NCBI GenBank assembly: GCA_018897105.1 | Contig: JAHILF010000066.1 | Location: 15,021-79,020 of the forward strand | Length of the DNA: 64,000 nucleotides | From: Pseudomonadota bacterium | GTDB lineage: Bacteria > Desulfobacterota > Desulfobulbia > Desulfobulbales > SURF-16 | Direction of reading: 5' to 3' | Shown here: piece by piece, positions 1 through 64,000 of the stretch | Numbering within the stretch: the stretch's first letter is position 1 | How the letters are laid out: each line of letters begins with the position of its first letter | Notes under the pieces: generated by a model | What the model saw: the letters and a program-made list of their open reading frames with translations, nothing else | Told to the model about the DNA's origin: nothing | The model's database searches: none | Made by a program: the position numbers and the translations under genes

Positions 1-120
1 ATGCGGGGCTGATTGGCGATGGCGGCGGCTGGGGGGCTGTATTTCTTGATTTTCTCGCATCGGAGGCGATCACTGACATCTATACCCATCACGGCTTACT
101 ACGGGCTTGAAAACTGAGAT

Positions 121-206
121 TTCACCACAGAGAGCACAGAGCCCATAGCGCTGATTGCTTGCAATAGAAAATATTTCTCTGTGATCCCTGTGTGCTCTGT
201 GGTGAA
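121..206. repeat. Imperfect inverted repeat (REP-like hairpin), arms TTCACCACAGAGAGCACAGAG / CTGTGTGCTCTGTGGTGAA
   Basis: Arms at 121-141 and 188-206 are reverse complements (outer 12 nt perfect). They lie in non-coding context. Confidence 0.6.
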
Positions 207-375
207 AAAAGAGCTTTTGTCGAGTTCATCAAATTTCCCTCAGGCTGTTATTTTGCCAGATTAAGACGGTTCGGGTCATACCCTAAACCGAGCACTTTTT
301 CCAGCAACTCGGCGAGAAGCAAGGGATCTATCTGCGTCTGTCTGCTCAAAATCCATAAATACTTTCTGGAAGTAA

Positions 376-747
376 CGCCGACAAGGGCGGATAATCCTGG
401 TCAACATAGAGCTGCTGGCTGAATTAGGTGAGAAGATGCTTGAAAGGCTGGGATACCTGGTGACAGTCAAAACAAAAAATTTTGAGGCCCTGGGGGCTTT
501 CCAAAACCGGCCGGATGATTTTGACCTAGTCATCGCAGACCAGACCATGCCCGGCATAAAAGGTTTTGATATGGCGAGAAGGATGTTGCAGATTCGCCAC
601 GATATTCCAATTATATTATGTACGGGTTATAGTGCGCTGGCAGATGAATAAAAGGCAAAGTCTCAGGGCATCAGGGAGTTTGCCATGAAGCCCTTAAACA
701 ACAGCACCATAGCCGGACTGATCCGCAAGGTGCTGGATGCTTCCTGA
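376..747 (+). pseudogene. Remnant of a CheY-like receiver domain with an in-frame TAA stop and a degenerate acidic pocket
   Basis: The frame reads ..RIILVNIELLAELGEKMLERLGYLVT..DLVIADQTMPGIKG..ILCTGYSALADE-TAA(649-651)-KAKSQGIREFAMKPL..VLDAS. The usual DD(E) is replaced by VNIE. No kinase core lies upstream, where the frame is closed at 373-375. Confidence 0.6.
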
Positions 748-778
748 TAAATTTGCACCCCGACGGTGATAAACAAAG

Positions 779-958
779 ATGACATTTTCATGCAAAAACT
801 ACGAATTTGACACGGATACCTGCGCCAAATTAAAAACAGAGTGCATTCCGGGTCGGCGCGGCTGCGTGCTTGAGGGCAAGGTGAAGCTCAGCGAGGAGCT
901 ACAGAACAGACTCGATAAACTGGAAGAAAAGAGCGAAGAACGCAGAAGCCGGAAATAG
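779..958 (+). CDS. Small (59 aa) Cys-rich protein with a charged C-terminal tail; below the 60-aa cutoff of the ORF track
   Basis: Hand translation gives MTFSCKNYEFDTDTCAKLKTECIPGRRGCVLEGKVKLSEELQNRLDKLEEKSEERRSRK. A GGTGA sits about 9 nt upstream of the ATG. There are four Cys in the first 29 aa. Confidence 0.45.
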   Translation: MTFSCKNYEFDTDTCAKLKTECIPGRRGCVLEGKVKLSEELQNRLDKLEEKSEERRSRK

Positions 959-1014
959 AGCGGTATCTGACAACAGCAAGCCACACAGCAGCGTCCCTTT
1001 CCCAGGGCTACCCG

Positions 1015-2205
1015 TCAATCACTCGCCCTGTTTTTCTCGGCACTGACACCAACCTTGCCATAATTGCTGGCGCCGCATTCATTCTTGCCGAGATCCATGA
1101 CATCGGCCTCTTCATCCGCTACCTTGAGCCAGCCGCCGTTGACGCGACGAATCTGGGCATAAACCGCCGGCTGCGGCCGCAGATTTGCTTTGATGAATTC
1201 GGCAAATTTATGCTCCGTGGACAGATGAAAGGCAATATTTTTCTTACGGAGATCCCCGAGAGTATCCATGAAAATCCCGTCCGAGTTCACCTCATCCCAG
1301 GCAGTATAATGCCCGGGGAGAATCAGGGTTTCATCACTGAGATTGCGGATTTTCAGCGTCAAGGTCAGATAGAGAAAACGGGACCACTCCTCGCTCTTGC
1401 CCCCCAGATCGGGACGGCCCGCGGTGTTGATGAAAACCGTATCCCCGCTCAATAGGTATTTCCCGTCAATCAGGTAGGAGGTGCTGCCCATGGTATGTCC
1501 GGGGGTATGGATCACCTTGATTTGCGGTCCGCCATTGGTAAAGGAAAGGATCTGGCCATCCTCAACCTGATTGAAAACGAAATCCGCGCCAAGAAAATCC
1601 TCTTTTTTGACCATAATTACGGCACAGGTCTTTTCCGCCATGCGGATGGACCCGGAGATGTAATCAGCCTGGCGATGGGTTTCACAGGTTTTGACGATCT
1701 GCGCGCCCTTTTCCGCCGCAAGGCGGATATAAAAATCCACATTGCGTGAGGGATCAAAAACCATGGCCTCTGAACCGCTGATGAGCAGATAGCTGCAGGA
1801 AGCCTTGCCCGGACGAATCACCTGATAAAGGCTGTAATGACTACTGGCAGGAGTTACCAGGCGGGCGGCAAGGACATTGCCCCAGGAGACAATGCCGCCC
1901 TGCAGATAGCCGACATCGTCAAAACCATTGGCTGTCAACTGTTCCGCCACATATTTTGCCGAACCCTCCTTGGCGCAGACAATCCGTATCTTCTCACCGG
2001 CCGGGATCATGTTGATACTTTCCTGCAGATCCTCCATGAAGTTGAAATACGGGACATTGATGTAGGGAAAAAATGACGGCCCCTCCACATACCAGTTGGC
2101 AAATTCCTTTTCATTACGCACGTCAAGAAGGACAAAATCGGGTTTGCCGGCTATCCAGTCAAAGAGCTGTTCCGCTGTATACGAAAAAGGTGCTGCCGCA
2201 GTCAT
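1015..2205 (-). CDS. Rhodanese domain fused to a metallo-beta-lactamase-fold (persulfide-dioxygenase-like) domain
   Basis: The N-terminus has LLDVRNEKEF and the IRIVCAKEGS loop (rhodanese). The MBL part has ETHRQADYISG, HTPGHTMGS, SGDTVF and LPGHY. Confidence 0.8.
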   Translation of the reverse strand: MTAAAPFSYTAEQLFDWIAGKPDFVLLDVRNEKEFANWYVEGPSFFPYINVPYFNFMEDLQESINMIPAGEKIRIVCAKEGSAKYVAEQLTANGFDDVGYLQGGIVSWGNVLAARLVTPASSHYSLYQVIRPGKASCSYLLISGSEAMVFDPSRNVDFYIRLAAEKGAQIVKTCETHRQADYISGSIRMAEKTCAVIMVKKEDFLGADFVFNQVEDGQILSFTNGGPQIKVIHTPGHTMGSTSYLIDGKYLLSGDTVFINTAGRPDLGGKSEEWSRFLYLTLTLKIRNLSDETLILPGHYTAWDEVNSDGIFMDTLGDLRKKNIAFHLSTEHKFAEFIKANLRPQPAVYAQIRRVNGGWLKVADEEADVMDLGKNECGASNYGKVGVSAEKNRASD

Positions 2206-2284
2206 AAATCCCTCCGTAAGATAAAATATGAAGTAGAGAAAACTGTTCGGACTTTCCGGGTTAACGATATTGTAAGTTCACAGG

Positions 2285-2439
2285 CAATGTCATTAACTTA
2301 AGCCTTTTCGCCGGTTGCCTGAGCCCAGGTTCGTCATTCCGGCGAAGGCCGGAATCCAGGTAGTTACGACAATTCTGGACCCCGGCCTTCGCCGGGGTGA
2401 CGACGAGTGTAGTCAGTTTTTCTTAAGTTAACGGCATTG
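2285..2439. repeat. Composite palindromic (MITE/REP-like) element
   Basis: Outer arms are CAATGTCATTAACTTAAG (2285-2302) and CTTAAGTTAACGGCATTG (2422-2439). Inside are two inverted copies of GTCAYYCCGGCGAAGGCCGGRRTCCAG, each itself a hairpin. Confidence 0.7.
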
Positions 2440-2477
2440 TATTGATACTTATATTTATGGCTTTCTTGAAAATTTTG

Positions 2478-3332
2478 TCAACCTGTTACCAACGACAGCC
2501 AGGTAACGACAAACAGGGTCAGGCTGATCAGCCCGTTCATAGTGAAAAAAGACATGTTGATGCGGGAAAGATTTTTGGGATTGACAATGATGTGCTGGTA
2601 AAAAAGGGCGCAGGCAGTCAACACGATGCCGATATAATAGAAATAATTGAGTCGGCAGCTTATCCCTGTTGCCACGAAAAGGGCAAAGGCCACCACATGA
2701 AAAAGTACCGCCATGCGAAATGCCCGCTCACGCCCGAACCGGGCCGGCAGGGAAAAAAGCCCGACCTTCCGGTCAAAATCCGCATCCATGCAGGCATAGA
2801 TTGTATCAAAGCCGGTCACCCAGAAAAGTACTCCCAGGGAAAGAGCCCATGGAAAGCCGACAAGGGTGCCCTTTACCGCCACAAAGCCGCCCAGCGGTGA
2901 AAAGGCCAGGGCAATGCCGAGCACCACATGGCAGAGCCAGGTAAAACGCTTGGTCACGGAATAAAAAAGGGTGAGGCTCAGGGCCAGGGGCGAGAGTTTA
3001 AAGGTGAGCGGATTAAGCTGATAACAGGCGAAAAAAAAGAGCAGCCCGGCCAGGATCACCATGGCCCAGGCCTCCCACATCTGCACCGAACCGGCCGGGA
3101 TGGCCCGGTCCGCGGTGCGGGGATTATCCCGGTCAAAACGGGCATCGGCAATGCGGTTAAAACCCATGGCGCAGGTCCGGGCTCCAACCATGGCCATCAC
3201 CACCCAGAAAAAAACAATGGCCCGGGGCACCCCGCCCTGGGCCAGGAAGGCCCCCATCAGGGCAAAGGGCAGAGCAAAGACCGTATGCTCGAATTTGATC
3301 ATTTCCAGCAGTATGGCAATCTTTTTAAACAT
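2478..3332 (-). CDS. mqnP: UbiA-family aromatic prenyltransferase (menaquinone prenylation step of the futalosine route)
   Basis: The protein starts MFKKIAILLEMIKFEHTVFALPFALMGAFLA, is polytopic and contains NRIADARFDRDNPRT. The ATG at 3330-3332 overlaps the ubiX stop (ATGTTTAA). The ORF-track start at 3488 is an unsupported extension. Confidence 0.8.
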   Translation of the reverse strand: MFKKIAILLEMIKFEHTVFALPFALMGAFLAQGGVPRAIVFFWVVMAMVGARTCAMGFNRIADARFDRDNPRTADRAIPAGSVQMWEAWAMVILAGLLFFFACYQLNPLTFKLSPLALSLTLFYSVTKRFTWLCHVVLGIALAFSPLGGFVAVKGTLVGFPWALSLGVLFWVTGFDTIYACMDADFDRKVGLFSLPARFGRERAFRMAVLFHVVAFALFVATGISCRLNYFYYIGIVLTACALFYQHIIVNPKNLSRINMSFFTMNGLISLTLFVVTWLSLVTG

Positions 3333-3888
3333 CAATACCACTCCACTCCTTGAATCCCGGAACCTGCAATCCGATCTGGGCGGCCACTCGCCCGGCAAAA
3401 TGACGGGCCATGTCCCGCAGATTTTCCGGCAGATGATAAAAGGCCGGCATGGCAGGACAGATGATCGCCCCGGCATCCGAGGCGGCAAGCATATTCTGCA
3501 GATGGTTGCGGTTAAACGGCGTCTCGCGCACGGCGAGCACCAGGGGTTTTCTTTCTTTCAGCATCACGTCGGCGGCCCGGTGGATCAGATTGATCGACAG
3601 GCCGTTTGCTATGGCCGCCAGCGTCCCCATGGTGCAGGGCAGCACCACCATGGCATCATAGCGGGCCGAACCACTGGCCATGGGCGCGGCTAGATTGTCA
3701 ATCGCATACCATTTGCCCACGGCGATCAGGTCATGGGGGGCGAGTTGCTCCTCGAGTCCGAGAACCTTCTTCCCGGCCCCGGAGATGATGCCGTGCACCT
3801 CCACATCAAGTTCACTGATCAGCCGCAGAAACTCCACAGCATAGAGAGAGCCGCTGGCCCCGGTTATTGCCAGGATAATCTTTTTCAT
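3325..3888 (-). CDS. ubiX: UbiX-type flavin prenyltransferase
   Basis: MKKIILAITGASGSLYAVEFLRLI.. followed by ..VVLPCTMGTLAAIANG. There is an ATGA overlap with ubiE. Confidence 0.9.
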   Translation of the reverse strand: MKKIILAITGASGSLYAVEFLRLISELDVEVHGIISGAGKKVLGLEEQLAPHDLIAVGKWYAIDNLAAPMASGSARYDAMVVLPCTMGTLAAIANGLSINLIHRAADVMLKERKPLVLAVRETPFNRNHLQNMLAASDAGAIICPAMPAFYHLPENLRDMARHFAGRVAAQIGLQVPGFKEWSGIDV

Positions 3889-4592
3889 TTGACGCCTATG
3901 TATACGGAAACAATTCCAAAGGTAAGGGGCCGGCGGGATACCTCGGCAAACCCGGCCTTTTTCATCATGCCCAGCAGCTCCTCCGGTTCATAAAAAGCGG
4001 CAATGGAACTGGCCAGATACTCATACGCCTCCTTGTCGCCGGAGACCACCCCGGCAACCTTCGGCAGCACCGTGTTCAAATAAAAGCTGTAAACCGGTTT
4101 GACAATGACATTCCGGGGGCGGGAAAACTCCAGGATGAGCAGCTTGCCGCCTGGTTTGAGCACCCGGTGCATCTCGTTCAAACCGTCCTGGGTGCGGCCG
4201 AGATTGCGCACGCCAAAGGCAACGGTTATCCCCCAGAAGCTTGCATCGCGGGCCGGGATCTTTTCCCCGTCCCCGCAGACCGGGAAGATGCGCTGCCGCC
4301 GGTTGTCCGAGGGAAGGGTTTTGATCCCCGCCCGCAGCATGTCTTCACAGAAATCAATGGCAAACACCTGCCGGGCAGGCGCCTGCCTTGCCAGCTCCAG
4401 GGAAAGGGGCAGGGTTCCGGCACAGAGATCGAGCACTGCCCCGTCGGGAAACATCTTCAGCTCGCGGGTGGTGACCCAGCGCCAGTAACGGTCGATCTGG
4501 AAGCTGAGCAGTGAATTCAGAAAATCATATTTATGACTGATGGAAGAAAACTTCTCTTTGACGAATGTTTTCTTTTCATCCGGAGTTTGCAT
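3885..4592 (-). CDS. ubiE: Demethylmenaquinone/ubiquinone C-methyltransferase (UbiE/MenG)
   Basis: YDFLNSLLSFQIDRYWR and the SAM motif VLDLCAGT, plus LKPGGKLLILEFS. Confidence 0.9.
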   Translation of the reverse strand: MQTPDEKKTFVKEKFSSISHKYDFLNSLLSFQIDRYWRWVTTRELKMFPDGAVLDLCAGTLPLSLELARQAPARQVFAIDFCEDMLRAGIKTLPSDNRRQRIFPVCGDGEKIPARDASFWGITVAFGVRNLGRTQDGLNEMHRVLKPGGKLLILEFSRPRNVIVKPVYSFYLNTVLPKVAGVVSGDKEAYEYLASSIAAFYEPEELLGMMKKAGFAEVSRRPLTFGIVSVYIGVK

Positions 4593-4597
4593 GGTTT

Positions 4598-4633
4598 TTA
4601 GTCCTACTGGTCTTATTGGTCTGATTAGTCTTG
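4598..4633. repeat. Four tandem 9-bp units (TTAGTCCTA CTGGTCTTA TTGGTCTGA TTAGTCTTG) directly upstream of the ubiE start
   Basis: Read directly from the sequence. The period is exactly 9 nt. Confidence 0.75.
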
Positions 4634-4715
4634 TGTCCGACTTAGCTGATAAGCAGGTATGGATTCCTTTTCACTTCTTTACGCAATTTCGTTTCAAGAA
4701 CCGTATACCACATGA

Positions 4716-5483
4716 TCACTTATTACTTCTTACTCGAAGTTCACCTATGTGATTTTCACTTGGATACATAAAGATTGGTTCCAATATGTTGTCCAATGGT
4801 GTATCAGGCCCAAGTATATGCATTCCAGCAACAGCCCCTTTTTCTTTTGCTTGTGGGGGCGCGGGGAAAATTTCTACTCCGAATCCATCTGCACTATAAA
4901 ATATGCCGTTCAATTGAACGGCATCACCTAAAATTCGTACTTGAAGGATTACTTCACCCTTTTCGCTTATGATTTCAAGAGTATTATCATTATAATTCCG
5001 ATCGAATGTCTTGGGGGGTGGAGCAACTTTCCATTCGTTATTTACTAAATTGGCTATCAATGAACCAGAACGATCTCTTAATATCATTGAAACCAATAAG
5101 TTATTTGTCTTTTCATTAATATCAACAGATAAGTCACGAAAAAATCTTAGATATGGCACTTTTGGATTGTCAGCAACTGTAAATATATCTGTAATCTGGT
5201 TCTTAAATAGGAATCCCATCCCTCTTTTTTCTAGTGTCCAGCCAAGCTCAAGACGTTTTATTTTTGGGTTAAGGTAGAATCCTCTATCCTGTGTTTTAAG
5301 TGTTCCAGAATATGTTTTCGAAGCTTTCTCTTCATGAACTTTTCGATTCAGAAGAAACTGAATAACACCAATTATCAATAGAACAAATATGGCAATAACT
5401 TTAAATTTCTTTGTTGTTGTATCAGTTTTTAGCCACCCAAGTATGGCAATAAAAACTGTTAAGATTATTAATACAATTTGCAT
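4716..5483 (-). CDS. Hypothetical membrane-anchored protein (two N-terminal TM helices), visibly AT-rich orphan gene
   Basis: A 255-aa ORF with no family motif I recognise. Its base composition is clearly lower in GC than the flanking mqn genes. Confidence 0.55.
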   Translation of the reverse strand: MQIVLIILTVFIAILGWLKTDTTTKKFKVIAIFVLLIIGVIQFLLNRKVHEEKASKTYSGTLKTQDRGFYLNPKIKRLELGWTLEKRGMGFLFKNQITDIFTVADNPKVPYLRFFRDLSVDINEKTNNLLVSMILRDRSGSLIANLVNNEWKVAPPPKTFDRNYNDNTLEIISEKGEVILQVRILGDAVQLNGIFYSADGFGVEIFPAPPQAKEKGAVAGMHILGPDTPLDNILEPIFMYPSENHIGELRVRSNK

Positions 5484-5528
5484 AATCTAAGATTAACGAA
5501 TTTAACAAATTAAAATAAAGGAACGCAG

Positions 5529-5588
5529 TTAGTCGGATTTGTCTAGTTTGCCAAACCAGTTTAGACCAGATTGACCAGTCAAACCAGT
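5529..5588. repeat. 9-bp periodic repeat block in both orientations (TTAGTCGGA TTTGTCTAG .. AAACCAGTT TAGACCAGA TTGACCAGT CAAACCAGT)
   Basis: Read directly. The second half is the reverse orientation of the CTGGTC/TTAGTC units seen at 4598-4633. The block ends on the mqnA stop codon. Confidence 0.7.
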
Positions 5589-6403
5589 CATCTACACACC
5601 TTTACCGGCAGGGCTGCTGCCTGCGCCTCGCCGCGTTTGATCAGGAAATCAAAAAAAAGCGTCAGCGCCTGCATCTTCTGCGGGGTGAGATCATATTCAA
5701 TACCGAGGAGATACTTATAACATGAATCAACGGTCATGGGAATTCTCGGCGCCACCTGGGTGCAGACCGCCTGCAGGTTTTCCTTGCCTTCGCGGATGCA
5801 GGAGAGCAGCTCAGCCCGGATTTCGCTGACGCAGCCGGGCTGCCGGGCAAGAAAATCTTCACGCACCGCCCAGACGGCAAAGACAAAGGGCAGCCCGGTG
5901 TGCTGCTGCCAGGTCTCACCCAGATCAAGACAGAAGGGATAATCCCCGTTGGTTTTCAACCGCAGGGCCTCATCGCCGATGGCCAGCACCCCGCTCACCT
6001 CGTCACCTTCCAGATTGTTGCCGGTGTGATAAATGGGCCGGACCCGGTAAAACTCCTCCAGGATGATCTTCACCAGGGCCACCGAGGTCTGCGACTGGGT
6101 GCTGAGCCGCACCTTTCTGCCCGCCAGTTCTTCCGGGGCGAGCCGGGAAAAGAGAAAGACGCTGCCCACCGGCCCGGAGGAGCTGATGGAAATATCCTCC
6201 AGAATGCGATACAGATGGGGATGGGCAGCATATTCATGGGAGGAGACAAAACCCAGGTCAAGCTCATTATTGCAGAGCATCCTGTTCAGGGTGGTGGGTG
6301 CGCCTTCGGTGATCAGCCAGTCAGGCCGGGTGACCTTTTGCTGCCAGATCACATAGAGCGGCGCCGTGTTGATAAAATTGACCATCCCGATACGTGCTTT
6401 CAT
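5588..6403 (-). CDS. mqnA: Chorismate dehydratase MqnA (futalosine pathway)
   Basis: MKARIGMVNFINTAPLY.., periplasmic-binding-protein-like fold. A GAGGAGG SD lies upstream of the ATG at 6401-6403. The ORF-track start at 6451 is an extension. Confidence 0.8.
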   Translation of the reverse strand: MKARIGMVNFINTAPLYVIWQQKVTRPDWLITEGAPTTLNRMLCNNELDLGFVSSHEYAAHPHLYRILEDISISSSGPVGSVFLFSRLAPEELAGRKVRLSTQSQTSVALVKIILEEFYRVRPIYHTGNNLEGDEVSGVLAIGDEALRLKTNGDYPFCLDLGETWQQHTGLPFVFAVWAVREDFLARQPGCVSEIRAELLSCIREGKENLQAVCTQVAPRIPMTVDSCYKYLLGIEYDLTPQKMQALTLFFDFLIKRGEAQAAALPVKVCR

Positions 6404-6404
6404 C

Positions 6405-7592
6405 CTACCTGGCCTCCTCGACCCAGCGGACCTGCAGGGTTTTCCCCGCACTTGTCAGAAAATCATCAGCATTGCCTGCTGTTACTCCCTGGGCATCAAC
6501 GGCGATGATATCCGCCCTCATGGCCGGGGCAAGCTGTCCGGTATCATGCACGGCAAGACATTGCGCACCTCCCAAGGTCGCCATGGTAAGCACCGTGGCC
6601 GGGGCAAGCTGGGGATGGTCCTCGCGCAGCAGGCGCATCTCCTCCCAAATGGAAAATTGCGGATTGCTGGCCAGACTGTCCGTGCCCAGGCCAAGCATTA
6701 AGCCTGCCCGTACCATTTTTTCCACCGGCGCCTTGCCCACCCCCAGACACCTGTTGCTGCCCGGGCACAGACACACCTTGGCGCCTCTTGCGGCAAGCAG
6801 GTCGATTTCATCGTCCGTGACATGGACACAATGTACGCAAAGGGTCTTAGCATCGATCACGTGCAACCGGTCAAGATAGGTGACAGCCCCGCAGCCTGGC
6901 GGGACAAAGGAATCATCCCAGAAGCCCCGTTCCTCGATAAAGGAACGCAGCGGCCCGGTACCGTCCAGCAGAAAATCGATTTCCGCCCGGGATTCCGCCA
7001 CATGGATGGAAAATATCTGGTTTCTGCTGTTTGCCCGCTGTTTTGCCGCAACCAGCAGACGGGCATGGTTGGAATAGGGGGCGTGGCTGGTGCAGTCACC
7101 CTTACTCTCCTGCATCCTGGCCAGGGCACTGACCGCAGAGTGCTGGGCAAAGCCGAGCATCTCCAGAAAAAAATGGACCTGCACCGGGTGCCCCTCGCCG
7201 ATTTTTACGCTATCCGGCAGATTGCCGATATCGGCAACCCGGGCCACCCCCTGCTCATACAACACATCCAGGGCAATACGCGCAGCAGTGGCGCCGTCAT
7301 CAGCCGAATGCTGCCGGGCCGCCAGCAGTTCGCCGATCCAGCCGGTCATTCCGCCCTCTCGGGGCTGCCGTTGGCCGAGCACGGCCAGGTGGGAAAGCTC
7401 CAAATGGGCATGACAGTTGATCAGGGCAGGAAGCAGGATAGCCCCCTCATGGTCCTTCACCAGTCCCCTGCCCCGGAGCTGGGCATAGGAACCGACCTCG
7501 ACAATGGCGCCGCCTTCGGTGACCACGGCCCCATCGCTGATGGGCGGGGCGCTGATCGGCAGTACCACCGGCGCTCTGTGCACACGCAGCAT
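6405..7592 (-). CDS. Amidohydrolase-family deaminase (aminodeoxyfutalosine deaminase-like / chlorohydrolase)
   Basis: LINCHAHLELSHL, HVAES and GTDSLASN motifs. The gene sits between mqnC and mqnA. Confidence 0.75.
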   Translation of the reverse strand: MLRVHRAPVVLPISAPPISDGAVVTEGGAIVEVGSYAQLRGRGLVKDHEGAILLPALINCHAHLELSHLAVLGQRQPREGGMTGWIGELLAARQHSADDGATAARIALDVLYEQGVARVADIGNLPDSVKIGEGHPVQVHFFLEMLGFAQHSAVSALARMQESKGDCTSHAPYSNHARLLVAAKQRANSRNQIFSIHVAESRAEIDFLLDGTGPLRSFIEERGFWDDSFVPPGCGAVTYLDRLHVIDAKTLCVHCVHVTDDEIDLLAARGAKVCLCPGSNRCLGVGKAPVEKMVRAGLMLGLGTDSLASNPQFSIWEEMRLLREDHPQLAPATVLTMATLGGAQCLAVHDTGQLAPAMRADIIAVDAQGVTAGNADDFLTSAGKTLQVRWVEEAR

Positions 7593-7600
7593 GATTCCGC

Positions 7601-8662
7601 TTACCCCGCAACCAGCGTATAATCCATGGTGCGCTGCCTGGGTGAAAATCCGGCCTCGCGGACAATGCGGCGAATCTCATCCTCAGACAGCCTGAAGCTG
7701 ACCCCGGCGGCGGCCACCACGTTTTCCTCGATCATGGTGCTGCCGAAATCATTGGCCCCGAAGAACAGAGAAATCTGAGCGATCTTCGGCCCCTGGGTCA
7801 CCCAGGAGGCCTGGATATTATCGATGTTGTCAAGATAGATGCGGGAGATGGCCAGCATCTTCAGATAGGAAAAGGCGGTTGTTTTGGGCAGATGGGCCAA
7901 AACCGTATTGTCGGGCTGGAAGGGCCAGGGAATAAAGGCGGTAAAGCCGCCGGTCCGGTCCTGCAGGCTGCGGACCCGCTCCAGATGCTCCATGCGTTCC
8001 TCCAGGGTTTCAATATGCCCGAACATCATGGTCGCGGTGGTGCGCATGCCCTGGTTATGGGCCTCTTCCATCACGCCGATCCAGGCATCGGCCGAACACT
8101 TGCGCGGCGCGGATTCCTGACGCACCCGATCAGACAGGATCTCCGCCCCGCCGCCCGGGATGGAGTCAAGCCCCGCCTGGCGCAGACGAATCAGCACCTC
8201 TTTGACACTCAAACCCGACAAATTGGCAAAATGGCAAACCTCGGGCGGCGAAAATCCGTGAATATGAATGCCGTACCCCTTGATGAAACGCAGCATCTCC
8301 TCGTAATACTCCAGAGGCTTGTCCGGATGCAGTCCGCCCTGGAGCAGGATCTGGGTTCCGCCAAGTTCCTGGGTCTCTTCAATTTTTTTGCCCAGTTCGT
8401 CAAAGGAGAGCACCGAGCCGCGCTCATCCTCCGGAGCCCGGTAAAAGGCGCAGAACTTACAGGCGGAGATGCAAATGTCCGTGTAATTGATGTTGCGGTC
8501 GATCACATAGGTGACAAGCGGTTCGGGATGCAGCCTTTTGCGGATGGTGTCGGCCAGCATGCCGAGCTGATAGAGATCCCCGTCCCGCAGCAACTGTAAA
8601 CCCTCTTCAGCACTGATGCGCTGCCCTGCCTCCACTTTCTCGATTATTTTTTTCATATACAT
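7601..8662 (-). CDS. mqnC: Radical SAM menaquinone enzyme, MqnC-like (cyclic dehypoxanthine futalosine synthase)
   Basis: TYVIDRNINYTDICISACKFCAFYR (CxxxCxxC). The likely start is MYMKKIIEKVEAG (or the ATG at 8656). The 64 upstream codons of the track ORF run through repeats. The MqnC versus MqnE assignment is tentative. Confidence 0.75.
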   Translation of the reverse strand: MYMKKIIEKVEAGQRISAEEGLQLLRDGDLYQLGMLADTIRKRLHPEPLVTYVIDRNINYTDICISACKFCAFYRAPEDERGSVLSFDELGKKIEETQELGGTQILLQGGLHPDKPLEYYEEMLRFIKGYGIHIHGFSPPEVCHFANLSGLSVKEVLIRLRQAGLDSIPGGGAEILSDRVRQESAPRKCSADAWIGVMEEAHNQGMRTTATMMFGHIETLEERMEHLERVRSLQDRTGGFTAFIPWPFQPDNTVLAHLPKTTAFSYLKMLAISRIYLDNIDNIQASWVTQGPKIAQISLFFGANDFGSTMIEENVVAAAGVSFRLSEDEIRRIVREAGFSPRQRTMDYTLVAG

Positions 8663-8663
8663 T

Positions 8664-8708
8664 TTAGTCTTGTTAGTCTTATTTGTCTTATTTGCCCGAC
8701 TAGTCTGG
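8664..8708. repeat. Five tandem 9-bp units (TTAGTCTTG TTAGTCTTA TTTGTCTTA TTTGCCCGA CTAGTCTGG) abutting the mqnC start
   Basis: Read directly. This is the same unit family as 4598-4633. Confidence 0.75.
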
Positions 8709-8737
8709 TTCCTGCCGTTGCGTAAACTGTCTTCTTT

Positions 8738-8811
8738 CTGTAGGAGCGGGCCTTGCCCGCGATAAATGTTTCGGTAAGCCAGAGGGTCGCGGGCAAGGCC
8801 CGCTCCTACAG
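8738..8811. repeat. Perfect 25-bp inverted repeat (CTGTAGGAGCGGGCCTTGCCCGCGA / TCGCGGGCAAGGCCCGCTCCTACAG) with a 24-nt loop
   Basis: Arms at 8738-8762 and 8787-8811 are exact reverse complements. They lie between the mqnE stop and the mqnC start. Confidence 0.85.
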
Positions 8812-8898
8812 CCCCGAGAATTTCATAGCAGCGAAGCAGCATTATTAATCCCATTAGTCTCTTTGATCATGCCGTTCGGACCAGTCAAACCAAACCAA

Positions 8899-9993
8899 CT
8901 AATACGTCTTAATCACATCGTAGAGTGTACCGCGCTGCACCGGCACCCGGCCCGCCTGCTTGATGAGCCGCACCAGCTCATCAATGGACATGGCCTGCTC
9001 GGTCTCAGCCCCGGCCATGTGGGTGATGATCTCCTCCTTCACCGTACCGTCCACATCATCGGCGCCAAAGGACAGGGCAACCTGGGCCATCTTCGGCCCG
9101 ATCATCACCCAGTAGGCCTTGATATGGGGGAAATTATCGAGAAAACAGCGGGCCACGGCCAGGCTTTTCAGATCATCAATGCCGGAGGTACGCGACAGAT
9201 CGGCCAATTGGGTGTTTTTCGGGTGAAAGGCCAAGGGGATGAAGGCCAGAAAGCCGTTGGTCTCATCCTGGGCCTGGCGCAGGGCGTCGAGATGGTCGAT
9301 TCTCTCCTCAACTGTCTCGATATGGCCATAGAGCATGGTGGCATTGGTCTTCAGCCCGAGGCGATGGGCCGTCTTGGCCACCTCCAGCCAGCCTTCGCCG
9401 GAGAGTTTGCTCTCGCAGGTCAGTTTTCTGATGCGCGGGCTGAACACCTCGGCGCCTCCGCCGGGAATGGAATCAAGACCTGCCTCCATGAGTATCTCCA
9501 GGGTGCGGTCCACCGTCTTGCCGGCAAGCTTGGCCAGATGATCGATCTCCACGCAGGTAAAGGCCTGGATATGGATGGCGGGACGTATTGCCTTTATTTC
9601 CTTAAGAAGATCCGTGTAGTAACTGAAGGGGAGATCCGGATGGATACCGCCCACCATGTGGATCTCGGTGATGGGCTCATCAATGCGCTCCCGCACCTTG
9701 CGGGCCACATCCTCCCGGGTCATCTCATAGGCCTTGTCTGAATCCTTGTCCTTGCCAAAGGCGCAGAATTTACAGAGATTGGTGCAGATATTTGAATAGT
9801 TGATATGCTGGTTGTAGATGAAGTAGGCATTATCGCCGTTTAAGCGTTCCCGGACAATATTGGCCAGATAGCCCACAGCCAGCAGATGGGGAGACTGATA
9901 GAGCCTGATGCCGTCTTCACGGCTGATCCTCTCGCTATTTTTGATTTTATGCAGGATATCGCCGAGACCTGCCTTTTCCACATAGGATTCCAT
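8899..9993 (-). CDS. mqnE: Radical SAM menaquinone enzyme, MqnE-like (aminofutalosine synthase)
   Basis: YFIYNQHINYSNICTNLCKFCAFGK. The ATG at 9991-9993 is preceded by AAGGGAG. The track start at 10014 is a TTG. The MqnE versus MqnC assignment is tentative. Confidence 0.75.
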   Translation of the reverse strand: MESYVEKAGLGDILHKIKNSERISREDGIRLYQSPHLLAVGYLANIVRERLNGDNAYFIYNQHINYSNICTNLCKFCAFGKDKDSDKAYEMTREDVARKVRERIDEPITEIHMVGGIHPDLPFSYYTDLLKEIKAIRPAIHIQAFTCVEIDHLAKLAGKTVDRTLEILMEAGLDSIPGGGAEVFSPRIRKLTCESKLSGEGWLEVAKTAHRLGLKTNATMLYGHIETVEERIDHLDALRQAQDETNGFLAFIPLAFHPKNTQLADLSRTSGIDDLKSLAVARCFLDNFPHIKAYWVMIGPKMAQVALSFGADDVDGTVKEEIITHMAGAETEQAMSIDELVRLIKQAGRVPVQRGTLYDVIKTY

Positions 9994-10051
9994 GAAATGA
10001 TCGCTCCCTTGCAAGTTTTGCTGCGTATGCCAGCACCACGCAACGTATTTG

Positions 10052-10858
10052 TCAAACCACTCGATTCCCGCTGTTGCCGTAAACGGCCAGTCCTTCTTTC
10101 AAGACCTGCAGAATCAACTTTACCTGGACCAGCAACTCCTCTCTGTTGATCTGCCCAAGATCAAGATCACGGTCAAGAGCGCCCTGGGCATAACTCTGCA
10201 GAAATCTATCAAGTGTGGCGTCCAAAATAAAAATAACCACAGCCAGGGGAATGTCGCTGCGTATGGCACCGCTCTTCTGCCCTGCCTGGCACAGCGGCCC
10301 GAAATATTCCCGGGAAAAAAGCCGCACCTGGGCCAGCAGCTTCTCCCGCATGGGCACATCCTGTTCAAAAAGCACCCTGAGATAGATCTGGAAATAATCA
10401 GGATGGCGGTCAATAAATTCAATGCCGGCCAGCAGCACCCTGCCGACCTGGCTGAAAAAATCATGCTCCGGGCCGGCTCCCACAACACATGAGCGTCCCT
10501 GCGCGGCCGTCGTGCTTTCGCCATCCCTGGCTCGCACGATACTTGAACGTCCCTGTTCGGCGGTCGCGCTTTCGCCTTCCCTGGCTCGCGCGACATTTGA
10601 GCGTCCCTGCTCTGCAACCGCTTTTTTTACCAGCAGTGTAAATCGTTCAAAAATAAAAACAAAGAGTACTTCCTTATTGTGAAAGTACTGATAGAGTGAT
10701 CCCTTGGAAATGCCCGCATCCCTGACAATGGTGTTGATGCTTGCTTTTTTATAGCCATGCCGGGAAAATTCCCTGACCGCGGCGGCAACGATTTTTTCCT
10801 GTTTTTCCACAGGCAGGTTGCTGAATGTCGTTCTTGCCAGTTGCTGTAAGTTTTCCAT
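10052..10858 (-). CDS. TetR/AcrR-family transcriptional regulator containing an internal tandem repeat insertion
   Basis: N-terminal HTH: AAAVREFSRHGYKKASINTIVRDAGISKGSLYQYF. The repeat AEQGRSNVARAREGESAT / AEQGRSSIVRARDGESTT / AAQGRS.. lies between the HTH and the effector domain. Confidence 0.85.
   Translation of the reverse strand: MENLQQLARTTFSNLPVEKQEKIVAAAVREFSRHGYKKASINTIVRDAGISKGSLYQYFHNKEVLFVFIFERFTLLVKKAVAEQGRSNVARAREGESATAEQGRSSIVRARDGESTTAAQGRSCVVGAGPEHDFFSQVGRVLLAGIEFIDRHPDYFQIYLRVLFEQDVPMREKLLAQVRLFSREYFGPLCQAGQKSGAIRSDIPLAVVIFILDATLDRFLQSYAQGALDRDLDLGQINREELLVQVKLILQVLKEGLAVYGNSGNRVV
10491..10621. repeat. About 2.4 copies of a 54-bp tandem repeat inside the TetR coding sequence
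   Basis: Units at 10491-10544, 10545-10598 and a partial one at 10599-10621. The period is divisible by 3 and the reading frame is kept. Confidence 0.85.
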
Positions 10859-10880
10859 AATATGACCAGGTGGTCATATT
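10859..10880. promoter_or_regulatory. Perfect 10-2-10 palindrome AATATGACCA-GG-TGGTCATATT, candidate TetR operator
   Basis: It starts at the base next to the TetR start codon, in the divergent TetR/arnB intergenic region. Confidence 0.55.
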
Positions 10881-10989
10881 AGTGCGGAAAAAAAAATGCG
10901 CAATAAAAAAAATTTCATCTTTTCTTCATAAATATGATGTATAAAAGCCAGGTTCTGATTTAATATCCAATTTTTCCAGGGAAATAGTC

Positions 10990-12141
10990 ATGCGAGAAAG
11001 CTTTCTCCCCTTTTCCAAACCTTCCATCAGCGAAGAGGAAATCGCCGCCGTTGCCCAGGTGCTGCGCTCCGGCTGGATTACCACCGGGCCGAAGACCTCC
11101 GAATTCGAGGAGTCGTTTGCCCGTTACTGCGGGGCCGGGGCCGGGGTGGCCCTCTGCTCGGCCACCGCCGGCATGCATCTTCTCTTAAAAGCCCTGAACA
11201 TCGGCCCTGGGGATGAGGTGATCACCCCTTCCATGACCTGGGTTTCCACCGTCAATATGATTGTCCTCTGCGGCGCCACCCCGGTCTTTGCCGATATCGA
11301 CCGTGACAATCTGATGGTAACAGCTCAGCACATTGAACGCTGCATCACGGAGCGCACCAGACTTATCGTGCCGGTTCATTTTGCCGGGGCGGCGGCGGAT
11401 ATGGACCCCATCCGCCGCCTTTGCGCGGAAAAATCAATTACCTTGGCCGAAGATGCCGCCCATGCTGCCGGCACCGAGTATAAACAGCGAAAAATCGGCG
11501 CAATCGGCACAACAATTTTTTCCTTTCATCCCATCAAGAACATCACCACCGGTGAAGGCGGCATGTTCTGTTCGGATGACTCGGTTCTGCTTGATGCCAT
11601 CCGCCGCCTGAAATTTCATGGGCTTGGCGTTGACGCCTATGACAGAAAGAGCCAGGGTCGTAGCCCCCAGTCCGAGGTCCTGGAGCCGGGTTACAAGTAC
11701 AACCTCACCGATATTGCCTCGGTCCTCGGGATCGGTCAGCTCAAACGGCTGGATGATTTCATTGCCAGACGGGCCGAACTTGCCGCCCGTTACCACCAGC
11801 TGCTGGCAGAGGTGGATGAGATCCTGCCCCTTGCCGTGCCGGACTATGACATGCGTCATGCCTGGCATCTCTTTATTGTCCGCCTGGACACCGAGCGGGC
11901 CGGCATGAGCCGCAATAGCTTTATGGAAGAACTGAAAAAGAAAAACATCGGCACAGGCATCCATTTCCTGGCCGCCCACACCCAGAAATACTACCGCGAG
12001 TCCCGCAAAGATCTGCTGGGCACCTTGCCCGCCACGGAATGGAATTCCGAGAGAATCTGCTCCCTGCCCCTTTTCCCGGCAATGACCGAGGAGGATGTTG
12101 ATGATGTTGTGCAGGCAGTAAAGGAGGTCCTGAGAAAATGA
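10990..12141 (+). CDS. arnB: UDP-4-amino-4-deoxy-L-arabinose aminotransferase (DegT/DnrJ/EryC1 family)
   Basis: [17 protein letters not shown]..., [15 protein letters not shown]. Operon context with arnC/A/D/T. Confidence 0.9.
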
Positions 12142-13130
12142 GCAACCCGGCTTTTTCCGTGGTTATTCCTGTTTATAACGAATCAGCCTGTCTCGATGAG
12201 CTGATCAGCCGCTGTCTGGCCTCCTGCCGCAGCACCGGGGAGTCCTTTGAACTGATCCTGATTGATGACGGCAGCCGGGACGGCTCCACCGAGATGATCA
12301 GCCGGGCGGCGGACCAGCATGCGGAAGTGGTCGGTGTGCTGCTTAACCGTAATTACGGACAGCATGCCGCGGTCTTTGCCGGTTTCCGGCAGAGCCTGGG
12401 ACCGATCGTTATCACCCTGGATGCCGATCTGCAGAACCCGCCGGAAGAGATACCCAAGCTGCTGCAGACCATGAACAAGGGCTATGACGTGGTGGGCACG
12501 GTACGGGTCAACCGCCAGGACAGCCTGTTTCGCAAGGCGGCCTCGGCCGTGGTCAACAAGGCGGTCCGCCAGGCCACCGGGGTGATGATGCACGATTACG
12601 GCTGCATGCTGCGGGCCTATCGCCGTCACATTGTCAATGCCATGCTGCAGTGCCGAGAGCATTCCACCTTCATCCCCATCCTGGCCAACAGTTTTGCCAG
12701 GAAAACCACCGAGATAGAGGTGCGCCACGCGGAACGGACCAAGGGTGAGTCCAAATACAGCCTGTTCAAACTCATCTCCCTGCAGTACGACCTGCTCACC
12801 TCCATGTCCACCTTTCCCCTGCGCCTGCTCTCCCTGATGGGCACAATCATTGCCGCCTGCGGGGTGGGCTTCGGCCTCTTTCTTATGATCATGCGTATTT
12901 ATTATGGCGCCACCTGGGCCGCGGAAGGTGTCTTTACCCTTTTTTCCGCCCTCTTTGTCCTGATCGGCGCCCTCTATCTTGCCCTGGGTCTCATGGGTGA
13001 GTATATCGGCCGCATCTACCATGACGTGCGCAGCAGGCCCCGCTATTTCATCCAGGAGGTGCGGGGCGGCAGCAATCTTGAGCACGCCGAAAACATGATT
13101 CATGCCGAATCCATCAGCAATCACCCCTAA
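12138..13130 (+). CDS. arnC: Undecaprenyl-phosphate 4-deoxy-4-formamido-L-arabinose transferase (GT2)
   Basis: [19 protein letters not shown] and [11 protein letters not shown], with C-terminal TM helices. ATGA overlap with arnB. Confidence 0.9.
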
Positions 13131-13230
13131 CCGGGGCTCAGTCACATTTTGGCACTGAACCCTCATAACTACGGTAAAAAACAGAACCGCATTTCCCTCT
13201 TCCTTTAACTGCATCCATCGGAGTTTTATC

Positions 13231-15216
13231 ATGAAAGCAATCGTTCTTGCCTATCACAACATAGGCTGCGCCGGTATCAGGGCGCTGCTGGCCAATGGTT
13301 ATGACATCCAGGCCGTGTTCACCCACCCTGATGACCCAAAAGAAAATCAATGGTTTGAATCGGTGGCCGAGCTTGCCGCAGAAAAAAACCTGACCGTCTT
13401 TGCCCCGGAAAACATCAACCATCCCCTGTGGGTGGAACGGTTCAAAAAATTTCAACCTGACATTATTTTCTCTTTTTATTACCGCAACATGGTCGGGCCG
13501 GCTATCCTGTCCATCCCCAAGGCGGGCTGCCTGAATCTGCACGGCTCCCTGCTGCCCCGCTACCGTGGTCGCTGCCCGGTCAACTGGGCGCTCATTCATG
13601 GTGAAAAAGAGACCGGCGTCACCTTGCATTACATGACCCCCAAGCCTGACGACGGCGATATTATCGGACAAAAAAAGGTCGACATCACCATTGAGGACAC
13701 CGCTCTCACCCTGCACAGCAAAATGACGGTTGCCGCAATCTCGCTGCTGAACGAGGTGCTGCCCGCCGTCAGGGAAGGCAATGCCACGCGCACCCCCCAG
13801 GATCACCAGCTGGCCAGCTACTTCGGCGGCCGCAAGCCGGATAACGGCGAGATTGACTGGGACAGGCAGGCTACGGAAGTCCATAACCTGGTGCGGGCAG
13901 TGACCCGGCCCTATCCAGGCGCCTTCAGTTATCTCCGCAATCGCAAATGCTTCTTCTGGTCGGTAATTCCCGTGGAAAACAATGATGAGATCATTCCCGG
14001 TACGGTCATATCCAGTGATCCCCTGGTGGTCCGCTGCGCTGGTGGGGCGATCCAGGTGCAGGCCGGACAGAGCGAGGGCGGTGTTTATGTCAGCGGCGCA
14101 CAGCTTGCCGCCGAGTTGAACCTGGTGCCTGGTCTACGTTTCAGCAGAAAAATCGCCAGCGAGATCGAGCTCAAACGTAAAAAAACCGTGCTCATCCTCG
14201 GCGTTGACGGCTTTATCGGCAACCACCTGAGTGAGCATCTGCTGGACAGCGGCAAATACGAGGTGCATGGTATGGATCTCGGTTCATCGTCCATCAAGAG
14301 ACTGCTCAACCGTCCCGGTTTCCACTTCAGTGAAGGCGATATCTCCATTCATCGGGAGTGGATCGAGTACCATGTGCGCAAGTGCGACATCGTCCTGCCC
14401 CTGGTGGCCATTGCCACCCCGGCCGAATATGTCCGCAATCCCCTGCGCGTTTTTGAGCTGGATTTTGAGGAAAACCTGCGTATCGTCCGCTACTGCCACA
14501 AATACAACAAACGCATCCTCTTTCCCTCCACCTCGGAGGTCTACGGCATGTCCCAGGACCCGGAGTTTAATGAGGAGACCTCCAACTTCGTCTTGGGCCC
14601 CATTCACAAGCAGCGTTGGATCTACTCGTGCAGTAAACAGATGCTGGACCGCGTCATCTGGGCCTACGGCGCCACCAAGGGGCTGCAGTTCACCCTGTTC
14701 AGGCCCTTCAACTGGGTTGGACCCCGGCTGGACAGTCTCATGTCAGCCCGCATCGGCAGCTCCAGGGTCATCACCCAGCTGATCCTCAATCTGGTGGAGG
14801 GCACCCCCATCAGGCTGGTGGATGGCGGCAGCCAGCGGCGCTGTTTCACCGACGTGAAGGACGGGGTTGAATGTCTGTTCCGCATCATCGAGAACAAGAA
14901 TAACTGCTGCGATTCCAAGATATTTAATATCGGCAACCCGATCAACGAGGCCAGCATCAGTGAGCTGGCCAATATCCTGGTGGAGAAATTCGAGAAACAT
15001 CCCCTGCGTTCCAAGTTCCCGCCCTTTGCCGGTATCCGTTCCATCGAGGCACGGGCATTCTACGGGTCAGGCTATGAGGATGTTCAGCACCGCCGTCCGT
15101 CAATCCGTCAGGCAAACCGACTGCTGGGCTGGCAGCCGACCGTGCCTCTGGAACAATCCATTGAAGAAACCCTGGATTATTTTCTGAGTCACGAAACCGG
15201 ACAAAGCGGCCTGTGA
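13231..15216 (+). CDS. arnA: Bifunctional UDP-glucuronate decarboxylase / UDP-Ara4N formyltransferase
   Basis: N-terminal formyltransferase ([17 protein letters not shown]) plus a C-terminal SDR ([18 protein letters not shown]). 661 aa. Confidence 0.92.
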
Positions 15217-16118
15217 TTGCACAAAACACCAGCGCAGGGCTTCGCATAGATGTGGATACCCTGCGCGGCACCAAAATCGGCGTACCGTCTCTTTTGTCCA
15301 TGCTGGAGCAACACGGCATCAAGGCCACCTTTTTTTTCTCCGTGGGGCCCGACAACATGGGCCGTCACCTGTGGCGGCTCCTGCGCCCCACCTTTCTGCT
15401 CAAGATGCTGCGCAGCAAGGCGGCAAGCCTCTACGGCTGGGATATCCTGTTTAAGGGGACCCTGTGGCCCGGACCGCTGATCGGCAGAAGAGCTGCGGCG
15501 GAAATCCGCCAGGCCGCGGCAGCAGGCCATGAAATCGGCCTGCACGCCTGGGACCATCATCGCTGGCAGACCAAAATCGCTGACCTTTCCCAACAGGAGG
15601 TGCTGCAGGATCTTAAAAGCGGCATGCATCTGCTGGCGGAAATCATTGAACGCCCTGTGGACTGCAGCGCGGCGCCGGCCTGGCGCATTACCCCTGCTGC
15701 GCTGAGGGCCCGGGACAAATTCCCCAGCCGTTACAACTCAGACTGCCGGGGCCTTTCCATCTTTTATCCACTGACCGATGAAGGCCCTCTCAGCCAGCCG
15801 CAGGTTCCGGCAACCCTGCCCACCTATGATGAGCTGATCGGCAGAAACGGTATTGACGCCCATAATTACAACGATCACCTGCTCAGCCTGTTCAAGCCGG
15901 AAGAGCTCAATGTCCTCACCATTCACGCCGAGGCCGAAGGGGGGGCATGCCGTGCCATGTTTGCCGATTTTCTGGGAAAGGCACGGGCGAAAAAAATTAA
16001 CTTTCAGCCCTTAGGCGATCTGCTGGCCGGCTGCCCGAAAATTACTGAAGAGAGAATCATCACTACCCGGATGGAGGGACGTGAGGGCTGGATCTCCTGC
16101 CAGGAGCAATGCGACTGA
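15213..16118 (+). CDS. arnD: 4-deoxy-4-formamido-L-arabinose-phosphoundecaprenol deformylase (polysaccharide deacetylase family)
   Basis: [32 protein letters not shown] overlap with arnA. Confidence 0.85.
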
Positions 16119-16119
16119 C

Positions 16120-17832
16120 ATGTCAGACAGCCACGCACCCTCGCTTGCCGAAAGTCCCCTTTTCCCCCTGTATCTTTCGCTAGGGACTTTTCTTGCCTAT
16201 ATCTGGGCAACGCCCCTGCGCGATCTTTTCGGTCTTGAGACGAGAAACGGCCTGTTTACCAAAATCATGGTCAGCGACGGACCGAGCCTCATCCCCACCG
16301 TCATGGGCACCCCCTATGCGGATTACCCGCCCCTCTACTTCTGGTGCTCCTGGCTTTTTTCCCTGCCGACAGGCCAGGTGACCACGGTTTCGCTGGTGCT
16401 GCCCAGCGCCTTTGGAGCCGCTGTCATGGTCGCCATCACCTTCATGCTGGCCAAAAAAATCAGCGTGCAGACGGCACTCATTGCCGCCCTTGCCCTGGCC
16501 ACCTGTCCCGATTACTGGCTGAAGGCCGGGCGGGCCACTATTGATATGCTGCTGGCCCTCTGGGTGAGTCTTGCCATCTTTTTTCTCTATCTCCGTTATC
16601 ACCGACCAGCTGCAGCGTCCGGTAGAGCGGCGGAGGTCGCCGCATTTTTCATGATGTTGCTGGCCTTTTTCACCAAGGGACCGGTGGGGCTGGTGCTGCC
16701 TGTGGGCATATGGGCCACGTTCCTCATCTGCGAAAAAAAATGGCGTCTTCTGCTCTCTTTTGCCATGAAATCGTTGATGTTGGCTGCAACCTGCATTGGT
16801 ATTGATTTCTTACTCCTGTGGCAATCCGGCGGCAGCGAGCTGATCAGGAAAGTATTTGAAGCGCAGCTGGCTGGCAGGGTGGGCGATGAAGCCAATGAAC
16901 CCGTCTATTATTATCTCATCTATCTGCTCTCAGGCGCCGCCCCCTGGTGGATCCCGGCCTGTTTCGGCTTTTTCCGGGCCGGTAGGCAGGATAGCAGGAG
17001 CATTTCCGGCAGAACCTTCCTGGCAAACCTCTTTTCCCAGGAAGCCATGCGGCTGGCCGCCTGCTGGTTGCTCTTTGTTCTTGCCCTGTTTTCCGCGGCC
17101 TCCACCCGGCACAGCCGTTACCTGCTGCCCCTGTTTCCCGCCCTTTTTCTGCTCATCGGCCGAGGAATTGAGCTTTTTGTGGAACACAGCAGCCTGCTGC
17201 GCAAACAGGGCTGCGCATCAGTATTCAGATATCTTTTTTTTCTGCTTATGGCGGCATGGACGGTGATGTATATAGCAGCGCCGCTGTCCTATCGTCCTCC
17301 GATTTTTTTCTGGCTGATATGGTTGGTCTGCTCCATCCTCATCTACGTTATGGTCGGTAAAACCGGGCAGAGCCTTCGTGCCATCAGCCTTGCCCTGCTC
17401 TGTGTCGGCAGCACCATGGCCGCAGAGTCCATGCTGGTTGAACCCTGGATTTCGCATCGGGAGTCGGGCCGCGACTTTATCCGGCAAACCGAGGCGGAAA
17501 TTGGGCCAACCATCCCGGTTGTGCTCTATAAAATCCACCCGGACGGCGACGGCCTCAAATATGCCCTTTACAGCAGCAGACGCTCCGAGGCCCTTTCCTT
17601 TACGGATACTCCCGCAGAGCTCAACAGCCAGCCGCTGCCTTATGTGCTGATAGCGTTCGACAAAACGATAAATGAACTGGCAATGCCTGGTCAGAGCAAA
17701 GCAATGAAAGTGCTCGCCCAAGGCCTTGTGCACCGAAAAAAAATCACCTCCTGGCTGATCGGGGAAAAGAAACAGAACATCCAGCCTGAGCAGAAGCTGG
17801 GCGGCGCACCTGCCCTGGACAATGGGTATTAA
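16120..17832 (+). CDS. GT39/ArnT-like polytopic glycosyltransferase (paralogue 1)
   Basis: About 12 TM segments, with TPYADYPPLYFW near the N-terminus. The ATG at 16120 lies just after the arnD stop. Confidence 0.7.
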   Translation: MSDSHAPSLAESPLFPLYLSLGTFLAYIWATPLRDLFGLETRNGLFTKIMVSDGPSLIPTVMGTPYADYPPLYFWCSWLFSLPTGQVTTVSLVLPSAFGAAVMVAITFMLAKKISVQTALIAALALATCPDYWLKAGRATIDMLLALWVSLAIFFLYLRYHRPAAASGRAAEVAAFFMMLLAFFTKGPVGLVLPVGIWATFLICEKKWRLLLSFAMKSLMLAATCIGIDFLLLWQSGGSELIRKVFEAQLAGRVGDEANEPVYYYLIYLLSGAAPWWIPACFGFFRAGRQDSRSISGRTFLANLFSQEAMRLAACWLLFVLALFSAASTRHSRYLLPLFPALFLLIGRGIELFVEHSSLLRKQGCASVFRYLFFLLMAAWTVMYIAAPLSYRPPIFFWLIWLVCSILIYVMVGKTGQSLRAISLALLCVGSTMAAESMLVEPWISHRESGRDFIRQTEAEIGPTIPVVLYKIHPDGDGLKYALYSSRRSEALSFTDTPAELNSQPLPYVLIAFDKTINELAMPGQSKAMKVLAQGLVHRKKITSWLIGEKKQNIQPEQKLGGAPALDNGY

Positions 17833-19525
17833 GGCTATGTCATCCGCAAAAAAATACGGCCTTATGGTGCTGCTGCTTATTCTGGCCCTCTACATTGTCC
17901 CGCTCGGCGCCCGTCCCATGTTCGTGCCCGATGAAGCACGCTATGCAGAGGTGCCGAGGGAAATGATAGCAAGCGGCGACTGGGTATCCCCCCATCTCAA
18001 CGGCCTTCGCTATTTTGAAAAACCGGCTCTCGGCTATTGGGCCACTGCAGGCTCGATCATGCTATTCGGTGCAAACAATTTCGCCATCCGCCTGCCTTCT
18101 GCCCTGTCTGTGGCTCTTACCGCCTTTATCATCCTCGTCATTACCGGCAGCGAAGCAAAAAAGGATGAGACCAGCGCACCACTTGCCGCCCTTATCTTTC
18201 TCACCTCGCTGGAAGTGTACGCAGTGGGCACCTTCTGCGTCCTGGACAGCCTCCTCGCCTTTTTTCTCACCGGCACCATGGCCAGTTTCTATCTGGCCAG
18301 CATAGCCACGCCCGGTTCGCGGCAGGAAAAGAAATACCTGATGTTTTCCGGCATCTTCTGCGGTCTGGCCTTCCTGACCAAAGGATTTCTCGCCTTTGCC
18401 GTGCCGATTCTGGCCATTGTTCCTTTTCTGCTGACCCAACGCCGTTTTGCCGACATTTTCCGCATGGCCTGGCTGCCAATGCTGACCGCCTTGTTGGTGG
18501 CGCTGCCCTGGAGTGTGCTTATTCATCTGCGTGAACCGCAGTTCTGGCATTATTTTTTCTGGATCGAACATGTCCAACGCTTTCTGGCTGAAAACGCCCA
18601 GCACAAAAAAACGTTCTGGTATTTTTTCCTCAGTGCGCCGCCCATGTTTCTACCCTGGATCTTTCTTGTTCCGGCAGCGGTTACGGGTCTATTCAGCAAT
18701 ACAGTTGCAAACAGGACAGCTAAACGCGACATTTCCCCCCTCGCCAGCTTCTGCATCTGTTGGTTTATTTTCCCTTTTCTTTTTTTCTCCGTATCAAACG
18801 GTAAACTGCTGACCTACATCCTCCCCTGTTTTCCGCCCTTTGCCATTCTCCTGAGCCTTGGCCTGCACAGAGTGCTTAAACGTGGGCGCTTCCGCAGCTT
18901 TCAGCTCGGCACTATTACCGCAACCCTGCTCCACGGAGCATTGCTGGTCGCCATCATTGCCTTTTTGTCCGCCACCCACTTTTTCGGCTTCGACATCGCT
19001 CTGCCGGAAAACAGGATCTGGAAATGGCTCATGGCAGTCAACGGCCTTTTCGTGATGGTGCTGTTTTTCATCGCCGCCATCCGCAGCAGAAAAGTCAGCC
19101 AGAAAATTCTGCTTTTCGGCCTGGCGCCGGTGCTTATTCTTTTTCTTGCCAATTTTATCATGCCTGACCTGACCCTTGAATCAAAGGCCCCAGTGCTGCT
19201 GCTCAAACGCCATGAAAAAGACGTGACACCGGCGTCAATTATTTTCTCCGGCGAAAAAACCGTGCAGGCAGCATGTTGGTATTACAAGAGAAACGATATA
19301 TATATGGTGGAATCCGCCGGTGAGTTGGAATATGGATTAGAATATGATCAATCCGGTTCACGGCTTCTTAAGTTGAAAGAGGTAAGCCGGCTCATCGCCG
19401 AACACCCGGGCAGATCTGTGCTGATTGCCAGCGTGAAACATTACGAGAACTGGAAAAAATTTCTCCCGGCTCCCAGCCTGCTGGACAATAGCGGCGTAAA
19501 GGGGTATGTTTTTGTCAAATATTAA
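17822..19525 (+). CDS. arnT: Undecaprenyl phosphate-alpha-L-Ara4N transferase ArnT (GT39, paralogue 2)
   Basis: PMFVPDEARYAEVPREMIASGDWVSPHLNGLRYFEKPALGYW is the typical ArnT N-terminal loop. An alternative start is the ATG at 17837. Confidence 0.85.
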   Translation: MGIKAMSSAKKYGLMVLLLILALYIVPLGARPMFVPDEARYAEVPREMIASGDWVSPHLNGLRYFEKPALGYWATAGSIMLFGANNFAIRLPSALSVALTAFIILVITGSEAKKDETSAPLAALIFLTSLEVYAVGTFCVLDSLLAFFLTGTMASFYLASIATPGSRQEKKYLMFSGIFCGLAFLTKGFLAFAVPILAIVPFLLTQRRFADIFRMAWLPMLTALLVALPWSVLIHLREPQFWHYFFWIEHVQRFLAENAQHKKTFWYFFLSAPPMFLPWIFLVPAAVTGLFSNTVANRTAKRDISPLASFCICWFIFPFLFFSVSNGKLLTYILPCFPPFAILLSLGLHRVLKRGRFRSFQLGTITATLLHGALLVAIIAFLSATHFFGFDIALPENRIWKWLMAVNGLFVMVLFFIAAIRSRKVSQKILLFGLAPVLILFLANFIMPDLTLESKAPVLLLKRHEKDVTPASIIFSGEKTVQAACWYYKRNDIYMVESAGELEYGLEYDQSGSRLLKLKEVSRLIAEHPGRSVLIASVKHYENWKKFLPAPSLLDNSGVKGYVFVKY

Positions 19526-19652
19526 GGCAATATACCGGCTGTCTTGACTGATATTTTTCATCATGTCACTATATTCATTATTCCCAACTCCTAAAGGCAA
19601 GCCTAACCCGGCTTCCCGTAAAAATGAAAGTATTCACTTCTAGCAGGCATCA

Positions 19653-20024
19653 ATGAACAAATATCTACCACTAATCCTTGCCGGCGTTCTGCTCAATGCC
19701 CTTGCCCAGCTTGCCCTCAAACAGGGCATGCGCACCATCGGTCACTTTGCCTTTCGCCTGGAAAACGCACCCCAGATTCTCCTGGCTGTCGCCACCAGCC
19801 CCTTTGTCCTTGCGGGCCTTACCTGCTATGTGGTCAGCGTGCTGATCTGGCTGCTGGTTCTTTCCCGCGTCGAGGTCAGTTATGCATATCCCCTGCTTTC
19901 AGTCGGTTACATTGTTACCGCTCTGGCCGGCCAATTCTTTTTCAATGAAAGCCTCGGGCTTACCCGCTGGTCCGGTATTGTGGTGATCTGCCTGGGAGTC
20001 TGGTTGATTACCCGTACCGCTTAA
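19653..20024 (+). CDS. ArnE/ArnF-like small EamA/SMR-type flippase subunit
   Basis: 123 aa with 4 TM segments, NALAQLALKQG. It sits directly after arnT. Confidence 0.7.
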   Translation: MNKYLPLILAGVLLNALAQLALKQGMRTIGHFAFRLENAPQILLAVATSPFVLAGLTCYVVSVLIWLLVLSRVEVSYAYPLLSVGYIVTALAGQFFFNESLGLTRWSGIVVICLGVWLITRTA

Positions 20025-20052
20025 TCGCTGATAAAACCAGAAGGAGGCCACC

Positions 20053-20733
20053 ATGAAAATCCTCATAGTTGATGATGAGGAAGAGCTGCGGCAAAGGCTG
20101 TGCCAGGCCCTGAGCAAAGAGCAATACATGGTGGATACGGCGAAAAACGGGGAAGAGGCCCTGGATAAAATCGTGGATGATGACAGCTTTGATCTGATCA
20201 TCCTGGACATCATGATGCCGGGACGGGACGGTCTGAGCGTCTTGAAAGAGTTACGAAAAGAAAACATCAACACGCCGGTGCTCATGCTGACCGCCTTAAG
20301 TGATCTCGATGATCGCATTCGCGGACTGGACCAGGGGGCCGACGATTATCTGGCCAAGCCCTTTTCCATGTCCGAACTGCTGGCCAGGATCCGCGCCATG
20401 CTGAGACGGGGAAGGGGGAAAAATCCACTACTTACCTGTGGACCTGTCGCTCTCAATACGGTTAACCGTTCCGTTACTCTAGACGATATGCCCATAACGC
20501 TCACGGTCAAGGAATTCGCCATGCTGGAATTCCTGCTCTACAACAAGGGAAGGGTGGTTTCCCGATTCAGTCTGGCCGAGCATGTCTGGGGTGACAATTT
20601 TGATCCCTTTACCATGTCCAATTTTATCGATGTCCACATGAAAAATCTCCGCCAGAAAATCAAAAAAGGCGACAGGGATACTGTTATCCGCACCGTCCGT
20701 GGCGCCGGCTACATTATTGACGACGGTCCATGA
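20053..20733 (+). CDS. OmpR/PhoB-family response regulator (PmrA/BasR-like by context)
   Basis: REC (ILIVDDEEEL, LIILDIMMPGRDG) plus a winged helix (LTVKEFAMLEFL, IRTVRGAGY). Confidence 0.9.
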   Translation: MKILIVDDEEELRQRLCQALSKEQYMVDTAKNGEEALDKIVDDDSFDLIILDIMMPGRDGLSVLKELRKENINTPVLMLTALSDLDDRIRGLDQGADDYLAKPFSMSELLARIRAMLRRGRGKNPLLTCGPVALNTVNRSVTLDDMPITLTVKEFAMLEFLLYNKGRVVSRFSLAEHVWGDNFDPFTMSNFIDVHMKNLRQKIKKGDRDTVIRTVRGAGYIIDDGP

Positions 20734-22127
20734 AAATTCGCCAGAAAATCACCCTGTGGATTTCCATCACGACCCTTATCGCCGCTGTTTCCTTCTCATC
20801 CTTTGTCTTTCTGGAAATGATCGAGCAGCCCTATTATCTCATTGACTCGGAACTGAAACATATGGCGGCAGCCCTGCTCGGGCAATTCCAGCACAATGCC
20901 GGTCAAGCGCTGACGGTTGATGAAAAATCCCTGCCCTACCCTACGGCTAAGTACTGGATCAAACTCATGGACAGCAAGGGCGCAACCCTCTTCGCCTCTG
21001 CCATGACCGGTTACACCGACATCCCTCTTTTGCCTTTGAAAAAAACCTACAATGTGGAAAAGGTGATCCCCAGGGAAAAGATTCAGCTCGGCCAGGGTGA
21101 CAGTGACCAGGTTGCCTTCCGGGTCCGGGTGGTCTCCGCCACTCTCAACAACGCCGGCTATACCATGGTGATCGCCAAGCCCATTGAGGAACTTGAGGAG
21201 GAAATGCGCGAATTACTGCATGAACTGGGCGCCATTCTGATCACCTGTTTTATCCTTGGCGTGCTGTTCAGTTACAACCTTGCCGGCCGGATCCTGCAGC
21301 CGATCGTTACCATTAATCGGCTGGTCAGAGAAATCAATGAAAAATCGCTGGATAAGCGTATTCCGCTGGGAAAAAGCAAAGACGAACTCTACACCCTGTC
21401 CGTCTCCTTAAACCAGATGTTTGACCGCCTGCAGAACTCATTTACCCGACAGAAAGACTTTATCGCCAGCGCGTCCCACGAACTGAAAAACCCCATCGCC
21501 CTGCTGCTGCTTTCCCAGGAAGAATTGCTGCAGACGCCGGACCTGCCCGACCATGTGCGGGATGACCTGGCAAGCCAGCATAACAGTCTACAGCGCATGA
21601 ACAGACTGATCCGCAATCTTCTTGACCTGTCAGGCCTGGAGCAGCAGACCGCCTTAGCCCGGGAGCAGGTCGATTTGGCAGAACTGGCGGAACAGGTGCT
21701 GGAAGATTATCGGGAGGTGCTGGCTGCCTCACTCATTGCGCTGGAAACCGACTTTGAGGCGGAACTTTATGTCCAAGGGGATCAGGAAAAACTGCGCCGT
21801 CTGCTGATCAACCTGATTGATAACGCCATTCGCTACAACAGAAAAACCGCTGGACGTCTGCGCATTGCAGGGGAGAAAAAAATGCACGCCGTGCATCTGT
21901 CGGTGTCAAATACGGGTCCGTATGTGGTTCAGGAGGATATCAGCCGGATTTTCGAACAGTTCTACCGGGTGGAGAAATCACGATCAACCCAGTTCGGCGG
22001 ATCAGGGCTCGGTCTGGCCATTGCCAAACGGATTGTTGAACTGCATGGGGGGGAGATCTGCTTTACCAGCAGAGAGGACGGCTGGAACACGATAACCGTG
22101 AGGCTGCCGGGGAAGGAGAGCGTTTGA
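20730..22127 (+). CDS. Sensor histidine kinase (two TM segments, HAMP, HisKA, HATPase; PmrB/BasS-like by context)
   Basis: FIASASHELKNPIA (H-box), DNAIRYN, GSGLGLAIAKRIVELHGG. ATGA overlap with the response regulator. Confidence 0.9.
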   Translation: MKIRQKITLWISITTLIAAVSFSSFVFLEMIEQPYYLIDSELKHMAAALLGQFQHNAGQALTVDEKSLPYPTAKYWIKLMDSKGATLFASAMTGYTDIPLLPLKKTYNVEKVIPREKIQLGQGDSDQVAFRVRVVSATLNNAGYTMVIAKPIEELEEEMRELLHELGAILITCFILGVLFSYNLAGRILQPIVTINRLVREINEKSLDKRIPLGKSKDELYTLSVSLNQMFDRLQNSFTRQKDFIASASHELKNPIALLLLSQEELLQTPDLPDHVRDDLASQHNSLQRMNRLIRNLLDLSGLEQQTALAREQVDLAELAEQVLEDYREVLAASLIALETDFEAELYVQGDQEKLRRLLINLIDNAIRYNRKTAGRLRIAGEKKMHAVHLSVSNTGPYVVQEDISRIFEQFYRVEKSRSTQFGGSGLGLAIAKRIVELHGGEICFTSREDGWNTITVRLPGKESV

Positions 22128-22320
22128 ACGTTCCAGCGATTCAACGTTTGAACGTTTAAGCGTTTAAGCGTTTGAACGTTTAAGCGTTTAAGCGTTTGAA
22201 CGTTTAAGCGTTTAAGCGTTTGAACGTTTAAGCGTTTAAGCGTTTAAGCGTTCCAGCGTTTCCACGTTTAAGCGATTCCACGTTTAAGCGTTTAAGCGTT
22301 TGAACATTTCCACGTTTGAA
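22121..22320. repeat. Array of about 25 tandem 8-bp units CG(T/A)TT(T/C)NN (CGTTTAAG / CGTTTGAA / CGTTCCAG / CGATTCCA)
   Basis: Unit boundaries were counted base by base. The centre forms a 24-bp super-repeat (CGTTTGAA CGTTTAAG CGTTTAAG). The array lies between two convergent genes. Confidence 0.9.
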
Positions 22321-22330
22321 CGCTTGCCTG

Positions 22331-23240
22331 TTAACACCCTTCGACATCAAGCATGACCCTGTTTTTGCCCTCGCTCTTGGCCCGGTAGAGGGCCTTGTCC
22401 ACCCGGTCTATCATGCAGGCCGCGTTTTCCGGCCAGGTCAATTTTTCATCACGCCTGCAGCAGGCCAGACCGATACTGAGGGTCGTACCGGAAAAACCGG
22501 CCTGCTGGAAACTATGCAGCACCCTTTCCATGATTCTCACCGCCTGTTCTTCGCTGGTCTGGGTGAGAATCGCCGCAAACTCATCGCCCCCATAACGGAA
22601 GGTGAAATCCACATTGTGCCGGGTGCAGTCATTTAAAATCATGCCCACGGCATTGAGCACCTTATCTCCGGCAGGGTGGCCATAGGTATCATTAGTATCC
22701 CTTGAAATTATCCACATCGATCAGAGCCAGATAAACCTGAAAATCCTGGCGATGGGCGCGCTGCACCTCCTCTGCCAGTTTGATGTCAAAGGAACGCCGG
22801 TTATACAAACCGGTAAGGGAATCGCACAGGGAGAGCTTTTCGAGCTTCCTGATCATACTCCGTTCCCGTTCGGCCCGGTTCAGCTTCGCCTCCAGCTCGT
22901 CACGTTCAAAGGGTTTCTTGATGAAATCTATGGCCCCGGACCTTATGACCTCGGCATAACCGGCCTTTTCCGTATAACCGGTGGCCACGATTACATCAGT
23001 ATTCGGGTAGTTCTCCTTGATATAGGCAAGGAGTTCCAAGCCACCCATCTCAGGCATCATCACATCGGTTACGACAATGTCAATGGCATCTTCCTTGAGT
23101 TTCTCGATGGCCTCAAGTCCGTTGGCGGCAGTGAAACACTGATAGCCAAACGATTCCACCAGCAGACTCAAGGCCTCAAGCACAAGCGAATCATCATCCA
23201 CAACAAGAATTTTTACAGTATGGTTATCGGTGAGTTTCAT
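22331..23240 (-). pseudogene. REC-GGDEF diguanylate cyclase interrupted by a 1-nt frameshift
   Basis: ORF 22692-23240 ends ..LALIDVDNFKGY*. ORF 22331-22717 continues ..NDTYGHPAGDKVL..RYGGDEFA. Removing one base near 22694 restores FKGYNDTYGH. Confidence 0.8.
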
Positions 23241-23345
23241 CCCGTCGATGTGCCGGTTATATTTGTTTGCCTCTATTTGTCCTTTCCTGTTTTACTATTC
23301 TAGCACATCTCATTTCCATGAGGAATCAATTTGTTGGCAGCCATG

Positions 23346-25604
23346 TCAGGCACATTCGGAATAGCCGCAGGAATGACAGACGCAGCAGCCCCCCTCATGT
23401 TCTATCACACCGCCGCACTCAGGACAGGCGCCGAACATGGTATTCTCGGACAGCGTCTCATCCTTGCAGCCGTTATTGCGCTCCAGGTGCTGACGGATCG
23501 CCTGGGCGATTGCGTCGGCGCAGGAGACGACCTTGTTCTCGCCGAAACCGTAGGGCTTATGACAGCTGATGCCGATAAGCTGCTTGACGATAGGCTCAGG
23601 CGGCAAGCCGCTGCGCCAGGCCAGGGAGACGAGACGGCCGATGGCCTCGCACTGGCTGGCGGCACAGCCGCCGGCCTTGCCGACTGTATTGAACAGCTCA
23701 AAAAACTGCTGGTGGCTGTCCTCGTTAATAGTCACGTACATCGGACCGCAACCGGTGGTCATCTGATAGGTTGAGCCGTTCAGTCGGCGCGGCCTGTCTT
23801 TTTTCACCGGTCGGCTCACATCAGCCTGGATACTTTTCTTCTTGTCGGTCTTACCGATACTCAGCACCTGATTTTCCCGACAGCCGTCGCGGTAAATGGT
23901 CACACCTTTGCAACGCAGCTTGTAGGCGAGCATAAAGGTTTCCTTTACCTCCTCAACGGTGGCGGAATTGCTGAAATTGATGGTTTTGCTCACCGCGTTG
24001 TTGGTGCTCTTCTGAAAGGCGGCCTGGATATCGATATGGTTTTTGGGGCTGATATCATGGGCGGTCTCGAAAATACGTCGGTATTTCAGGGGAATCTCCT
24101 CAATACCCTGCACGCTGCCGCTGTAGGAAATTTTCTTGACCAGCTCAGGTGTGTAGAAGCCATTGGCTCGGGCAATCTCTTCAAAAACCGGATTCACTTC
24201 AAAAAACTCATCATTGTCCATGACACGGCGGACATAGGAAACGGCAAACAGCGGTTCAACGCCGCTGGAGCAGCCGGCAATGATGCTGATTGTTCCGGTG
24301 GGGGCAATAGTGGTCCGGGTGGCGTTTCTTATTGGCACATCAGGGTTCTTCTGGCCATAGATACTTCTGGAAAAGTTGGGAAATGAACCGCGTTTCTCGG
24401 CAATGCTCACGGATGCCTGAAAGGCGGAGGTATCGATGTATTTCATTACCTTCTCAGCCAGCTCCAGGGCCTCGGGAGATGAATAGGGAACGCCGAGCCT
24501 GAGCAGCATGTCCGAAAAGCCCATGACGCCAAGGCCGATTTTGCGGTTCTGTTTGGTTTTGTCCTCGATCTCGGGCAAGGGATAGCGGTTGACATCAACC
24601 ACGTTGTCAAGAAAGTGCACACAGCTGGCAACCGTTGCCCCGAGCTTCTGATAATCAACCTGTCCGTCAGCCACCATATTGGCAAGATTGATTGAGCCGA
24701 GATTACAGGACTCATGGGGCAGAAGAGGCTGCTCGCCACAGGGGTTGGTGCTTTCAAACAGCCCGACTTCAGGAGTGGGGTTGCCCTCATTCATCCGGTC
24801 AATAAAAACGATGCCCGGCTCACCTGAATACCAGGCCTGTTTGACGATCTGTCTGAACACCTTGACGGCACTCTGTTTTTTGACCGCTTCATTATTGCGG
24901 GGGTTGATCAGCTCGTACTCTTCATCATTTTCAACCGCTTCCATAAAGGAATCGGTAATGGCTACGGAGATATTGAAATTATTGAGCACCGACAGATCGG
25001 ATTTGACCTTGATGAAATCCATAATATCAGGATGATCGACCCGGAGGATGGCCATGTTAGCGCCCCGACGTGTGCCGCCCTGTTTGATGGTTTCCGTGGC
25101 GCAGTCAAAAACGGACATGAACGAAAGGGGACCGCTTGACACCCCGCGGGTTGAATGAACCACATCATGATGGGGTCTGATGCGGGAAAAGGAAAAGCCG
25201 GTGCCGCCGCCGCTCTTGTGGATGAGAGCTGTCTGCTTGACCGCCTCAAAAATGCTTTCCATGGTGTCTTCGACCGGCAGCACGAAGCAGGCGGAAAGCT
25301 GGCCCAAGTCGCGTCCGGCATTCATCAGGGTAGGTGAATTCGGCATGAAATCCCGGTTTGCCATCATCTCATAAAATGACAGGGCCAGGGCCTGCACATC
25401 GGCGTCCTTGTCATACATCCTGTCAGCCACGGCAATGGAGCTAGCCACCCGCCAAAGCATCTCTGCCGGGGTTTCCGTAACATTGCCCTCCACATCCTTC
25501 ATCAGATAACGTCTTTCCAGAACCGACAGGGCGTTATCGGCAAACTTCGGTTGCATAACTCCGTCGGGAATTTTCATATCGCCTAATTCCATTTTTCTCC
25601 CCAT
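23346..25604 (-). CDS. nrdJ: Class II (adenosylcobalamin-dependent) ribonucleotide reductase
   Basis: 752 aa. VLERRYL, PNSPTLMNAGR, SACFVL, NPCGEQPL, and a C-terminal Cys cluster CPECGG..CCVCHSCGYSEC. Confidence 0.9.
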   Translation of the reverse strand: MGRKMELGDMKIPDGVMQPKFADNALSVLERRYLMKDVEGNVTETPAEMLWRVASSIAVADRMYDKDADVQALALSFYEMMANRDFMPNSPTLMNAGRDLGQLSACFVLPVEDTMESIFEAVKQTALIHKSGGGTGFSFSRIRPHHDVVHSTRGVSSGPLSFMSVFDCATETIKQGGTRRGANMAILRVDHPDIMDFIKVKSDLSVLNNFNISVAITDSFMEAVENDEEYELINPRNNEAVKKQSAVKVFRQIVKQAWYSGEPGIVFIDRMNEGNPTPEVGLFESTNPCGEQPLLPHESCNLGSINLANMVADGQVDYQKLGATVASCVHFLDNVVDVNRYPLPEIEDKTKQNRKIGLGVMGFSDMLLRLGVPYSSPEALELAEKVMKYIDTSAFQASVSIAEKRGSFPNFSRSIYGQKNPDVPIRNATRTTIAPTGTISIIAGCSSGVEPLFAVSYVRRVMDNDEFFEVNPVFEEIARANGFYTPELVKKISYSGSVQGIEEIPLKYRRIFETAHDISPKNHIDIQAAFQKSTNNAVSKTINFSNSATVEEVKETFMLAYKLRCKGVTIYRDGCRENQVLSIGKTDKKKSIQADVSRPVKKDRPRRLNGSTYQMTTGCGPMYVTINEDSHQQFFELFNTVGKAGGCAASQCEAIGRLVSLAWRSGLPPEPIVKQLIGISCHKPYGFGENKVVSCADAIAQAIRQHLERNNGCKDETLSENTMFGACPECGGVIEHEGGCCVCHSCGYSECA

Positions 25605-25701
25605 TCCTATTCTCCTGTTCTTCAGCTTATCAATGGTCCAAAGCGCTTGAACCTCGCCATTTATTTTTCAAAAAAGTGCCCGCAGGCAAAAAAGACCGAA
25701 C

Positions 25702-25749
25702 ACACAAAATGTTGTATGGTGCAAACGATGAAAGCACAAGATAAGGCGA
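25702..25749. promoter_or_regulatory. Two candidate NrdR boxes upstream of nrdJ
   Basis: ACACAAAATGTTGTAT (25702-25717, 12/16 self-complementary) and GCACAAGATAAGGCGA (25734-25749). Centre-to-centre distance is 32 bp. Both partly match acaCwAnATnTwGtgt. Confidence 0.35.
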
Positions 25750-25947
25750 AAGTCAAAGCTTTTCACTTCAAAAAAAAGCTCTATTCAGGACTTTTTTTTA
25801 AAACAATCTTAAATCAACAAGATAGGCAAAAATATTTTTTCTGGAAAAAAATCAGCCAAAAGGAACACCAGAGATAAGCCGCATCAGTCGGCTAAGCTGT
25901 TGTAAAAAACTAACTGTAACATCAATGCAACTTAAGGCAGAGTTGCA

Positions 25948-26063
25948 GAGGGGACTGATTTTATTTTTCCTTTTCCAAAGCCGGGGACAGAATGATTTTC
26001 GCTAAAACAGCGAAAAAAATTCAGTCCCCTCGGTCTGGAGGAAAAATTAAATCTGTCTCCCGG
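25948..26063. repeat. Four copies (+ + - -) of a ~22-bp unit GGGGAC(T/A)GA-(A/T-rich) forming a nested palindrome
   Basis: GAGGGGACTGATTTTATTTTTCC (25948), CCGGGGACAGAATGATTTTCGC (25981), then the reverse-orientation copies at 26010-26031 and 26037-26063. Confidence 0.7.
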
Positions 26064-26116
26064 ACATACCGAGAACGGCACAAGGGGCCGCGAAATGGTC
26101 ATGTCGCAACAACCTG

Positions 26117-26773
26117 CTAAGTGCTGGGCAGGATATAGCCCTTGTGGATGGCGTATTTAATCAAGTCAGCGGTATTACTGATATTAAGTTTTTTCAGCAG
26201 ATTGGCCCGATGGTGCTCCACCGTTCTGGTGCTGATCGACAGCAGTTCGGCGATATCCCTGCTCGTTCTGCCCTCGGCGACCATCTTCAATACCTGCCGC
26301 TCCCTTGGGGTCAATGGTTCGGGCGGGAAATTCTTGGTCTTGATACAGAGATCGACGTCAGAACTGGAGAACTCCTTGGACAGAACGGGAGAGATAAAGA
26401 CATTGCCCTTGAGCACCTGATTAATGGCAGTCAGCAGTTCCGTATCAGAGTCCTCTTTTAAAACATAGCCGTCCGCCCCGGCCGACATGGCGTGGCAGAG
26501 ATACTGTTTACTTTTATGCATGGTGAGAATCAGAATCTTGACATCCGGGCAGATCTTCTTGGCCTCACCGATGGCCTCGATGCCACGCAGGTTGGGCATA
26601 GATATGTCGAGAAGGACAATATCAGGGGTCACTTCTTTCATCATGTTCAAAAGTTCCAGGCCATCTCCGACCTGGCCGATAACTTCAAGCGTCGGCTCTG
26701 ATTCAATGATCTTCTTAATGCCATGACGAATTAAAACATGATCGTCAGCGAGTAAAACCTGATACACTTTCAT
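26117..26773 (-). CDS. NarL/LuxR-family response regulator
   Basis: REC (VLLADDHVLIRHG, VLLDISMPNLRG) plus a LuxR HTH (LTPRERQVLKMVAEGRTSRDIAELLSISTRTVEHHR). Confidence 0.92.
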   Translation of the reverse strand: MKVYQVLLADDHVLIRHGIKKIIESEPTLEVIGQVGDGLELLNMMKEVTPDIVLLDISMPNLRGIEAIGEAKKICPDVKILILTMHKSKQYLCHAMSAGADGYVLKEDSDTELLTAINQVLKGNVFISPVLSKEFSSSDVDLCIKTKNFPPEPLTPRERQVLKMVAEGRTSRDIAELLSISTRTVEHHRANLLKKLNISNTADLIKYAIHKGYILPST

Positions 26774-26898
26774 AGCGATTCCCTACCCATCCGAAAAGGC
26801 GGTATTTAGCAATAAGTCCACTGTGAAGAAGAGCATGGGACTGAAACGGCAATGACAGCGCCGTAGACCATGAGGCTGACTGCAGGCAAAGCATCCGG

Positions 26899-28794
26899 CT
26901 AAACCGGCAAACTTACCGTGATCGTGGTGCCTTCCCCCTCTTCACTATTAATATCAATAACCCCTTCCAGAATCCGCACCCGCTCCGCCATGGCCGCTAG
27001 GCCCATGCCGCTTTCAGATTTATTCCGATTCTGAAACTCCATCGTATTAAAACCAGTTCCGTTATCTTTCACAATGAGAAAGATACGATTTTTTACTTTT
27101 TCAATTTTAATGCTGACATGGGTGGCATTGGCGTGCTTGCCGATATTGTTGAGCGACTCCTGGACAATCCGGTATACCAGCCGCTGGCCCGCTTGACTGA
27201 AGAGATGATTGATCTCGATCAGATCAAGAGAAACCTCAATCTCATGCAGCTTGGCAAAATTGGTTATCAGATACTCAAGTGCCGCATCAATACCAAGATC
27301 ATCCAGGGCAACCGGACTGAGATCACGGGAAAGACGGCGCACATTCTCGATAATGAGATTAATGCTCTGCCGCAGTTCTTCGCACTCCTCCTGGAGCGTA
27401 TAAGGCACATCGTAGCCGAGCTGCTTCTCCAGGGCACCAACCTGGAGTTTCAGGGCGGCCAGGGATTGTCCCAGTTCATCATGCAGCTCCGCCGAAATTC
27501 GGCGGCGCTCATTTTCCTGAACCGTCAGCAGATTAATGGAAAGCAGATGAAGGGTTTCCTCCGATTCCCGCAGGGCCTCCTCAATTCTTTTCCGCACATG
27601 GATTTCCGCTTTGAGTTTTTCATTGGCGCTGGTCAGTTCATGGGTGCGTATATCCACCAGTTCCTCGAGCATCTGCTCGGCCTTTTTGCTTTTATAGGTG
27701 ACAACGGAAAGAATAATGACCGTGGCTTCCAGGGCCAGGGCGATGCCAAGCACGGTCAGTCCGGTCTTTTTGTATTTCCAGAGAATGGACTGCGGCTCAT
27801 CCGTGACCATGCTGCCCTCAGGCAGGACCTTGTAAGGGATGGCAAATCTTTTCATCCGGTTATAGTCAAAAATCAGGTGATTGGCGGTCGACTGCCGGGT
27901 GACGAAATTTTCAACAGGTTCGCCCATGAGAATATCAACAACCATCTTGGCCGCTGCCATGCCCTGGGCTCTCCCGTCAACCATCATCCCCCCTAAAACG
28001 CCACTCCCTAGATAAAACTGCCACATGGACAAAATGGGGACCCGGCATTTTGCGGAAATGAGCCCGATACTCCTGCCGTATGAAAAATTTTCCCCATTCT
28101 TGTCACGGGTAAAATTAACCAGCAGCACCAGGCCGCCTTCCTGCACCTCCCGCACCTTGTCCAGCAATTCCTCCATGCTGAGATCATCCCACAGATGGAA
28201 GGTCAGACGCCCGGCAAAGGCGATCATGCCGTCTTTGATTTTGTCATCATAAATCAGCCCGTCAACCGTGCGGTCATTAATGATGAAAATATCCTTTGTT
28301 TTGGGGTATAACTGGAGTCCCGCCTTAATAGTGGCCTCGATATCAATGTTTTCGCAGACTCCGACAAACCCCCCGGTCGGGGCATCCGGGTCATTGGGCC
28401 GGCAGCTCACGCCACAATAGAGAATAGGAGTCATGGGGAAAAGTACGGAATGGTACTGCTGGAGAAAAGTTACGGCGGCAGTATCCACGCCGATCACGGC
28501 AGAAAATTTCCTGTTACTGTACTTTTCAGTGAGAGAGCGGTAAATATGCTGGGAATTTTCCTTGCCGGGCTGGCGCAGATTGTCCATATATTCAATGTAT
28601 AATTCGATGTCCTGCCGGTCTTTGGCCAGCAGAACCTCCTCGATACCCTTATTGATATTTTCCACTCCGCCGAGACTGCTGTGGTAGGAATGCAAAATCA
28701 GAATATTATGGGGCGGAAGATGAAAATTCTGGGCATGTGCCGACGCCGATTGAACAGAAAACAGCAGAAAAATGAAGCTGAAATAGAAATGCAT
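26899..28794 (-). CDS. Sensor histidine kinase (HisKA_3/NarX type) with a periplasmic substrate-binding-protein-like domain
   Basis: Signal/TM segment MHFYFSFIFLLFSVQSASAHA. H-box ERRRISAELHDELGQ. HATPase GMGLAAMAERV. The track start at 28875 is probably an extension. Confidence 0.85.
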   Translation of the reverse strand: MHFYFSFIFLLFSVQSASAHAQNFHLPPHNILILHSYHSSLGGVENINKGIEEVLLAKDRQDIELYIEYMDNLRQPGKENSQHIYRSLTEKYSNRKFSAVIGVDTAAVTFLQQYHSVLFPMTPILYCGVSCRPNDPDAPTGGFVGVCENIDIEATIKAGLQLYPKTKDIFIINDRTVDGLIYDDKIKDGMIAFAGRLTFHLWDDLSMEELLDKVREVQEGGLVLLVNFTRDKNGENFSYGRSIGLISAKCRVPILSMWQFYLGSGVLGGMMVDGRAQGMAAAKMVVDILMGEPVENFVTRQSTANHLIFDYNRMKRFAIPYKVLPEGSMVTDEPQSILWKYKKTGLTVLGIALALEATVIILSVVTYKSKKAEQMLEELVDIRTHELTSANEKLKAEIHVRKRIEEALRESEETLHLLSINLLTVQENERRRISAELHDELGQSLAALKLQVGALEKQLGYDVPYTLQEECEELRQSINLIIENVRRLSRDLSPVALDDLGIDAALEYLITNFAKLHEIEVSLDLIEINHLFSQAGQRLVYRIVQESLNNIGKHANATHVSIKIEKVKNRIFLIVKDNGTGFNTMEFQNRNKSESGMGLAAMAERVRILEGVIDINSEEGEGTTITVSLPV

Positions 28795-28889
28795 TTTATA
28801 AAAAGACACGAATCGGCCTCGCCCCTGTTCAGCAAAAAAGAATGTTTTTTCGTTTGTCGCCCATGCCAGGCTCATGTATGGTGTGAATC

Positions 28890-30026
28890 ATGTTAGAAAA
28901 AGGTTACTATAATCATCTGAAAACAGATCCAGCAAGACATATCCGTAAAATTTTCATCGAGGAAAGCTGCAAGGATCTCTCCTATACCAGGGAAATCCTT
29001 GCCCGCGCAAATAATATTGCCGTTGAAATCATTGCCGACCGCGCCATTCCGCAAATCGATGCGGGGCCATACCCGCGCAGCCTGACAAAAGGGAAACAGC
29101 ATCTTCTCCTGTGCAGCAACCGGGGCAGTTTTTTTAAACCCTGTCCCGGCACCCGAGAATATTGCTGCTGCGATTACCAGGTGTTGAATATCGGCATGAA
29201 CTGCCCCATGGACTGCGTTTACTGTATTCTCCAGGCCTACCTCAATAATCCGTGGATTTCCTTTTTTGTCAATATCGATGATCTGATCAATGAACTTGAC
29301 CTGGCCTTTACCCATACAAACCAGTTCTGGCGGATCGGCACCGGCGAGTTTACCGACAGCCTGGCCCTGGACTCTTTGACCTGCCTGAGCAGAATTCTGG
29401 TGGAGTACATGCGGGACAAGCGTTCAGCCGTGCTCGAACTCAAAAGCAAAAGCGTCTCCATCGCCCATCTGGAAAATCTCGACCACGGCGGCCGAACCAT
29501 TGTCGCCTGGTCCCTGAACAGCACCGCCATCATGCAGAACGAGGAACTGAAAACCGCAAGCCTTGAGGAAAGGCTCGCAGCGGCTGTCCAGTGCGCCAAG
29601 TGGGGCTACAGACTGGCCTTTCATTTCGACCCCATCATCTATCACCCGGGCTGGCAGGAAGGATACGCGGCCACCATCCAGAAACTCTTTGATACCGTGC
29701 CGGCGGAGAAAATCGTCTGGATCAGCCTGGGGGCATTGCGCTTCCTGCCTTCCCTGCGCCCCACGGCCCTCACCCGTTTTCCGAATTCACAATTCTTTCA
29801 TGAGGAATTCATCATGGGCCTGGACGGCAAATGCCGGTATTTCCGCTCGCTGCGGGTGGAACTTTACAAACACCTGCTCCATCACCTCAGACAACGGGTC
29901 CATCCGGCCACCTGCCTCTATTTCTGCATGGAAAGCGAGGAAATATGGGAGGAATGCGGTTTTGCGCCGGGTCAGGCCAAGAGATTACCCCAGGCCCTTG
30001 ATGAGGCAGTTGCTTTTTCGCTTTAA
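28890..30026 (+). CDS. Spore-photoproduct-lyase-family radical SAM protein (SplB-like)
   Basis: NIGMNCPMDCVYCILQAY (CxxxCxxC). About 378 aa. Confidence 0.7.
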   Translation: MLEKGYYNHLKTDPARHIRKIFIEESCKDLSYTREILARANNIAVEIIADRAIPQIDAGPYPRSLTKGKQHLLLCSNRGSFFKPCPGTREYCCCDYQVLNIGMNCPMDCVYCILQAYLNNPWISFFVNIDDLINELDLAFTHTNQFWRIGTGEFTDSLALDSLTCLSRILVEYMRDKRSAVLELKSKSVSIAHLENLDHGGRTIVAWSLNSTAIMQNEELKTASLEERLAAAVQCAKWGYRLAFHFDPIIYHPGWQEGYAATIQKLFDTVPAEKIVWISLGALRFLPSLRPTALTRFPNSQFFHEEFIMGLDGKCRYFRSLRVELYKHLLHHLRQRVHPATCLYFCMESEEIWEECGFAPGQAKRLPQALDEAVAFSL

Positions 30027-30203
30027 AAATCGGATTAATTCCTTGCTTCTTTGCCGCTTTGCATATAATTTTTTTTGATTCGGTCGAAACGGCGGGACAT
30101 GATTGACTGATTGCGCTGCCGGCTGATGTAATTTATACTGTTGAATCTCGTTGAATCTTTTCATATCCTCATTATCTCATCGCCGTTTTTAAGGAGTTTT
30201 ATC

Positions 30204-30611
30204 ATGATTAATAAAGCCATCATCATCGGCAACCTGGGCTCAGACCCGGAAGTACGCTACACCCAGAGCGGTACGGCAGTGGCAAATTTCAATGTGGCCA
30301 CAACGGAAAAATGGAAGGGCCAGGACGGCCAGATGCAGGAACAGACGGAATGGCACCGAATTGTGGCCTTTGCCCGTCTGGCGGAAATATGCGGGGAATA
30401 TCTTTCCAAAGGCTCAAAGGTCTACGTAGAGGGACGCATCCAGACAAGGTCATGGAATGATAAGGACGGCAACAAACGCTCCACCACGGAAATCGTTGCC
30501 AAGGAGATGAAGATGCTTGATCCCAAGGGTGCATCATCCTCGGCGGCTGGCAATTACGCCGAGGAGCCGCCTCCGCCCGAACCACGCTTCGGTGATGAAG
30601 TCCCATTTTAA
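30204..30611 (+). CDS. ssb: Single-stranded DNA-binding protein
   Basis: [42 protein letters not shown], with the acidic tail ..FGDEVPF. The 21 upstream codons of the track ORF are not supported. Confidence 0.92.
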
Positions 30612-30639
30612 AAACTCGATTTTTCGACGTGCAGGATGC

Positions 30640-30945
30640 GGAAGCAGGAATTCAAGAAGTCAGAAATCAGGAGCCGGAATGAAGAAGTACGGAGCTAAGG
30701 GACTCGGAAAATGTTAATTTACCTGGATCGCGCCCGGATTTGGGTCAGATTTGGTTGCGCCGATTGAGCAAAACCGCAGGCGTAGCAGTGCTCCGGCGAG
30801 GATTTTGCAATTGAGGCACGGCCAAAGACCTCGGTACCCCCTTGTGGGGTGTGGCCTGAAGACGGGATGCGTTATGGTATTTTGGCATTTTCCGAGTCCC
30901 TAAAATCAGGCAACCCCGACTCCTGAATTCCGGTTCCTGACTATG
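30640..30945. repeat. MITE-like element with long imperfect terminal inverted repeats
   Basis: Perfect 16-bp arms AGGGACTCGGAAAATG (30698-30713) and CATTTTCCGAGTCCCT (30886-30901). Outer arms TCAGGAGCCGGAAT (30667-30680) and ATTCCGGTTCCTGA (30927-30940) match 13/14. No ORF lies inside. Confidence 0.6.
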
Positions 30946-32872
30946 ACGCATCCTCTTCCAGGACCTTCCGCACCTTGACCGCCAGCCCCTGGGCCGTAAA
31001 AGGTTTCTGGATGAAGTTCACCCCATCGTCAATCACCCCCCGGTGGGCGATGACATTGGTGGAGTAGCCGGACATGAAAAGCACCTTCATATCGGGGTTG
31101 CGCCCGGATATCCGATCACTGAGATCTTTGCCGTTCATACCGGGCATCACCACGTCGGTCAGCATCAGATGCACCGGCCCCTTGAAATTGTCCAGTAAGG
31201 TCAATGCCGCCTGACCGTTTTCCGCCACCAGCACCGTGTAGCCCTGCCGCCTGAGAATGGTGTGCGTGAAGTTTCTCAGCGGTTCGTCGTCCTCCACCAG
31301 CAGAATCGTCTCGTTGCCGCACAGGTCCGTGGGCTCCGCGGCAGTGCTTTTTCCCTCTTCGGGCGTGTCCCTGGCCAAGGGCAGATAGATATTGAAGGTT
31401 GTTCCCAGACCCGGCTCGCTGTATACCCAGATATTGCCGCCGTGCTGCTTGACGATACCGTATGAGGTGGCCAGTCCCAGGCCGGTTCCCTTGTCCTGTG
31501 ACTTGGTGGTGAAAAACGGCTCGAAAATGAGCGCCGCGGTTTCGTGATCCATACCGCAGCCGGTGTCGCTGACCCCGATCTGGATATACCTACCGGGGAT
31601 GACGCCGGGTTTCTGCGCCGCATAATGTTCATCCAGGTCGACCAGGGACGTCTCGATGATCAGTTTTCCGCCTTTCGGCATGGCGTCCCGGGCGTTGACC
31701 GCCAGGTTCATCAGCACCTGCTCCAATTGGGAGGTGTCCGCCATGACGGGAAGAGGCTGGGCCGGCTGCACCAGCTGCAACTCAATATCCTCACCGATCA
31801 CCCGACACATCAGCTTTTCAAACCCTTTTACCACCGTGGTGATATCCACCACATGCATTTCCAGCAGCTGTTTGCGGCTGAAGGCCAGCAATTGCCGGGT
31901 GAGATCCCTGGCGCGCAGAGAGGCCTGATAAATCTGCCGCAGCGGTTCATAGGAGGGATGCTCCTTATGCATGTCCACCATCACCAATTCCGCATAACCC
32001 AGGATAATGGACAGCAGGTTGTTGAAGTCATGGGCCACCCCACCGGCCAGGCGGCCTACGGCCTCCAGTTTCTGGGCCTGCATGAGCTGCACCTCCAGAC
32101 CTTTTTTTTCTCCCTCATCCTTCCTGCGCTGGCTGATGTCCCGCACAATGGCCCACATGCCGGAGGGCTGCCCATTCGACTCCCGCAGCAGATAGGTACG
32201 CAGCTCCACCGGGAAGATGCTGCCGTCCTTGCGGCGGTACTGTTTCTCGTACACCTCGGAATAGCCTAGGGGAATGATCTGCTCCACCACGATCCTCTTT
32301 TCCATATCCCGCCATTCAACCGGTGTCAGGTCCATATGTGACAGTTGGCGCAATTCCTCGTCCGGGTAACCCAGCATGCTCCGGTAAACCTTGTTCCATT
32401 CCAGGAGACGGCCCTCCATGTCAACTACCACAAAGGCGTCCGTCATGCTGTCATGCAGGCGTCGATAATTTGCCTCACTTCGGCGCAGCGAGTCCGCCAT
32501 CTGCCATTTTTCCGTGGCCCGCCGAATGGTCAGCAGCAGCTGTTCCATGTCACAGGGTTTCATGACGTAGGAATAGGCCCCCAGGTTGACCGCCTCTATA
32601 GCGGAATCCTGTGAGGCATGGCCGGTGAGCAGGATACATTGGGTATCGGGCCAACGCTCGCGGATCTGGCGCAGCACGTCCATGCCGGACATATCTTCCA
32701 GCCGCAGGTCGAGCAGAACGACGGGGAACTCCTGGCGAACCAGTTCCTCCAGGCCCTGTCGCCCGGTGCCCGCAGACACCGGGGCAAACCCTCTATATTT
32801 CAGTATATCCTCCAAGGTTTGACGCAGCATGGGTTCATCATCCACGATCAGGACGCGGACCGGCTCATTCAT
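30941..32872 (-). CDS. Hybrid sensor kinase: REC-PAS-HisKA-HATPase-REC
   Basis: VLIVDDEP..LLDLRLEDMSG; GGVAHDFNNLLSII; GTGLGLATSYGIVKQHGG; ILLVEDDEPLR..LTDVVMPGMNG. Confidence 0.9.
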   Translation of the reverse strand: MNEPVRVLIVDDEPMLRQTLEDILKYRGFAPVSAGTGRQGLEELVRQEFPVVLLDLRLEDMSGMDVLRQIRERWPDTQCILLTGHASQDSAIEAVNLGAYSYVMKPCDMEQLLLTIRRATEKWQMADSLRRSEANYRRLHDSMTDAFVVVDMEGRLLEWNKVYRSMLGYPDEELRQLSHMDLTPVEWRDMEKRIVVEQIIPLGYSEVYEKQYRRKDGSIFPVELRTYLLRESNGQPSGMWAIVRDISQRRKDEGEKKGLEVQLMQAQKLEAVGRLAGGVAHDFNNLLSIILGYAELVMVDMHKEHPSYEPLRQIYQASLRARDLTRQLLAFSRKQLLEMHVVDITTVVKGFEKLMCRVIGEDIELQLVQPAQPLPVMADTSQLEQVLMNLAVNARDAMPKGGKLIIETSLVDLDEHYAAQKPGVIPGRYIQIGVSDTGCGMDHETAALIFEPFFTTKSQDKGTGLGLATSYGIVKQHGGNIWVYSEPGLGTTFNIYLPLARDTPEEGKSTAAEPTDLCGNETILLVEDDEPLRNFTHTILRRQGYTVLVAENGQAALTLLDNFKGPVHLMLTDVVMPGMNGKDLSDRISGRNPDMKVLFMSGYSTNVIAHRGVIDDGVNFIQKPFTAQGLAVKVRKVLEEDAS

Positions 32873-32999
32873 GATAACCTCTTTATGTGGTAAATAGTCA
32901 TTTGGGTAAGGGAACCTCCCTTGGCGCCATCCGGCGGCAGGGTAAAATCGTCGAGCTTCCGGAGAAGTACGGCTAGAAGCAGCGGACAGCAGCTTCCAT

Positions 33000-35864
33000 T
33001 CATATCCTTTCCTGGTAAATCGGCAGATGGACGGTGAAAGTCGCGCCGCCGGCCGCTTCGTTTCTGGCCCCCATCAGGCCTTCGTTGGTTTCCACCAGCT
33101 TCCGGCTCACGGCAAGTCCCAGTCCGATACCACGCACCTTGGTGGTAAAAAGCGGCTCAAAGATTCTGGCCATATTTTCAGCCGGGATGCCCTTGCCCGT
33201 GTCCGTCACGCTAAAGACAACCATATCCTCCTCCCGACAGGCGGTCACCGTCAATGCGCCTCCGTCGGCCATGGCCTGGCAGCCATTCACCACCAGATTA
33301 CCCAGCACCTGTATCATCTGATGCCGATCCACATAGACGGGGGGCAGGTCAGGCGAAATATCCAGCTTTACGGTGATATTGCCGGGCGCAGGAAACCGTT
33401 CCAGGGTGTTTGCCACCAGTTCGACAGGGCTGACAGCTGCGCGTTCCACGGATTTGACCCGGGAAAAATCCAGCAGGTCGCTTAAAATCTTTTCGGCAAA
33501 GAATACCTCGTTTTGCAGAATACCGAGGTATTCCTTCACCTTCTCCTCCGCCTCGGGCTGAATCAGGCGCAGGTAATAAACCGCATTGGCCATGACGGTC
33601 AGGGGTTTGCGCAGCTCATGGCCGATGCCGCCCGCCAGCTGCCCCACTGCGGCCAGACGTTCCTGCCGGAGGAGTTTTTCCTGGGCCTCCCGCAGCTCAC
33701 GGGTGCGCTCGGTCACCCGCTGCTCCAGTTCGGCGTTGAGTCGGCGTACTTCTTCCTCCGCCATCTTCCGTTCGGTGATTTCCCAGGCCACATCCGCCAG
33801 GTAGGAGGCGATTTCCACATCTTTCGGCGTGTAATCAACAGACTTGTTGCCGATGCCGAGGATGGCCACCACCCGTCCGACTCGCAGAATCGGCACCACC
33901 AGCTCCCGCACGACCTCTGCGTGACCAGGCGGCATGCCCCTGCGATGCGGCAGCGAGGCATAATCATTATGAATCACCGGCTGCCGTTGCTGCACGCAGT
34001 CCACCCAGACCCCTGCCTGGTCGATGGAATAGTGCAGGCCTTTGCCCTCCGCCTTGCAGAATTCTCTACTCGTCCGGGTCGACCAGGCCTGCAGAGTGAG
34101 GGTTTTCTGATCACTTTCCACAAAATGATAAAAGCTGATGGAACTGCCGGTCAAGTCCTCCACTTCGTCCAGAATCTTCCGCAGCAGTTCTTCCAGGCGA
34201 TGAGCTGCGGCAAACTCCAATATCCGCACCCGGAGGCGCAGGAGATCCTCGGCAAACCTGCGGGAGGCCTCTGTCCACTCCACCCTGAGCCGCGCGTCGA
34301 GCACCGGCGCGATGGCCCGGCCAAGTGTCTCAAGGAGCGCCACATCTCCGGCCGTGTAGTCCGTTTCCTTGTTTGCCAGCTGGATGAGGCCCACCACCCG
34401 GTCCTGATGGATGAGCGGCATGGAAATATACCTGGTTATCGGCAGGTGACCGGCCGGGATGCGGGTCGCAGGCTCATTGCTCCAGATCGTCTGCTTCTCG
34501 CGCATGGCTCGGGGCCAGCTGCCGTCGCTCCCGAGCCAGGTCTCGCGGTGAAAAAAGCACGTATTGTCCGGCATCAGACACTTGTCCCGGACCACTTCCG
34601 TCATCGTCGGCGCGACGAAATTTCCCTCCGCATCCAGGTAGCCGAACACCCCCAGTCTGCTTTGCATGGCCTCCATGATGATGGCGAGGACCCGATGGTA
34701 CATCCCGTCATCGACAACCGTGAGAAAAACTTGGGCGATATCGTTTCTGGCGGCGACCTCCCGCATGGCGGCCTGGAGTTTTTCCTGGTTCTCCAGCTGC
34801 CTTGCCTTTGCCTGAAAAAGCTCACTATAATGGACTTTGGCCCGGCGCTGCCAGACCATGGCCACGCCGGCCACCAAGGCGGCCAGGACCGCCAGGATCA
34901 GCAGCATGATGAGCAGGGAAATCGAGCGCCAGGTATAAAAAACCTCCGCTGCATCGATCTTGGCCACGATAAACCAGGGAGAATCCGGCACGGCGCGCAC
35001 GGAGGACAACACCTCCACTCCGCGATAGTCCACACCCCGCAGGACTTCTTCTCCGCTCAGCACCCCCATGACCGCCGGCACATCGGTCCGGCTGAGCGGT
35101 ATGCGCAGTTTAAACGCCGTGTCCCTGCGGTGGCGCAGCTCATTGAGAAAGAGCACCGAGTCCGCCTCACGGCGGACGAGCAGGGTTTCGGCGCTGGGGC
35201 TCCGGCCGGGCCAGCTTTCGATCATGGGATAGAGGAACTGGCGGGCCTCGCTCTGCAAAATAACCGCGCCCACCGGCGCTCCCGCCCCGGCCGCATCGAC
35301 AAAAAGCGGGGCAATGGCATCCAGATGGGCCGCCAGGTCGCCGGGGCCGCTGTGCAGGTCGCTCAGCACGGGCCGCCGCCGGGAAAAGGCCTCGGTCAGG
35401 CACTGTAGCGTATCCTCATGGAGCTGAGCAGTCCCGCCGGTGAGAGTCAAACGCACCCCACCGTCAGCACCCACCAGCAGAACATCGCGGTAATGATAAT
35501 GTTCCTGCAGGGACCGGAAATGGACCAGAATGCTGCCGTTCGTTTCGGGCCGCGGGTCAGCCAGCCATTGTCTCAGCACATCGGCGACAAAGGGGCTTTC
35601 ACTGGCCAGGGCGGCATCCCCCAGCCGCTCGGACCGCCATTGGGCAATCTGCTCCACCTTCAACCGGGCGACGGCGGCCAGGTCCTCCTCAGCCCCGGCG
35701 CGCAGGTGCCGTTCCTGGCTGCGGTAGAACCAGACCCCGCCCGCAAGCAGAATCACCAGCCCGACAACAAACATCACCAGCAGCCACCGGGGGAAAGACC
35801 TGGATACGTTTCGCGCCATGCACTGTGTGTTGTCTGCCGGCCCCGGCCCGCCCTTGGTCAGCAT
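33000..35864 (-). CDS. Large sensor histidine kinase: extracytoplasmic Cache-like domain, TM, two GAF-like domains, HisKA, HATPase
   Basis: TM segments at about aa 25-45 and 315-335. PWFIVAKIDAAEVF is a Cache-type ending. GGIGHELRKPL is the H-box. GIGLGLAVSRKLVE. Confidence 0.85.
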   Translation of the reverse strand: MLTKGGPGPADNTQCMARNVSRSFPRWLLVMFVVGLVILLAGGVWFYRSQERHLRAGAEEDLAAVARLKVEQIAQWRSERLGDAALASESPFVADVLRQWLADPRPETNGSILVHFRSLQEHYHYRDVLLVGADGGVRLTLTGGTAQLHEDTLQCLTEAFSRRRPVLSDLHSGPGDLAAHLDAIAPLFVDAAGAGAPVGAVILQSEARQFLYPMIESWPGRSPSAETLLVRREADSVLFLNELRHRRDTAFKLRIPLSRTDVPAVMGVLSGEEVLRGVDYRGVEVLSSVRAVPDSPWFIVAKIDAAEVFYTWRSISLLIMLLILAVLAALVAGVAMVWQRRAKVHYSELFQAKARQLENQEKLQAAMREVAARNDIAQVFLTVVDDGMYHRVLAIIMEAMQSRLGVFGYLDAEGNFVAPTMTEVVRDKCLMPDNTCFFHRETWLGSDGSWPRAMREKQTIWSNEPATRIPAGHLPITRYISMPLIHQDRVVGLIQLANKETDYTAGDVALLETLGRAIAPVLDARLRVEWTEASRRFAEDLLRLRVRILEFAAAHRLEELLRKILDEVEDLTGSSISFYHFVESDQKTLTLQAWSTRTSREFCKAEGKGLHYSIDQAGVWVDCVQQRQPVIHNDYASLPHRRGMPPGHAEVVRELVVPILRVGRVVAILGIGNKSVDYTPKDVEIASYLADVAWEITERKMAEEEVRRLNAELEQRVTERTRELREAQEKLLRQERLAAVGQLAGGIGHELRKPLTVMANAVYYLRLIQPEAEEKVKEYLGILQNEVFFAEKILSDLLDFSRVKSVERAAVSPVELVANTLERFPAPGNITVKLDISPDLPPVYVDRHQMIQVLGNLVVNGCQAMADGGALTVTACREEDMVVFSVTDTGKGIPAENMARIFEPLFTTKVRGIGLGLAVSRKLVETNEGLMGARNEAAGGATFTVHLPIYQERI

Positions 35865-36173
35865 TCCGACTTTCCTTTGCGGTATTCAACCCCTGTGCCG
35901 TTTACAGAATCCAAATTGAACCCGAAGAAAGAAGACCGGTTGGAGATTTCAGTAAAACATAACATATCTATTATGTATCATGTTCGTGTCAGCTGGTGTC
36001 AAACGGTTTCTTTTTCATTTTCTCAGACTTTATTTGCCTGGAAACAGTAACACATTTATTTACTTGATCTTTGCGTCAATTCCATGCCAGAATAACTGAA
36101 GAGTTCGTAACTGAATATCTGCTCATTTACCCTTTCCATCCGGCAGCAAAGAATAATAGTGCGGTGTGCATAA

Positions 36174-37835
36174 ATGAAGGTCAAGCCTCATCTGTTGATC
36201 ATTGATGACGATCCCCCCCTCAGGGATACCCTGAAGAGCATTCTTGAATGGCATGGATATGCTGTCTCCCTTGCCGGCACCGGCGCAGAGGCCCTGCAGT
36301 TTATCAGCAGTAACCAGCCTGATCTCGCCTTTGTCGACATGATGCTGCCTGACACCTGGGGCACCGAACTGATCAGAGATATAAAAAAAAATCACCCACG
36401 CCTGCTCTGCGTCATGATTACCGGCGACACTTCGACGGATTCGGTAATTGATGCCCTGCATCAGGGTGCGGACGCCTATTTTCAGAAACCTTTCAACATG
36501 GAGATCCTTCTCCCCAAGATTGAGTCGTTACTGGAAAAAAAACGGCTGCGCGAGGAAATCCGTCACCTCAATGAACTGCCCAGGATCATCCTTGACGGCA
36601 TCAACGAGTCCATTGCCATTATAGACATCCAGAATTTTTCCATTGTCACCGCCAACAAGGTATTTATCCGGGAAACCGGGCTGCCGGAAAATGAGGTCAA
36701 CGGCAAACCGTGTTATAGCGTGACCCATCATCTGACCGCTCCCTGTGAAGCTCCCGAGCATACCTGCCCCATTCGGGAAATTCTGGCCACCGGCAGCCAT
36801 GCCGCGGCCGAGCACGTCCATTACGATTCCCGTGGTAAGAAATCCTATGTGGAAATATCCGCCTCACCCATAAAGGACGAAACTGGCCACATCGTTCAGG
36901 TTATCCATGTATCCCGTGACATCACCAGCAAAAAGGAACTGGAAATCTCCCTGCAGAATGAGAGACTGCTGCTGGAAAAAACCAACACGCAGCTTGAGCA
37001 GGCATACAATGAACTGAAACAGACCCAGTCCCAGATCGTCCAGCAGGAGAAAATGGCCTCCATCGGCCAGCTCGCCGCCGGGGTTGCCCATGAGATAAAC
37101 AACCCCATGGGCTTTATCTCCAGCAATCTCGCCTCGCTTGACAACTATCTGGGGAAATTGACCCATTTTATTACATTTCAGGATTCGCTTATCACCGGCC
37201 TGCAGGATGAACAGGCCCTGCGCGAACTGCAGGATAACCGCAAAAAACTAAAAATTGATTATCTCCTCCAAGATATTCCCGCCCTGATTGCCGAATCTCT
37301 GGACGGTGCGGAAAGGGTCAAGATTATTGTCCAGAATCTGAAAAATTTTTCCCGGGTGGAAGGTAATGAGATATGCCTTACCAACATCAACGACTGCCTT
37401 GAGACCACCATGAACATCATCCACAATGAGCTGAAGTACAAGGCGGAGATCAGCAGGGAATACGGTGAGAACCTGCCCCAGGTAAAGGCTTCTCCCCAGC
37501 AGTTGAACCAGGTTTTCATGAATATCCTGGTCAATGCGGCCCAGGCCATAGAGAAAAAGGGGAAAATAACCATCAGAACCTGGCGGGAAAAAAGCAGTGT
37601 CCGGGTAGCGATCAGCGATACGGGTTGTGGTATTACCCAACAAAACCTGTCCAGGATTTTTGATCCGTTTTTCACCACCAAGGAGGTGGGCAAGGGAACA
37701 GGCCTGGGCATGAGCATCACCTATGACATCATTAAAAAGCACAATGGTACAATCTCCGTGGCAAGCGAGGTGGGCAGAGGCACGACCTTTACCGTGTCAC
37801 TGCCGGTTGCCGAACAGGCTGCAGAGTGCCCATGA
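36174..37835 (+). CDS. Hybrid REC-PAS-HisKA-HATPase kinase
   Basis: LLIIDDDPPLR..FVDMMLPDTWG; PAS with the CYSVTHHLTAPCEAPEHTCP motif; EKMASIGQLAAGVAHEINNPMGF; GTGLGMSITYDIIKKHNG. Confidence 0.9.
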   Translation: MKVKPHLLIIDDDPPLRDTLKSILEWHGYAVSLAGTGAEALQFISSNQPDLAFVDMMLPDTWGTELIRDIKKNHPRLLCVMITGDTSTDSVIDALHQGADAYFQKPFNMEILLPKIESLLEKKRLREEIRHLNELPRIILDGINESIAIIDIQNFSIVTANKVFIRETGLPENEVNGKPCYSVTHHLTAPCEAPEHTCPIREILATGSHAAAEHVHYDSRGKKSYVEISASPIKDETGHIVQVIHVSRDITSKKELEISLQNERLLLEKTNTQLEQAYNELKQTQSQIVQQEKMASIGQLAAGVAHEINNPMGFISSNLASLDNYLGKLTHFITFQDSLITGLQDEQALRELQDNRKKLKIDYLLQDIPALIAESLDGAERVKIIVQNLKNFSRVEGNEICLTNINDCLETTMNIIHNELKYKAEISREYGENLPQVKASPQQLNQVFMNILVNAAQAIEKKGKITIRTWREKSSVRVAISDTGCGITQQNLSRIFDPFFTTKEVGKGTGLGMSITYDIIKKHNGTISVASEVGRGTTFTVSLPVAEQAAECP

Positions 37836-37890
37836 CGATGATGTTTGCAGAAAGTACTCCATAAAGTCAAAGTACCAACGTGAAGACAAA

Positions 37891-38766
37891 ATGAACGATA
37901 TACAGGATTTAATCAGCCAGGTTGGAGATCTTCCCACTCTGCCGGACGTTGCCGCCCGGATCAACAGGGAAATGCAGAGCGAGTCGCTGAACGCCAAACT
38001 GCTTGGCGAGATCATCGCCGATGATTCCGCCCTGGCGGCGAAAATTTTGCGTCTTGCCAACTCCGCCTTTTACGGACTGTCGAAACAGGTGACTACCCTT
38101 AACAAGGCGGTCATGATTCTCGGCTTCAACGCCGTCAAGAATCTGGCTTTGAGCGTATCGATCCATTCTCTTTTCAAGGAACATCCCGACTCGCTTATAG
38201 ATGTCAAAGGGCTCTGGCTGCACAGTCTCGGCTGCGCCGTAGCCGCTAAAATCATTGCCGACAATCTGAACAAAAAGTTTGGCGATGAAGCCTTTTTATT
38301 CGGCATTCTGCATGATATCGGCAAGATCGTCTTCATCAATACGCGGCCCCAGGATTACGAAAAGGCCCTGGTTCTCCTTCAGGAACGGAATATGACCCAG
38401 GCCGAGGCCGAAATAGAGGTGATGGGGTTCAACCACCAGCGCTTGGGTTCCCAACTGCTCGATTTCTGGAAATTCCCGGACAATATTGTCCAGGCGATTA
38501 AATACCATCATGAACCGCAGTTAAAGACGGCCAAGCTCGATCCCCAGCTCCAAGACCTTATCCGCGCCCTTTTTCTCGGCAACCAACTGGCCAAGGCACT
38601 CAATCTGGGCAAGAGCACCAACCCGGCCCGAGAAGAGATTCCCAAGATAGTATGGCAGTCCTTAAACATCAAACGCAGTCAGGTCAGTGACATCGCCGGC
38701 AACATAAGAAACAGTTACGCCCTGCTGCTTGAGGCATGGGACATGGAGGGCAAAGACCATGTTTGA
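37891..38766 (+). CDS. HDOD-domain signalling protein
   Basis: LPTLPDVAARINREM..., ILRLANSAFYGL, GILHDIGKIVF. The ATG at 37891 is the start; the track extension to 37723 overlaps the preceding kinase. Confidence 0.85.
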   Translation: MNDIQDLISQVGDLPTLPDVAARINREMQSESLNAKLLGEIIADDSALAAKILRLANSAFYGLSKQVTTLNKAVMILGFNAVKNLALSVSIHSLFKEHPDSLIDVKGLWLHSLGCAVAAKIIADNLNKKFGDEAFLFGILHDIGKIVFINTRPQDYEKALVLLQERNMTQAEAEIEVMGFNHQRLGSQLLDFWKFPDNIVQAIKYHHEPQLKTAKLDPQLQDLIRALFLGNQLAKALNLGKSTNPAREEIPKIVWQSLNIKRSQVSDIAGNIRNSYALLLEAWDMEGKDHV

Positions 38767-39574
38767 GCAGGTCAAAATCCTCTGCGTGGACGATGAACCC
38801 AATGTGCTCCGCGCTCTCAAAAGACTTTTCATTGACGAGGATTATGAGATCATCACCGCAGCATCAGGGGAAGATGGCCTGGCAATGATGGAAAAGGAAT
38901 ATCCCGTGCAGCTGGTCCTCTCGGACTACCGGATGCCGGCCATGGACGGAGTGGACTTCCTCAAAAAAGTCTTCGAAAAATGGCCGGACACAATCCGCAT
39001 CGTTCTCTCCGGTTATGCGGATACCGCCGCCATCGTTGCCGCCATCAACGAGGGGAAGATATACAAATTTATCGCCAAACCGTGGGATGACAATGAATTA
39101 AAGGTGACCGTCGCCAAAGCGCTGGAAGTCTATTTCCTCAATGAGCAGAATCAAAGGCTAACCTGGGAACTGCAGCAGACAAACAAAGAACTCAACAAAA
39201 TCAACCAGAATCTGGAGGAAATCGTCAGAGAACGGACGAACGACATCCTGTTCCAGAACAAGGTACTGCAGTTCTCCCAGAATATACTGCACTGCCTGCC
39301 TGCCGCCGTGCTGGGCATTGACCCGGACGGTCTTATCGTGCAGAGCAACAGGATGTCAAATCAGATTTTTACGGCAAAAGGGGCTTCTCTGACCGGCTTG
39401 CAAATGGACGATGCCCTGCCGAACGATATCTGTTCACTCATCCGGTCCATTGCCGGCAAGGAAATCATGTCCACCCGCCTGGAGATCAACAACCGGACTT
39501 ACCTGGTCAATGGCGTTGCCATGGACAACTCGGATTCGCAGCAGGGGAAAATTCTGTTGCTGGTCCCGGTCTGA
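38759..39574 (+). CDS. Response regulator: REC (RpfG-type, KPWDDNEL) plus coiled coil plus a PAS-like C-terminal domain, with no recognisable output domain
   Basis: ILCVDDEPNVLRAL..LSDYRMPAMDG..KFIAKPWDDNEL. ATGTTTGA overlap with the HDOD stop. Confidence 0.85.
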   Translation: MFEQVKILCVDDEPNVLRALKRLFIDEDYEIITAASGEDGLAMMEKEYPVQLVLSDYRMPAMDGVDFLKKVFEKWPDTIRIVLSGYADTAAIVAAINEGKIYKFIAKPWDDNELKVTVAKALEVYFLNEQNQRLTWELQQTNKELNKINQNLEEIVRERTNDILFQNKVLQFSQNILHCLPAAVLGIDPDGLIVQSNRMSNQIFTAKGASLTGLQMDDALPNDICSLIRSIAGKEIMSTRLEINNRTYLVNGVAMDNSDSQQGKILLLVPV

Positions 39575-39639
39575 CAGATTCCGCCCTTACATAAACCGCG
39601 AGAACCAAAAAACTTATCGGATGAAACCGGAGCCGCACC

Positions 39640-40641
39640 ATGAACGAGAGCACTATCCACACCATACTTTTTGTCGATGATGAAAAAAGCATCTTAAAGG
39701 CCTTACACCGTATTTTCCTGGACGAGAATTACCATGTCCTCACCGCCGGAGGCGGCCAGGAGGCGCTTGATCTGCTCCAGACCGGAGAGAAACCAGCCGT
39801 GATCATCTCTGATCAGCGCATGCCCGGCATGGGCGGCGCTGAGTTCCTTGCCAAGGCCAGAAAAATTCTGCCGGACAGTATCCGCATGGTGCTCACCGGT
39901 TATGCCGATATCAATGCCGCCATGGAATCCATCAACCAGGGCGGGATATACCGCTATATCCTGAAACCTTGGAACGACGAGGAACTGAGGCTTGCCGTCA
40001 AAGACGCGGTTTTAATGTTTGACCTGATTAAGCAGAACAAAAGACTGACCATGGAGCTGGAGAAAAATAACCTTGCCCTGGTTGAGCTGAACACCTCTCT
40101 TGAACAGAAAGTGACGGAAAGGACCAGGGCGTTGAGCCAGATTATCCGGGAACTGGAAGGCAGAGACCGCATACAGCAATATCTGATGGAGGTTCACCCC
40201 TTAGACGAGCTTCTGCAGACCATTCTCAGCGTGGTGCATGAGGTTGCCAATATTTCCGGCTGCGCGTTCTTTCTGCAAGCCGATGATGATCGCGCGGAAC
40301 CCGCGCCTGCTGCGGCGGTCAATTTTGCCGAACGGCTGGACACAGACAACCATCAGGCGCTGGCCGAGGCGGTGCAGCAGGTCATGACCGCTGATGCGCT
40401 GAAAAATCAGACAATCCTGATCGGGCAATACAGCTATGTTGCCGTGCCGGTCCGTAAAGGCAGCAAAAATTTCGGAGCACTGGTCGTTAAAACGAACGGC
40501 GAGACCCCCTTTCACGAAAATACAATCCGGACCATCATCAGCTTTGCCAACCAGGCTGCTATCGGCATTCATGACTGCAAGTTTCAGGAAAACTTTGATG
40601 ATATCGAGGCCTCACTCGATGATGTTCTGTCGACCCTTTAA
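39640..40641 (+). CDS. Response regulator: REC (KPWNDEEL type) plus coiled coil plus a GAF-like domain
   Basis: ILFVDDEKSILKAL..ISDQRMPGMGG..YILKPWNDEEL. The C-terminal ~150 aa are GAF-like. Confidence 0.8.
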   Translation: MNESTIHTILFVDDEKSILKALHRIFLDENYHVLTAGGGQEALDLLQTGEKPAVIISDQRMPGMGGAEFLAKARKILPDSIRMVLTGYADINAAMESINQGGIYRYILKPWNDEELRLAVKDAVLMFDLIKQNKRLTMELEKNNLALVELNTSLEQKVTERTRALSQIIRELEGRDRIQQYLMEVHPLDELLQTILSVVHEVANISGCAFFLQADDDRAEPAPAAAVNFAERLDTDNHQALAEAVQQVMTADALKNQTILIGQYSYVAVPVRKGSKNFGALVVKTNGETPFHENTIRTIISFANQAAIGIHDCKFQENFDDIEASLDDVLSTL

Positions 40642-40695
40642 TGACAAAGGGCGACTGAAAAAAGTATCCGCCGCACTTAATTACCGGAGCCCCGC

Positions 40696-42840
40696 GTGAG
40701 CCCTGCCAAGAAAAAATCCTTTGAATCCCTTGAAGACGCCTATCTGAAGGCTCTTGACCTTGACGAGAAACCGGAGGAAGAGAAAGACAGGCCCTCATCT
40801 ACCCAGGATCAGCAGGATCTCACTGCCTCCCTGCAGAGGGTAAAGGCATGGCAGGGCAAGGAACTTCTCCTCTCTCCGGACAATATGTCCGTTACTCTGG
40901 TGCTGACGGGTGGAGAACCGATTACCGCGACGCAGATCAAGCTTGCCCTGGAACAGTCCGGCATCATTTACGGCATCAGTCCCGGCGCGCTGCAGAAAGT
41001 GGAAGAGATCTCCCGCTCACCGGAAAAGACGGGAAAATTTCTCCTTGCCGCCGGAACTCACCCGCAAATAAGCCGCAGGATCACATTCCCCTTTTTAACA
41101 AACAGACCTGATGCAGGGCACACCATGCACCAGGCAGCGGCAGAACTCGATTGCGCCGCGCTGCAAAACCTGTTTTCCGCTCCCGACCTGATCGCTGTCC
41201 ATGCCGCCGCACTGCTGGTCAAGGCAGTGAATGCCGGAGAGGTGCTGCTGAAAATACAGGAAAACCCCGATGCCCAACCCGGCCGGGATATTTACGGCCA
41301 TGAAATCGAATGTATTGCCGAACCCTTGCCTGGAGGAGGCGACAATGTAGTATTTAATGTAACAGGCTGGAGTTACGAGGCAACGGCATATGGCTACCTC
41401 CTCGTTGCCGAAAACACCCTGTCCGTTCTCCCTCCTCTGTGGATAACAGCCGACCGAAACGCCGCCTATTATCTTTGCCTTCCCCAGCTTGCTCCCTGCA
41501 GATACCCTACCACAATCGATATAAGCGAGATGCTGCTGAAGGCGGGCATCCATGAAAAATGTATTGATCCTGCCGCCATTGAAAACATGGTGGCACAGAT
41601 GGCCGCAGGCCTCACCCTTCCCCGCACGATCAAACTGGCCGAAACAGTGCAACCCCTACACGGGCATGCCGCCACCTTTTCTCTTTCCTTTGATGCGGCA
41701 AAGAAAGCCGGGGCGCTGCGCCATGACGGTTCACTTGATCTGCGGGAGCGAAACGCCGTGGTCAGCGTTTCCGCGGATACCCTTATTGCCGAAAAGAATC
41801 TGGCGACCATAGGTGTTGCCGGATGCACGCTTTTCGGCAAACCCATCAAAGCTACCCCGGGTGTTGACAAGAAAATCAGCATCGGCCAAGGGGTCAGGGT
41901 TGAAGAGAAAAAAGACGTCATCCGCTATTTTGCCGAAAAAAACGGCAACGTCAAATTCAGCAAAAATACCCTCGCCGTGCAGGACATATTCGAAATTTCC
42001 GGCGATATTGACTATTCTACTGGAAATATAAACGTAAAAACCGACCTGTTGATCAAAGGATCGGTTCTCAGGGGCTTTACCGTCAAATCCGAGGGTGACA
42101 TCGCCATCATGGGCGCCGTGGAGAACGGGGCAACCGTCATTGCCATGGGAAACCTGACAGTGGACAAGGGGATCATCGGCGAAAACAGCAAGGTTGTCAG
42201 CCGCGGCAATCTCCGCACAGGCTATATCCAGGACGCGGAGGTGATCGTCAAGGGGGATGTGATCATCGGCAGCTATCTCTTCAACTGCATGCTCATCGCC
42301 AGCGGCAGCATCACCGTCCTCAGGGAGCAGGGGCAAAAAAGAAGCGGCAGGGTGGTGGGCGGCATTATCTGTTCAGCGAAAGGTATCAGGTTGAGCACCA
42401 TCGGCAGCCCCGGCAAACCGGGGACAGTTGTCGCCCTGCGCACTGATCCGGAAATCGTGGCCGGCTTGAAAAAACTGGAAGAACAGCTCTTGTCCTGCAC
42501 CAGCAATATCACCAAAATCTCACGCAGCCTTCCCTTTGATTCGTTCGATGCCGGTCAGATAAAAGCCGCTCTGGCCCGCATCCCCGCCGCCAAGAGGGAT
42601 GGCCTCGTTCTGCTGTTAACCAACCTGAACAAACTGATCAAACACAGGAAAACCCTGTCGGAAACAATGGAGCAGTTACGCAGCCGCATTGATCTTTCTT
42701 TACACAATGCCCGCATTGAGGTGATCCAGGAAATTTTTCAGGGAAGTGAGATTCACATCGGCGGCCAGCACTTCATTATACCCCAGGATATGGGGCCCTC
42801 TCTCTTTAAGTTGCATGACGGGAAAATCATCCGCGCCTGA
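40696..42840 (+). CDS. DUF342/FapA-family protein (beta-helix C-terminal region)
   Basis: 714 aa with a GTG start. Repetitive G-x-I/V-x-V beta-helix-like stretch (GDIDYSTGNINVKTDLLIKGSVLRGFTVKSEGDIAIMGAVENG..). The assignment is from overall pattern, not an HMM. Confidence 0.65.
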   Translation: MSPAKKKSFESLEDAYLKALDLDEKPEEEKDRPSSTQDQQDLTASLQRVKAWQGKELLLSPDNMSVTLVLTGGEPITATQIKLALEQSGIIYGISPGALQKVEEISRSPEKTGKFLLAAGTHPQISRRITFPFLTNRPDAGHTMHQAAAELDCAALQNLFSAPDLIAVHAAALLVKAVNAGEVLLKIQENPDAQPGRDIYGHEIECIAEPLPGGGDNVVFNVTGWSYEATAYGYLLVAENTLSVLPPLWITADRNAAYYLCLPQLAPCRYPTTIDISEMLLKAGIHEKCIDPAAIENMVAQMAAGLTLPRTIKLAETVQPLHGHAATFSLSFDAAKKAGALRHDGSLDLRERNAVVSVSADTLIAEKNLATIGVAGCTLFGKPIKATPGVDKKISIGQGVRVEEKKDVIRYFAEKNGNVKFSKNTLAVQDIFEISGDIDYSTGNINVKTDLLIKGSVLRGFTVKSEGDIAIMGAVENGATVIAMGNLTVDKGIIGENSKVVSRGNLRTGYIQDAEVIVKGDVIIGSYLFNCMLIASGSITVLREQGQKRSGRVVGGIICSAKGIRLSTIGSPGKPGTVVALRTDPEIVAGLKKLEEQLLSCTSNITKISRSLPFDSFDAGQIKAALARIPAAKRDGLVLLLTNLNKLIKHRKTLSETMEQLRSRIDLSLHNARIEVIQEIFQGSEIHIGGQHFIIPQDMGPSLFKLHDGKIIRA

Positions 42841-42956
42841 ATGTTTTACGCCACCAACCCTCACCAGATGGACAAACCGTTGCCACCATTCTTTGTCGAC
42901 GTAGATTGTTGATGCACTCCTTGAAGATATGCGACTCAAACAGGGATAAAAATGGT

Positions 42957-42984
42957 TTGACATCACCATTTAAAAAATTATAGC
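42957..42984 (+). promoter_or_regulatory. Candidate sigma70-type promoter TTGACA-N16-TATAGC upstream of the hydrogenase genes
   Basis: Read directly. It is about 155 nt upstream of the large-subunit ATG in a 298-nt AT-rich gap. Confidence 0.3.
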
Positions 42985-43138
42985 TTATCCTAATGAGTCT
43001 GTCAGAGTTATACGGTTGTTTTTCTTAAGAGAACAACCTCGTAGAAGTCGACCGATAATTTTTTTTAACAATTATGTCACTCGTTGTTTGCAGGTTTCTT
43101 ACCCCAGACTGTTTAAACCATCCAGAACAGGTTGAATC

Positions 43139-44650
43139 ATGAAAATCGAACTTGGCCCCCTGTCCCGCATTGAAGGTCACCTCAATGTCAAGACGACCGT
43201 CACCGACAATGTCGTTGTGGATGCCCAGTGCGTCGGAGAGATGTTTAGGGGATTTGAGGTGATACTGAGAGGCCGTGACCCCCTCGATGCCCAGCAGATC
43301 ACCCAAAGAATCTGCGGAGTGTGCCCCTATGCCCATGCCATTGCCTCTTCCTATGCCCAGGAAAACGCCTACGGCATCACTCCGCCCGCCAATGGCCGCA
43401 TCCTGCACAACCTGATTCAGGGGGCCAACCATCTTTACGACTACCTCCTGCATTTCTATCAGCTTTCAGCCCTCGACTTTGTCGATATTACCGCCATTGC
43501 CAACTACAAAGGATCGGACGCTGAACTCGTCCAGGTGAAAGATTGGGTCAAGGCGGAATTGGCCTCGAAGAAGGCCTTTCCCGGCGCCCCGTTTCTCCCC
43601 CGTCTTGAAGGGCAATACATAAAGGACGATGACCTCAATATAGGAGCGCTCAAGCACTATATCGAGGCCATGGAGATACAGAAGAAGGCTATTCGGGCAT
43701 CAGCGATCTTTGGTGGCAAATTTCCCCACGCAACCGGGATATTCCCCGGCGGTTGCAGCCAGAAGCCGACTATAGACCATATCTCTGCCTATCAGGCCTT
43801 GATCGAGGAAGTCAGAGATTTTATCCATCAGAAATATATCCCCGACCTCCTGGCCGTCGCCCAGGCATTCCCTGAATACTGGCACATCGGCCAGAGTCGC
43901 GGCGGCTTCATGTCCTTTGGCCTGCTCCCCTTCGCTCCGGCGAGCGGCAGTCGGCGGCTGTTCGCCTCGGGCTTGCTGCTGGACGGCAAAGTCCAGCCTG
44001 TCGATTTTGGTCTTATCACCGAAGATGTCAGATACGCCCGCTACTCATCAGCCAGCGGCCTCAACGTCAAGGAAGGGGAGCTGATCCCTGACCCTGAAAA
44101 AAATGGGGCCTACACCTGGATCAAGGCGCCGCGCTATAACGGGCAGATGGTCGAAGTCGGGCCAGCGGCCAGGATTCTGGTCGACTATCGGCAAGGGAAC
44201 AACCAACAGGTGACCACACTGGTCAATCACTTCGCGGGCCTGGCCGGCATCAGTGCCAATGAGTTGAACTCCGTCCTGGGCCGTCATCTCTGTCGAGCGA
44301 TCTGCGCGGTTGTTATTGCCGACTTTCTGCTGGAGGAAACCGAAAGGATCAACCCGGGCGCCCCGGCCTCACTCGAACTTGAAATCCCCGCCACCGGCGA
44401 AGGCTTCGGCGCTACCGAGGCCTCCCGTGGGGCACTTTTGCACTATATCCGTCTGCAGAATCATAAGATCGAGAAATATGAGTGCGTGGTGCCGACGACA
44501 TGGAACTGCTCCCCCCGCGACGATCAGGGGAATCCCGGAGCAATGGAATCGGCTCTGATCGGCACCAAGGTGGCGAACCAGGCAGTACAGATTGAATCGG
44601 TACGGATAGTCCACTCTTTTGATCCATGCCTGGCCTGTGCCGTCCATTAA
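43139..44650 (+). CDS. [NiFe] hydrogenase large subunit, sensor-like (no C-terminal maturation extension)
   Basis: RIEGH; N-terminal ligand motif RICGVCPYAH; C-terminal DPCLACAVH immediately followed by TAA. 503 aa. Confidence 0.9.
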   Translation: MKIELGPLSRIEGHLNVKTTVTDNVVVDAQCVGEMFRGFEVILRGRDPLDAQQITQRICGVCPYAHAIASSYAQENAYGITPPANGRILHNLIQGANHLYDYLLHFYQLSALDFVDITAIANYKGSDAELVQVKDWVKAELASKKAFPGAPFLPRLEGQYIKDDDLNIGALKHYIEAMEIQKKAIRASAIFGGKFPHATGIFPGGCSQKPTIDHISAYQALIEEVRDFIHQKYIPDLLAVAQAFPEYWHIGQSRGGFMSFGLLPFAPASGSRRLFASGLLLDGKVQPVDFGLITEDVRYARYSSASGLNVKEGELIPDPEKNGAYTWIKAPRYNGQMVEVGPAARILVDYRQGNNQQVTTLVNHFAGLAGISANELNSVLGRHLCRAICAVVIADFLLEETERINPGAPASLELEIPATGEGFGATEASRGALLHYIRLQNHKIEKYECVVPTTWNCSPRDDQGNPGAMESALIGTKVANQAVQIESVRIVHSFDPCLACAVH

Positions 44651-44665
44651 CAAGAGGCTTCTTCG

Positions 44666-45574
44666 ATGCTGAACAGACGTGAATTCATGACCATGGCTGC
44701 CGCACTCTGCACCGCCTTTGGTGTGAGCAACCTCCCCGAACCCGTAGCCGCTGCACTCAAACAGATCGACCCTCGGACCATTCCCAAACTGCTCTACCTC
44801 CAGGGCCAGTCCTGCTCGGGATGTTCCATCTCTTTACTCCAGGCCAAGGAACCATCCCCCCTCACCTTGATCACCAGATATTCCCAGCTTGCCTTTCATA
44901 CCGATCTTTCGGCGACCAGCGGCTCACAGGCCATGAATCTTATCGAGCGTTATCTCGCCGGTGAGGCTGGGCAATACATCCTGGTCCTGGAAGGGGCCAT
45001 CCCGGAGAAAATGCCATCGGCCTGCATGATTGGCGATAAGCCCCTGGCCAGCCTACTCGAATCGGGAGGCAGGACCATGACAGCCGCCATTGCCATTGGC
45101 GCCTGCGCCTGCGATGGCGGAATCCCCGGGGCGGAAGGGAATTTAACCGGCGCTATCGGCTTGCCGGAATTTTTTGCCCAGCGGAATATCGAAAAACCAC
45201 TGATCCAGATCCGGGGCTGTTCCGTTCATCCTGACTGGGTCTGGCAGACAGTAGTCCACCTGGTCAAAGTAGGGATGCCCGAGCTTACTGAAACAGATTC
45301 ACCCAAGCTCTTTTTTAACCGCAGCATCCATGATGCATGCCCCAGGTACCACGACTTCCAGGAAGAAATTTTTGCGGAGAAACTGGGAGATAGCGGTTGT
45401 CTCTTTAAGCTTGGCTGCCTCGGTCCACAGACTAAGGCAGATTGTTCCAGCCGTTGGTGGAATGGCGGGCAAACCTGGTGTATCAATGTCAATGCTCCCT
45501 GCATCGGCTGCGCATCCCCCCTCTTTGCCCGACAAAAAAACATGCCGTTCTATCGCATGAAGAAAAAAGCGTGA
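44666..45574 (+). CDS. [NiFe] hydrogenase small subunit with a twin-arginine leader and ligands for three FeS clusters
   Basis: [24 protein letters not shown]; [10 protein letters not shown]; GACACDGG; GCSVHP; [10 protein letters not shown]; [17 protein letters not shown]; [12 protein letters not shown]. Confidence 0.9.
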
Positions 45575-45617
45575 CCAGATTCCCAAAAATGCACCCTGCC
45601 CAGGAGGATATACGGCC

Positions 45618-47279
45618 ATGAACAAATCTTTGCTTGCCAGCCGGTCGATAACCGTAAAACTGGTTGTTTCAGTTGTGGTGACGCTGTTCGCTGCGATACT
45701 TGTCGGCACGCTGCTGCTGAACAACTATGTCCGCAGTGAGATGACCAGCGCCTACATGATTTCCGTCAACAACCTGGCCCAGTCTCTCCAGCAGGGAGTC
45801 AAGGATTCGCTGGAACGAGGGCAGATGGGGAGTTTCCAAAAGCTTCTCCTGCGCCAGAAAGACATTCGAGGGGTAGTGGATGTCTCTTTGTATGACCGGC
45901 AGTTACATGGCAACCTCTCCTCCTCCGAGAAATCCATCAAAGGGCAAACCTTGCCGGATGAGTTAAAAAAGGAGCTACTGTCCATCAAAGAACCGCTGGT
46001 CAAAATCAGCCCCAAGTCGATTCAGATATACACTCCGCAAATGGTGACGCAGGACTGTATCCGTTGCCATCCCTTCTGGCAGGAGAATGAACAGGGCGGA
46101 ATGATTGCGCTCACCTTCGACTTGACCCCCTTGCATCAAGCGCTGGGGAAACAGAAAGTTATGCTGAGCGTGGGCAGTCTTGCCCTGATTATGATTGTCA
46201 GTGCCATAATCTTTCTCCTGGCGCGTTCACTCACCAAGCCGGTGGTGCAGATGACCAAGGCCATGGTGCGTCTGGCCGACGGCGATTTGCGCGTCGAAAT
46301 CCCGGCCCAGGATAGAAAGGATGAAATCGGCGAGATGGCCGCCGCTGTCCAGGTCTTTAAAAACAACGCACTCGACCGACAACGTCTCACGGCAGAACAA
46401 GAGGCAGGAAAACAGCGGGCCGCCCTGGAAAAAACAGCCCTCATGAACAAACTTGCCGCTGATTTTGAAGCCAATATCGGCGGGCTCATCAGCGGGGTAA
46501 CGGCAGCGGTCGCCCAGCTGGAGGCAAACGCAAAGAAAATGGCCGACAATGCTTCCCAGACCAAGACAAAATCCGATTCTGTGGCCATGGCTGCGGCGAA
46601 TACATCCGCCAATGTCATGACCGTTGCCTCGGCCACGGAAGAACTATCAAACTCGGTGAGTGAAATCAGCCACCAGGTCGCTAAGTCGGCTGGGGTCGCC
46701 CGCAATGCGGTGCAAAAGGCCAGTCACACCAACCAGATGGTCGGCAGCCTGGCAAATTCCTCAAAAAAAATCGGCGAAGTCGTCAAACTGATTACTGATA
46801 TTGCCGGACAGACCAAACTGCTGGCTTTGAACGCCACCATCGAGGCGGCCCGGGCCGGTGAGGTCGGCAAAGGCTTTGAGGTGGTGGCCAACGAGGTCAA
46901 AGAATTGGCTAAACAGACCACCGCCGCCACCAAAGAGATCAGCGATCAGATCGCCGACATTCAAGGGGCGACCAACGAGGCAGTCGAGGCAATTCGCGAC
47001 ATTGGCGCCACCATCGGCGAGATCGATGAGATTTCGACAAGCATCGCCGCTTCGGTTGAGGAGCAGGGAGTTGTCACCCTGGACATTGCCAAGAATACCC
47101 AACAGGCGGCAACCGGGTCCAAGGCGGTATCCGGCGACATCTCCATCGTCGCTGCTGCAGCCGACGAAACCGGGGTGACTGCCGCTTACGTTTTGGACGC
47201 CGCCTCCGCTCTCAGCCAGAAGGCCAATGCCCTGCGCCATGATGTCACCCTTTTCCTTGAGACCATCAGGTCGTCCTAA
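45618..47279 (+). CDS. Methyl-accepting chemotaxis protein with a periplasmic CxxCH (haem c) sensor domain, HAMP and MA domains
   Basis: TM1 at aa 13-34. The periplasmic loop contains DCIRCH (C147/C150/H151). TM2 at aa 181-202. HAMP ([12 protein letters not shown]). Signalling hairpin [34 protein letters not shown]. Confidence 0.9.
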
Positions 47280-47291
47280 CCGGAGCAGTGT

Positions 47292-50200
47292 ATGGCATTC
47301 ATTGACGACGACGAAACATTACAGTCCTTCAAGGACGAATCCCACGAGCATCTGGACGGAATTGAAAACGACCTCCTTGCCATTGAGGAGGCTGGCGCCG
47401 ATATCGATCTTGAATTGGTCAACAAGGTCTTCCGCGCCATGCACTCCATCAAGGGTGGCGCCGGTTTCCTGGGTCTCAATGCGGTAAAGACCCTGGCTCA
47501 TGCCGCTGAAAACCTGTTGAATAAAATTCGTAATAAGGATCTCGTGCCGACCACCCCGGTCATCAGCGGTCTCCTGGATGCGGCCGACCTCGTCAATCGC
47601 TTGCTGAACCAGCCGAAAGGGGCCGTTGAACTTGACATTTCCGGCCCCCTGGCTGCTCTGAACAGCATCCTCTCGCCCGAATCTGATCAAGCTGCCCCAC
47701 CACCTGGTGTTTCCCATGCAAACAAGCCCGGCACGCCCGGTCAGCCAGCTTCCTGGCAGGGCCTGCTTACAGAGCACAGTGCCGAGATCGCCGACAATCG
47801 TCTGGGCGGATTCGGAATCTTTGTCCTCGAGTTCGAACGGAGCAGCGATGGCGAACAACAGGGGCTTTCCCCAACCATCCAAACAACTCTCGAGAGTATC
47901 GGTCAGGTTCTCGGCAGCCAAACCGACGACAGTTCGGCAGCCTCCCCTCAACCTACCTATGTCCTCTACGCGACCATGATGGAAAGGGATATGCTCGTAT
48001 CCTTTGCCGGTCTACCACCGGAACGGGTCCATGAAATCCAGGAACAGGCGGAACCTGCCCCCGCCTCGCCTGTTCCGACGGTTGAACCGAGCCCCATCCC
48101 GGCACCGGTGGCAGAAGAATCGCCGTCACCATCGCCGTCGAAAAACGTGGCTGCCGACAGTGCCCCGCAAACCAAAGCTGGAACGGACAGCAGCCTTCGG
48201 GTCAACATCAAAATCCTTGATAACCTGATGACCCTGGCGGGAGAGCTGGTGCTGACCCGCAATCAGTTTCTGCAAATCGTCCACTCCTCCCACCAGCAAA
48301 TCTTTGACGCCGTCTCCCAACGCTTTGACCTGGTCACCTCCGAACTCCAGGAAGCCATCATGTGCACCCGTATGCAACCGGTTGGCAACATTTTCAATAA
48401 ATTCAAACGCGTGGTTCGGGATTTGGCCCATAAACTTGGCAAAGAGATCGATCTGGTCTTGGAAGGCGGTGAGGTCGAAATGGATAAGACCATCATCGAG
48501 GCCTTGACCGACCCCCTGACCCATCTGGTACGCAACTCCGTTGACCACGGCATCGAAACACCGGACAAGCGAACAGCAGCCGGCAAAACACCCTGCGGCA
48601 CACTTCAGATCAAGGCCTTTCATGAAGGAGGCCAGGTCATCATCGAAATAGTCGATGACGGTGGCGGTATTGATACTGCCCGAATCAAAGAAAAGGTCTT
48701 GAGCATGGGCACCCATGACAAGTCCCAGATCGAAGCAATGCAGGAACATGAGCTTTTGCGGCTCATCTTCCTGCCCGGTCTCTCCACCGCCAAAGAGGTG
48801 ACCGATGTCTCTGGACGAGGCGTGGGCATGGATGTGGTGCATGCCAACCTCTCCAAGGTGGGCGGCGTCTTCGACATCGCCAGCAAACTGGGCAAAGGCA
48901 CCACCATCACCATCAAACTGCCCTTAACCCTGGCCATTATCCCCAGTCTGATCGTCAGTGTCGGCACCGAACGCTATGCCATCCCGCAGGTTAACATGGT
49001 CGAGTTGGTACGGGTGCCGGCATCCAAGGTCAAACAGCGAATCGAGAGGATCGACGAGGCGCTGGTGATCAGACAGCGCGGCAGGCTCTTGCCACTCATC
49101 AGTCTGGCCGAGGCGCTGGGTATCGAAAAACGCTACTATCAAGTCCCTAAAACGAAGCAGGTCAAGGTCTGCCAGCGGCAATTGATCGAAGACCGCCGGA
49201 GCTGCACCGCGCCCTCGGGTGAAGACAGTGAGAACTTGACCTCTGCCGGCTTCGGAGTCACTACAGGCGTCTCTGAAGTTAACCAGGAAAATCGTGAGAG
49301 TCCAGACCGTCGCACAAGCCCGCAAAGCGCCGTCAATATCGTTGTTGTCTCGGTGGGTAAATTTCATTACGGCCTGATTGTTGACAAGCTGCTTGATTCG
49401 GAAGAAATCGTGGTTAAGCCCCTGGGCTCACATCTGCGTCAATCTCAGCTCTATGCCGGCGCTACCATTCAGGGCGACGGCAAGGTGGCACTGATCCTTG
49501 ATGTGGTGGGAATCAGCAAGTTCATGAACCTCTCGTCGGGCTCCGTCCGGGTGCGTGATAGAGGGCCACAGGAAACCGAACGAATCAATCCGGATGCTCA
49601 GACCTTGCTTCTGGTCCGAAACTCGCCCAAAGAACAGCTGGCCATCCCCTTAAACCTGGTCTCCCGGATCGAAGAAATACAGCGCGATCAAGTTGAACTT
49701 ACCGGCGGCAGAAGCAATATGCAGTATCGAGGCTCAACCCTGCCCCTGTTTTCTATTAATGAGGTTGCAAAGGTTGCCCCTCTCCAGGAGGACAGCAGCA
49801 ACCTCTATGTGGTGGTCTTTCCTTTTGGTGAACGAGAAGCCGGGATCATGGTGTCGGAGATCATCGATATCGTCACCGTGATCGGCGGCCTTGATGATAC
49901 GACTCACAAACAACCAGGTATCATGGGTTCGGTCATTATCATGAAAAAAATCACCATGCTAGTCGATCTCTTTGGCATCGTTGCCGCAATGATGCCGGAG
50001 TGGATCCGGCACACCAGCCTTGGCACCAAAAGCGGCCAGGGTCAACATATCCTGGTGGTGGAAGATTCGCCATTTTTTAACCGCCAGATCTGCGGGTTCG
50101 TCTCGGATGCCGGGTACAAAGTCTTCAGCGCCACCGATGGTGTTGAAGGTCTTGCCCTTCTCGAGCGTGAAAAAATTGACCTCATCCTCACCGATATCGA

Positions 50201-50402
50201 GATGCCTAACATGGACGGACTGGAATTCACGGCTCGGGTACGTACCGATGCCCGCTGGTCGGGAATGCCAATCATCGCTGTCACCTCATTAAACAGTGAG
50301 GCTGCAGAAAAACGCGGTCTGAAGGCAGGGGTTAACGAATACATGATCAAACTGGATCGAGAAAAAGTTATTCATACGATTAACAGCTATCTCAAACATT
50401 AA
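47292..50402 (+). CDS. cheA: CheA-type histidine kinase hybrid: Hpt, Pro-rich linker, dimerisation/HATPase, two CheW-like domains, C-terminal REC
   Basis: FRAMHSIKGGAGFLGL (Hpt His51); DPLTHLVRNSVDHGIE; GRGVGMDVV; two CheW-like blocks; ILVVEDSPFF..LILTDIEMPNMDG. Confidence 0.92.
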   Translation: MAFIDDDETLQSFKDESHEHLDGIENDLLAIEEAGADIDLELVNKVFRAMHSIKGGAGFLGLNAVKTLAHAAENLLNKIRNKDLVPTTPVISGLLDAADLVNRLLNQPKGAVELDISGPLAALNSILSPESDQAAPPPGVSHANKPGTPGQPASWQGLLTEHSAEIADNRLGGFGIFVLEFERSSDGEQQGLSPTIQTTLESIGQVLGSQTDDSSAASPQPTYVLYATMMERDMLVSFAGLPPERVHEIQEQAEPAPASPVPTVEPSPIPAPVAEESPSPSPSKNVAADSAPQTKAGTDSSLRVNIKILDNLMTLAGELVLTRNQFLQIVHSSHQQIFDAVSQRFDLVTSELQEAIMCTRMQPVGNIFNKFKRVVRDLAHKLGKEIDLVLEGGEVEMDKTIIEALTDPLTHLVRNSVDHGIETPDKRTAAGKTPCGTLQIKAFHEGGQVIIEIVDDGGGIDTARIKEKVLSMGTHDKSQIEAMQEHELLRLIFLPGLSTAKEVTDVSGRGVGMDVVHANLSKVGGVFDIASKLGKGTTITIKLPLTLAIIPSLIVSVGTERYAIPQVNMVELVRVPASKVKQRIERIDEALVIRQRGRLLPLISLAEALGIEKRYYQVPKTKQVKVCQRQLIEDRRSCTAPSGEDSENLTSAGFGVTTGVSEVNQENRESPDRRTSPQSAVNIVVVSVGKFHYGLIVDKLLDSEEIVVKPLGSHLRQSQLYAGATIQGDGKVALILDVVGISKFMNLSSGSVRVRDRGPQETERINPDAQTLLLVRNSPKEQLAIPLNLVSRIEEIQRDQVELTGGRSNMQYRGSTLPLFSINEVAKVAPLQEDSSNLYVVVFPFGEREAGIMVSEIIDIVTVIGGLDDTTHKQPGIMGSVIIMKKITMLVDLFGIVAAMMPEWIRHTSLGTKSGQGQHILVVEDSPFFNRQICGFVSDAGYKVFSATDGVEGLALLEREKIDLILTDIEMPNMDGLEFTARVRTDARWSGMPIIAVTSLNSEAAEKRGLKAGVNEYMIKLDREKVIHTINSYLKH

Positions 50403-50421
50403 TTCCGCCCGGACACTCCCT

Positions 50422-50877
50422 ATGCAGCCATCACCTACCGCCAATGCCACCAAGCGCAAACTGGCCCTGTTTGAATCCGGGCATCTTCTTTGCGGCCTCG
50501 ATATCATCCATGTGCAGGAAATTAATAAAAATATCGCTGTGACTGCTGTCCACCGCGTCCCCGACTATGTGCGGGGGGTGATCAACCTGCGGGGAGAGAT
50601 TGTGACAGTGGTTGATCTGCGCACAAAATTCGGTTTTGCCCCCCTAGCTCAGGAGGCCGAAGAACAGATTGTCATAGTCCGACTCGGCGATGAGAATATC
50701 GGACTCCTGGTGGACTCGGTCAGCGATGTGGTGATCGCTGATGAAAAAGATATTGAACCCACACCCCCAAATCTGGCAGGGGTGCCAGGGCACTTCTTCA
50801 AAGGTATCTATAAACTTGAACAAAGCCTGGTTGCTATCTTAAATATAGAAAAGCTTCTGGCCAGAGAATTCGAATAG
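50422..50877 (+). CDS. cheW: CheW coupling protein
   Basis: [42 protein letters not shown]. Confidence 0.9.
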
Positions 50878-50909
50878 CCGTCACGCTTCTTATACAGGGG
50901 GAAATACTG

Positions 50910-52184
50910 ATGTCGCTCAGCACAAAACTCTTTACGGCCCTTGCGGTCACAGCATTGCTGGCGGCAAGCCTGGTTGCCGCCAATCTGTATGGTGCCAGCG
51001 CTTATCTTCAATGGGCGGTCACCCTGACCATGGAGATCCTTCTGGCATGGGCCTTTGTCCTGGCGCTCTCCCTGACCAATGACCTGAGGCGCATAGGGGT
51101 TGTTTGCCGAAAGACAGTTTCGGGCAGTCCAGCCTCAATTGCCGGAACTGCGAATGATAATGATTTGGCCGCTATCGATGCAGCGCTGACGAAAAATGCA
51201 GCCGACTATCAAGAACTTGCCACCACACTCCGGCAAGGAGTCGAAGAACTGATCGCACAGGGCTCAGGACTGTCCTCCCTGGCTGCACAGTCAATGGCAA
51301 AGCTTCATTCAGCCTCAGCAATTTCGTCTTCGGCGGAAGCAGCCATCAAGACCCTGGCCCTTCATGCCGCTACTGTAGCCAGTCGCTTTGAGAGATTGAA
51401 TGCCGGCATGGGCACGGCTACCAACACCGCCAGCGAGTCGGCAGCGCAAGTCAGCATGATTATTGGCGCCACGGAAAAAATGAGCGCCACCATTGCGAAC
51501 ATTGCAATAAGTGCGGAAAAGGCCAGGAGTGTGGCAGGTGCTGCGGTCTCCAATGTCAATGCGGCCTCAAACCGGGTGGACGAACTGGGTGCCGCCGCCT
51601 TGGAAATCAACAAGGTAACGGATGTTATCGTTGAAATCGCTGAACAAACGAAACTGCTGGCTTTAAACGCCACCATTGAGGCCGCTCGAGCCGGTGAAGC
51701 GGGCAAAGGATTCGCCGTCGTCGCCAACGAGGTCAAGGAACTTGCACTGCAAACCAATAACGCTATCGCCGAAATCTGCAACAAAGTCGAGGCAATGCAG
51801 AACTCAACCGACAACACGATCGCTGAAATCGGGGCCATCAATCAGTCCATCAAGGCCGTGAACGAAATTGTAGTCACCATCGCCGGCGCCGTGGATGAGC
51901 AATCGATCCCCACCAAAGACGTGGTCAGGCAGTTAAATCAATGGGTGAAGGGCATCAATATCATCAAGGAAGCGGTAAACGCCGCTGTAGCAGAAGTAAA
52001 AGAAACATCCGTCAACATCAACAAAGTAGCCGCGATCTCTCAGGAACTGGCTGAAGAATTCGCCGCTGTCGCCCCGAGGGACGAAGACCTCTCCCCACTT
52101 CTCGCCTCCATAAAGCAACAGTCCGATGACCTGCAGTCTACCGGCGAAAAATTACTCGCCAAAATAGACGGTGAACAGCTTTGA
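50910..52184 (+). CDS. Methyl-accepting chemotaxis protein without a periplasmic sensor or HAMP (two closely spaced TM segments plus MA domain)
   Basis: [34 protein letters not shown]. The N-terminal hairpin of TM helices has only a short loop. Confidence 0.88.
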
Positions 52185-52197
52185 TGGGACGTTAAAG

Positions 52198-53037
52198 CTA
52201 TTCCCTTCCCTTTTGGAAATAGATCGTATTGCAACTCTCGTTTCTGATAAAACGGTCGCTGATGCCAAAAATTGACTCCGTAGAACCGATGATCAAAACG
52301 CCTTCCGAGCGGAGACAGGTGGCCATCGTTTGAAATAACCGACGCCGATTTTTCTGATTGAAATAGATTGCCACGTTGCGGCAGAGAATAATATCATACA
52401 CACCAGGTCCCTCGGGGGCGGCGAGGAGATTCGTCTTATTAAATACGGTCATGGCCCGCAAATCGGCCCTGACTTTCAATAATTCTCCCTGAGACTCGAA
52501 ATATTTCCGACAAAGACCAAGGGGCACCCCTCGTTCCACCTCATAGCGGGTGTAGAGCCCTTTTTGGGCCTTCTTGATGGCAACATCTGAGATATCAGTA
52601 CCGGTTATGGTGATATGCCACCTCTTCATTTCGTCGCCAAGAAGTTCCGCGATGATCATGGCTAGAGAGTAAACCTCCTGCCCGGTTGAGCAGGCAGCGC
52701 TCCAGATCTGCAGCCTGGGCGGGGTTGGGTCGCTTCCGTTTTGTCGTTTGCCAAAAAATTCGGGCAAAATCTTTGCCTGTAGCAACTCAAAGGGCCGCTG
52801 GTCGCGAAAAAACGAAGTTTCGTGGGTAGAAATGGCATCCACAACCCGAGCCTCCCATTCCTCTGAGCGGTAGCCGGCATAAAAAAACTCAGCGAAGCTC
52901 TTGGCTCCATACTCATCCAGCAACGGCCCCAGGCGGCTTTCCAGGAGATAAGCCTTGGTGCTGTTTAAGACAATTCCACTGCGGGCGTGAATGAACTCCG
53001 CAAACAGCTTTACCTCTTCGGGCGTGATGGAAATCAT
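52198..53037 (-). CDS. cheR: Chemotaxis protein methyltransferase CheR
   Basis: THETSFFRD, IWSAACSTGQEVYSLAM, IILCRNVAIYF. ATGA overlap with cheB. Confidence 0.92.
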   Translation of the reverse strand: MISITPEEVKLFAEFIHARSGIVLNSTKAYLLESRLGPLLDEYGAKSFAEFFYAGYRSEEWEARVVDAISTHETSFFRDQRPFELLQAKILPEFFGKRQNGSDPTPPRLQIWSAACSTGQEVYSLAMIIAELLGDEMKRWHITITGTDISDVAIKKAQKGLYTRYEVERGVPLGLCRKYFESQGELLKVRADLRAMTVFNKTNLLAAPEGPGVYDIILCRNVAIYFNQKNRRRLFQTMATCLRSEGVLIIGSTESIFGISDRFIRNESCNTIYFQKGRE

Positions 53038-54119
53038 CTCACCCTTCTCATAATTTCAGGGCCTATGTCGGCCAGGGGTATCACCGCATCGACAACCCCG
53101 GCCTTCACGGCTTCCATGGGCATACCGTAAACGATACAGCTCGCCTGATCCTGGGCAATGACCTGGGCGCCCTGCCGTTTCATCAGGCGTAAGCCGTGCG
53201 TGCCATCACAGCCCATGCCGGTCATAATGACACCAAGGGACTGTCCCTTGCACACTGAAGCAACGGAGCGGAACAAATAATCAGCAGACGGTTGACAATA
53301 ATTTTCCGGAGGGTCGTCGGTAACCTCCAGCACATAATGCGACTGACCCTGTCCGTGGGCAACCCGCATCTGCCTGCTTCCCGGCGCAATATAGGCTGTC
53401 GCAGCTTGCAAAACCTGGCCGGCCTGCCCCTCCACCACGCGAATGGAGCACTTGCTGTCCAGGGATTCAGCCAGGGCACCGGTAAAAAACTTTGGCATAT
53501 GCTGCACGATGACAATCGGCACCGGGAAATCAGCAGGCAGGCGAGGCAGGAGATCGGCTAAGGCAACTGGGCCCCCCGTTGAAATGCCGATGGCCACAAT
53601 CTTAATCCCTGCGGTGCGATGTTCTGTAGATTGTCTAATGATACCTGTCGCTGGAGGAGCTCCAACAGGCTTGGAGTCCATACCGCCAATAGTCTGACGC
53701 AGAATCTTTTGCGCCATAACGGCATTGAGGATGGGACGAAACTTACCGGCCAGCATCTGGAAATTATGTTGCGGATCATCGCCGTCAGGCTTGGTTATAA
53801 AATCATAGGCCCCCAACTGCAAAGCCTCCAAAGTGATCGCGGCACCCTGCCGGGTATGGGTGCTTACCATCAACACCAATGCCTTGGACTTGATTTCCTG
53901 CAGTTTTTTCAAGGTGGTCAGGCCATCCATGACCGGCATTTCCACGTCCAGCGTGATCAGGTCCGGGTTCAGCTGAGCGACTTTAGCGAGCGCGATTTCC
54001 CCCTGGGACGCCGTGCCGACCACTTCCACACCCGGAATGGCAGTCAGAATCTCGTAGATAATGGTTCGATACAGTATGGTGTCATCGACCACAAGTACCC
54101 GCAATAGTTCATGAGACAT
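53034..54119 (-). CDS. cheB: Chemotaxis response regulator protein-glutamate methylesterase CheB
   Basis: REC (RVLVVDDTILYR..TLDVEMPVMDG) plus methylesterase (GISTGGPVAL, VQHMP, MTGMGCDG). The start is taken as the ATG at 54117-54119 (MSHELLRVLVVDD). The ATG at 54137 is also possible, and the track start at 54155 is a TTG. Confidence 0.9.
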   Translation of the reverse strand: MSHELLRVLVVDDTILYRTIIYEILTAIPGVEVVGTASQGEIALAKVAQLNPDLITLDVEMPVMDGLTTLKKLQEIKSKALVLMVSTHTRQGAAITLEALQLGAYDFITKPDGDDPQHNFQMLAGKFRPILNAVMAQKILRQTIGGMDSKPVGAPPATGIIRQSTEHRTAGIKIVAIGISTGGPVALADLLPRLPADFPVPIVIVQHMPKFFTGALAESLDSKCSIRVVEGQAGQVLQAATAYIAPGSRQMRVAHGQGQSHYVLEVTDDPPENYCQPSADYLFRSVASVCKGQSLGVIMTGMGCDGTHGLRLMKRQGAQVIAQDQASCIVYGMPMEAVKAGVVDAVIPLADIGPEIMRRVR

Positions 54120-54606
54120 AATTTCCTGGTTTGGCATGGGCTCCAGTTGCAGCAAAAAAATAATTCCACAATCGGGAACGATTCAGGGGGTAATGTTCCG
54201 GTTTCACTTTCCAGGAGTAAAGGACGCTTTGAGTCTCTCTCCCGAACAGTCAGCACGATGTGAATTTTGAGAAAAGCAAGCTTGACTTTTCCTTTGTTCA
54301 CCCCCTATGCTTAAAAAAAGCAAACTGTTCGTGGCTCTCTGTATCTTTATAGATTAATGGCAAAATTAATTTTCCCAGCAAGAAATCTGTCTGCGTTGCT
54401 AAGAACATACAAGAGAAAAAGTGCTACAGGATGCTAACGTTACAGTTGAGAATTCACCGTTTCCTATAGGAGAACAACTGAACATCTATCGAACGCTTAC
54501 AATTTTGACCGGCTTTGCCCCACTTGATGCCCCAGGCGAGCGATTGCAAGAAACTCGAAGCCATCGGGGTTCCCCCCCCCTCAAACTTCAAAAAAAGATA
54601 AAAAAT

Positions 54607-54987
54607 ATGAGATTTTTAGTAGTCGACGACTTCGACACCATGATAAAAATTACCAAGAATGTCCTAGATGATTTAGGATATAACGATGTTATCACAGCCC
54701 GCAATGGAGAACAAGCATATCAGATTCTCACTAAGGAAAAAATTGATTTCATCATTTCAGACTGGAACATGCCGGTCATGACCGGCATCGAACTCCTGAA
54801 GAAAGTAAGGGGCAACCCTAAATTAGCCCATATCCCCTTTTTGATGGTGACAGCCGAATCTGAGAAGGATCATATTGTCGAGGCAATTCAGGCGAAGGTG
54901 GACCAATACATCCTCAAACCATTTAATCAAGAGATGTTAGCCCAAAAAATCGGTTTTATCCTGCATAATAAAAAAGAGAAAGCCTGA
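54607..54987 (+). CDS. cheY: Single-domain CheY-like response regulator
   Basis: MRFLVVDDFDTMIKI..IISDWNMPVMTG..YILKPF. The 62 upstream codons of the track ORF are unsupported. Confidence 0.88.
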   Translation: MRFLVVDDFDTMIKITKNVLDDLGYNDVITARNGEQAYQILTKEKIDFIISDWNMPVMTGIELLKKVRGNPKLAHIPFLMVTAESEKDHIVEAIQAKVDQYILKPFNQEMLAQKIGFILHNKKEKA

Positions 54988-54989
54988 AC

Positions 54990-55082
54990 GTACATTTTCA
55001 CCTTGCCGGCAATTCATAGTTCCCGGGATATGGGGGCCTTCTCTCTTTGAAGTTGCATGGCGGCAAAATCGTGCACGCCTGA
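54990..55082 (+). pseudogene. Degenerate copy of the 3' end of a DUF342 gene
   Basis: GGATATGGGGGCCTTCTCTCTTTGAAGTTGCATGGCGGCAAAATCGTGCACGCCTGA aligns with 42786-42840 (GGATATGGGGCCCTCTCTCTTTAAGTTGCATGACGGGAAAATCATCCGCGCCTGA), with a few mismatches and indels. Confidence 0.6.
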
Positions 55083-55148
55083 AAAGCTTCTTTACGGCCA
55101 AGCTTATTGTCGGCAAGGAAATGACGTTCCCGTCCGGACCGCTTCTGT

Positions 55149-56750
55149 TCATCCTGCGACAACAGGAATTTTCACGGTAAAGGTTGTCCCGCGTCCGGTT
55201 TCGCTCTCCACCGCGATATCCCCCCCATGCTTCTTGATGATGTCATAAGAGATGCTCAGCCCGAGCCCCGTGCCCTTGCCGACATCCTTCGTCGTAAAAA
55301 ACGGCTCAAATATCCGGGAAAGGTTCTCCGCAGCAATGCCGCAGCCGGTGTCGGCAATGGAGACAAAAATCCAGTTAGTTTCCTGCCATGACCTGATGCG
55401 TATCTCTCCCTGTTTGGCAATGGCCTGGGCGGCGTTGACCAGAAAATTCATGAATACCTGGTTCAGCTGCTGGGGATTGCAGAGGGTCTGTGGAATATCT
55501 CCGTAGTCTTTCGTAACGGTGGCCTTATATTTGAGTTCATTCCAGACGATATTCAGCGTGGCCTCCAGACATTCATTGATATCGGCAGCCTGCCGCCTGG
55601 CCTCATCAATTCGGGAAAAGCTCTTCAGCCCCCGGACAATGGTGCTCACCCTGCCCGTGCCGTCCAGGGACTCCCTGATCAGGTCTTTGGCATCTTCGAT
55701 AATATAATCAATTTTGAGTTCTTTTCTGGCCGCCTGCAACTGTTCGCGCAAATCACTGATCACGGCCTTGTCCTGCAGGTCGATGTACTCCGTCAACCGG
55801 CCGATATATTTCGCCAGGGTGCCAAGGTTGCTGGAAACAAAACCGACAGGGTTATTGATCTCATGGGCAACGCCTGCCGCGAGCTGGCCGACCGAGGCCA
55901 TTTTCTCCCGCTGCAGCATCTGCGACTGAGTTGCCTTCAGATCGGCATATGCCTCTGCGAGCTCCTTCACCGCCTTTTTCCGGAGGGTGATATCCTTGAA
56001 GTCCTCCACAATGCCTATCAGCTGGCCATCAGGCCCATAAAAAGGAGCCGCCGTCAGAGAACAGGTGATACGCTCATGATCGGTAAGGACTTTATCAACC
56101 TCATATTCAACTGTTTTCCGGCCACTTCTGATTAAGGTAAGAGGACAATCGGGGGAATGACATTTCGCTCCGCCGAAAATATCAAAGCACTTTTTACCGA
56201 TCACCTCTTCCATGCTGAGGCCGACCATTTGCAGAAAATTACGGTTGACCCGGATAACGGTATAGTTGTTGTCAACAACCCGCATACCGGCTGAGGCGGC
56301 ATTGAAGATATAATTCAGTTCAGCATGGGATGCCTTGATCCGTTTCTCGATTTTCTTTCTTTCCTCCAGTTCATTCTCGAGTTTTTCATTGGTTTCGGCT
56401 AACTGCATTGTCCGCTCCCTGACCCGTTCTTCAAGGACTTCATTGGCTTCGTTGATCCGCCTGGTGGTTTTGATGGATAAGCCGATGACCAGAAACACAA
56501 AAAAGGCGCCACCCAGAAAAACAAGACTGGTCAGCAGTTCCAGGGAAAAAAGATGATGGGATATCTGCAGGAACAGAAAACCGATATAGGCTGCCAGGCT
56601 GAAAACCATCAGGCCGGTCATGAGGTGCCACCTGCCGGCAAGCTCCCGGGGCACATCCCTGTTCCTGCTGAAATTAAGATAAATTGAGGCAGCGAGAAAG
56701 ACCGCGCCTACGACAACAAAAATAATGTGCAGCAGCGAAATTATTCGCAT
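55149..56750 (-). CDS. Membrane sensor histidine kinase (3 TM, coiled coil, Cys-motif PAS, HisKA, HATPase)
   Basis: EKMASVGQLAAGVAHEINNPVGF; KKCFDIFGGAKCHSPDCPL; GTGLGLSISYDIIKKHGG. Confidence 0.9.
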   Translation of the reverse strand: MRIISLLHIIFVVVGAVFLAASIYLNFSRNRDVPRELAGRWHLMTGLMVFSLAAYIGFLFLQISHHLFSLELLTSLVFLGGAFFVFLVIGLSIKTTRRINEANEVLEERVRERTMQLAETNEKLENELEERKKIEKRIKASHAELNYIFNAASAGMRVVDNNYTVIRVNRNFLQMVGLSMEEVIGKKCFDIFGGAKCHSPDCPLTLIRSGRKTVEYEVDKVLTDHERITCSLTAAPFYGPDGQLIGIVEDFKDITLRKKAVKELAEAYADLKATQSQMLQREKMASVGQLAAGVAHEINNPVGFVSSNLGTLAKYIGRLTEYIDLQDKAVISDLREQLQAARKELKIDYIIEDAKDLIRESLDGTGRVSTIVRGLKSFSRIDEARRQAADINECLEATLNIVWNELKYKATVTKDYGDIPQTLCNPQQLNQVFMNFLVNAAQAIAKQGEIRIRSWQETNWIFVSIADTGCGIAAENLSRIFEPFFTTKDVGKGTGLGLSISYDIIKKHGGDIAVESETGRGTTFTVKIPVVAG

Positions 56751-56937
56751 ATCCGATTAAACGCCTTTCAGCAAGTTGATGCCAGCCAGGAAACGGTGTA
56801 TATATCAAAGCAGAGGGCGCGCCTCCACCCCAGAGGCTGCCGCGCAGAGCGCAGCCGAAGTTCTCCGCCTCCACTCAAGCAACTTGTTCGCAAATTATTA
56901 TTTCATCTCGCATTTGGAAAACAATTCACAAAACCCG

Positions 56938-58638
56938 TCAATTCTCAGCATGCAAGGGGATTCTCACGGTGAAGGTACTCCCTTTACCGATTTCACTTTG
57001 AACTGTAATCTCTCCTCCATGGTTCTTAACGATCCCATAGCTGATGGAAAGTCCCAGCCCTGTTCCCTTACCAACTTCTTTGGTAGTGAAAAAAGGGTCG
57101 AATATGCGTGACAAATCTTTTGCAGAAATTCCTCTGCCGGTATCAGAGATAGATATATTGACACTGGTTTCATCGCTAAAGGTACGCACCGTGATTTCTC
57201 CCTGACCATCCATGGATTGGGCGGCATTGACCAAAAGATTAAGAAAGACCTGGCCCAACTGTTGAGGGTAACACTTTATTTCCGGGATATCGCCGAACTC
57301 GCGGTTGAGGTTGGCTATATATTTGATCTCGTTCCAAGCGATATTGATGGTAGTTTCCAAGGTCTCGTTCAGGTTAACCAGAGTGCAATCGGTCTGATCT
57401 ATCCGCGAAAAAGATTTCAGATCCTGCACGATCCGCCGCACGCGATCAGCTCCGTCCAAACTCTCGCTTATGAGATCTTTTGCATCCTTTGATATGTAAT
57501 CGATCTTGAGGTTTTTTCTGATACCGGCCAACTGTTCGGCATTGGTGACGTCGTCGGCATGGGATATCATCTTATCTTCGACAGCAATGAATTCTGTCAG
57601 GCGGTCGATGTATTTACTCAGAGTAGAGAGGTTGCTCATGATAAAACCCATCGGATTGTTAATTTCATGGGCTACGCCGGCTGCCAGTTGCCCGATGGAT
57701 GCCATCTTTTCCTGCTGTATCATGTGAGCCTGCGTCAGTTTGAGTTCTTCTTCCGCTTTTTTTCGTTCAGTGATATCTTTCAGTATGACCACGGTGCCGG
57801 TATATTTGAAACTAATATCCTGCATGGGACGGAAGCGGGCAAGGACCTGACACTCATTACCCTCTGATAACTCAACCAGATATTCATATTCCTTTTCATC
57901 GCCTGTTTCCCGGAACCGAGACAACTCATCTGCAAGCCATGGGAAGGGGATGCGGTTCTCCGATTGTGAATAGTAATGTCCACCTGCTTTGGCCGCCGGG
58001 TTGATCATCTGCGCTCCGGCTTGGTTCATATGGACGATACGTCTTTTGTCATCCAGCAGAAAAACCGCGGTCGGCAGGCTTTCGAATATGGTAAGGAATT
58101 TGTTCTTCTCGTTGGTGATGTCGCGATTGGCGGCCTGTAGCTCGTCAATCGCCCGGTTCATGGTTTCACTGCGGCTCCATTCGGCGCAGAAGGCAATTTC
58201 GATCCGGTCGAAGACTCGCTCGATGAAGCGGATAGAGAGCGCCCCATCATCATCGCTTTCGTTCAGGCTTTGCCCTGAAGGCTTTTGCCGGGATGGGTAT
58301 GACGTTCGAACAAGGTCAAGGTAAGTCTGCCGGTAGTATTTCATCAACCCTATGAACATCTCAAGAGTTACGCCGCGAGAGCGATGTCGCTGTGCTTCCA
58401 GAACGCCAAAGGCGGCTATTGGATCAGAAATAAAGCTGTCATCAGGCCCTAATTCCCACGGTTCCACTGAGATGGCAAGCGCTGAGGTGATGGAGTCGGT
58501 CAGCCCGACAATGGATATCCTCCAGGCTTCTTCCAGAGTAGAGGTATAACGGCTATATCCCCGTTCCACTGCATAATCACGGATACGGCGCATCAACCAC
58601 ATTTCATTTTTTTTAAGAAGTTCTGCTAAAGGATGCAT
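56938..58638 (-). CDS. Cytoplasmic sensor histidine kinase (unassigned N-terminal domain, PAS, HisKA, HATPase)
   Basis: EKMASIGQLAAGVAHEINNPMGF; GTGLGLSISYGIVKNHGG. No TM segments. Confidence 0.88.
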   Translation of the reverse strand: MHPLAELLKKNEMWLMRRIRDYAVERGYSRYTSTLEEAWRISIVGLTDSITSALAISVEPWELGPDDSFISDPIAAFGVLEAQRHRSRGVTLEMFIGLMKYYRQTYLDLVRTSYPSRQKPSGQSLNESDDDGALSIRFIERVFDRIEIAFCAEWSRSETMNRAIDELQAANRDITNEKNKFLTIFESLPTAVFLLDDKRRIVHMNQAGAQMINPAAKAGGHYYSQSENRIPFPWLADELSRFRETGDEKEYEYLVELSEGNECQVLARFRPMQDISFKYTGTVVILKDITERKKAEEELKLTQAHMIQQEKMASIGQLAAGVAHEINNPMGFIMSNLSTLSKYIDRLTEFIAVEDKMISHADDVTNAEQLAGIRKNLKIDYISKDAKDLISESLDGADRVRRIVQDLKSFSRIDQTDCTLVNLNETLETTINIAWNEIKYIANLNREFGDIPEIKCYPQQLGQVFLNLLVNAAQSMDGQGEITVRTFSDETSVNISISDTGRGISAKDLSRIFDPFFTTKEVGKGTGLGLSISYGIVKNHGGEITVQSEIGKGSTFTVRIPLHAEN

Positions 58639-58730
58639 TTTACCCAGCCTTCGCCTTTGTAGGCAGTGTGTTTAAAACGGCCACTTCCTGTCTGTTACGA
58701 GCTTGCGAACATATTATATCATAAGAGTTT

Positions 58731-60412
58731 TCATGCCGTAACCACGGGAATTTTTACCGTAAAGTTGGTGCCTCGCCCCACTTCGCTTTCCACCGTTATA
58801 TCTCCCCCGTGCTTTTTGATGATGTCATAAGAGATGCTCAGCCCGAGCCCCGTTCCTTTGCCAACATCCTTGAGTGGTAAATAAAGGCTCAAATATCCGA
58901 TGGAGGTTCTCCGCAGCAATGCCGCAGCCGGTATCGGCAATGGAGACCAGAATCCAGCCATTTTCATGGCTGGTTCTGACGCGAATCTCTCCCTGTTTGT
59001 CAAAGGCCTGGGCGGCATTGACCAGAAAATTCAAAAATACCTGGTTCATCTGCTGGGGATTGCAGAGGGTCAGCGGAATATCTCCGTATTCTTTCGTAAC
59101 GGTGGCCTTATACTTCAGCTCATTCCAGACGATATGCAGCGTGGATTCAAGACACTCATTGATATCTATCGCCTGCAGCTTGACCTCATCAACCCGGGAA
59201 AAGCTCTTCAACTCCCGGACAATGGTGCTCACCCGTGCGGTGCCTTCCAGGGATTCGCTGATCAGGTCTTTGGCATCTTCGGCAATATAATCAATTTTGA
59301 GCTCTTTTCTTGCCGCCCGCAATTCCTCTTCCGCTTCACCCGCCACGGCCTTATCCTGCAGATCAATGTACCGGGTCAACCGATCGATATATTTCGCCAG
59401 GGTGGCCAGATTACTGGTGACAAAACCAACAGGGTTGTTGATCTCATGGGCCACGCCTGCCGCCAGTTGGCCCACCGAGGCCATCTTCTCCCGCTGCAGC
59501 ATCTGCGACTGGGCGGCCTTCAGTTCGGTATGGGCCTGGGCAAGCTTCCGCTGTCCCTCCTCCAGTTCCCTGTTCTTCTCCTGCAGCTCAACGGACAGAT
59601 GCCGCGCCTCGGCAAAGGCATCCTTGAGTTCCTTCATCGACCTTTTCAGAATCGTGACATCCTTGAAGTCCTCGACAATGCCGATCAATCGGCCATCAGG
59701 ACCATAATAGGGAGCCGCCGTCAGTACGCAGGTGATACGCTCATGATCGGCAAGAATTTTATCAACCTCATATTCTACTCTTTTCATGCCGTTTTTGATC
59801 AATACCAGAGGGCAGGCCGGGGTATGGCATTTCACTCCGCCGAAAATATCAAAACACTTCTGCCCGACCACCTCTTCCAGGCTGAGGCCGACCATTTGCA
59901 AAAAATTGCTGTTGGCGCGGATAACGGTGAAATTGTCGTCAATGACCCGCATACCGACCGAGGCGGCATTGAAGATCAGATCAAGTTCCGCATGGGAAGA
60001 TTGAAGACGTTCCTCGATTTTTTTTTCTTTGCTCCAGTTCATCCTCAAGTCTTTCATTGGATGCGGCTAATTGCAACGTCCGCGCTTCGACCCGTTCTTC
60101 AAGGACTTCATTGGCTTCATTGATCCGCCGGATGGTTTCAATGGACAGGCCGATGATCAGGTACACAAAAAAGGCACCCCCCAGAAAAACAATGCTGGTC
60201 AGCAGGTCCAGGGGAAAAACATAACGGGATAGCTGCAGATACAGATATCCGCAGTAGCCGAACAGAAAAAAAATCATCAGACAGGTCAAGAGGCGCCACC
60301 TGCCGACAAGATCCCGGGGAACTTGCTTGTTCTTTCCGAAATTCAGGGAGATGGAGGCAGCGAGAAAAATCGCGCCCACGCCAACAAAAATAATGTGCAG
60401 GATGGAAGTCAT
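58731..60412 (-). pseudogene. Paralogue of the 55149-56750 kinase, broken by two 1-nt frameshifts
   Basis: Three overlapping ORFs (59981-60424, 58825-60057, 58731-59018) together reproduce the architecture of the paralogue. There is an extra base in a T9 run at 60018-60026 and a second extra base near 58868-58885. Confidence 0.8.
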
Positions 60413-60573
60413 GGTTATTTCCAATTATATACGTACCGCAATGCCGATGTCACCGGGGAAATTGTTTAAATCGTCCTTCACAACAGAGATTATTGTGATA
60501 GTATATTGACCATAACCTATACATGCACAAAATATTTTCAGAAATGTCCCTGATAAACATACGAGAAGAGCAG

Positions 60574-61830
60574 ATGGAAGATAAAACAGCCGTTCTGGTG
60601 GTGGATGACGAAGCCGGGACAAGAGATCTATTCAGCCGGTATCTTGCTGGTGCCGGATATTCCACCACATGCGCTGCCAGCGGCGAGGAGGCTCTTGACC
60701 TTTTTGCAAAAACCTCTTTCCCGCTTGTTCTGCTGGACATTACCATGCCGGGCTTGTCAGGCATTGACGTGTTACGGCAGCTGCGCAACAGTGACTCTCC
60801 CCCGGAGGTAATCATGGTGACGGCAGTGGATGATCCCGCTGTGGCCGAAACCACCCTTGAACTCGGCGCCTGCGGGTACCTTGTCAAGCCGTTTGAAAAA
60901 AATGAACTTCTCATTTATGTCGCACACGCCCTGCGCCTTCGGGAACTGGAAAGAAAAAACCGGGAATACCGCGACAATCTGGAACAGCAGGTGCAGGAGC
61001 GCACCTTGCAGCTGGAGCAGGCCTTCAGTGATCTCAAGGCATCCCAGGAGCAGCTGCTTCATCAGGAAAAACTGGCCACCATCGGTCACCTGGCCGCCGG
61101 GGTGGCCCATGAAATAAATAATCCAACCGGCTATATCGGCAGCAACCTGGGCACTCTGACCAAGTACATGGGACGCATCACCGAATTCATCTACCTGCTG
61201 GACGGTTATTGTTCCACCCTGCCGCCGGAGAAATCTGCAGAGCTGGCGGCAGCCAGGAAAAATTCCAAGATTGATTTCCTGGTGGAGGACAGCAAAGACA
61301 TCCTGATCGAATGCCTTGAGGGTGTGGGGAGGATTAAAAAAATTGTTGAAGGTTTGAAGACCTTTTCCCGTAAGGATCAGAATACTTCCTGCCTGGCCAA
61401 CGTTAACGACTGCCTGGAAAACGCCCTCACCGTTGCCTGGAATGAGCTGAAATACAAGGCCACCGTGGAAAAGGATTACGGAGATATCCCTCTCATCCGC
61501 TGCTATCCTAATCAACTCGCCCAGGTCTTCATGAACTTGCTGGTCAATGCTGCACACGCCATTGACAATCAGGGGATGATACGCATCAAAACATTTACGG
61601 AGAATGATCTCATTGTTGTCTCTATTACCGACACCGGCTGCGGCATTTCCCCGGAGATCCAGAATAAAATCTTTGCCCCCTTCTTTACCACCAAAAAAGC
61701 AGGGGTGGGCACAGGACTGGGGCTAAGCATCGTCACTGAGATTGTGGCCAGACACGGCGGGGAAATATCTGTGGAAAGCGAGGTGGGGAAGGGTTCAACC
61801 TTTACGATCAGCATACCGGTACAAGCATGA
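60574..61830 (+). CDS. Hybrid REC-HisKA-HATPase kinase
   Basis: VLVVDDEAGTRDLF..LLDITMPGLSG; EKLATIGHLAAGVAHEINNPTGY; GTGLGLSIVTEIVARHGG. Confidence 0.9.
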   Translation: MEDKTAVLVVDDEAGTRDLFSRYLAGAGYSTTCAASGEEALDLFAKTSFPLVLLDITMPGLSGIDVLRQLRNSDSPPEVIMVTAVDDPAVAETTLELGACGYLVKPFEKNELLIYVAHALRLRELERKNREYRDNLEQQVQERTLQLEQAFSDLKASQEQLLHQEKLATIGHLAAGVAHEINNPTGYIGSNLGTLTKYMGRITEFIYLLDGYCSTLPPEKSAELAAARKNSKIDFLVEDSKDILIECLEGVGRIKKIVEGLKTFSRKDQNTSCLANVNDCLENALTVAWNELKYKATVEKDYGDIPLIRCYPNQLAQVFMNLLVNAAHAIDNQGMIRIKTFTENDLIVVSITDTGCGISPEIQNKIFAPFFTTKKAGVGTGLGLSIVTEIVARHGGEISVESEVGKGSTFTISIPVQA

Positions 61831-61970
61831 TGTTGACTCAAATCAACCGGAAACAGTACCTGCACTGGCGGGAAGCTAATGTTTCAAGACTGCTGGATAG
61901 CATAGATTTCCTTTGAGCCCCGCCAGGCCACGATTTTTCCTGTGCGACATCTAAAAAAAACAGAAAACCC

Positions 61971-63014
61971 ATGAACAACAAATCGTTACTGCTGGTGGAT
62001 GATGAACCCAATGTGCTGAAGAGTCTGTGCAGGGAACTGAGTGAGACCGGTTACCATCTCTTTACCGCAGCATCGGCAAAAGAAGGCATGGAGATCGTGA
62101 AAGGACAGGATATCGGCGTTGTGTTATCAGACATGTCAATGCCGGAGATGGACGGTATCACCTTTCTCGAAGCTGTAGCGAAGATCTCGGAGGATACGGT
62201 GCGCGTCCTTTTGACCGCTTACGGGAGCCATGAAAGCGCCATCGCGGCCATAAACCGTTCGCATATTTTCGGCTATCTGACCAAACCATGGGCTAGGGAA
62301 AATCTGCAGGCAACCCTGTCCAAGGCATTTGACTATGCCAATCTCATACGCGAAAACAAAAGACTGCTGCAGCTCACCAATAACCAGAATGAACAGCTCA
62401 GGTTCATCAATGAGAATCTGGAAATAATCGTCCAGCAGCGCACCGTTGAGCTTGAGGAGGCGGTCAACGAAGGAATCGAGATGCTTGCCCTGGCAGCAGA
62501 GGCAAAAGATGATATCACCGGAGAGCATATCTACCGCATCCGGGCCCTGACCCTGAAAATCTGTTTTTCTCTCGGCATGATGGAAAAAGAAGCGGAACAG
62601 ATCTCCTTTTTCAGCGTGATCCATGACATCGGCAAAATCAATATCCCTGACAGCATCCTGAAGAAAAAAGGCCCGCTCACTGATGAGGAATGGCAAATCA
62701 TGCAGACCCATACCACAGCGGGAGAAAAAATTCTGGGGCGCAAAGCCTTTTACCGGACTGCCCGGTTGATAGCACGCAGCCACCATGAGAAATGGGACGG
62801 CAGCGGCTATCCTGACGGCTTACACGGTGAAGAGATCCCCCTGCCGGCCCGTATTGTTGCCGTGGCGGATGTGTTTGATTCTCTGACCCATGAAAGGTCC
62901 TATAAAAAAAAATGGCCTGCAGGAGAGGCCTTGGCGTATATGGAATCCCTGCGGGCGATCCATTTCGACCCTGGAGTGCTGTCAGCCTTTATGGCGGTCA
63001 GCAGGAGAGGCTGA
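61971..63014 (+). CDS. RpfG-family response regulator: REC plus HD-GYP c-di-GMP phosphodiesterase
   Basis: LLLVDDEPNVLKSL..LSDMSMPEMDG..YLTKPWAREN; HDIGKINIPDSIL; HHEKWDGSGYPDGL. Confidence 0.9.
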   Translation: MNNKSLLLVDDEPNVLKSLCRELSETGYHLFTAASAKEGMEIVKGQDIGVVLSDMSMPEMDGITFLEAVAKISEDTVRVLLTAYGSHESAIAAINRSHIFGYLTKPWARENLQATLSKAFDYANLIRENKRLLQLTNNQNEQLRFINENLEIIVQQRTVELEEAVNEGIEMLALAAEAKDDITGEHIYRIRALTLKICFSLGMMEKEAEQISFFSVIHDIGKINIPDSILKKKGPLTDEEWQIMQTHTTAGEKILGRKAFYRTARLIARSHHEKWDGSGYPDGLHGEEIPLPARIVAVADVFDSLTHERSYKKKWPAGEALAYMESLRAIHFDPGVLSAFMAVSRRG

Positions 63015-63070
63015 ACCTGTTTTTTCACTTGGCGGGATTATCCGGCATCTGAGGAACAGCGTCAGCCCGG

Positions 63071-64000
63071 TTACCCATCATCGTCAACATCGGGGTAGCG
63101 CTCAGCCATGCACTTCGGGCAGATGGCGTGGCTGAATTCTGCATGGGAATGCTCTGAGACATATTTTTCCAGTTGGTTCCAGTAACCGCTGTCATCGCGT
63201 ATTTGTTTGCAAAAGGCACAGATGGGGACAATGCCCTGTAACGTTTTGATGTCCTCCAGAGCCGCCTGTAGCTGGGCAATGAGGCGCTTCTGTTCCTCTT
63301 CGGCCATTTTTCTGTCGGTGATGTCGATTATATATTCTATCATCTGCGTTACTTCACCTGCTTTATCGAATATCGGGTAGCCATGCACCTCCACATAGGT
63401 CGTTTTTCCTTCCCCGTTGACGTGGCCGTGTTCCTTGATTGTCGGTTTCCGTGTGCGTATGACGGACTCCATGGGGCAGAAATGATCACTGCGTTCAGCG
63501 CATTTTTTTTCGCTGCCATGCGAGAGCGAATGGCAGGTTGTATCGGGCGAAAATCCGTCAGTTGCAGCTGACGAATTTGCCAGGACAATTTTACAGTCTG
63601 CTGTGTTAATGACATAAAACGGATAGGGCAGGGATTCGACGACCGTACTTAACATGTCGCGTTGTTGCAGGATGACTTCTCCCGCCTGCTGGCGTTCTAC
63701 GATTTCTTCTGAGAGTCTGTCATTTGCCTGTTGCAGATCTGCGGTGCGTTTCTCGATCAATTCTTCCAGATGATTCTGATACTCCAGCAATTCTTGCTCC
63801 GCTTTTTTGCGTAAGCTGGCTGACCTCAGAGACTGAAGTACCAGCACGCCGGACAGGAAAGAAACCAAAGCAAGAATCCCTACTGAAATGAAAATCAAGC
63901 GCCTCGTCAGAAGCTCTGTTTCCTGTCGGACATCTTCGAGATAGATGCCTGTGCCTATGATCCATCCCCATGGCGTAAAACCTTTAACAAAAGAAAGTTT
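63071..64000 (-). CDS. Sensor protein (N-terminus outside the window): Cache-like end, TM, coiled coil, Cys-motif PAS, C-terminal Cys/His-rich module; no kinase domain
   Basis: My translation of the same frame upstream of the TTG at 63898 stays open to the window edge and reads ..FTPWGWIIGTGIYLEDV.. (a Cache-type ending). The C-terminus is PICAFCKQIRDDSGYWNQLEKYVSEHSHAEFSHAICPKCM. Confidence 0.75.
   Translation of the reverse strand, partial: KLSFVKGFTPWGWIIGTGIYLEDVRQETELLTRRLIFISVGILALVSFLSGVLVLQSLRSASLRKKAEQELLEYQNHLEELIEKRTADLQQANDRLSEEIVERQQAGEVILQQRDMLSTVVESLPYPFYVINTADCKIVLANSSAATDGFSPDTTCHSLSHGSEKKCAERSDHFCPMESVIRTRKPTIKEHGHVNGEGKTTYVEVHGYPIFDKAGEVTQMIEYIIDITDRKMAEEEQKRLIAQLQAALEDIKTLQGIVPICAFCKQIRDDSGYWNQLEKYVSEHSHAEFSHAICPKCMAERYPDVDDDG

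What the first reader, a model, noticed from the sequence alone, without database searches (positions are those of the whole stretch)
43139..47279. Candidate H2-taxis module: Tat-exported, sensor-type [NiFe] hydrogenase encoded directly upstream of a haem-c chemoreceptor and CheA
Seen in the sequence: hydL (43139-44650), hydS (44666-45574), mcp (45618-47279), cheA-REC, cheW and mcp follow each other on one strand. The gaps are 15, 43, 12, 19 and 32 nt, and most have SD-like sequences (AAGAGG, AGGAGG, GGAG). The window contains no cytochrome b/c3-type redox partner, no hyp genes and no maturation endopeptidase. The enzyme mixes features that are normally separate. Its large subunit is short (503 aa) and stops exactly at the His of DPCLACAVH. 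That is the hallmark of regulatory HupUV/HoxBC-type and other protease-independent hydrogenases. Its small subunit, however, has an RR leader like periplasmic uptake enzymes, plus ligands for all three FeS clusters. The very next gene is an MCP whose periplasmic loop carries CxxCH.

Inference: the exported hydrogenase reduces the receptor haem, so H2 availability (or periplasmic redox state) is converted into CheA activity.

Established knowledge: known H2 sensors signal to histidine kinases (HupT/HoxJ). As I recall the published classification, group 2c [NiFe] enzymes are predicted to link to c-di-GMP enzymes, and MCP linkage has only been proposed for [FeFe] group C enzymes. Haem-c MCPs (Desulfovibrio DcrA, Geobacter GSU0582/GSU0935) have no known dedicated reductase. 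I am not aware of a described hydrogenase/haem-MCP pair.
Basis: partly seen in the sequence, partly recalled or inferred. Interest (0 to 1): 0.9.

Follow-up and report, generated by a model that had tools for sequence, protein, structure and literature searches.

The report
Periplasmic hydrogenase paired with haem chemoreceptor
A hydrogen-splitting enzyme that is exported from the cell is encoded next to a haem-carrying chemotaxis receptor, and this pairing recurs in dozens of sulfur-cycle bacteria, which makes it the best candidate so far for a bacterial hydrogen-gas sensor that steers behaviour.

Summary
hydL, hydS, a CxxCH chemoreceptor, cheA-REC, cheW and a second mcp lie head to tail at the stated coordinates.

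The core hydL-hydS-haem-MCP trio is a conserved cassette, not a local accident:
- It is present in all 16 informative genome loci with HydL at 70% identity or more.
- It is present in 49 of 53 informative metagenome loci found from the sensor domain alone.
- It was recovered in all three reverse look-ups, in unrelated neighbourhoods.
- Deeper lineages (HydL 41-49% identical) keep the same design. One of them replaces the MCP with a histidine kinase that carries the same sensor.

By sequence the enzyme is group-1a-like (periplasmic NiFeSe/NiFe type), not group 2b or 2c. It has a twin-arginine leader, all twelve cluster ligands, a normal Val/Leu gas channel and no C-terminal extension. The receptor's periplasmic domain is a single Cache fold with an inserted CxxCH helix ("sCache_heme", like Geobacter GSU0582/GSU0935) and an invariant Met.

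The best reading is that H2 oxidation reduces the receptor haem and so modulates CheA. No paper in the searchable library describes such a pair.

Caveats:
- Haem binding, electron transfer and taxis are all untested.
- CheA is adjacent in only about a third of loci.
- The missing C-terminal extension is not specific to sensors.

The parts
42841..43138 (+). 298-nt AT-rich intergenic region upstream of hydL; likely promoter region of the module
   Evidence: Sequence read. A sigma-70-like match lies at 42880-42907, which is a consensus match only. No + strand gene lies between fapA and hydL.
43139..44650 (+). hydL: [NiFe] hydrogenase large subunit, 503 aa. L1 motif RICGVC, L2 motif DPCLACAVH, ends at the His with no C-terminal extension.
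   Evidence: PF00374 with E 4e-149. Best PDB hits are periplasmic NiFeSe large subunits at 374 bits. NF033181 scores 582.7 against a cut-off of 600. Identity is 33% to HoxC and 35% to HoxG, with Val/Leu at the gas-channel positions.
44666..45574 (+). hydS: small subunit, 302 aa. It has a twin-arginine leader (about aa 1-30, nt 44666-44755, ...PVAAA|LK), ligands for three clusters with a 4-Cys medial cluster, and no membrane anchor.
   Evidence: PF01058 + PF14720. Alignment with HoxK, HoxB and relatives, with the ligand columns. No hydrophobic 19-mer above 1.6. The leader is conserved in all 18 triads.
45618..47279 (+). mcp1: methyl-accepting chemotaxis protein, 553 aa. TM1 spans 5-38, the periplasmic sCache_heme domain about 39-178, TM2 179-210, followed by HAMP and the MCP signalling domain.
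   Evidence: HAMP + MCPsignal. TM segments. AF2 model with pLDDT 86 and pTM 0.80. Foldseek matches the WalK sCache domain at TM 0.76 and GSU0935/GSU0582 at E about 1e-3.
45825..45827 (+). Met70 codon of mcp1 (motif SLERGQM); candidate distal axial haem ligand
   Evidence: Invariant column M36 in sensor alignment A1. The Met is kept as G(Q/N/E)M in the diverged lineages L104, L105, L099, L106 and L030. The ligand role is an inference by analogy with GSU0935.
46056..46070 (+). CIRCH (mcp1 residues 147-151): c-type haem attachment motif, in a short helix between two beta strands of the Cache fold
   Evidence: C113, C116 and H117 invariant. Model helix 111-116 lies between strands 100-108 and 125-134. 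This matches the published sCache_heme definition (PMC12889525).
47292..50402 (+). cheA-REC hybrid kinase, 1036 aa
   Evidence: Hpt, H-kinase_dim, HATPase_c, CheW and Response_reg domains. NCBIfam CheA at 385 bits. It directly follows the haem-MCP in 21 of 59 informative loci.
50422..50877 (+). cheW
   Evidence: PF01584 with E 6e-33.
50910..52184 (+). mcp2: 424-aa MCP with a two-TM hairpin and no periplasmic domain
   Evidence: MCPsignal. TM segments 3-29 and 33-57. A similar MCP lies between hydS and the haem-MCP in L048, L054, L058 and L060.
52198..53037 (-). cheR (convergent with the + strand operon)
   Evidence: Translation. The syntenic gene in L003 is annotated CheR_N + CheR and is 70-90% identical in the close loci.
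53034..54155 (-). cheB
   Evidence: The syntenic gene in L003 is annotated Response_reg + CheB_methylest and is 74-94% identical in the close loci.
54421..54987 (+). cheY-like single REC protein. The ORF as listed starts at a GTG; the REC domain is at aa 66-177, so the real start is probably the ATG at about 54607.
   Evidence: PF00072 with E 3e-28. ORF.

Best explanation
This is a three-gene signalling cassette whose input is a periplasmic [NiFe] hydrogenase.

Proposed mechanism:
1. HydS carries a twin-arginine leader and takes HydL with it through Tat.
2. In the periplasm the heterodimer oxidises H2 and passes electrons down its three [4Fe-4S]-type clusters.
3. The acceptor of the surface-exposed distal cluster is the covalently bound c-haem in the single-Cache ('sCache_heme') domain of the receptor encoded immediately downstream. 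That receptor is usually an MCP and, in one lineage, a histidine kinase.
4. Reduction of the haem, with the associated change in Met70/His151 ligation or spin state, shifts the Cache domain. The change propagates through TM2 and HAMP to the signalling tip and alters CheA-REC activity. CheR and CheB provide adaptation.
5. The cell thereby reads H2 availability relative to whatever re-oxidises the haem, and converts it into a chemosensory response.

Shown here:
- the genes, domains, motifs and fold prediction;
- strict conservation of the cassette across lineages down to 41% HydL identity and across unrelated neighbourhoods;
- retention of the sensor while the output module is swapped.

Inferred:
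- haem attachment;
- physical docking and direct electron transfer;
- the sign of the response;
- that the output is motility.
For: Forward synteny. All 16 informative genome-contig loci with HydL at 70% identity or more have hydL->hydS->MCP with the same sensor. Two Spirochaetota relatives at 47-48% identity have hydS->hydL and no MCP.

Reverse synteny.
- Starting from MCP homologues at 39-61% identity (P0378, P0301, P0351), each sits directly after a 503-aa HydL and a HydS of about 300 aa, in otherwise unrelated neighbourhoods.
- A metagenome scan seeded only with the sensor alignment was also run. Of 53 loci with enough upstream DNA, 42 have hydS directly adjacent, 7 have hydLS 1.4-3 kb upstream with another signalling gene in between, and 4 have none.

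Deep conservation. L104/L105 (HydL 48-49%), L099 (49%) and L106 (41%) keep four features: L->S gene order, HydL ending at the His, a twin-arginine HydS, and an MCP sensor with G(N/E)M...C(I/V)RCH.

Output swapping.
- L030 (46%) has the same hydL-hydS followed by a membrane HPt/HATPase kinase with a homologous periplasmic domain carrying two CxxCH.
- Within the main family the sensor is joined to 553-aa HAMP MCPs or to roughly 472-aa MCPs.

Covariation. Pairwise identities of HydL and HydS correlate better with the sensor (r = 0.84 and 0.81) than with the MCP signalling domain (r = 0.72 and 0.65).

Nature of the sensor.
- AF2 model with pLDDT 86.
- Foldseek hits to the WalK sCache domain and to the haem-c domains of GSU0935 and GSU0582.
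- 22 of 32 family sensors hit PF21563, best E 1e-7.
- CxxCH and Met70 are invariant.

Thermodynamic plausibility. The published Em values of GSU0582 and GSU0935 are -156 and -251 mV (PMC8396549). My own Nernst estimate puts the H+/H2 couple at about -300 mV at 1e-4 atm H2 and pH 7.

Enzyme competence. L1/L2 motifs, RIEGH, EASRG, all 12 cluster ligands and a Val/Leu gas channel are present.

No other partner. The window contains no cytochrome b or c3.
Against: - Nothing biochemical was tested.
- By sequence the enzyme looks like a fully catalytic group-1a uptake hydrogenase. It is 46% identical to a cytochrome c3-flanked enzyme and has an open gas channel. It could therefore also, or mainly, feed the general periplasmic cytochrome pool, which is encoded elsewhere in many sulfate reducers.
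- The missing C-terminal extension is not diagnostic.
- Four of 53 loci have the receptor without hydLS.
- CheA is adjacent in only 36% of informative loci.
- Characterised sCache_heme domains have been proposed to sense redox state (Geobacter) or to bind NO (Pseudomonas; PMC12889525), not to accept electrons from a dedicated enzyme.
- The window's own sensor does not reach any Pfam threshold.
- The mirror-tree correlations are confounded by shared phylogeny.
Confidence: 0.6

Rival explanations
1. This is an ordinary energy-conserving periplasmic uptake hydrogenase. It delivers electrons to the soluble cytochrome c3 pool, which is encoded elsewhere. The adjacent haem-MCP is an energy-taxis or redox receptor that equilibrates with that pool rather than with the enzyme. 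On this reading the genes are co-located for co-regulation, not because the proteins interact.
For: The closest solved and curated relatives are respiratory NiFeSe/NiFe enzymes. The nearest non-family lineage is flanked by two cytochrome c3 genes. The gas channel is Val/Leu and the ligand set is complete. The Desulfotignum genome paper lists a soluble periplasmic NiFe 'HydAB' among its respiratory enzymes (PMC4046663), although I could not verify that this is the same family. Respiratory hydrogenase operons in Desulfovibrio also lack their cytochrome c3 gene (my own knowledge).
Against: Co-regulation alone does not explain several observations. The same sensor subfamily follows hydS at gaps of 3-150 nt across HydL divergence down to 41%. 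The sensor is kept while the output domain changes to a kinase. In none of roughly 70 loci does a cytochrome, HybA or NrfD accompany these enzymes.
Confidence: 0.2
2. The haem-Cache domain is a small-ligand sensor (NO, O2, CO or sulfide). The hydrogenase is an accessory reductase that uses H2 to keep or reset the haem in the ferrous, ligand-competent state. H2 is then the reductant and not the signal.
For: sCache_heme proteins from Pseudomonas bind NO in the ferrous state (PMC12889525). DcrA of Desulfovibrio was proposed to sense O2 or redox state (my own knowledge). An obligatory reductase would also give strict synteny.
Against: An invariant Met70 together with His151 suggests a six-coordinate haem, as in GSU0935. 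That geometry favours redox sensing over ligand sensing (inference). Characterised haem gas sensors do not need a dedicated hydrogenase. The anoxic, H2-cycling habitats of the Desulfobulbales and Desulfobacterales hosts make H2 a sensible signal.
Confidence: 0.13
3. The adjacency is coincidental or purely structural. For example, the MCP merely tethers the soluble enzyme to the membrane, or the CxxCH is not a haem site.
For: Haem binding is untested. The window's own sensor gives no Pfam hit.
Against: Conservation statistics. The Cache fold with a CxxCH helix in the published position. 22 of 32 relatives hit the haem-sensor family PF21563.
Confidence: 0.04

Closest known systems
Regulatory H2-sensing [NiFe] hydrogenases, group 2b (HoxBC-HoxJ of Cupriavidus necator, HupUV-HupT)
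   Same: A two-subunit [NiFe] hydrogenase dedicated to signalling and encoded beside its signal transducer. The large subunit lacks the C-terminal extension. The medial cluster has four Cys ligands.
   Different: Group 2b enzymes are cytoplasmic and have no Tat leader (HoxB lacks one). The small subunit has a long C-terminal extension, the gas channel is narrowed (Ile/Phe), the gene order is small->large, and the partner is a soluble PAS histidine kinase that controls transcription. The window enzyme is 33% identical to HoxC, has Val/Leu and is exported. Its partner is a membrane receptor with a periplasmic c-haem.
[NiFe] group 2c, 'diguanylate cyclase-linked (putative)' (HydDB)
   Same: A putative sensory role inferred only from gene neighbourhood, and also reported from aquatic sulfate reducers.
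   Different: Group 2c is described as cytosolic, with hupS->hupL order, the L2 consensus SFDxCLVCTVH, and linkage to GGDEF/EAL proteins (PMC4853749; PMC5037454). The window enzyme has SFDPCLACAVH, a Tat leader, L->S order and linkage to an MCP.
[FeFe] hydrogenase group C2, 'chemotactic (putative)' (HydDB)
   Same: A hydrogenase predicted to signal through methyl-accepting chemotaxis proteins.
   Different: It has a different metallocentre and an unrelated protein family, is cytoplasmic, and involves no haem intermediary.
Haem-c chemoreceptors with sCache_heme / PAS-like domains (Geobacter GSU0582 and GSU0935; Tll0287/DUF3365 family; Desulfovibrio DcrA)
   Same: A periplasmic single-Cache domain with CxxCH on a short inserted helix and a Met in the N-terminal helical region, fused to HAMP and the MCP signalling domain.
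   Different: No dedicated reductase or hydrogenase partner has been described for these receptors; the 2026 sCache_heme survey does not contain the word hydrogenase. The subfamily found here is defined by the SLERGQM...DC(I/V)RCHPxW motifs and by obligatory linkage to hydLS.
Periplasmic group 1a/1b [NiFeSe]/[NiFe] hydrogenases with cytochrome c3 (Desulfovibrio HysAB, HynAB)
   Same: These are the closest sequences: 42-46% identity, a Tat leader, soluble heterodimers and, in the NiFeSe type, a 4-Cys medial cluster.
   Different: They have small->large gene order and a 14-15-aa C-terminal extension removed by an endopeptidase. Their partner is a tetrahaem cytochrome c3 and their role is respiratory.

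Membership tests
[NiFe] hydrogenase (large + small subunit) | Large-subunit L1 (RxCGxC) and L2 (DPCxxCxxH) Ni-Fe ligand motifs; small subunit of the Oxidored_q6 type with FeS ligands | tested here: met
   RICGVC and DPCLACAVH are present. PF00374 hits at E 4e-149, together with PF01058 + PF14720.
Group 1 periplasmic uptake [NiFe] hydrogenase (1a-like) | Twin-arginine signal peptide on the small subunit | tested here: met
   MLNRREFM... aligns with the HoxK SRRSFLK motif. An ...AAA|LK cleavage-like site follows. The leader is conserved in all triads.
Group 1 periplasmic uptake [NiFe] hydrogenase (1a-like) | Closest sequence similarity to group 1 references | tested here: met
   PDB scores: NiFeSe 374 bits, 1b 354, 1c/1d/1e 245-283, 2a 193, 1h 132. 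NF033181 scores 582.7 against a cut-off of 600, just below threshold. Identity to HoxC (2b) is 33%. The HydDB classifier itself could not be run.
Group 1 periplasmic uptake [NiFe] hydrogenase (1a-like) | C-terminal extension on the large subunit that is removed by a specific endopeptidase | tested here: not met
   The ORF ends at the His codon followed by TAA, 15 nt before hydS. The same holds in all 18 triads and in all diverged module lineages.
Group 1 periplasmic uptake [NiFe] hydrogenase (1a-like) | Operon-encoded or dedicated respiratory redox partner (cytochrome b, cytochrome c3, or HybA/HybB) | tested here: not met
   None is present in the window or in any family locus. A partner encoded elsewhere cannot be excluded.
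Group 2b regulatory hydrogenase (HoxBC/HupUV) | Cytoplasmic: small subunit without a Tat leader but with a C-terminal extension of about 50 aa | tested here: not met
   HydS has the leader and ends 20 aa after the last ligand. HoxB shows the opposite pattern.
Group 2b regulatory hydrogenase (HoxBC/HupUV) | Narrowed gas channel (Ile/Phe at HoxC positions 62 and 110) | tested here: not met
   Val and Leu in the window enzyme and in nearly all relatives.
Group 2b regulatory hydrogenase (HoxBC/HupUV) | Large subunit without a C-terminal extension | tested here: met
   However, the feature is shared with non-signalling relatives.
Group 2c putative DGC-linked hydrogenase | L2 consensus SFDxCLVCTVH; cytosolic; GGDEF/EAL neighbour | tested here: not met
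   The window has SFDPCLACAVH, a Tat leader and an MCP neighbour. No group 2c reference sequence was available for a direct alignment.
sCache_heme (Tll0287/DUF3365, PF11845; PF21563 Mcp40H-20_sensor) | Single-Cache fold with a short helix carrying CXXCH inserted between beta3 and beta4; extracytoplasmic location | tested here: met
   In the AF2 model (pLDDT 86) helix 111-116 carries C113-H117, between strands 100-108 and 125-134. Foldseek hits WalK sCache, GSU0935 and GSU0582. The domain lies between two TM segments. The definition comes from PMC12889525.
sCache_heme (Tll0287/DUF3365, PF11845; PF21563 Mcp40H-20_sensor) | Significant match to the family profile | tested here: inconclusive
   The window's own sensor gives no Pfam hit at E <= 10. 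Among 32 relatives, 22 hit PF21563 (best E 1e-7) and 18 hit PF11845, at E <= 1. A profile search against PDB sequences found nothing significant.
sCache_heme (Tll0287/DUF3365, PF11845; PF21563 Mcp40H-20_sensor) | Covalently bound c-type haem | not testable with these tools
   This needs a haem stain, mass spectrometry or UV-vis spectroscopy of the expressed domain.
Methyl-accepting chemotaxis protein / Che pathway | HAMP + MCP signalling domain, with CheA, CheW, CheR and CheB encoded alongside | tested here: met
   Whether the pathway controls flagellar motility was not tested.

The most novel reading that the evidence does not exclude
These cassettes define a previously unrecognised, phylogenetically deep class of periplasmic H2-sensing [NiFe] hydrogenases. 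They are wired by direct electron transfer to the c-haem of Cache domains in chemoreceptors and kinases. That would make them the first molecularly defined H2 chemoreceptor system, and the first case of a Cache sensor whose 'ligand' is an electron delivered by a dedicated enzyme.
Probability: 0.5. Interest if true: 0.9.

Novelty: new variant of a known kind. Interest (0 to 1): 0.8.

Why it matters
H2 is a central currency of anoxic ecosystems. Taxis towards H2 has been shown only once, in Methanococcus maripaludis, and the receptor there is unknown (PMC3817446). The known H2 sensors are cytoplasmic, control transcription, and belong to a different hydrogenase group.

A periplasmic hydrogenase hard-wired to a haem chemoreceptor would have several consequences:
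- It would explain how sulfate reducers, sulfur disproportionators and their relatives locate H2 sources or syntrophic partners.
- It would give the orphan haem-c MCPs (DcrA, GSU0582, GSU0935 and the large sCache_heme family) a concrete mode of input.
- It would show that hydrogenases classified by sequence as 'respiratory group 1' can be signalling devices, which affects metagenomic inference of H2 metabolism.
- It would raise a maturation puzzle, namely Tat export of a large subunit that has no C-terminal extension.

The cassette is small and modular, so it is directly testable and could be reused as an H2 biosensor.

Tried and rejected
1. Group 2c membership. Rejected on the L2 motif, the Tat leader, the gene order and the neighbour type. 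The defining paper (Greening 2016) and Pereira 2011 are not in the held library.

2. Group 2b membership. Rejected.

3. 'No C-terminal extension means sensor'. Rejected as a rule. P0128 (L->S order, followed by a HybA-like protein, NrfD and cytochrome c3), P0129 (next to MTHFR/FTHFS) and P0146 (TatC-S-L) also lack the extension. In total 21 of 83 full-length 50%-cluster representatives end at the His.

4. Sequence-only identification of the sensor led nowhere. phmmer and a profile search against PDB gave only chance hits. Pfam on the window sensor gave nothing. The fold search and scanning all family members were needed.

The full-length MCP query worked.

6. The NJ tree is rough: BLOSUM distances and no support values. 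I use it only to say that the module lineages and one c3-linked lineage cluster together, far from HoxC. I do not claim monophyly of the signalling-linked enzymes.

7. Ten literature searches found no description of a NiFe hydrogenase / haem-MCP pair. Absence from an open-access library is not proof of absence.

8. I considered modelling a HydS-sensor complex as a linked chimera. I did not run it, because the tool returns no coordinates or PAE, so an interface could not be judged.

Full report
**1. The observation**

- hydL 43139-44650
- hydS 44666-45574
- mcp 45618-47279
- cheA-REC 47292-50402
- cheW 50422-50877
- mcp2 50910-52184

The gaps are 15, 43, 12, 19 and 32 nt. Pfam confirms every assignment. 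AAGAGG precedes hydS and AGGAGG precedes mcp. cheR and cheB follow on the opposite strand, then a cheY-like gene.

A 298-nt AT-rich gap separates the cluster from an upstream fapA / REC-GAF / REC / HDOD block.

HydL ends ...DPCLACAVH-TAA. The Sec-equivalent codon is TGC, and only 15 nt remain before hydS, so the missing C-terminal extension is genuine.

HydS begins MLNRREFM, which aligns with the Tat motif of HoxK. It has all twelve cluster ligands. C272 replaces the Pro that makes the medial cluster a 3Fe-4S in HoxK, so the medial cluster is 4-Cys as in NiFeSe enzymes. HydS has neither a C-terminal membrane anchor nor the long tail of the regulatory small subunit HoxB.

The MCP has hydrophobic segments at 5-38 and 179-210, with CIRCH at 147-151 between them.

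The window holds no hyp gene, endopeptidase, cytochrome b or cytochrome c3. The rest of it encodes futalosine-type menaquinone synthesis, an arn-like operon, a class II ribonucleotide reductase and many two-component proteins.

The window is 87-95% identical at the DNA level to contigs of uncultured Desulfobulbales / Desulfurivibrio-like MAGs.

**2. What kind of hydrogenase**

The best solved relatives are periplasmic [NiFeSe] and [NiFe] enzymes of Desulfovibrio and relatives (374-354 bits). Group 2a Huc scores 193 bits. The NCBIfam NiFeSe-type model scores 582.7 against a cut-off of 600.

I fetched HoxG (group 1d) and the regulatory HoxC (group 2b) from megaplasmid pHG1. HydL is 35% identical to HoxG and 33% identical to HoxC. 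At the two gas-channel positions where HoxC has Ile and Phe, HydL has Val and Leu, as catalytic enzymes do.

Group 2c is described as cytosolic, hupS->hupL, with L2 consensus SFDxCLVCTVH (PMC4853749). HoxC has the related ...CMVCTVH. HydL has SFDPCLACAVH.

By sequence, therefore, this is a group-1a-like periplasmic enzyme and not a group 2 sensor. The one sensor-like sequence trait is the absent extension. That trait is not specific: 21 of 83 full-length 50%-cluster representatives also end at the His, and three that I looked up are not signalling-linked.

**3. The decisive evidence is comparative**

HydL belongs to a large, tight family. The 120 best hits are almost all 503 aa long and 70-92% identical. 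They come from Desulfobulbaceae, Desulfurivibrio, Desulfobacter, Desulfobacula and Desulfotignum. The nearest full-length relatives outside the family drop to 46-48% identity.

Forward test. In all 16 informative loci from a scan of species-representative genomes, hydL is followed by hydS and then by an MCP with the same periplasmic domain, which is 42-94% identical to the window's. Two Spirochaetota relatives (47-48%) have the classical hydS->hydL order and no MCP.

In 18 triads, HydL always ends at the His, HydS always starts with a twin-arginine motif, and the MCP always has CxxCH at about residue 147.

The neighbourhoods outside the three genes are unrelated.

Reverse test. Starting from MCP homologues at 39-61% identity always led back to hydL-hydS immediately upstream.

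A metagenome scan seeded only with sensor motifs gave 72 loci. Of the 53 with at least 1.1 kb upstream:
- 42 have hydS directly adjacent;
- 7 have hydL-hydS 1.4-3 kb upstream, with a hairpin MCP (and once a REC protein) in between;
- 4 have none.

The collections overlap in part, so these counts are not fully independent.

**4. The design is older than the family and independent of the output**

Three further MCP-linked lineages share every feature: L104/L105/L102 (HydL 48-49% identical), L099 (49%) and L106 (41%, 485 aa). The shared features are:
- L->S gene order;
- no C-terminal extension;
- a Tat leader on HydS;
- a downstream MCP whose sensor carries G(N/E)M ... C(I/V)RCH.

In L030 (46%) the gene after hydS encodes a 763-aa membrane protein. 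Its periplasmic domain is homologous to the MCP sensor (SIEKGQRKTF..., CTVCHTYWQTGETAGVLGV) and has a second CxxCH. It is fused to an HPt-like region and HATPase_c, and is followed by CheX and a REC protein.

By contrast, P0121 (46%) is hydS->hydL, has a 14-aa extension, and sits between two cytochrome c3 genes.

In a rough NJ tree these lineages cluster together, far from HoxC.

Within the main family, pairwise identities of HydL and HydS track the sensor (r = 0.84 and 0.81) better than they track the MCP signalling domain (r = 0.72 and 0.65). This is suggestive only, because shared ancestry contributes.

CheA directly follows the haem-MCP in 21 of 59 informative loci. These fall into two arrangements: the window type, and a Desulfobacteraceae-like type hydL-hydS-mcp(hairpin)-mcp(haem)-cheA-cheW-cheB-cheR.

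**5. The sensor**

In an alignment of 32 diverse sensors the invariant residues are Ser-Leu, Gly, Met (= Met70 in SLERGQM), Phe, Pro-Gln, Cys113, Cys116, His117, Trp120 and Gly127.

Sequence searches against PDB find nothing, and the window domain has no Pfam hit. However, 22 of 32 relatives hit PF21563 (the Geobacter class-40H MCP sensor) and 18 hit Tll0287-like.

The AF2 model is confident (pLDDT 86, pTM 0.80). It shows a long N-terminal helix, a second helix starting at the invariant Met, and a beta sheet. The CxxCH lies on a short helix between two strands.

Foldseek puts the WalK single-Cache domain first (TM 0.76). The haem-c sensor domains of GSU0935 and GSU0582 follow at E about 1e-3.

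This is exactly the 'sCache_heme' architecture defined in a February 2026 preprint, which proposes NO binding for Pseudomonas members and never mentions hydrogenases (PMC12889525).

The Geobacter domains have Em values of -156 and -251 mV (PMC8396549). By my own Nernst estimate the H+/H2 couple is about -300 mV at 1e-4 atm and pH 7. A haem of this kind could therefore be reduced at environmentally low H2.

**6. Mechanism and rivals**

The most economical reading is a dedicated periplasmic H2 input: HydSL oxidises H2, its distal cluster reduces the receptor haem, and the redox and ligation change is transmitted through HAMP to CheA (confidence about 0.6).

Rival explanations:
- The enzyme is a normal uptake hydrogenase and the MCP samples the cytochrome pool (0.2).
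- The haem senses a gas and the hydrogenase merely keeps it ferrous (0.13).
- The adjacency has no functional meaning (0.04).

Things that remain unexplained:
- how an exported large subunit matures without its extension;
- why the gene order is inverted;
- what re-oxidises the haem;
- the four receptor loci that lack hydLS.

**7. Novelty**

HydDB lists only [FeFe] group C2 as 'chemotactic (putative)' and [NiFe] group 2c as DGC-linked.

Taxis to H2 has been demonstrated only in Methanococcus maripaludis, with no receptor identified.

Database names for these proteins are generic. One genome paper lists a soluble periplasmic NiFe 'HydAB', which may belong to this family, as respiratory.

None of ten full-text searches found a description of a hydrogenase / haem-MCP pair.

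I therefore class this as a new variant of a known kind: a sensory hydrogenase joined to a haem-c receptor. It is strongly supported as a conserved genetic module, but its biochemistry is still hypothetical.

Noticed in passing
L030:8001-14046: A sister module with a kinase output. hydL (517 aa, no extension) and hydS (Tat leader) are followed by a 763-aa membrane protein. Its periplasmic domain is homologous to the MCP sensor but has two CxxCH motifs, and it is fused to an HPt-like region and HATPase_c. CheX and a REC gene follow.
   Followed up: partly
window 50910-52184; L048:4525-5832; L058:3037-4314: mcp2 is a two-TM hairpin MCP with no periplasmic domain. In Desulfobacteraceae-like loci a similar 425-435-aa MCP lies between hydS and the haem-MCP, so it may be a regular companion of the module.
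   Followed up: partly
L106:4234-5772; L023:1-3700: Further haem-Cache (Tll0287-like, PF11845) signalling proteins lie close to these hydrogenases. One is a histidine kinase 1.2 kb upstream in L106. Another is a 1905-aa multi-PAS protein on the opposite strand in the Desulfobulbus locus.
   Followed up: no
P0128 contig (no DNA held); L107; L108: Large subunits that end at the His also occur in non-signalling contexts: with L->S order followed by a HybA-like protein, NrfD and cytochrome c3; next to MTHFR/FTHFS; and after TatC. Protease-independent maturation may be commoner in group-1-like enzymes than is assumed.
   Followed up: partly
L043, L069, L075, L079: Four metagenome loci carry the same haem-MCP subfamily (45-66% sensor identity) with no hydLS in the 2-6 kb upstream. 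L043 keeps cheA downstream but has a 765-aa REC protein upstream instead.
   Followed up: partly
window 44666-45574 (HydS residue 149): There is an extra Cys two residues after proximal-cluster ligand C147 (GACAC). It is present in some family members (L002, L013) and absent in others (L001 has CATH). Its significance is unknown.
   Followed up: no
window 37888-42840: The upstream block of HDOD protein, REC protein, REC-GAF protein and a 714-aa FapA-family protein is conserved with the module only in the closest clade (L004, L006, L007, L022). It may belong to the same chemosensory or motility system.
   Followed up: partly
window 2478-10014 and 10990-19525: The first stretch is a futalosine-type menaquinone biosynthesis cluster: UbiA, UbiE, a VitK2_biosynth protein, two radical-SAM CofH/MqnC-like proteins and an amidohydrolase. 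The second is an arn-like lipid A modification operon: a DegT aminotransferase, a GT2, an ArnA-like formyltransferase-epimerase fusion, a deacetylase and two PMT-type transferases.
   Followed up: no
L001:13957-16818: In the Desulfobacter genome a GGDEF/EAL protein and a FIST protein are encoded convergently, right after the triad. This is a possible reason why related enzymes could be read as 'DGC-linked'.
   Followed up: no
L004:10001-11545; L006:10001-11545: HydL is 514 aa in these two close relatives, because of an 11-residue insertion relative to the window's 503 aa.
   Followed up: no

Follow-up and report, generated by a model that had tools for sequence, protein, structure and literature searches.

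The analyzed window, the whole stretch of 64,000 nucleotides, contains a [NiFe] hydrogenase and a chemoreceptor encoded side by side on the forward strand. The gene hydL (43139..44650), recognized by PF00374 and by its relatives, encodes a large subunit of 503 amino acids whose C-terminal maturation peptide is naturally absent. A 15-nt spacer with the Shine-Dalgarno-like sequence AAGAGG (44651..44665) separates it from hydS (44666..45574), whose product of 302 amino acids (PF01058 and PF14720) is the small subunit with a Tat leader and three sets of [4Fe-4S] ligands. In the window hydS lies in the same frame as hydL, an arrangement that is not conserved, since the frames differ in the homologous locus L008. 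The third gene (45618..47279) encodes a chemoreceptor (MCP) of 553 amino acids, in which a first transmembrane helix (TM1), a periplasmic Cache/PAS-like domain, TM2, a HAMP domain and an MCP signalling domain follow one another (Pfam HAMP and MCPsignal). After a gap of 12 nt comes an ORF for a CheA-type kinase with a C-terminal receiver domain (47292..50402, forward strand), of which the Hpt, kinase core and receiver parts were assigned by eye. Inspection of the subsequent ORFs indicated a CheW-like protein (50422-50877) and a second MCP-like protein (50910-52184), both on the forward strand, and a CheR-like gene (52198-53037) that is convergent to the preceding genes. A promoter and terminator scan of positions 42600-52400 gave counts no higher than those expected from shuffled sequence, and it found no terminator on the plus strand between hydS, mcp and cheA. 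The scan adds no evidence for an operon to that of the short gaps.

The end of the hydL ORF (44621..44650) reads GAT CCA TGC CTG GCC TGT GCC GTC CAT TAA and encodes the L2 nickel-site motif DPCLACAVH with the TAA stop codon immediately after it. Standard [NiFe] large subunits carry approximately 15-30 extra residues at this point, which are cut off by a specific endopeptidase after Ni insertion. The initial annotation had claimed that the large subunit stops at the nickel-site His without a cleavable peptide, and this was borne out: all 23 relatives read have the same tail-less end, and the 15-nt gap to hydS leaves no space for a tail of 15-30 residues. More than 100 database homologues with 70-92% identity are 503-504 amino acids long, and the 12 of them whose ends were read all terminate in C[AS]VH. 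The motif DPC[LI]AC[AS]VH directly followed by a stop was also present in 19 of 19 further contigs bearing the hydrogenase-chemoreceptor module. Since the 23 relatives agree, the tail-less end characterises the family and is not due to a sequencing error, and a hidden longer frame was ruled out by the same relatives together with the spacer and the two other frames, which run into stops 7 and 10 codons past the CAT. HoxC (...CTVH) ends at the nickel-site His as HydL does. The nearest outsiders to the branch, the Spirochaetota loci L026 and L027 (47% identity) and the representative P0121, have a 14-residue tail after the His. By the sequences compared, the missing tail is specific to the HydL branch.

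PF00374 covers HydL end to end (model positions 1-508, 498 bits). NCBIfam model NF033181 scores 582.7 bits, just short of its cut-off of 600, and its match is confined to model positions 3-495 of 507, leaving the tail portion unmatched. The best solved relative is the periplasmic [NiFeSe] large subunit of D. vulgaris (374 bits). The catalytic and gas-channel residues of HydL are standard (RIEGH/CGVC/CPYAH/L109). The active site, proton relay and wide gas channel are those of the energy-converting type, which speaks against a sensor in that the enzyme itself is not sensor-specific. In a search for substitutions common to the tail-less transducer-linked enzymes, F244 was the only one found; in addition, the Pro of the PRG motif shows a partial shift to Ser or Ala.

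HydS begins with a twin-arginine leader (NRREFM, a hydrophobic core and AAA-LK), and an RR leader is found in all 23 small subunits read, including those of all 20 module loci described below. The alignment with the precursor of the D. vulgaris [NiFeSe] small subunit spans residues 2-297 and takes in the leader. The C-termini of the two proteins coincide, HydS having no C-terminal peptide of the HoxB type. The ligands for three [4Fe-4S] clusters are complete, with Cys at the medial-cluster position (TWC), and no hydrophobic segment that could serve as a membrane anchor was found by hydropathy.

In the MCP, hydropathy places TM1 at about residues 13-35 and TM2 at about residues 181-203. The periplasmic sensor domain between them contains CIRCH (46056..46070, forward strand), a predicted c-type haem attachment motif: the C, R, C and H of CxRCH are conserved in 19 of 19 aligned sensor domains, as are SLERGQM, LYD, SS, W and GG. 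A single CxxCH lies near residue 147 in most module loci, with a range of 145-186 across the 20 predicted ORFs. Pfam gave no match for the window's own sensor domain, PF11845 and PF21563 included; with the homologue from L008 these two families had E-values of 0.025 and 0.016, respectively, both under the gathering scores. A sequence search of solved structures with the sensor domain found nothing, and it was the search by fold alone that gave information. With the AlphaFold2 model of the domain (pLDDT 86.3), Foldseek matched extracytoplasmic PAS/Cache domains of the WalK type with TM scores of 0.70-0.77, and also the Geobacter haem sensors 3b42 and 3b47. According to this model, the sensor domain is an extracytoplasmic PAS/Cache fold like those of the Geobacter haem-c MCP sensors.

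All 20 loci whose large subunit shares at least 68% identity with HydL (L008-L025, L028, and L044 of genome G278) have the order hydL-hydS-MCP. The sensor domain is homologous throughout these loci (40-94% identity, with CxRCH invariant), and the flanks of the trio all differ between the three loci for which neighbours were listed. The same order L-S-MCP occurs in the more distant L045 and L046 (large subunit 49-51% identical) and in L065 of the P0135 clade. In the sister clade (P0122/L043), L and S are followed by a membrane kinase with two CxxCH motifs, an Hpt domain and a CheA-like ATPase. Judged by these predicted proteins, the other branches of the clade also pair with a homologous haem domain, carried either by chemoreceptors or by a CheA-like kinase. 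The nearest tail-bearing relatives of HydL have the order S-L. In a metagenome scan, among the loci where gene order and large-subunit terminus could both be read, every S-L locus had a tail of 13-20 amino acids, and the tail-less loci were just the two with the order L-S.

The complete hyp cluster hypFCDEAB is present in trans on contig C69 of the same genome. The sole HycI-type endopeptidase of the genome adjoins its one tail-bearing hydrogenase, a selenocysteine enzyme on contig C9, and two more hydrogenases (contigs C8 and C157) are tail-less. The absence of a protease gene claimed in the initial annotation thus holds for the window and not for the genome; the suggested maturation without a protease is supported by the hyp cluster in trans and by the position of the only endopeptidase beside the tail-bearing enzyme. 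Tail-less large subunits are matured by the normal Hyp machinery, and a membrane-bound hydrogenase with a deleted tail is still active and still Tat-exported (PMC7294309). The naturally tail-less [NiFe] hydrogenases are listed there as groups 2b, 2d, 4c, 4e and 4g (PMC7294309). The HydL lineage is outside this list, and a tail-less large subunit combined with a Tat-leader small subunit would be a case of natural Tat 'hitch-hiking' without a proteolytic checkpoint. HydLS belongs to a branch of predicted exported hydrogenases that does not appear to have been described. The proteolytic checkpoint, which the HydLS family would bypass, is believed to set the moment at which the two hydrogenase subunits come together.

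It had also been proposed that the missing tail marks H2-sensing hydrogenases. The tail-less end is indeed shared with HoxC; as evidence by itself it is weak, because tail loss arose at least seven times on the large-subunit tree and the C8 and C157 hydrogenases are also tail-less. The support for a sensor comes from the gene context more than from the missing tail. The proposal of a sensor-type enzyme agrees with the 20 of 20 trio loci and with the haem-domain transducers; the enzyme is not of the HoxC/HupV type. Based on the gene neighbourhood, HydLS is probably an H2 sensor for swimming behaviour that reports to the chemotaxis pathway. In our reading, which we regard as reasonably probable, HydLS is a periplasmic and catalytically standard enzyme, related to group 1a, that has lost its tail and serves as the H2-input module of membrane transducers, here of a chemoreceptor.

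The same genes could be read as an ordinary respiratory uptake hydrogenase of the periplasm, which would deliver its electrons to the pool of soluble cytochrome c there, with the haem MCP reading this pool independently in a form of energy or redox taxis. The standard catalytic and gas-channel residues and the closest solved or curated relatives, which are respiratory [NiFeSe] enzymes, fit such an enzyme. In addition, HydLS is the only periplasmic-type hydrogenase found in the genome, with no further group 1 or group 2 hydrogenase found besides it, and may for this reason feed respiration as well or instead. However, a redox partner gene was found in none of the 23 loci, and neither a cytochrome b nor a c3 gene lies within the conserved three-gene unit. 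Next to the hydrogenase there is invariably a transducer bearing this haem domain, though outputs and surroundings vary. The complete relative genome G278, which has both MCP-linked and kinase-linked enzymes, additionally keeps a canonical uptake enzyme of the type S-L(17-aa tail)-cytochrome b. Finally, a respiratory role leaves the co-occurrence of tail loss, inverted gene order and transducer link unexplained, and we consider it unlikely.

If HydLS is the H2-input module, HydL would obtain its NiFe(CN)2CO cofactor from HypABCDEF in trans with no endopeptidase step, for which the regulatory hydrogenase and the tail-deleted membrane-bound hydrogenase give precedent. HydS would build three [4Fe-4S] clusters and, as suggested by its leader, take HydL across the membrane via Tat. 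In the least certain step of the scheme, the soluble HydLS heterodimer may dock on the MCP at its periplasmic Cache/PAS-like domain with the haem c, where oxidation of H2 would alter the redox or ligation state of the haem. The likeliest mode would be a direct electron transfer from the distal cluster to the receptor haem. The signal could then pass via TM2 and HAMP to CheA-REC/CheW and bias swimming relative to H2. As an observation on the electron path, which speaks against the transfer, a single MCP haem is an electron dead end unless it is re-oxidised. The most specific form of the proposal, a dedicated periplasmic H2 receptor in which a checkpoint-free, Tat-exported hydrogenase hands the electrons of H2 straight on to the haem of a chemoreceptor, or of a CheA-like kinase in sister clades, is put forward tentatively, as something rather less than an even chance.

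The haem domain of the MCP might instead be a sensor of a gas such as NO, with the hydrogenase merely keeping the haem ferrous or poised, so that H2 is the reductant and not the signal. The domain is distantly related to sCache_heme, as indicated by the PF11845 and PF21563 scores of the L008 homologue and by the Foldseek matches to 3b42 and 3b47. The signalling-fused haem-Cache (sCache_heme) members tested so far behave as NO sensors, with tight NO binding in the one case tested (PMC12889525), which counts against an H2 sensor. On the other hand, the Pfam scores are below threshold and give no support for membership in the NO-sensing group, no need for a hydrogenase is reported for other members of the haem-domain family (PMC12889525), and a whole dedicated hydrogenase is a costly means of reducing one haem. 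The probability of this explanation appears to be low. A similarly small chance is given to a mechanism in which H2 is sensed without net electron transfer, a change of state in HydLS on H2 binding or turnover being relayed by protein contact, for which HoxBC-HoxJ is a proposed example, and the haem, for instance, integrating redox. HydLS shares the tail-less large subunit with HoxBC, and HoxBC-HoxJ, the only characterised H2 sensor complex, has a debated mechanism that involves complex formation (PMC6978683). The CxxCH motif, however, is invariant in every partner, the two-haem kinase included, which points to a central part of the haem in the coupling.

If the direct H2 receptor is real, bacteria would be capable of genuine H2 chemotaxis, and a second class of [NiFe] hydrogenases that sense H2 would have evolved independently. 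We know of no bacterial chemoreceptor for H2 that has been characterised, and to our knowledge H2 sensing is understood only for the cytoplasmic HoxBC/HupUV, which control transcription. Our literature search on a link between [NiFe] hydrogenases and chemoreceptors or on hydrogen taxis returned only the HydDB classes and one archaeal behavioural study. A periplasmic hydrogenase combined with haem chemoreceptors or kinases would explain how sediment anaerobes detect the main currency of interspecies electron transfer, and the three-gene unit is compact and open to direct testing.

Among known systems, the best sequence match for both subunits of HydLS is HysAB of D. vulgaris Hildenborough (group 1a, the periplasmic [NiFeSe]/[NiFe] enzymes of sulfate reducers), which likewise has a Tat leader, three [4Fe-4S] clusters and standard catalytic residues and lacks both a membrane anchor and a cytochrome b. 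The group 1a enzymes differ in having a tail of 14-15 residues that is removed by a protease, the gene order S-L instead of L-S, and often selenocysteine where HydL has Cys. Their electrons go to cytochrome c3 and respiration, whereas HydLS always has a transducer adjacent to it. On the receptor side, Geobacter GSU0582 and GSU0935 (PDB 3B47/3B42; sCache_heme / DUF3365-Tll0287) resemble the window's MCP in having one periplasmic Cache/PAS-like domain with one CxxCH, located between two TM helices. The sequence match of the HydLS partner to sCache_heme stays under the Pfam thresholds. No dedicated hydrogenase is described for the sCache_heme receptors, and the word 'hydrogenase' is absent from PMC12889525.

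HoxBC-HoxJ of Cupriavidus necator and HupUV-HupT resemble HydLS in more than the end of the large subunit at the nickel-site His. HoxBC is matured by Hyp without an endopeptidase, as would be the case for HydL, its small subunit also has Cys at the medial-cluster position, and the hydrogenase gene adjoins a signal transducer for which the enzyme is thought to be the input. In contrast, HydL is only 30% identical to HoxC (211 bits), and HoxC has EGD, I62, Q67 and F110 where HydL has EGH (H14), V61, H66 and L109, residues that are found in 19 of 19 transducer-linked rows, while the HoxC clade has D, I, Q and F. HoxB lacks a Tat leader and carries a C-terminal peptide; HydS has the leader and lacks the peptide. 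The HoxB peptide of about 50 amino acids serves oligomerisation and kinase binding, and the enzyme is cytoplasmic. The gene order is S-L in HoxBC and L-S in HydLS, and the partner of HoxBC is a cytoplasmic PAS kinase (HoxJ/HupT) with an NtrC-type regulator acting on transcription, as opposed to a haem-domain MCP with che genes. In free trees HydL is far from HoxC and beside tail-bearing group-1a-like enzymes. Forcing HydL into the HoxC clade costs 37.7 log-likelihood units, a grouping that the AU test does not reject (p 0.125). The grounds on which a classical group 2b sensor was rejected are the Tat leader, the residues of the active site and gas channel, and the neighbouring genes.

HydDB group 2c enzymes are cytosolic and have the L2 consensus SFDxCLVCTVH (PMC4853749). 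This quoted consensus and description set HydLS apart from group 2c, as SFDPCLACAVH and a Tat leader fit neither. Group 2c has a putative link to a diguanylate cyclase or phosphodiesterase, whereas HydLS neighbours an MCP, and the [FeFe] enzymes of group C2 ('chemotactic'), which are fused or linked to cytoplasmic MCP modules, are of another enzyme class than HydLS. Both groups nevertheless resemble HydLS in being signalling-linked hydrogenases for which H2 sensing is putative and derived from the gene context (PMC5037454), as it is here.

The hydL gene (43139-44650, + strand) encodes a [NiFe] hydrogenase large subunit of 503 amino acids, which is covered over its full length by the PF00374 nickel-dependent hydrogenase large-subunit profile (498 bits). 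The reading frame closes with GAT CCA TGC CTG GCC TGT GCC GTC CAT TAA (44621-44650). The small-subunit gene hydS starts at 44666 on the same strand, 15 nt past the end of hydL and preceded by AAGAGG, and after the His codon the two alternative frames reach a stop at 7 and 10 codons. With such a spacer and early stops in both other frames, a frameshift cannot conceal a tail of 15-30 residues. A length of 503-504 amino acids is shared by more than 100 database homologues with 70-92% identity; the C[AS]VH terminus was present in all 12 whose ends were read, and DPC[LI]AC[AS]VH-stop in 19 out of 19 further contigs retrieved with the hydrogenase-chemoreceptor module. These ends agree with the initial annotation that the large subunit stops at the nickel-site His without a cleavable C-terminal peptide, and a sequencing error masking a longer frame is ruled out. 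The nearest sequences outside the family, two Spirochaetota loci (47% identity) and the representative protein P0121, are encoded in small-large order and continue beyond the His with a 14-residue tail.

Some peculiarities of the subunit genes were noted in passing. hydL and hydS (43139-45574) share one reading frame, separated by TAA and five sense codons; since locus L008 from another genome does not keep this phase, it is probably a coincidence rather than programmed read-through. In loci L011 and L013 and the protein P0001 (92-95% identity), a surface loop near large-subunit residue 270 contains 11 residues duplicated in tandem (GLLPFTQTSDS GLLPFAQTSAN), which extends the subunit to 514 amino acids and leaves the C-terminus unaltered. 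A second contig of the MAG containing locus L012 (L029; CAVSQR010000043.1, 6001-6657) matches only large-subunit residues 1-219, at 95% identity, and could represent either a truncated duplicate or an artefact of assembly or binning.

The genome (4.95 Mb, 177 contigs, 100% complete by marker genes) carries hypF, C, D, E, A, and B together on contig C69. The absence of a protease gene, which had been taken to fit the missing tail, holds for the window and not for the genome, as a single HycI-type endopeptidase is encoded on contig C9, approximately 6 kb from a large subunit that contains selenocysteine and has a 27-residue tail. Two other large subunits are tail-less, a group-3-like one of 433 amino acids (C8:89882-91030, ending DPCISCSVH-stop) and a group-4-like one of 386 amino acids (C157, about 13000-14216, ending DPCISCTER-stop). 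As there is one endopeptidase and only the C9 selenocysteine enzyme is tailed, one protease matches one tail. A low-sensitivity tblastn search of the genome with the pHG1 proteins returned no relatives of HoxO, HoxQ, and HoxT, the Tat chaperones specific to membrane-bound hydrogenase. Naturally tail-less enzymes have been listed for groups 2b, 2d, 4c, 4e, and 4g; when the tail was deleted, a membrane-bound hydrogenase still acquired its cofactor and export was retained, whereas E. coli Hyd-2 was exported empty (PMC7294309). A tail-less large subunit paired with a Tat-leader small subunit is a lineage absent from that list.

For both subunits the closest match was the periplasmic [NiFeSe] hydrogenase of Desulfovibrio vulgaris (374 bits for the large subunit), with HydS (44666-45574, + strand) aligning across residues 2-297, signal peptide included. 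The NCBIfam [NiFeSe]-type equivalog scored 582.7 bits on HydL against a cut-off of 600, and its final 12 positions, which belong to the tail, are without a match. HydS has a twin-arginine leader (NRREFM, a hydrophobic core, and AAA-LK), from which the enzyme is predicted to be exported, and the full ligand set for the proximal, medial, and distal clusters; at the medial position, where [3Fe-4S] enzymes have Pro, it has Cys. No membrane anchor was found in HydS.

The C-terminus was compared with that of HoxC, the large subunit of the Cupriavidus necator regulatory hydrogenase (group 2b), taken from plasmid pHG1. HoxC is likewise tail-less, yet it is only 30% identical to HydL (211 bits) and differs around the active site and gas channel: EGD instead of RIEGH at position 14 in the L1 region, Ile62 instead of Val61 and Phe110 instead of Leu109 in the gas channel, and Gln67 instead of His66. 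The HydL residues at these four positions are those of standard energy-converting enzymes and are kept in 19/19 members of the wider clade of transducer-linked enzymes, which lie beside a haem-domain chemoreceptor or kinase. Group 2c was also considered, but its literature consensus SFDxCLVCTVH and cytosolic location (PMC4853749) do not suit the SFDPCLACAVH of HydL and the Tat leader. Separately, Ser429 of HydL (44423-44425, motif EASRGAL) replaces the Pro of the conserved PRG motif beside the active-site arginine. This position is Ser or Ala in 15/19 transducer-linked tail-less enzymes, and Ala in HoxC; of the 59 tail-bearing representatives, 38 have Pro. The replacement may be a convergent trend.

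Downstream of hydS lies a chemoreceptor (MCP) gene (45618-47279, + strand). Its product combines a HAMP domain and an MCP signalling domain with two transmembrane helices and, in the periplasm, a domain of about 145 residues that contains the predicted haem motif CIRCH (46056-46070, + strand). Three genes come next, assigned by sequence inspection to a CheA-receiver hybrid, CheW, and a second MCP, with successive gaps of 12, 19, and 32 nt. All 20 loci whose large subunit is at least 68% identical have the order hydL-hydS-MCP (L008-L025, L028, and L044, the last from the complete genome G278), and the flanking genes differ among all three loci with neighbours listed. The sensor domains are homologous across the module loci (40-94% identity); the alignment shows no variation at C, R, C, and H of the haem motif or in SLERGQM, LYD, SS, W, and GG. 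An AlphaFold2 model of the domain (pLDDT 86.3) suggests an extracytoplasmic PAS/Cache fold, matching WalK-type sensor domains at TM 0.70-0.77; GSU0935 and GSU0582, two chemoreceptors from Geobacter, were matched as well, in their haem-c sensor domains. Matches to the PF21563 and PF11845 profiles fell below threshold. The motif would allow haem attachment to the domain. The haem could in principle be a gas sensor that the hydrogenase merely keeps reduced, for which NO-binding haem-Cache domains (PMC12889525) offer a comparison, and we regard this as improbable.

Upstream on the same strand (36174-42840), Pfam indicates a REC-PAS histidine kinase, an HDOD protein, two receiver proteins (one with GAF), and a FapA/DUF342 protein; the hydrogenase module is therefore part of a larger signalling and motility cluster. 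In L008, from a Desulfobacter-type genome, genes for a GGDEF-EAL protein and a FIST-domain protein (L008:11957-14818, minus strand) lie straight after the MCP gene and convergent to the module. This arrangement is reminiscent of the "diguanylate-cyclase-linked" label of group 2c in the hydrogenase database HydDB, but it is absent from the other loci.

The association was extended by scanning 401 genomes of the phylum and retrieving the regions. L045 and L046 (49-51% identity) encode a tail-less enzyme with a Tat leader, then an MCP with the same haem domain, and loci L047 and L065 of the P0135 clade have the same layout of large subunit, small subunit, and haem MCP. In the sister clade P0122/L043, the tail-less hydrogenase with Tat leader is followed by a 782-amino-acid membrane protein with a homologous periplasmic domain containing two CxxCH motifs, and a cytoplasmic Hpt domain and CheA-like ATPase. 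No CheW-binding domains were detected in this kinase of L043, the module genes of which occupy locus positions 8803-10392, 7813-8793, and 5468-7816 (minus strand) of G278:C1:790000-808000. G278 also encodes a canonical hydrogenase in the order small subunit, large subunit with a 17-residue tail, and cytochrome b. Among the metagenome-scan loci with readable gene order and large-subunit end, every small-large locus has a 13-20 residue tail and the only two large-small loci are tail-less.

In a maximum-likelihood tree, for which tails were trimmed before inference, the nine transducer-linked rows formed one clade (support 95/89), sister to the tail-bearing P0121 and Spirochaetota sequences (99/98). 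Forcing the P0135 clade to join these rows gave a likelihood above that of the free search (p-AU 0.81); forcing the rows to join the HoxC clade was 37.7 log-likelihood units worse, which the AU test does not reject (p-AU 0.125). Tail loss required at least seven changes on the tree, so a missing tail alone is not diagnostic of a sensor. The initial annotation had read it as a mark of the H2-sensing type; the sensor reading is supported by gene context and not by the missing tail alone.

HydLS would dock on the sensor domain, and the signal would most likely be H2-dependent reduction of the receptor haem, because the partners retain the haem motif despite varying cytoplasmic outputs and because no other acceptor is encoded with HydLS. 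A respiratory HydLS, with the neighbouring MCP serving energy taxis, seems unlikely, and we give little credence to conformational coupling of HydLS to the receptor without electron transfer. Judged from its sequence, HydLS is best described as a group-1a-derived, tail-less hydrogenase, predicted to be Tat-exported, that would provide a haem chemoreceptor with its input. In the searchable literature, outside which many subscription papers lie, we did not find any [NiFe] hydrogenase described as coupled to a chemoreceptor. HydDB offers in this respect no more than a putative "chemotactic" [FeFe] class and the putative diguanylate-cyclase-linked [NiFe] group 2c (PMC5037454). An H2-sensing hydrogenase plus transducer is a known kind of system, of which HydLS with its MCP would be a variant.

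Follow-up and report, generated by a model that had tools for sequence, protein, structure and literature searches.

The window, by which we mean the whole stretch of 64,000 nucleotides analysed here, encodes a methyl-accepting chemotaxis protein (MCP) with a single CxxCH motif in the loop between its two transmembrane (TM) segments, and the gene lies between those of an exported [NiFe] hydrogenase and a set of chemotaxis proteins. The question raised by this locus is what such a receptor senses. The MCP probably lets the cell steer by hydrogen gas, a reading that follows from an invariant haem-attachment site in an outward-facing sensor and from the position of the gene, which is almost always found after exported hydrogenase genes. 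The receptor gene and its parts are as follows.

45618..47279, forward strand: whole haem-MCP gene (553 aa), from the list of open reading frames (ORFs) and Pfam
45654..45719, forward strand: TM1, about aa 13-34, from hydropathy
45720..46157, forward strand: periplasmic sensor domain, aa 35-180, divergent and sCache_heme-like, from AlphaFold2, Foldseek and hhalign
45807..45827, forward strand: motif S64-L-E-R-G-Q-M70 in the kink between two N-terminal helices, invariant
46056..46070, forward strand: CxxCH haem-c attachment motif C147-I-R-C150-H151, read in the DNA
46158..46223, forward strand: TM2, about aa 181-202, from hydropathy
46215..46364, forward strand: HAMP domain, aa 200-249 (PF00672, E 9.3e-13)
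46677..47150, forward strand: MCP signalling domain, aa 354-511 (PF00015, E 4.5e-29)

Direct reading confirms the motif where it had been predicted, as TGT ATC CGT TGC CAT at 46056-46070, in frame with the 553-aa ORF, and C147 and C150 are the only cysteines of the whole protein. Given the composition of the long ORFs in the window (fC 0.0138, fH 0.0266), about 0.0007 CxxCH motifs would be expected per loop and 0.003 per protein, and we take the motif, on these compositional grounds, not to be a chance occurrence. The protein has exactly two hydrophobic segments (centres at aa 14-29 and 188-201; Kyte-Doolittle, 19-aa window), with the basic residues K3, R9 and K14 before or at the start of the first, R203 and K207 after the second, and the HAMP domain following the second; the loop of about 145 residues between TM1 and TM2 is therefore assigned to the extracytoplasmic side, which agrees with the periplasmic location originally proposed. 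A HAMP domain and an MCP signalling domain after two TM segments are the hallmarks of a methyl-accepting chemotaxis protein.

Conservation of the two cysteines in orthologues had been set beforehand as the refuting test of the original prediction, and both are kept. The pattern C[ILVM]RCH is present in all 87 word-seeded homologues, at 37-91% identity. Furthermore, a search with a hidden Markov model (HMM) alone over 1.84 billion representatives returned 538 clusters at E<=1e-3. Among the further representatives of clusters at 50% identity, 142 span the motif, and 141 of them have CxxCH, the sole exception being P0166, which reads W..CH; three more representatives, fragments ending ahead of CxxCH, are left out of this count. 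Kinase-type representatives in the same search are P0174, P0180 and P0223. The SLERGQM motif is 100% conserved in 88 sequences, in which the sensor loop contains no other invariant Met, His or Cys besides Met70 and the CxxCH, and Met70 (codon 45825-45827) is kept in every representative of the HMM search that covers the position. H151 is presumed to be the proximal axial ligand of the haem, and Met70 is, by its conservation, the candidate distal ligand. The genome also encodes CcsA and ResB of the cytochrome c maturation System II.

To which fold and family the sensor domain belongs was addressed by the profile and fold comparisons that had been proposed for aa 35-180. A Pfam scan of the domain returned nothing, even at E<=10, and searches of aa 34-181 against Pfam, NCBIfam and PDB sequences, together with a PDB profile search, gave no meaningful match; matches to RNF31 and astellifadiene synthase were discarded as chance hits driven by the Cys-rich stretch. 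The AlphaFold2 model, on the other hand, has a single-Cache/PDC fold (pLDDT 86.4, pTM 0.80), in which the CxxCH lies on a short helix (residues 113-118 of the model) between strands 102-110 and 127-136, the latter being the last strand, as the original prediction had suggested in placing the motif shortly before a beta strand. The top Foldseek matches in the PDB are the sensor domains of WalK, DctB, KinD and CitA, with TM-scores up to 0.70, and the search also returned GSU0935 (3b42, E 3e-4) and GSU0582 (3b47, E 6.6e-4) with low TM-scores of 0.38-0.44, plausibly as a result of the helix-swapped dimers in those two crystals. When aligned by hhalign with 21 genuine PF11845 (sCache_heme) domains, the family matches at 95.5% probability (E 1.3e-8) over only the C-terminal 57 columns, with CxxCH on CxxCH and the strand on either side matched to its PF11845 counterpart. 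By the model and this alignment alike, the motif sits on a short helix inserted late in the Cache sheet, between two strands, as in sCache_heme; the agreement is one of general position rather than of the strand numbers (beta3-beta4) in the sCache_heme paper.

Judged from the Cache fold, the Foldseek matches to GSU0935 and GSU0582 and the hhalign match to sCache_heme, in the face of a silent Pfam scan, the sensor is a divergent, unannotated branch of a known kind of haem-c sensor. An independent acquisition of the motif, with the CxxCH helix placed differently from that of sCache_heme, was rejected, since hhalign aligns the motif together with both strands and the spacing of Met, Cys and His matches that of GSU0935: 81 residues separate Met70 from His151, against 84 between Met60 and His144. 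The earlier comparison with haem-c PAS-like sensors, either of the Tll0287/DUF3365 kind or of the Geobacter haem-MCPs, is therefore supported; the Tll0287-like/DUF3365 family itself is nowadays assigned to Cache (sCache_heme) and no longer to PAS (PMC12889525).

Among the closest known systems are the periplasmic domains of GSU0582 and GSU0935 (3B47, 3B42), which likewise belong to MCPs and lie between two TM helices, and in which two long N-terminal helices are followed by a beta sheet, one c-type haem is bound at a CxxCH shortly before the last strand, and the distal Met comes from the N-terminal helices. In GSU0935 the residues concerned are Met60, C140, C143 and H144, and the haem goes from high spin to low spin upon reduction (PMC8396549); a similar redox-linked switch of spin state and ligand is what we propose here. 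The identity in structural alignment, however, is only 15-16%, with no match at the sequence level even with a profile, the signature motifs SLERGQM, PQ, DCxRCHxxW and GG are specific to the present family, and the Geobacter genes are not known to be linked to a hydrogenase. The members of PF11845 share the single-Cache fold, the short helix with a strictly conserved CxxCH and outputs that include MCPs, kinases and others, but in many of them the segment after the CxxCH is much longer than here, and the N-terminal half remains unaligned. The window's domain scores nothing against PF11845 and so stays below its gathering threshold, whereas four other genes of the same genome are true members; among the 21 relatives, eight match weakly (best E 0.011). 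That no Pfam haem family scores above threshold for this domain might suggest that the CxxCH is a metal-binding or thiol-disulphide redox motif instead. We find this scarcely credible in view of the strict CxxCH with its invariant His and distant invariant Met, the extracytoplasmic location, the motif-aligned homology to haem-c Cache domains and the maturation genes in the genome.

What might reduce such a haem is suggested by the genes directly upstream.

43139..44650, forward strand: [NiFe] hydrogenase large subunit (HydL), 503 aa (PF00374, E 4e-149)
44666..45574, forward strand: [NiFe] hydrogenase small subunit (HydS), 302 aa (PF01058 and PF14720)
about 44666-44755, forward strand: twin-arginine leader of HydS, from the alignment to 2wpn_A

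The best PDB matches, 5jsu_B (E 8e-111) and 2wpn_A (E 4e-57), are periplasmic [NiFeSe] hydrogenases. HydS aligns from residue 2 with the Desulfovibrio vulgaris [NiFeSe] precursor 2wpn_A, including the RR leader and the conserved Cys/His positions, so that a complete iron-sulphur relay in HydS is likely; the leader reads RREF here, and an RR motif stands at every complete HydS N-terminus read in related loci. HydL ends in DPCLACAVH and a stop codon, that is, at the Ni-site His and without a C-terminal extension, and the same end is seen in each of the 90 full-length copies from related loci. A large subunit without this extension is a trait of sensing hydrogenases. HydL keeps the sequence CGVC instead of the CGIC associated with the narrowed channel of cytoplasmic regulatory hydrogenases, a point against the reading of the system as an H2 receptor.

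The enzyme thus combines features of two known groups. Among enzymes of solved structure, both subunits, with the Tat precursor included, come closest in sequence to the group 1a [NiFeSe]/[NiFe] hydrogenases that have cytochrome c3 as a partner (D. vulgaris HysAB, Dm. baculatum), which are Tat-exported, soluble periplasmic heterodimers that pass electrons to a c-type haem protein; for the periplasmic [NiFeSe] enzymes the natural acceptor is a c-type cytochrome. In contrast to the [NiFeSe] enzymes, the present one has Cys in place of selenocysteine, no C-terminal extension and an inverted gene order, and its presumed acceptor is a receptor domain with one haem rather than a tetrahaem cytochrome. 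With the group 2b regulatory hydrogenases (HoxBC-HoxJ, HupUV-HupT), it shares the extension-less large subunit and, in the reading proposed here, the use of a hydrogenase as the input of a transducer. Those enzymes, however, are cytoplasmic, lack a Tat leader, are encoded in the order small-then-large and act through a soluble PAS histidine kinase on transcription, whereas here an exported enzyme, encoded large-then-small, is paired with a membrane receptor that has a putative haem domain and a chemotaxis output.

That the adjacency is a local accident was rejected by a count over related loci and by a comparison with the most similar other clade of hydrogenases. A HydL-HydS pair lies just upstream of the sensor gene on the same strand in 94 of 100 related loci (79 directly upstream and 15 with one gene between, against 1 divergent and 5 without the pair), a count in which the related genomes are not independent samples and some loci were retrieved with the CxxCH and SLERGQM motifs themselves. 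The five loci without a hydrogenase imply that the sensor can exist alone. The pairing holds over the whole range of sensor identity, 25-94%, while the genes farther out differ between loci, and the identities of sensor and HydL co-vary (Spearman 0.81). Every partner of the hydrogenase is a protein of signal transduction, an MCP or else a kinase; in two genomes a hydrogenase of this kind stands ahead of a dihaem Hpt/HATPase kinase. The HydL clade next in similarity (43-47% identity), in contrast, is encoded small-then-large, lacks a Tat leader, carries an extension of 16 aa and is without a sensor. When 42700-52400 was scanned for promoters and terminators, the counts stayed within the shuffle expectation, and no terminator lay between genes.

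These findings bear on two further explanations. As the enzyme resembles the group 1a periplasmic uptake hydrogenases, and neither a cytochrome c3 nor a cytochrome b partner is encoded within the window, the haem domain could chiefly serve to anchor an energy-conserving uptake hydrogenase to the membrane and to accept its electrons, with signalling being incidental. We consider this very improbable, for one haem on an MCP offers no route to quinone or the cytoplasm, other [NiFe] hydrogenase genes exist in the genome, and both the sensing-type end of HydL and the constant company of a transducer speak for a role in signalling. Alternatively, the hydrogenase could signal by protein-protein contact, through a conformational change on H2 turnover, while no electron reaches the haem, which would be structural or sense something else. 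The regulatory complex HoxBC-HoxJ is a precedent for such contact, and the co-variation of sensor and HydL noted above is also what interacting proteins would show. Yet HydS likely has a full relay, haem c proteins are the electron acceptors of the nearest enzymes, and an invariant CxxCH and Met in the partner are most simply explained as belonging to an electron acceptor; signalling by contact without electron transfer is in our view unlikely.

The output side of the receptor is encoded downstream, where the gene for CheA starts 12 nt after that of the haem-MCP.

47292..50402, forward strand: CheA, with CheW-like domains and a C-terminal receiver, from Pfam
50422..50877, forward strand: CheW, from Pfam
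50910..52184, forward strand: second MCP (424 aa), which has a hydrophobic hairpin at its N-terminus but lacks a sensor domain
52198..53037, reverse strand: CheR
53034..54155, reverse strand: CheB
54421..54987, forward strand: CheY-like receiver

Taken as an H2 receptor, the system might work as follows. The periplasmic single-Cache domain would bind one c-type haem covalently through C147 and C150, with H151 as the proximal and Met70 as a redox-dependent distal ligand, and would be dedicated to one partner, the Tat-exported [NiFe] hydrogenase of sensor type whose genes stand directly upstream. The hydrogenase would oxidise periplasmic H2 and pass the electrons through its iron-sulphur relay to the haem of the receptor, where reduction would favour ligation by Met70 and the low-spin state, as in the Geobacter sensors. 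Upon this ligation the N-terminal helices, which continue into TM1 and TM2, would shift, and the shift could be relayed through the HAMP domain to the tip of the MCP and then to the adjacent CheA/CheW/CheB/CheR/CheY set, the net effect being taxis guided by H2 sensed outside the cytoplasm. For this mechanism, in which the hydrogenase reduces the sensor haem and a His/Met redox switch reports H2 for taxis, the balance of the evidence is slightly favourable. A single haem needs a re-oxidant if the signal is to be reversible, which counts against the sensing of H2 as such.

The same point leads to the strongest competing explanation, namely that the domain is a general periplasmic sensor of redox state, O2 or NO, which detects an oxidant or a gas ligand rather than H2, while the hydrogenase merely resets the haem or keeps it poised in the reduced state. 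The Geobacter sensors bind NO and CO and have been interpreted as sensors of redox potential, sCache_heme receptors have properties of NO sensors, and a sensor with one haem necessarily integrates reductant and oxidant. A mere reset, however, would be costly, as it would keep a dedicated two-subunit metalloenzyme with sensor-type traits beside the sensor in nearly all of the loci counted above, and no linkage of this sort has been reported for the true PF11845 sensors encoded elsewhere in the genome. We regard this explanation as possible but doubtful. PF11845 receptors have been proposed as NO sensors, and a hydrogenase context was not reported for them (PMC12889525).

We found no description of a periplasmic [NiFe] hydrogenase joined to a haem MCP in the searchable literature; a survey of gene neighbourhoods lists MCPs near [NiFe] hydrogenases without comment (PMC12727194). 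Two other systems come close. The putative 'chemotactic' group C2 of the [FeFe] hydrogenases (HydDB) is likewise predicted to link H2 sensing to an MCP, but it belongs to another superfamily and is cytoplasmic, domain-fused, devoid of haem and uncharacterised. DcrA, from the sulphate reducer Desulfovibrio vulgaris, is also an MCP that carries a c-type haem in the periplasm and is regarded as a sensor of redox state or oxygen; we know of no linkage of its gene to a hydrogenase. To our knowledge, a bacterial receptor for H2 taxis has yet to be characterised, and H2 sensing is proven only for cytoplasmic pairs of hydrogenase and kinase, which act on transcription. If the reading of the MCP as an H2 receptor is true, it would be the first extracytoplasmic receptor for H2 and the first molecular basis of bacterial hydrogen taxis, would explain how anaerobes find sources of H2 in sediments and in syntrophic consortia, and would extend the newly defined heme-Cache family past the proposed sensing of NO. 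The idea is directly testable, since the sensor domain is a small, soluble one and carriers are in culture (Desulfobacter curvatus DSM 3379 and D. vibrioformis DSM 8776).

On a wider scale, a distinct clade of Tat-exported, extension-less [NiFe] hydrogenases may have no other function than to supply the input to haem-c Cache transducers, which are mostly MCPs but also kinases, with the electrons of H2 passing directly to the haem of the receptor; we give this generalisation an even chance. It would amount to a new functional class of [NiFe] hydrogenases, which current classifications would probably file as respiratory group 1. As to annotation, the sensor family comprises at least 538 clusters at 50% identity that are currently without a sensor-domain label. 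The window's domain does not match PF21563 (Mcp40H-20_sensor, threshold 27 bits), to which 13 of the 21 relatives show weak matches (best E 3.5e-5), and the homologues P0059 and P0060 carry a precomputed PF21563 match.

The gene for the MCP under study (haem-MCP) stands third in a compact run of genes on one strand, in which it follows the genes for the large (HydL) and small (HydS) subunits of a [NiFe] hydrogenase and precedes those for CheA-CheW-REC, CheW and a second MCP:

43139-44650, plus strand, [NiFe] hydrogenase large subunit (HydL)
44666-45574, plus strand, [NiFe] hydrogenase small subunit (HydS)
45618..47279, plus strand, haem-MCP, 553 aa, with HAMP at aa 200-249 and the MCP signalling domain at aa 354-511 (both Pfam)
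46056-46070, plus strand, CxxCH motif of the haem-MCP, TGT ATC CGT TGC CAT, encoding C147-I-R-C150-H151
47292-50402, plus strand, CheA, with three CheW-like stretches (Pfam) and a C-terminal receiver
50910-52184, plus strand, second MCP, 424 aa, with an N-terminal hydrophobic hairpin only and no sensor domain

A FapA/DUF342 gene lies upstream of the run, and CheR and CheB genes (minus strand), then a CheY-like receiver gene, lie downstream of the second MCP. Conservation of the N-terminal 200 aa of the second MCP at this position, downstream of CheW, is confined to close relatives (six loci, 55-87% identity), and this MCP may share a signalling array with the haem-MCP. In a Desulfotignum locus, L006, the haem-MCP is likewise followed by a CheA built in this way (1062 aa).

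The original prediction suggested that a CxxCH motif in the periplasmic loop of the haem-MCP may belong to a haem-c PAS-like sensor domain. The codons read from the bases confirm the motif, whose C147 and C150 are the sole cysteines of the protein; about 0.0007 CxxCH motifs would be expected by chance per loop of this size, given the composition of the window's long ORFs. The hydropathy profile agrees with the predicted topology, showing two hydrophobic segments (centres aa 14-29 and 188-201), with basic residues preceding the first and following the second, which places the loop between them outside the cytoplasm. A c-type haem is attached in the extracytoplasmic compartment only.

No match to aa 34-181 was found in Pfam, NCBIfam or the PDB by sequence search. 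In an AlphaFold2 model of aa 33-183, built from an 88-row alignment (pLDDT 86.4, pTM 0.80), a pair of helices, the first of them long, leads into two strands, a helix, two further strands, the short helix with the CxxCH (model residues 113-118), a final strand and a helix at the C-terminus. In a Foldseek search of the PDB, extracytoplasmic Cache/PDC sensors ranked first (WalK 4ywz, TM 0.68-0.70, E 2e-6; then DctB, KinD and CitA), followed by the Geobacter sulfurreducens haem-c MCP sensors GSU0935 (3b42, E 3e-4) and GSU0582 (3b47, E 6.6e-4), both with low TM-scores, which fit their crystals being helix-swapped dimers. The DUF3365/Tll0287 family (PF11845), to which these two sensors belong, has been named 'sCache_heme' in a 2026 preprint and described as a single-Cache fold into which a short helix is inserted; this helix bears a CxxCH conserved in 99% of the members (PMC12889525).

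The window's sensor domain does not match PF11845 or PF21563 even at E<=10; of 21 relatives, 8 gave weak sub-threshold matches to PF11845 and 13 to PF21563; four genuine PF11845 genes are present elsewhere in the same genome. For aa 35-180, the stretch that the original prediction proposed for HMM comparison, Pfam is silent, and hhalign of the sensor profile against a profile built from 21 genuine PF11845 members encoded in the phylum's genomes gave 95.5% probability (E 1.3e-8, 57 columns). This alignment pairs CxxCH with CxxCH, together with the preceding 'Y-x-P' strand and the following 'GG-hydrophobic' strand, and leaves the N-terminal helices unaligned. The haem-c sensor reading is supported by these comparisons, with Cache in place of PAS as the family: the domain is very probably a haem-c Cache sensor, of a divergent and unannotated branch lying outside the coverage of its Pfam model. 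The 2008 Geobacter structures and the 2026 preprint on sCache_heme had already documented sensors of this kind.

A word-seeded search with aa 1-210 of the haem-MCP yielded 87 homologues (37-91% identity). They come from Desulfurivibrio, Desulfobulbaceae, Desulfotignum, Desulfobacter and unnamed MAGs, and all have C[ILVM]RCH at the aligned place (87/87). Since such a search can favour shared 5-mers, it was repeated with a profile HMM alone, made from 21 trimmed sensor domains, against 1.84 billion cluster representatives; 538 clusters reached E<=1e-3, and 289 of them E<=1e-10. Among 145 new representatives, 3 are fragments that stop before the motif, and 141 of the remaining 142 carry CxxCH, so the two cysteines, whose loss in orthologues would have spoken against the original prediction, are conserved in both searches. 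The sole exception, P0166 (769 aa), has the first cysteine replaced (E-W-I-R-C-H); its detection by the HMM indicates that members without this cysteine can still be found. At most one thioether bond is possible in P0166, or its motif may be a sequencing error. Also invariant are S64-L-E-R-G-Q-M70, F73, G85, L91, S102, P140-Q141, R149, W154 and G161, with D146, G160 and D168 nearly so (92-99%). The family comprises two subfamilies, SLERGQMKNF (the window's) and the larger SLERGEMEKF; its representatives include hybrid histidine kinases besides MCPs, and its source labels extend to Omnitrophota, Spirochaetes and magnetotactic Desulfobacterota.

Met70 is present in every sequence covering the position, and the remaining Met, His and Cys residues of the loop are not conserved (H97 7%, H173 39%, M42 76%). 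In GSU0935 the haem is attached to Cys140/Cys143 and ligated by His144 and Met60, being high spin when oxidised and low spin, with Met bound, when reduced (PMC8396549). The putative counterparts here are Cys147, Cys150, His151 and Met70, at nearly equal spacing, which suggests that the haem-MCP would bind a haem in the same manner. The genome encodes System II cytochrome c maturation (CcsA adjoining ResB); CcmE was not found in it.

The hydrogenase genes accompany the sensor far beyond close relatives. Immediately before each of three distant homologues (62, 46 and 40% identity) lie genes for a large subunit of 503 aa and a small subunit of 302-317 aa; the outer neighbours are unrelated, and two of the three loci have no che genes. 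We then compiled 100 loci: 80 came from scanning a single genome of each GTDB species for the motifs SLERGQMxN and DC[IV]RCH[PQH]xW and, as a motif-selected set, are not an independent test of motif conservation; the other 20 came from an HMM search run separately on 401 of the phylum's genomes, 25 of which have the domain. HydL-HydS lies immediately upstream on the same strand in 79 of these loci, is separated from the sensor by one gene, usually a 436-aa MCP (Desulfotignum, Desulfobacula), in 15, is divergent in 1, and is absent from the examined stretch in 5; the genomes are related and hence not independent samples, and some loci are truncated by a contig end at the small subunit. Loci still show the pairing as sensor identity falls from 94% to 25%, and the identities of sensor and HydL are correlated (Spearman 0.81, n=86). 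CheA comes next after the sensor in only about a third of the loci, and therefore the conserved unit is the three genes HydL, HydS and haem-MCP. The 436-aa MCP, which has no recognised sensor domain, lies between hydS and the haem-MCP in L028-L041, L066 and L006 (6645-7955), where a full che set follows.

In the sensor-linked hydrogenase, a twin-arginine motif occurs at every complete HydS N-terminus in the related loci, and HydL ends at the Ni-site histidine (DPC-x-x-C-x-x-H-stop) without a cleavable extension in 90/90 complete copies. Among PDB entries, each subunit comes closest to the periplasmic [NiFeSe] enzymes from Desulfovibrio vulgaris and Desulfomicrobium baculatum; in a chain-level alignment, HydS aligns from residue 2 of the 2wpn_A precursor across that chain's conserved Cys/His positions. 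In contrast, the next-nearest HydL clade in the phylum (43-47% identity; L150-L155, L157, L159-L161) has the small-then-large gene order, no Tat leader and a 16-residue extension, the sensor-linked HydLS being the opposite throughout. Metabolic genes, two conserved genes of ~220 and ~290 aa and, at some loci, hyp-like maturation genes lie downstream in that clade, which is therefore taken as a cytoplasmic enzyme with a different partner set.

Periplasmic [NiFeSe]-type hydrogenases give electrons to c-type cytochromes. With the anatomy, conservation, homology and gene linkage of the haem-MCP established, we propose that the exported hydrogenase could be its input device: H2 would be oxidised in the periplasm and the electrons passed to the receptor haem, whose reduction would lead to Met70 ligation and a helix movement transmitted through TM2 and HAMP to the Che pathway. 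Such a system would be the periplasmic equivalent of HoxBC-HoxJ and HupUV-HupT, both cytoplasmic sensors, and would be made up of a group-1a-like enzyme and a cytochrome-like receptor domain. As the main rival, the haem may sense an oxidant or NO, the hydrogenase merely re-reducing it; the same gene pairing would then serve to reset the receptor, and in practice the haem would integrate both inputs. We lean slightly towards H2 sensing by electron transfer from the hydrogenase to the haem. A full-text literature search found no description of a haem chemoreceptor linked to a periplasmic [NiFe] hydrogenase; in HydDB the relevant entries are limited to a [FeFe] group labelled 'chemotactic' (putative) and to [NiFe] sensors of the cytoplasmic kind, and hydrogenases are unmentioned in the sCache_heme papers (including PMC12889525).

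A second module, whose hydrogenase again has the large-then-small order, a Tat leader and no extension, occurs in two genomes, at L148 (G329:C30) and L149 (G278:C1):

about 4796-7129 of L148, minus strand, second hydrogenase-sensor module

Downstream of its small subunit comes a 778-782-aa protein that has CxxCH motifs at aa 170 and 209 along with Hpt and HATPase_c; this protein resembles a dihaem sensor kinase, and the module would be an analogue of HoxBC-HoxJ in the periplasm. Further [NiFe] hydrogenase genes are present in the window's own genome. On its contig C9 (21205-21726, 27603-27911 and 34895-36145) there are two genuine PF11845 genes and another [NiFe] large-subunit gene; the PF11845 genes lie 7-14 kb from this large-subunit gene, which has an in-frame TGA and possibly encodes a selenocysteine [NiFeSe] enzyme.
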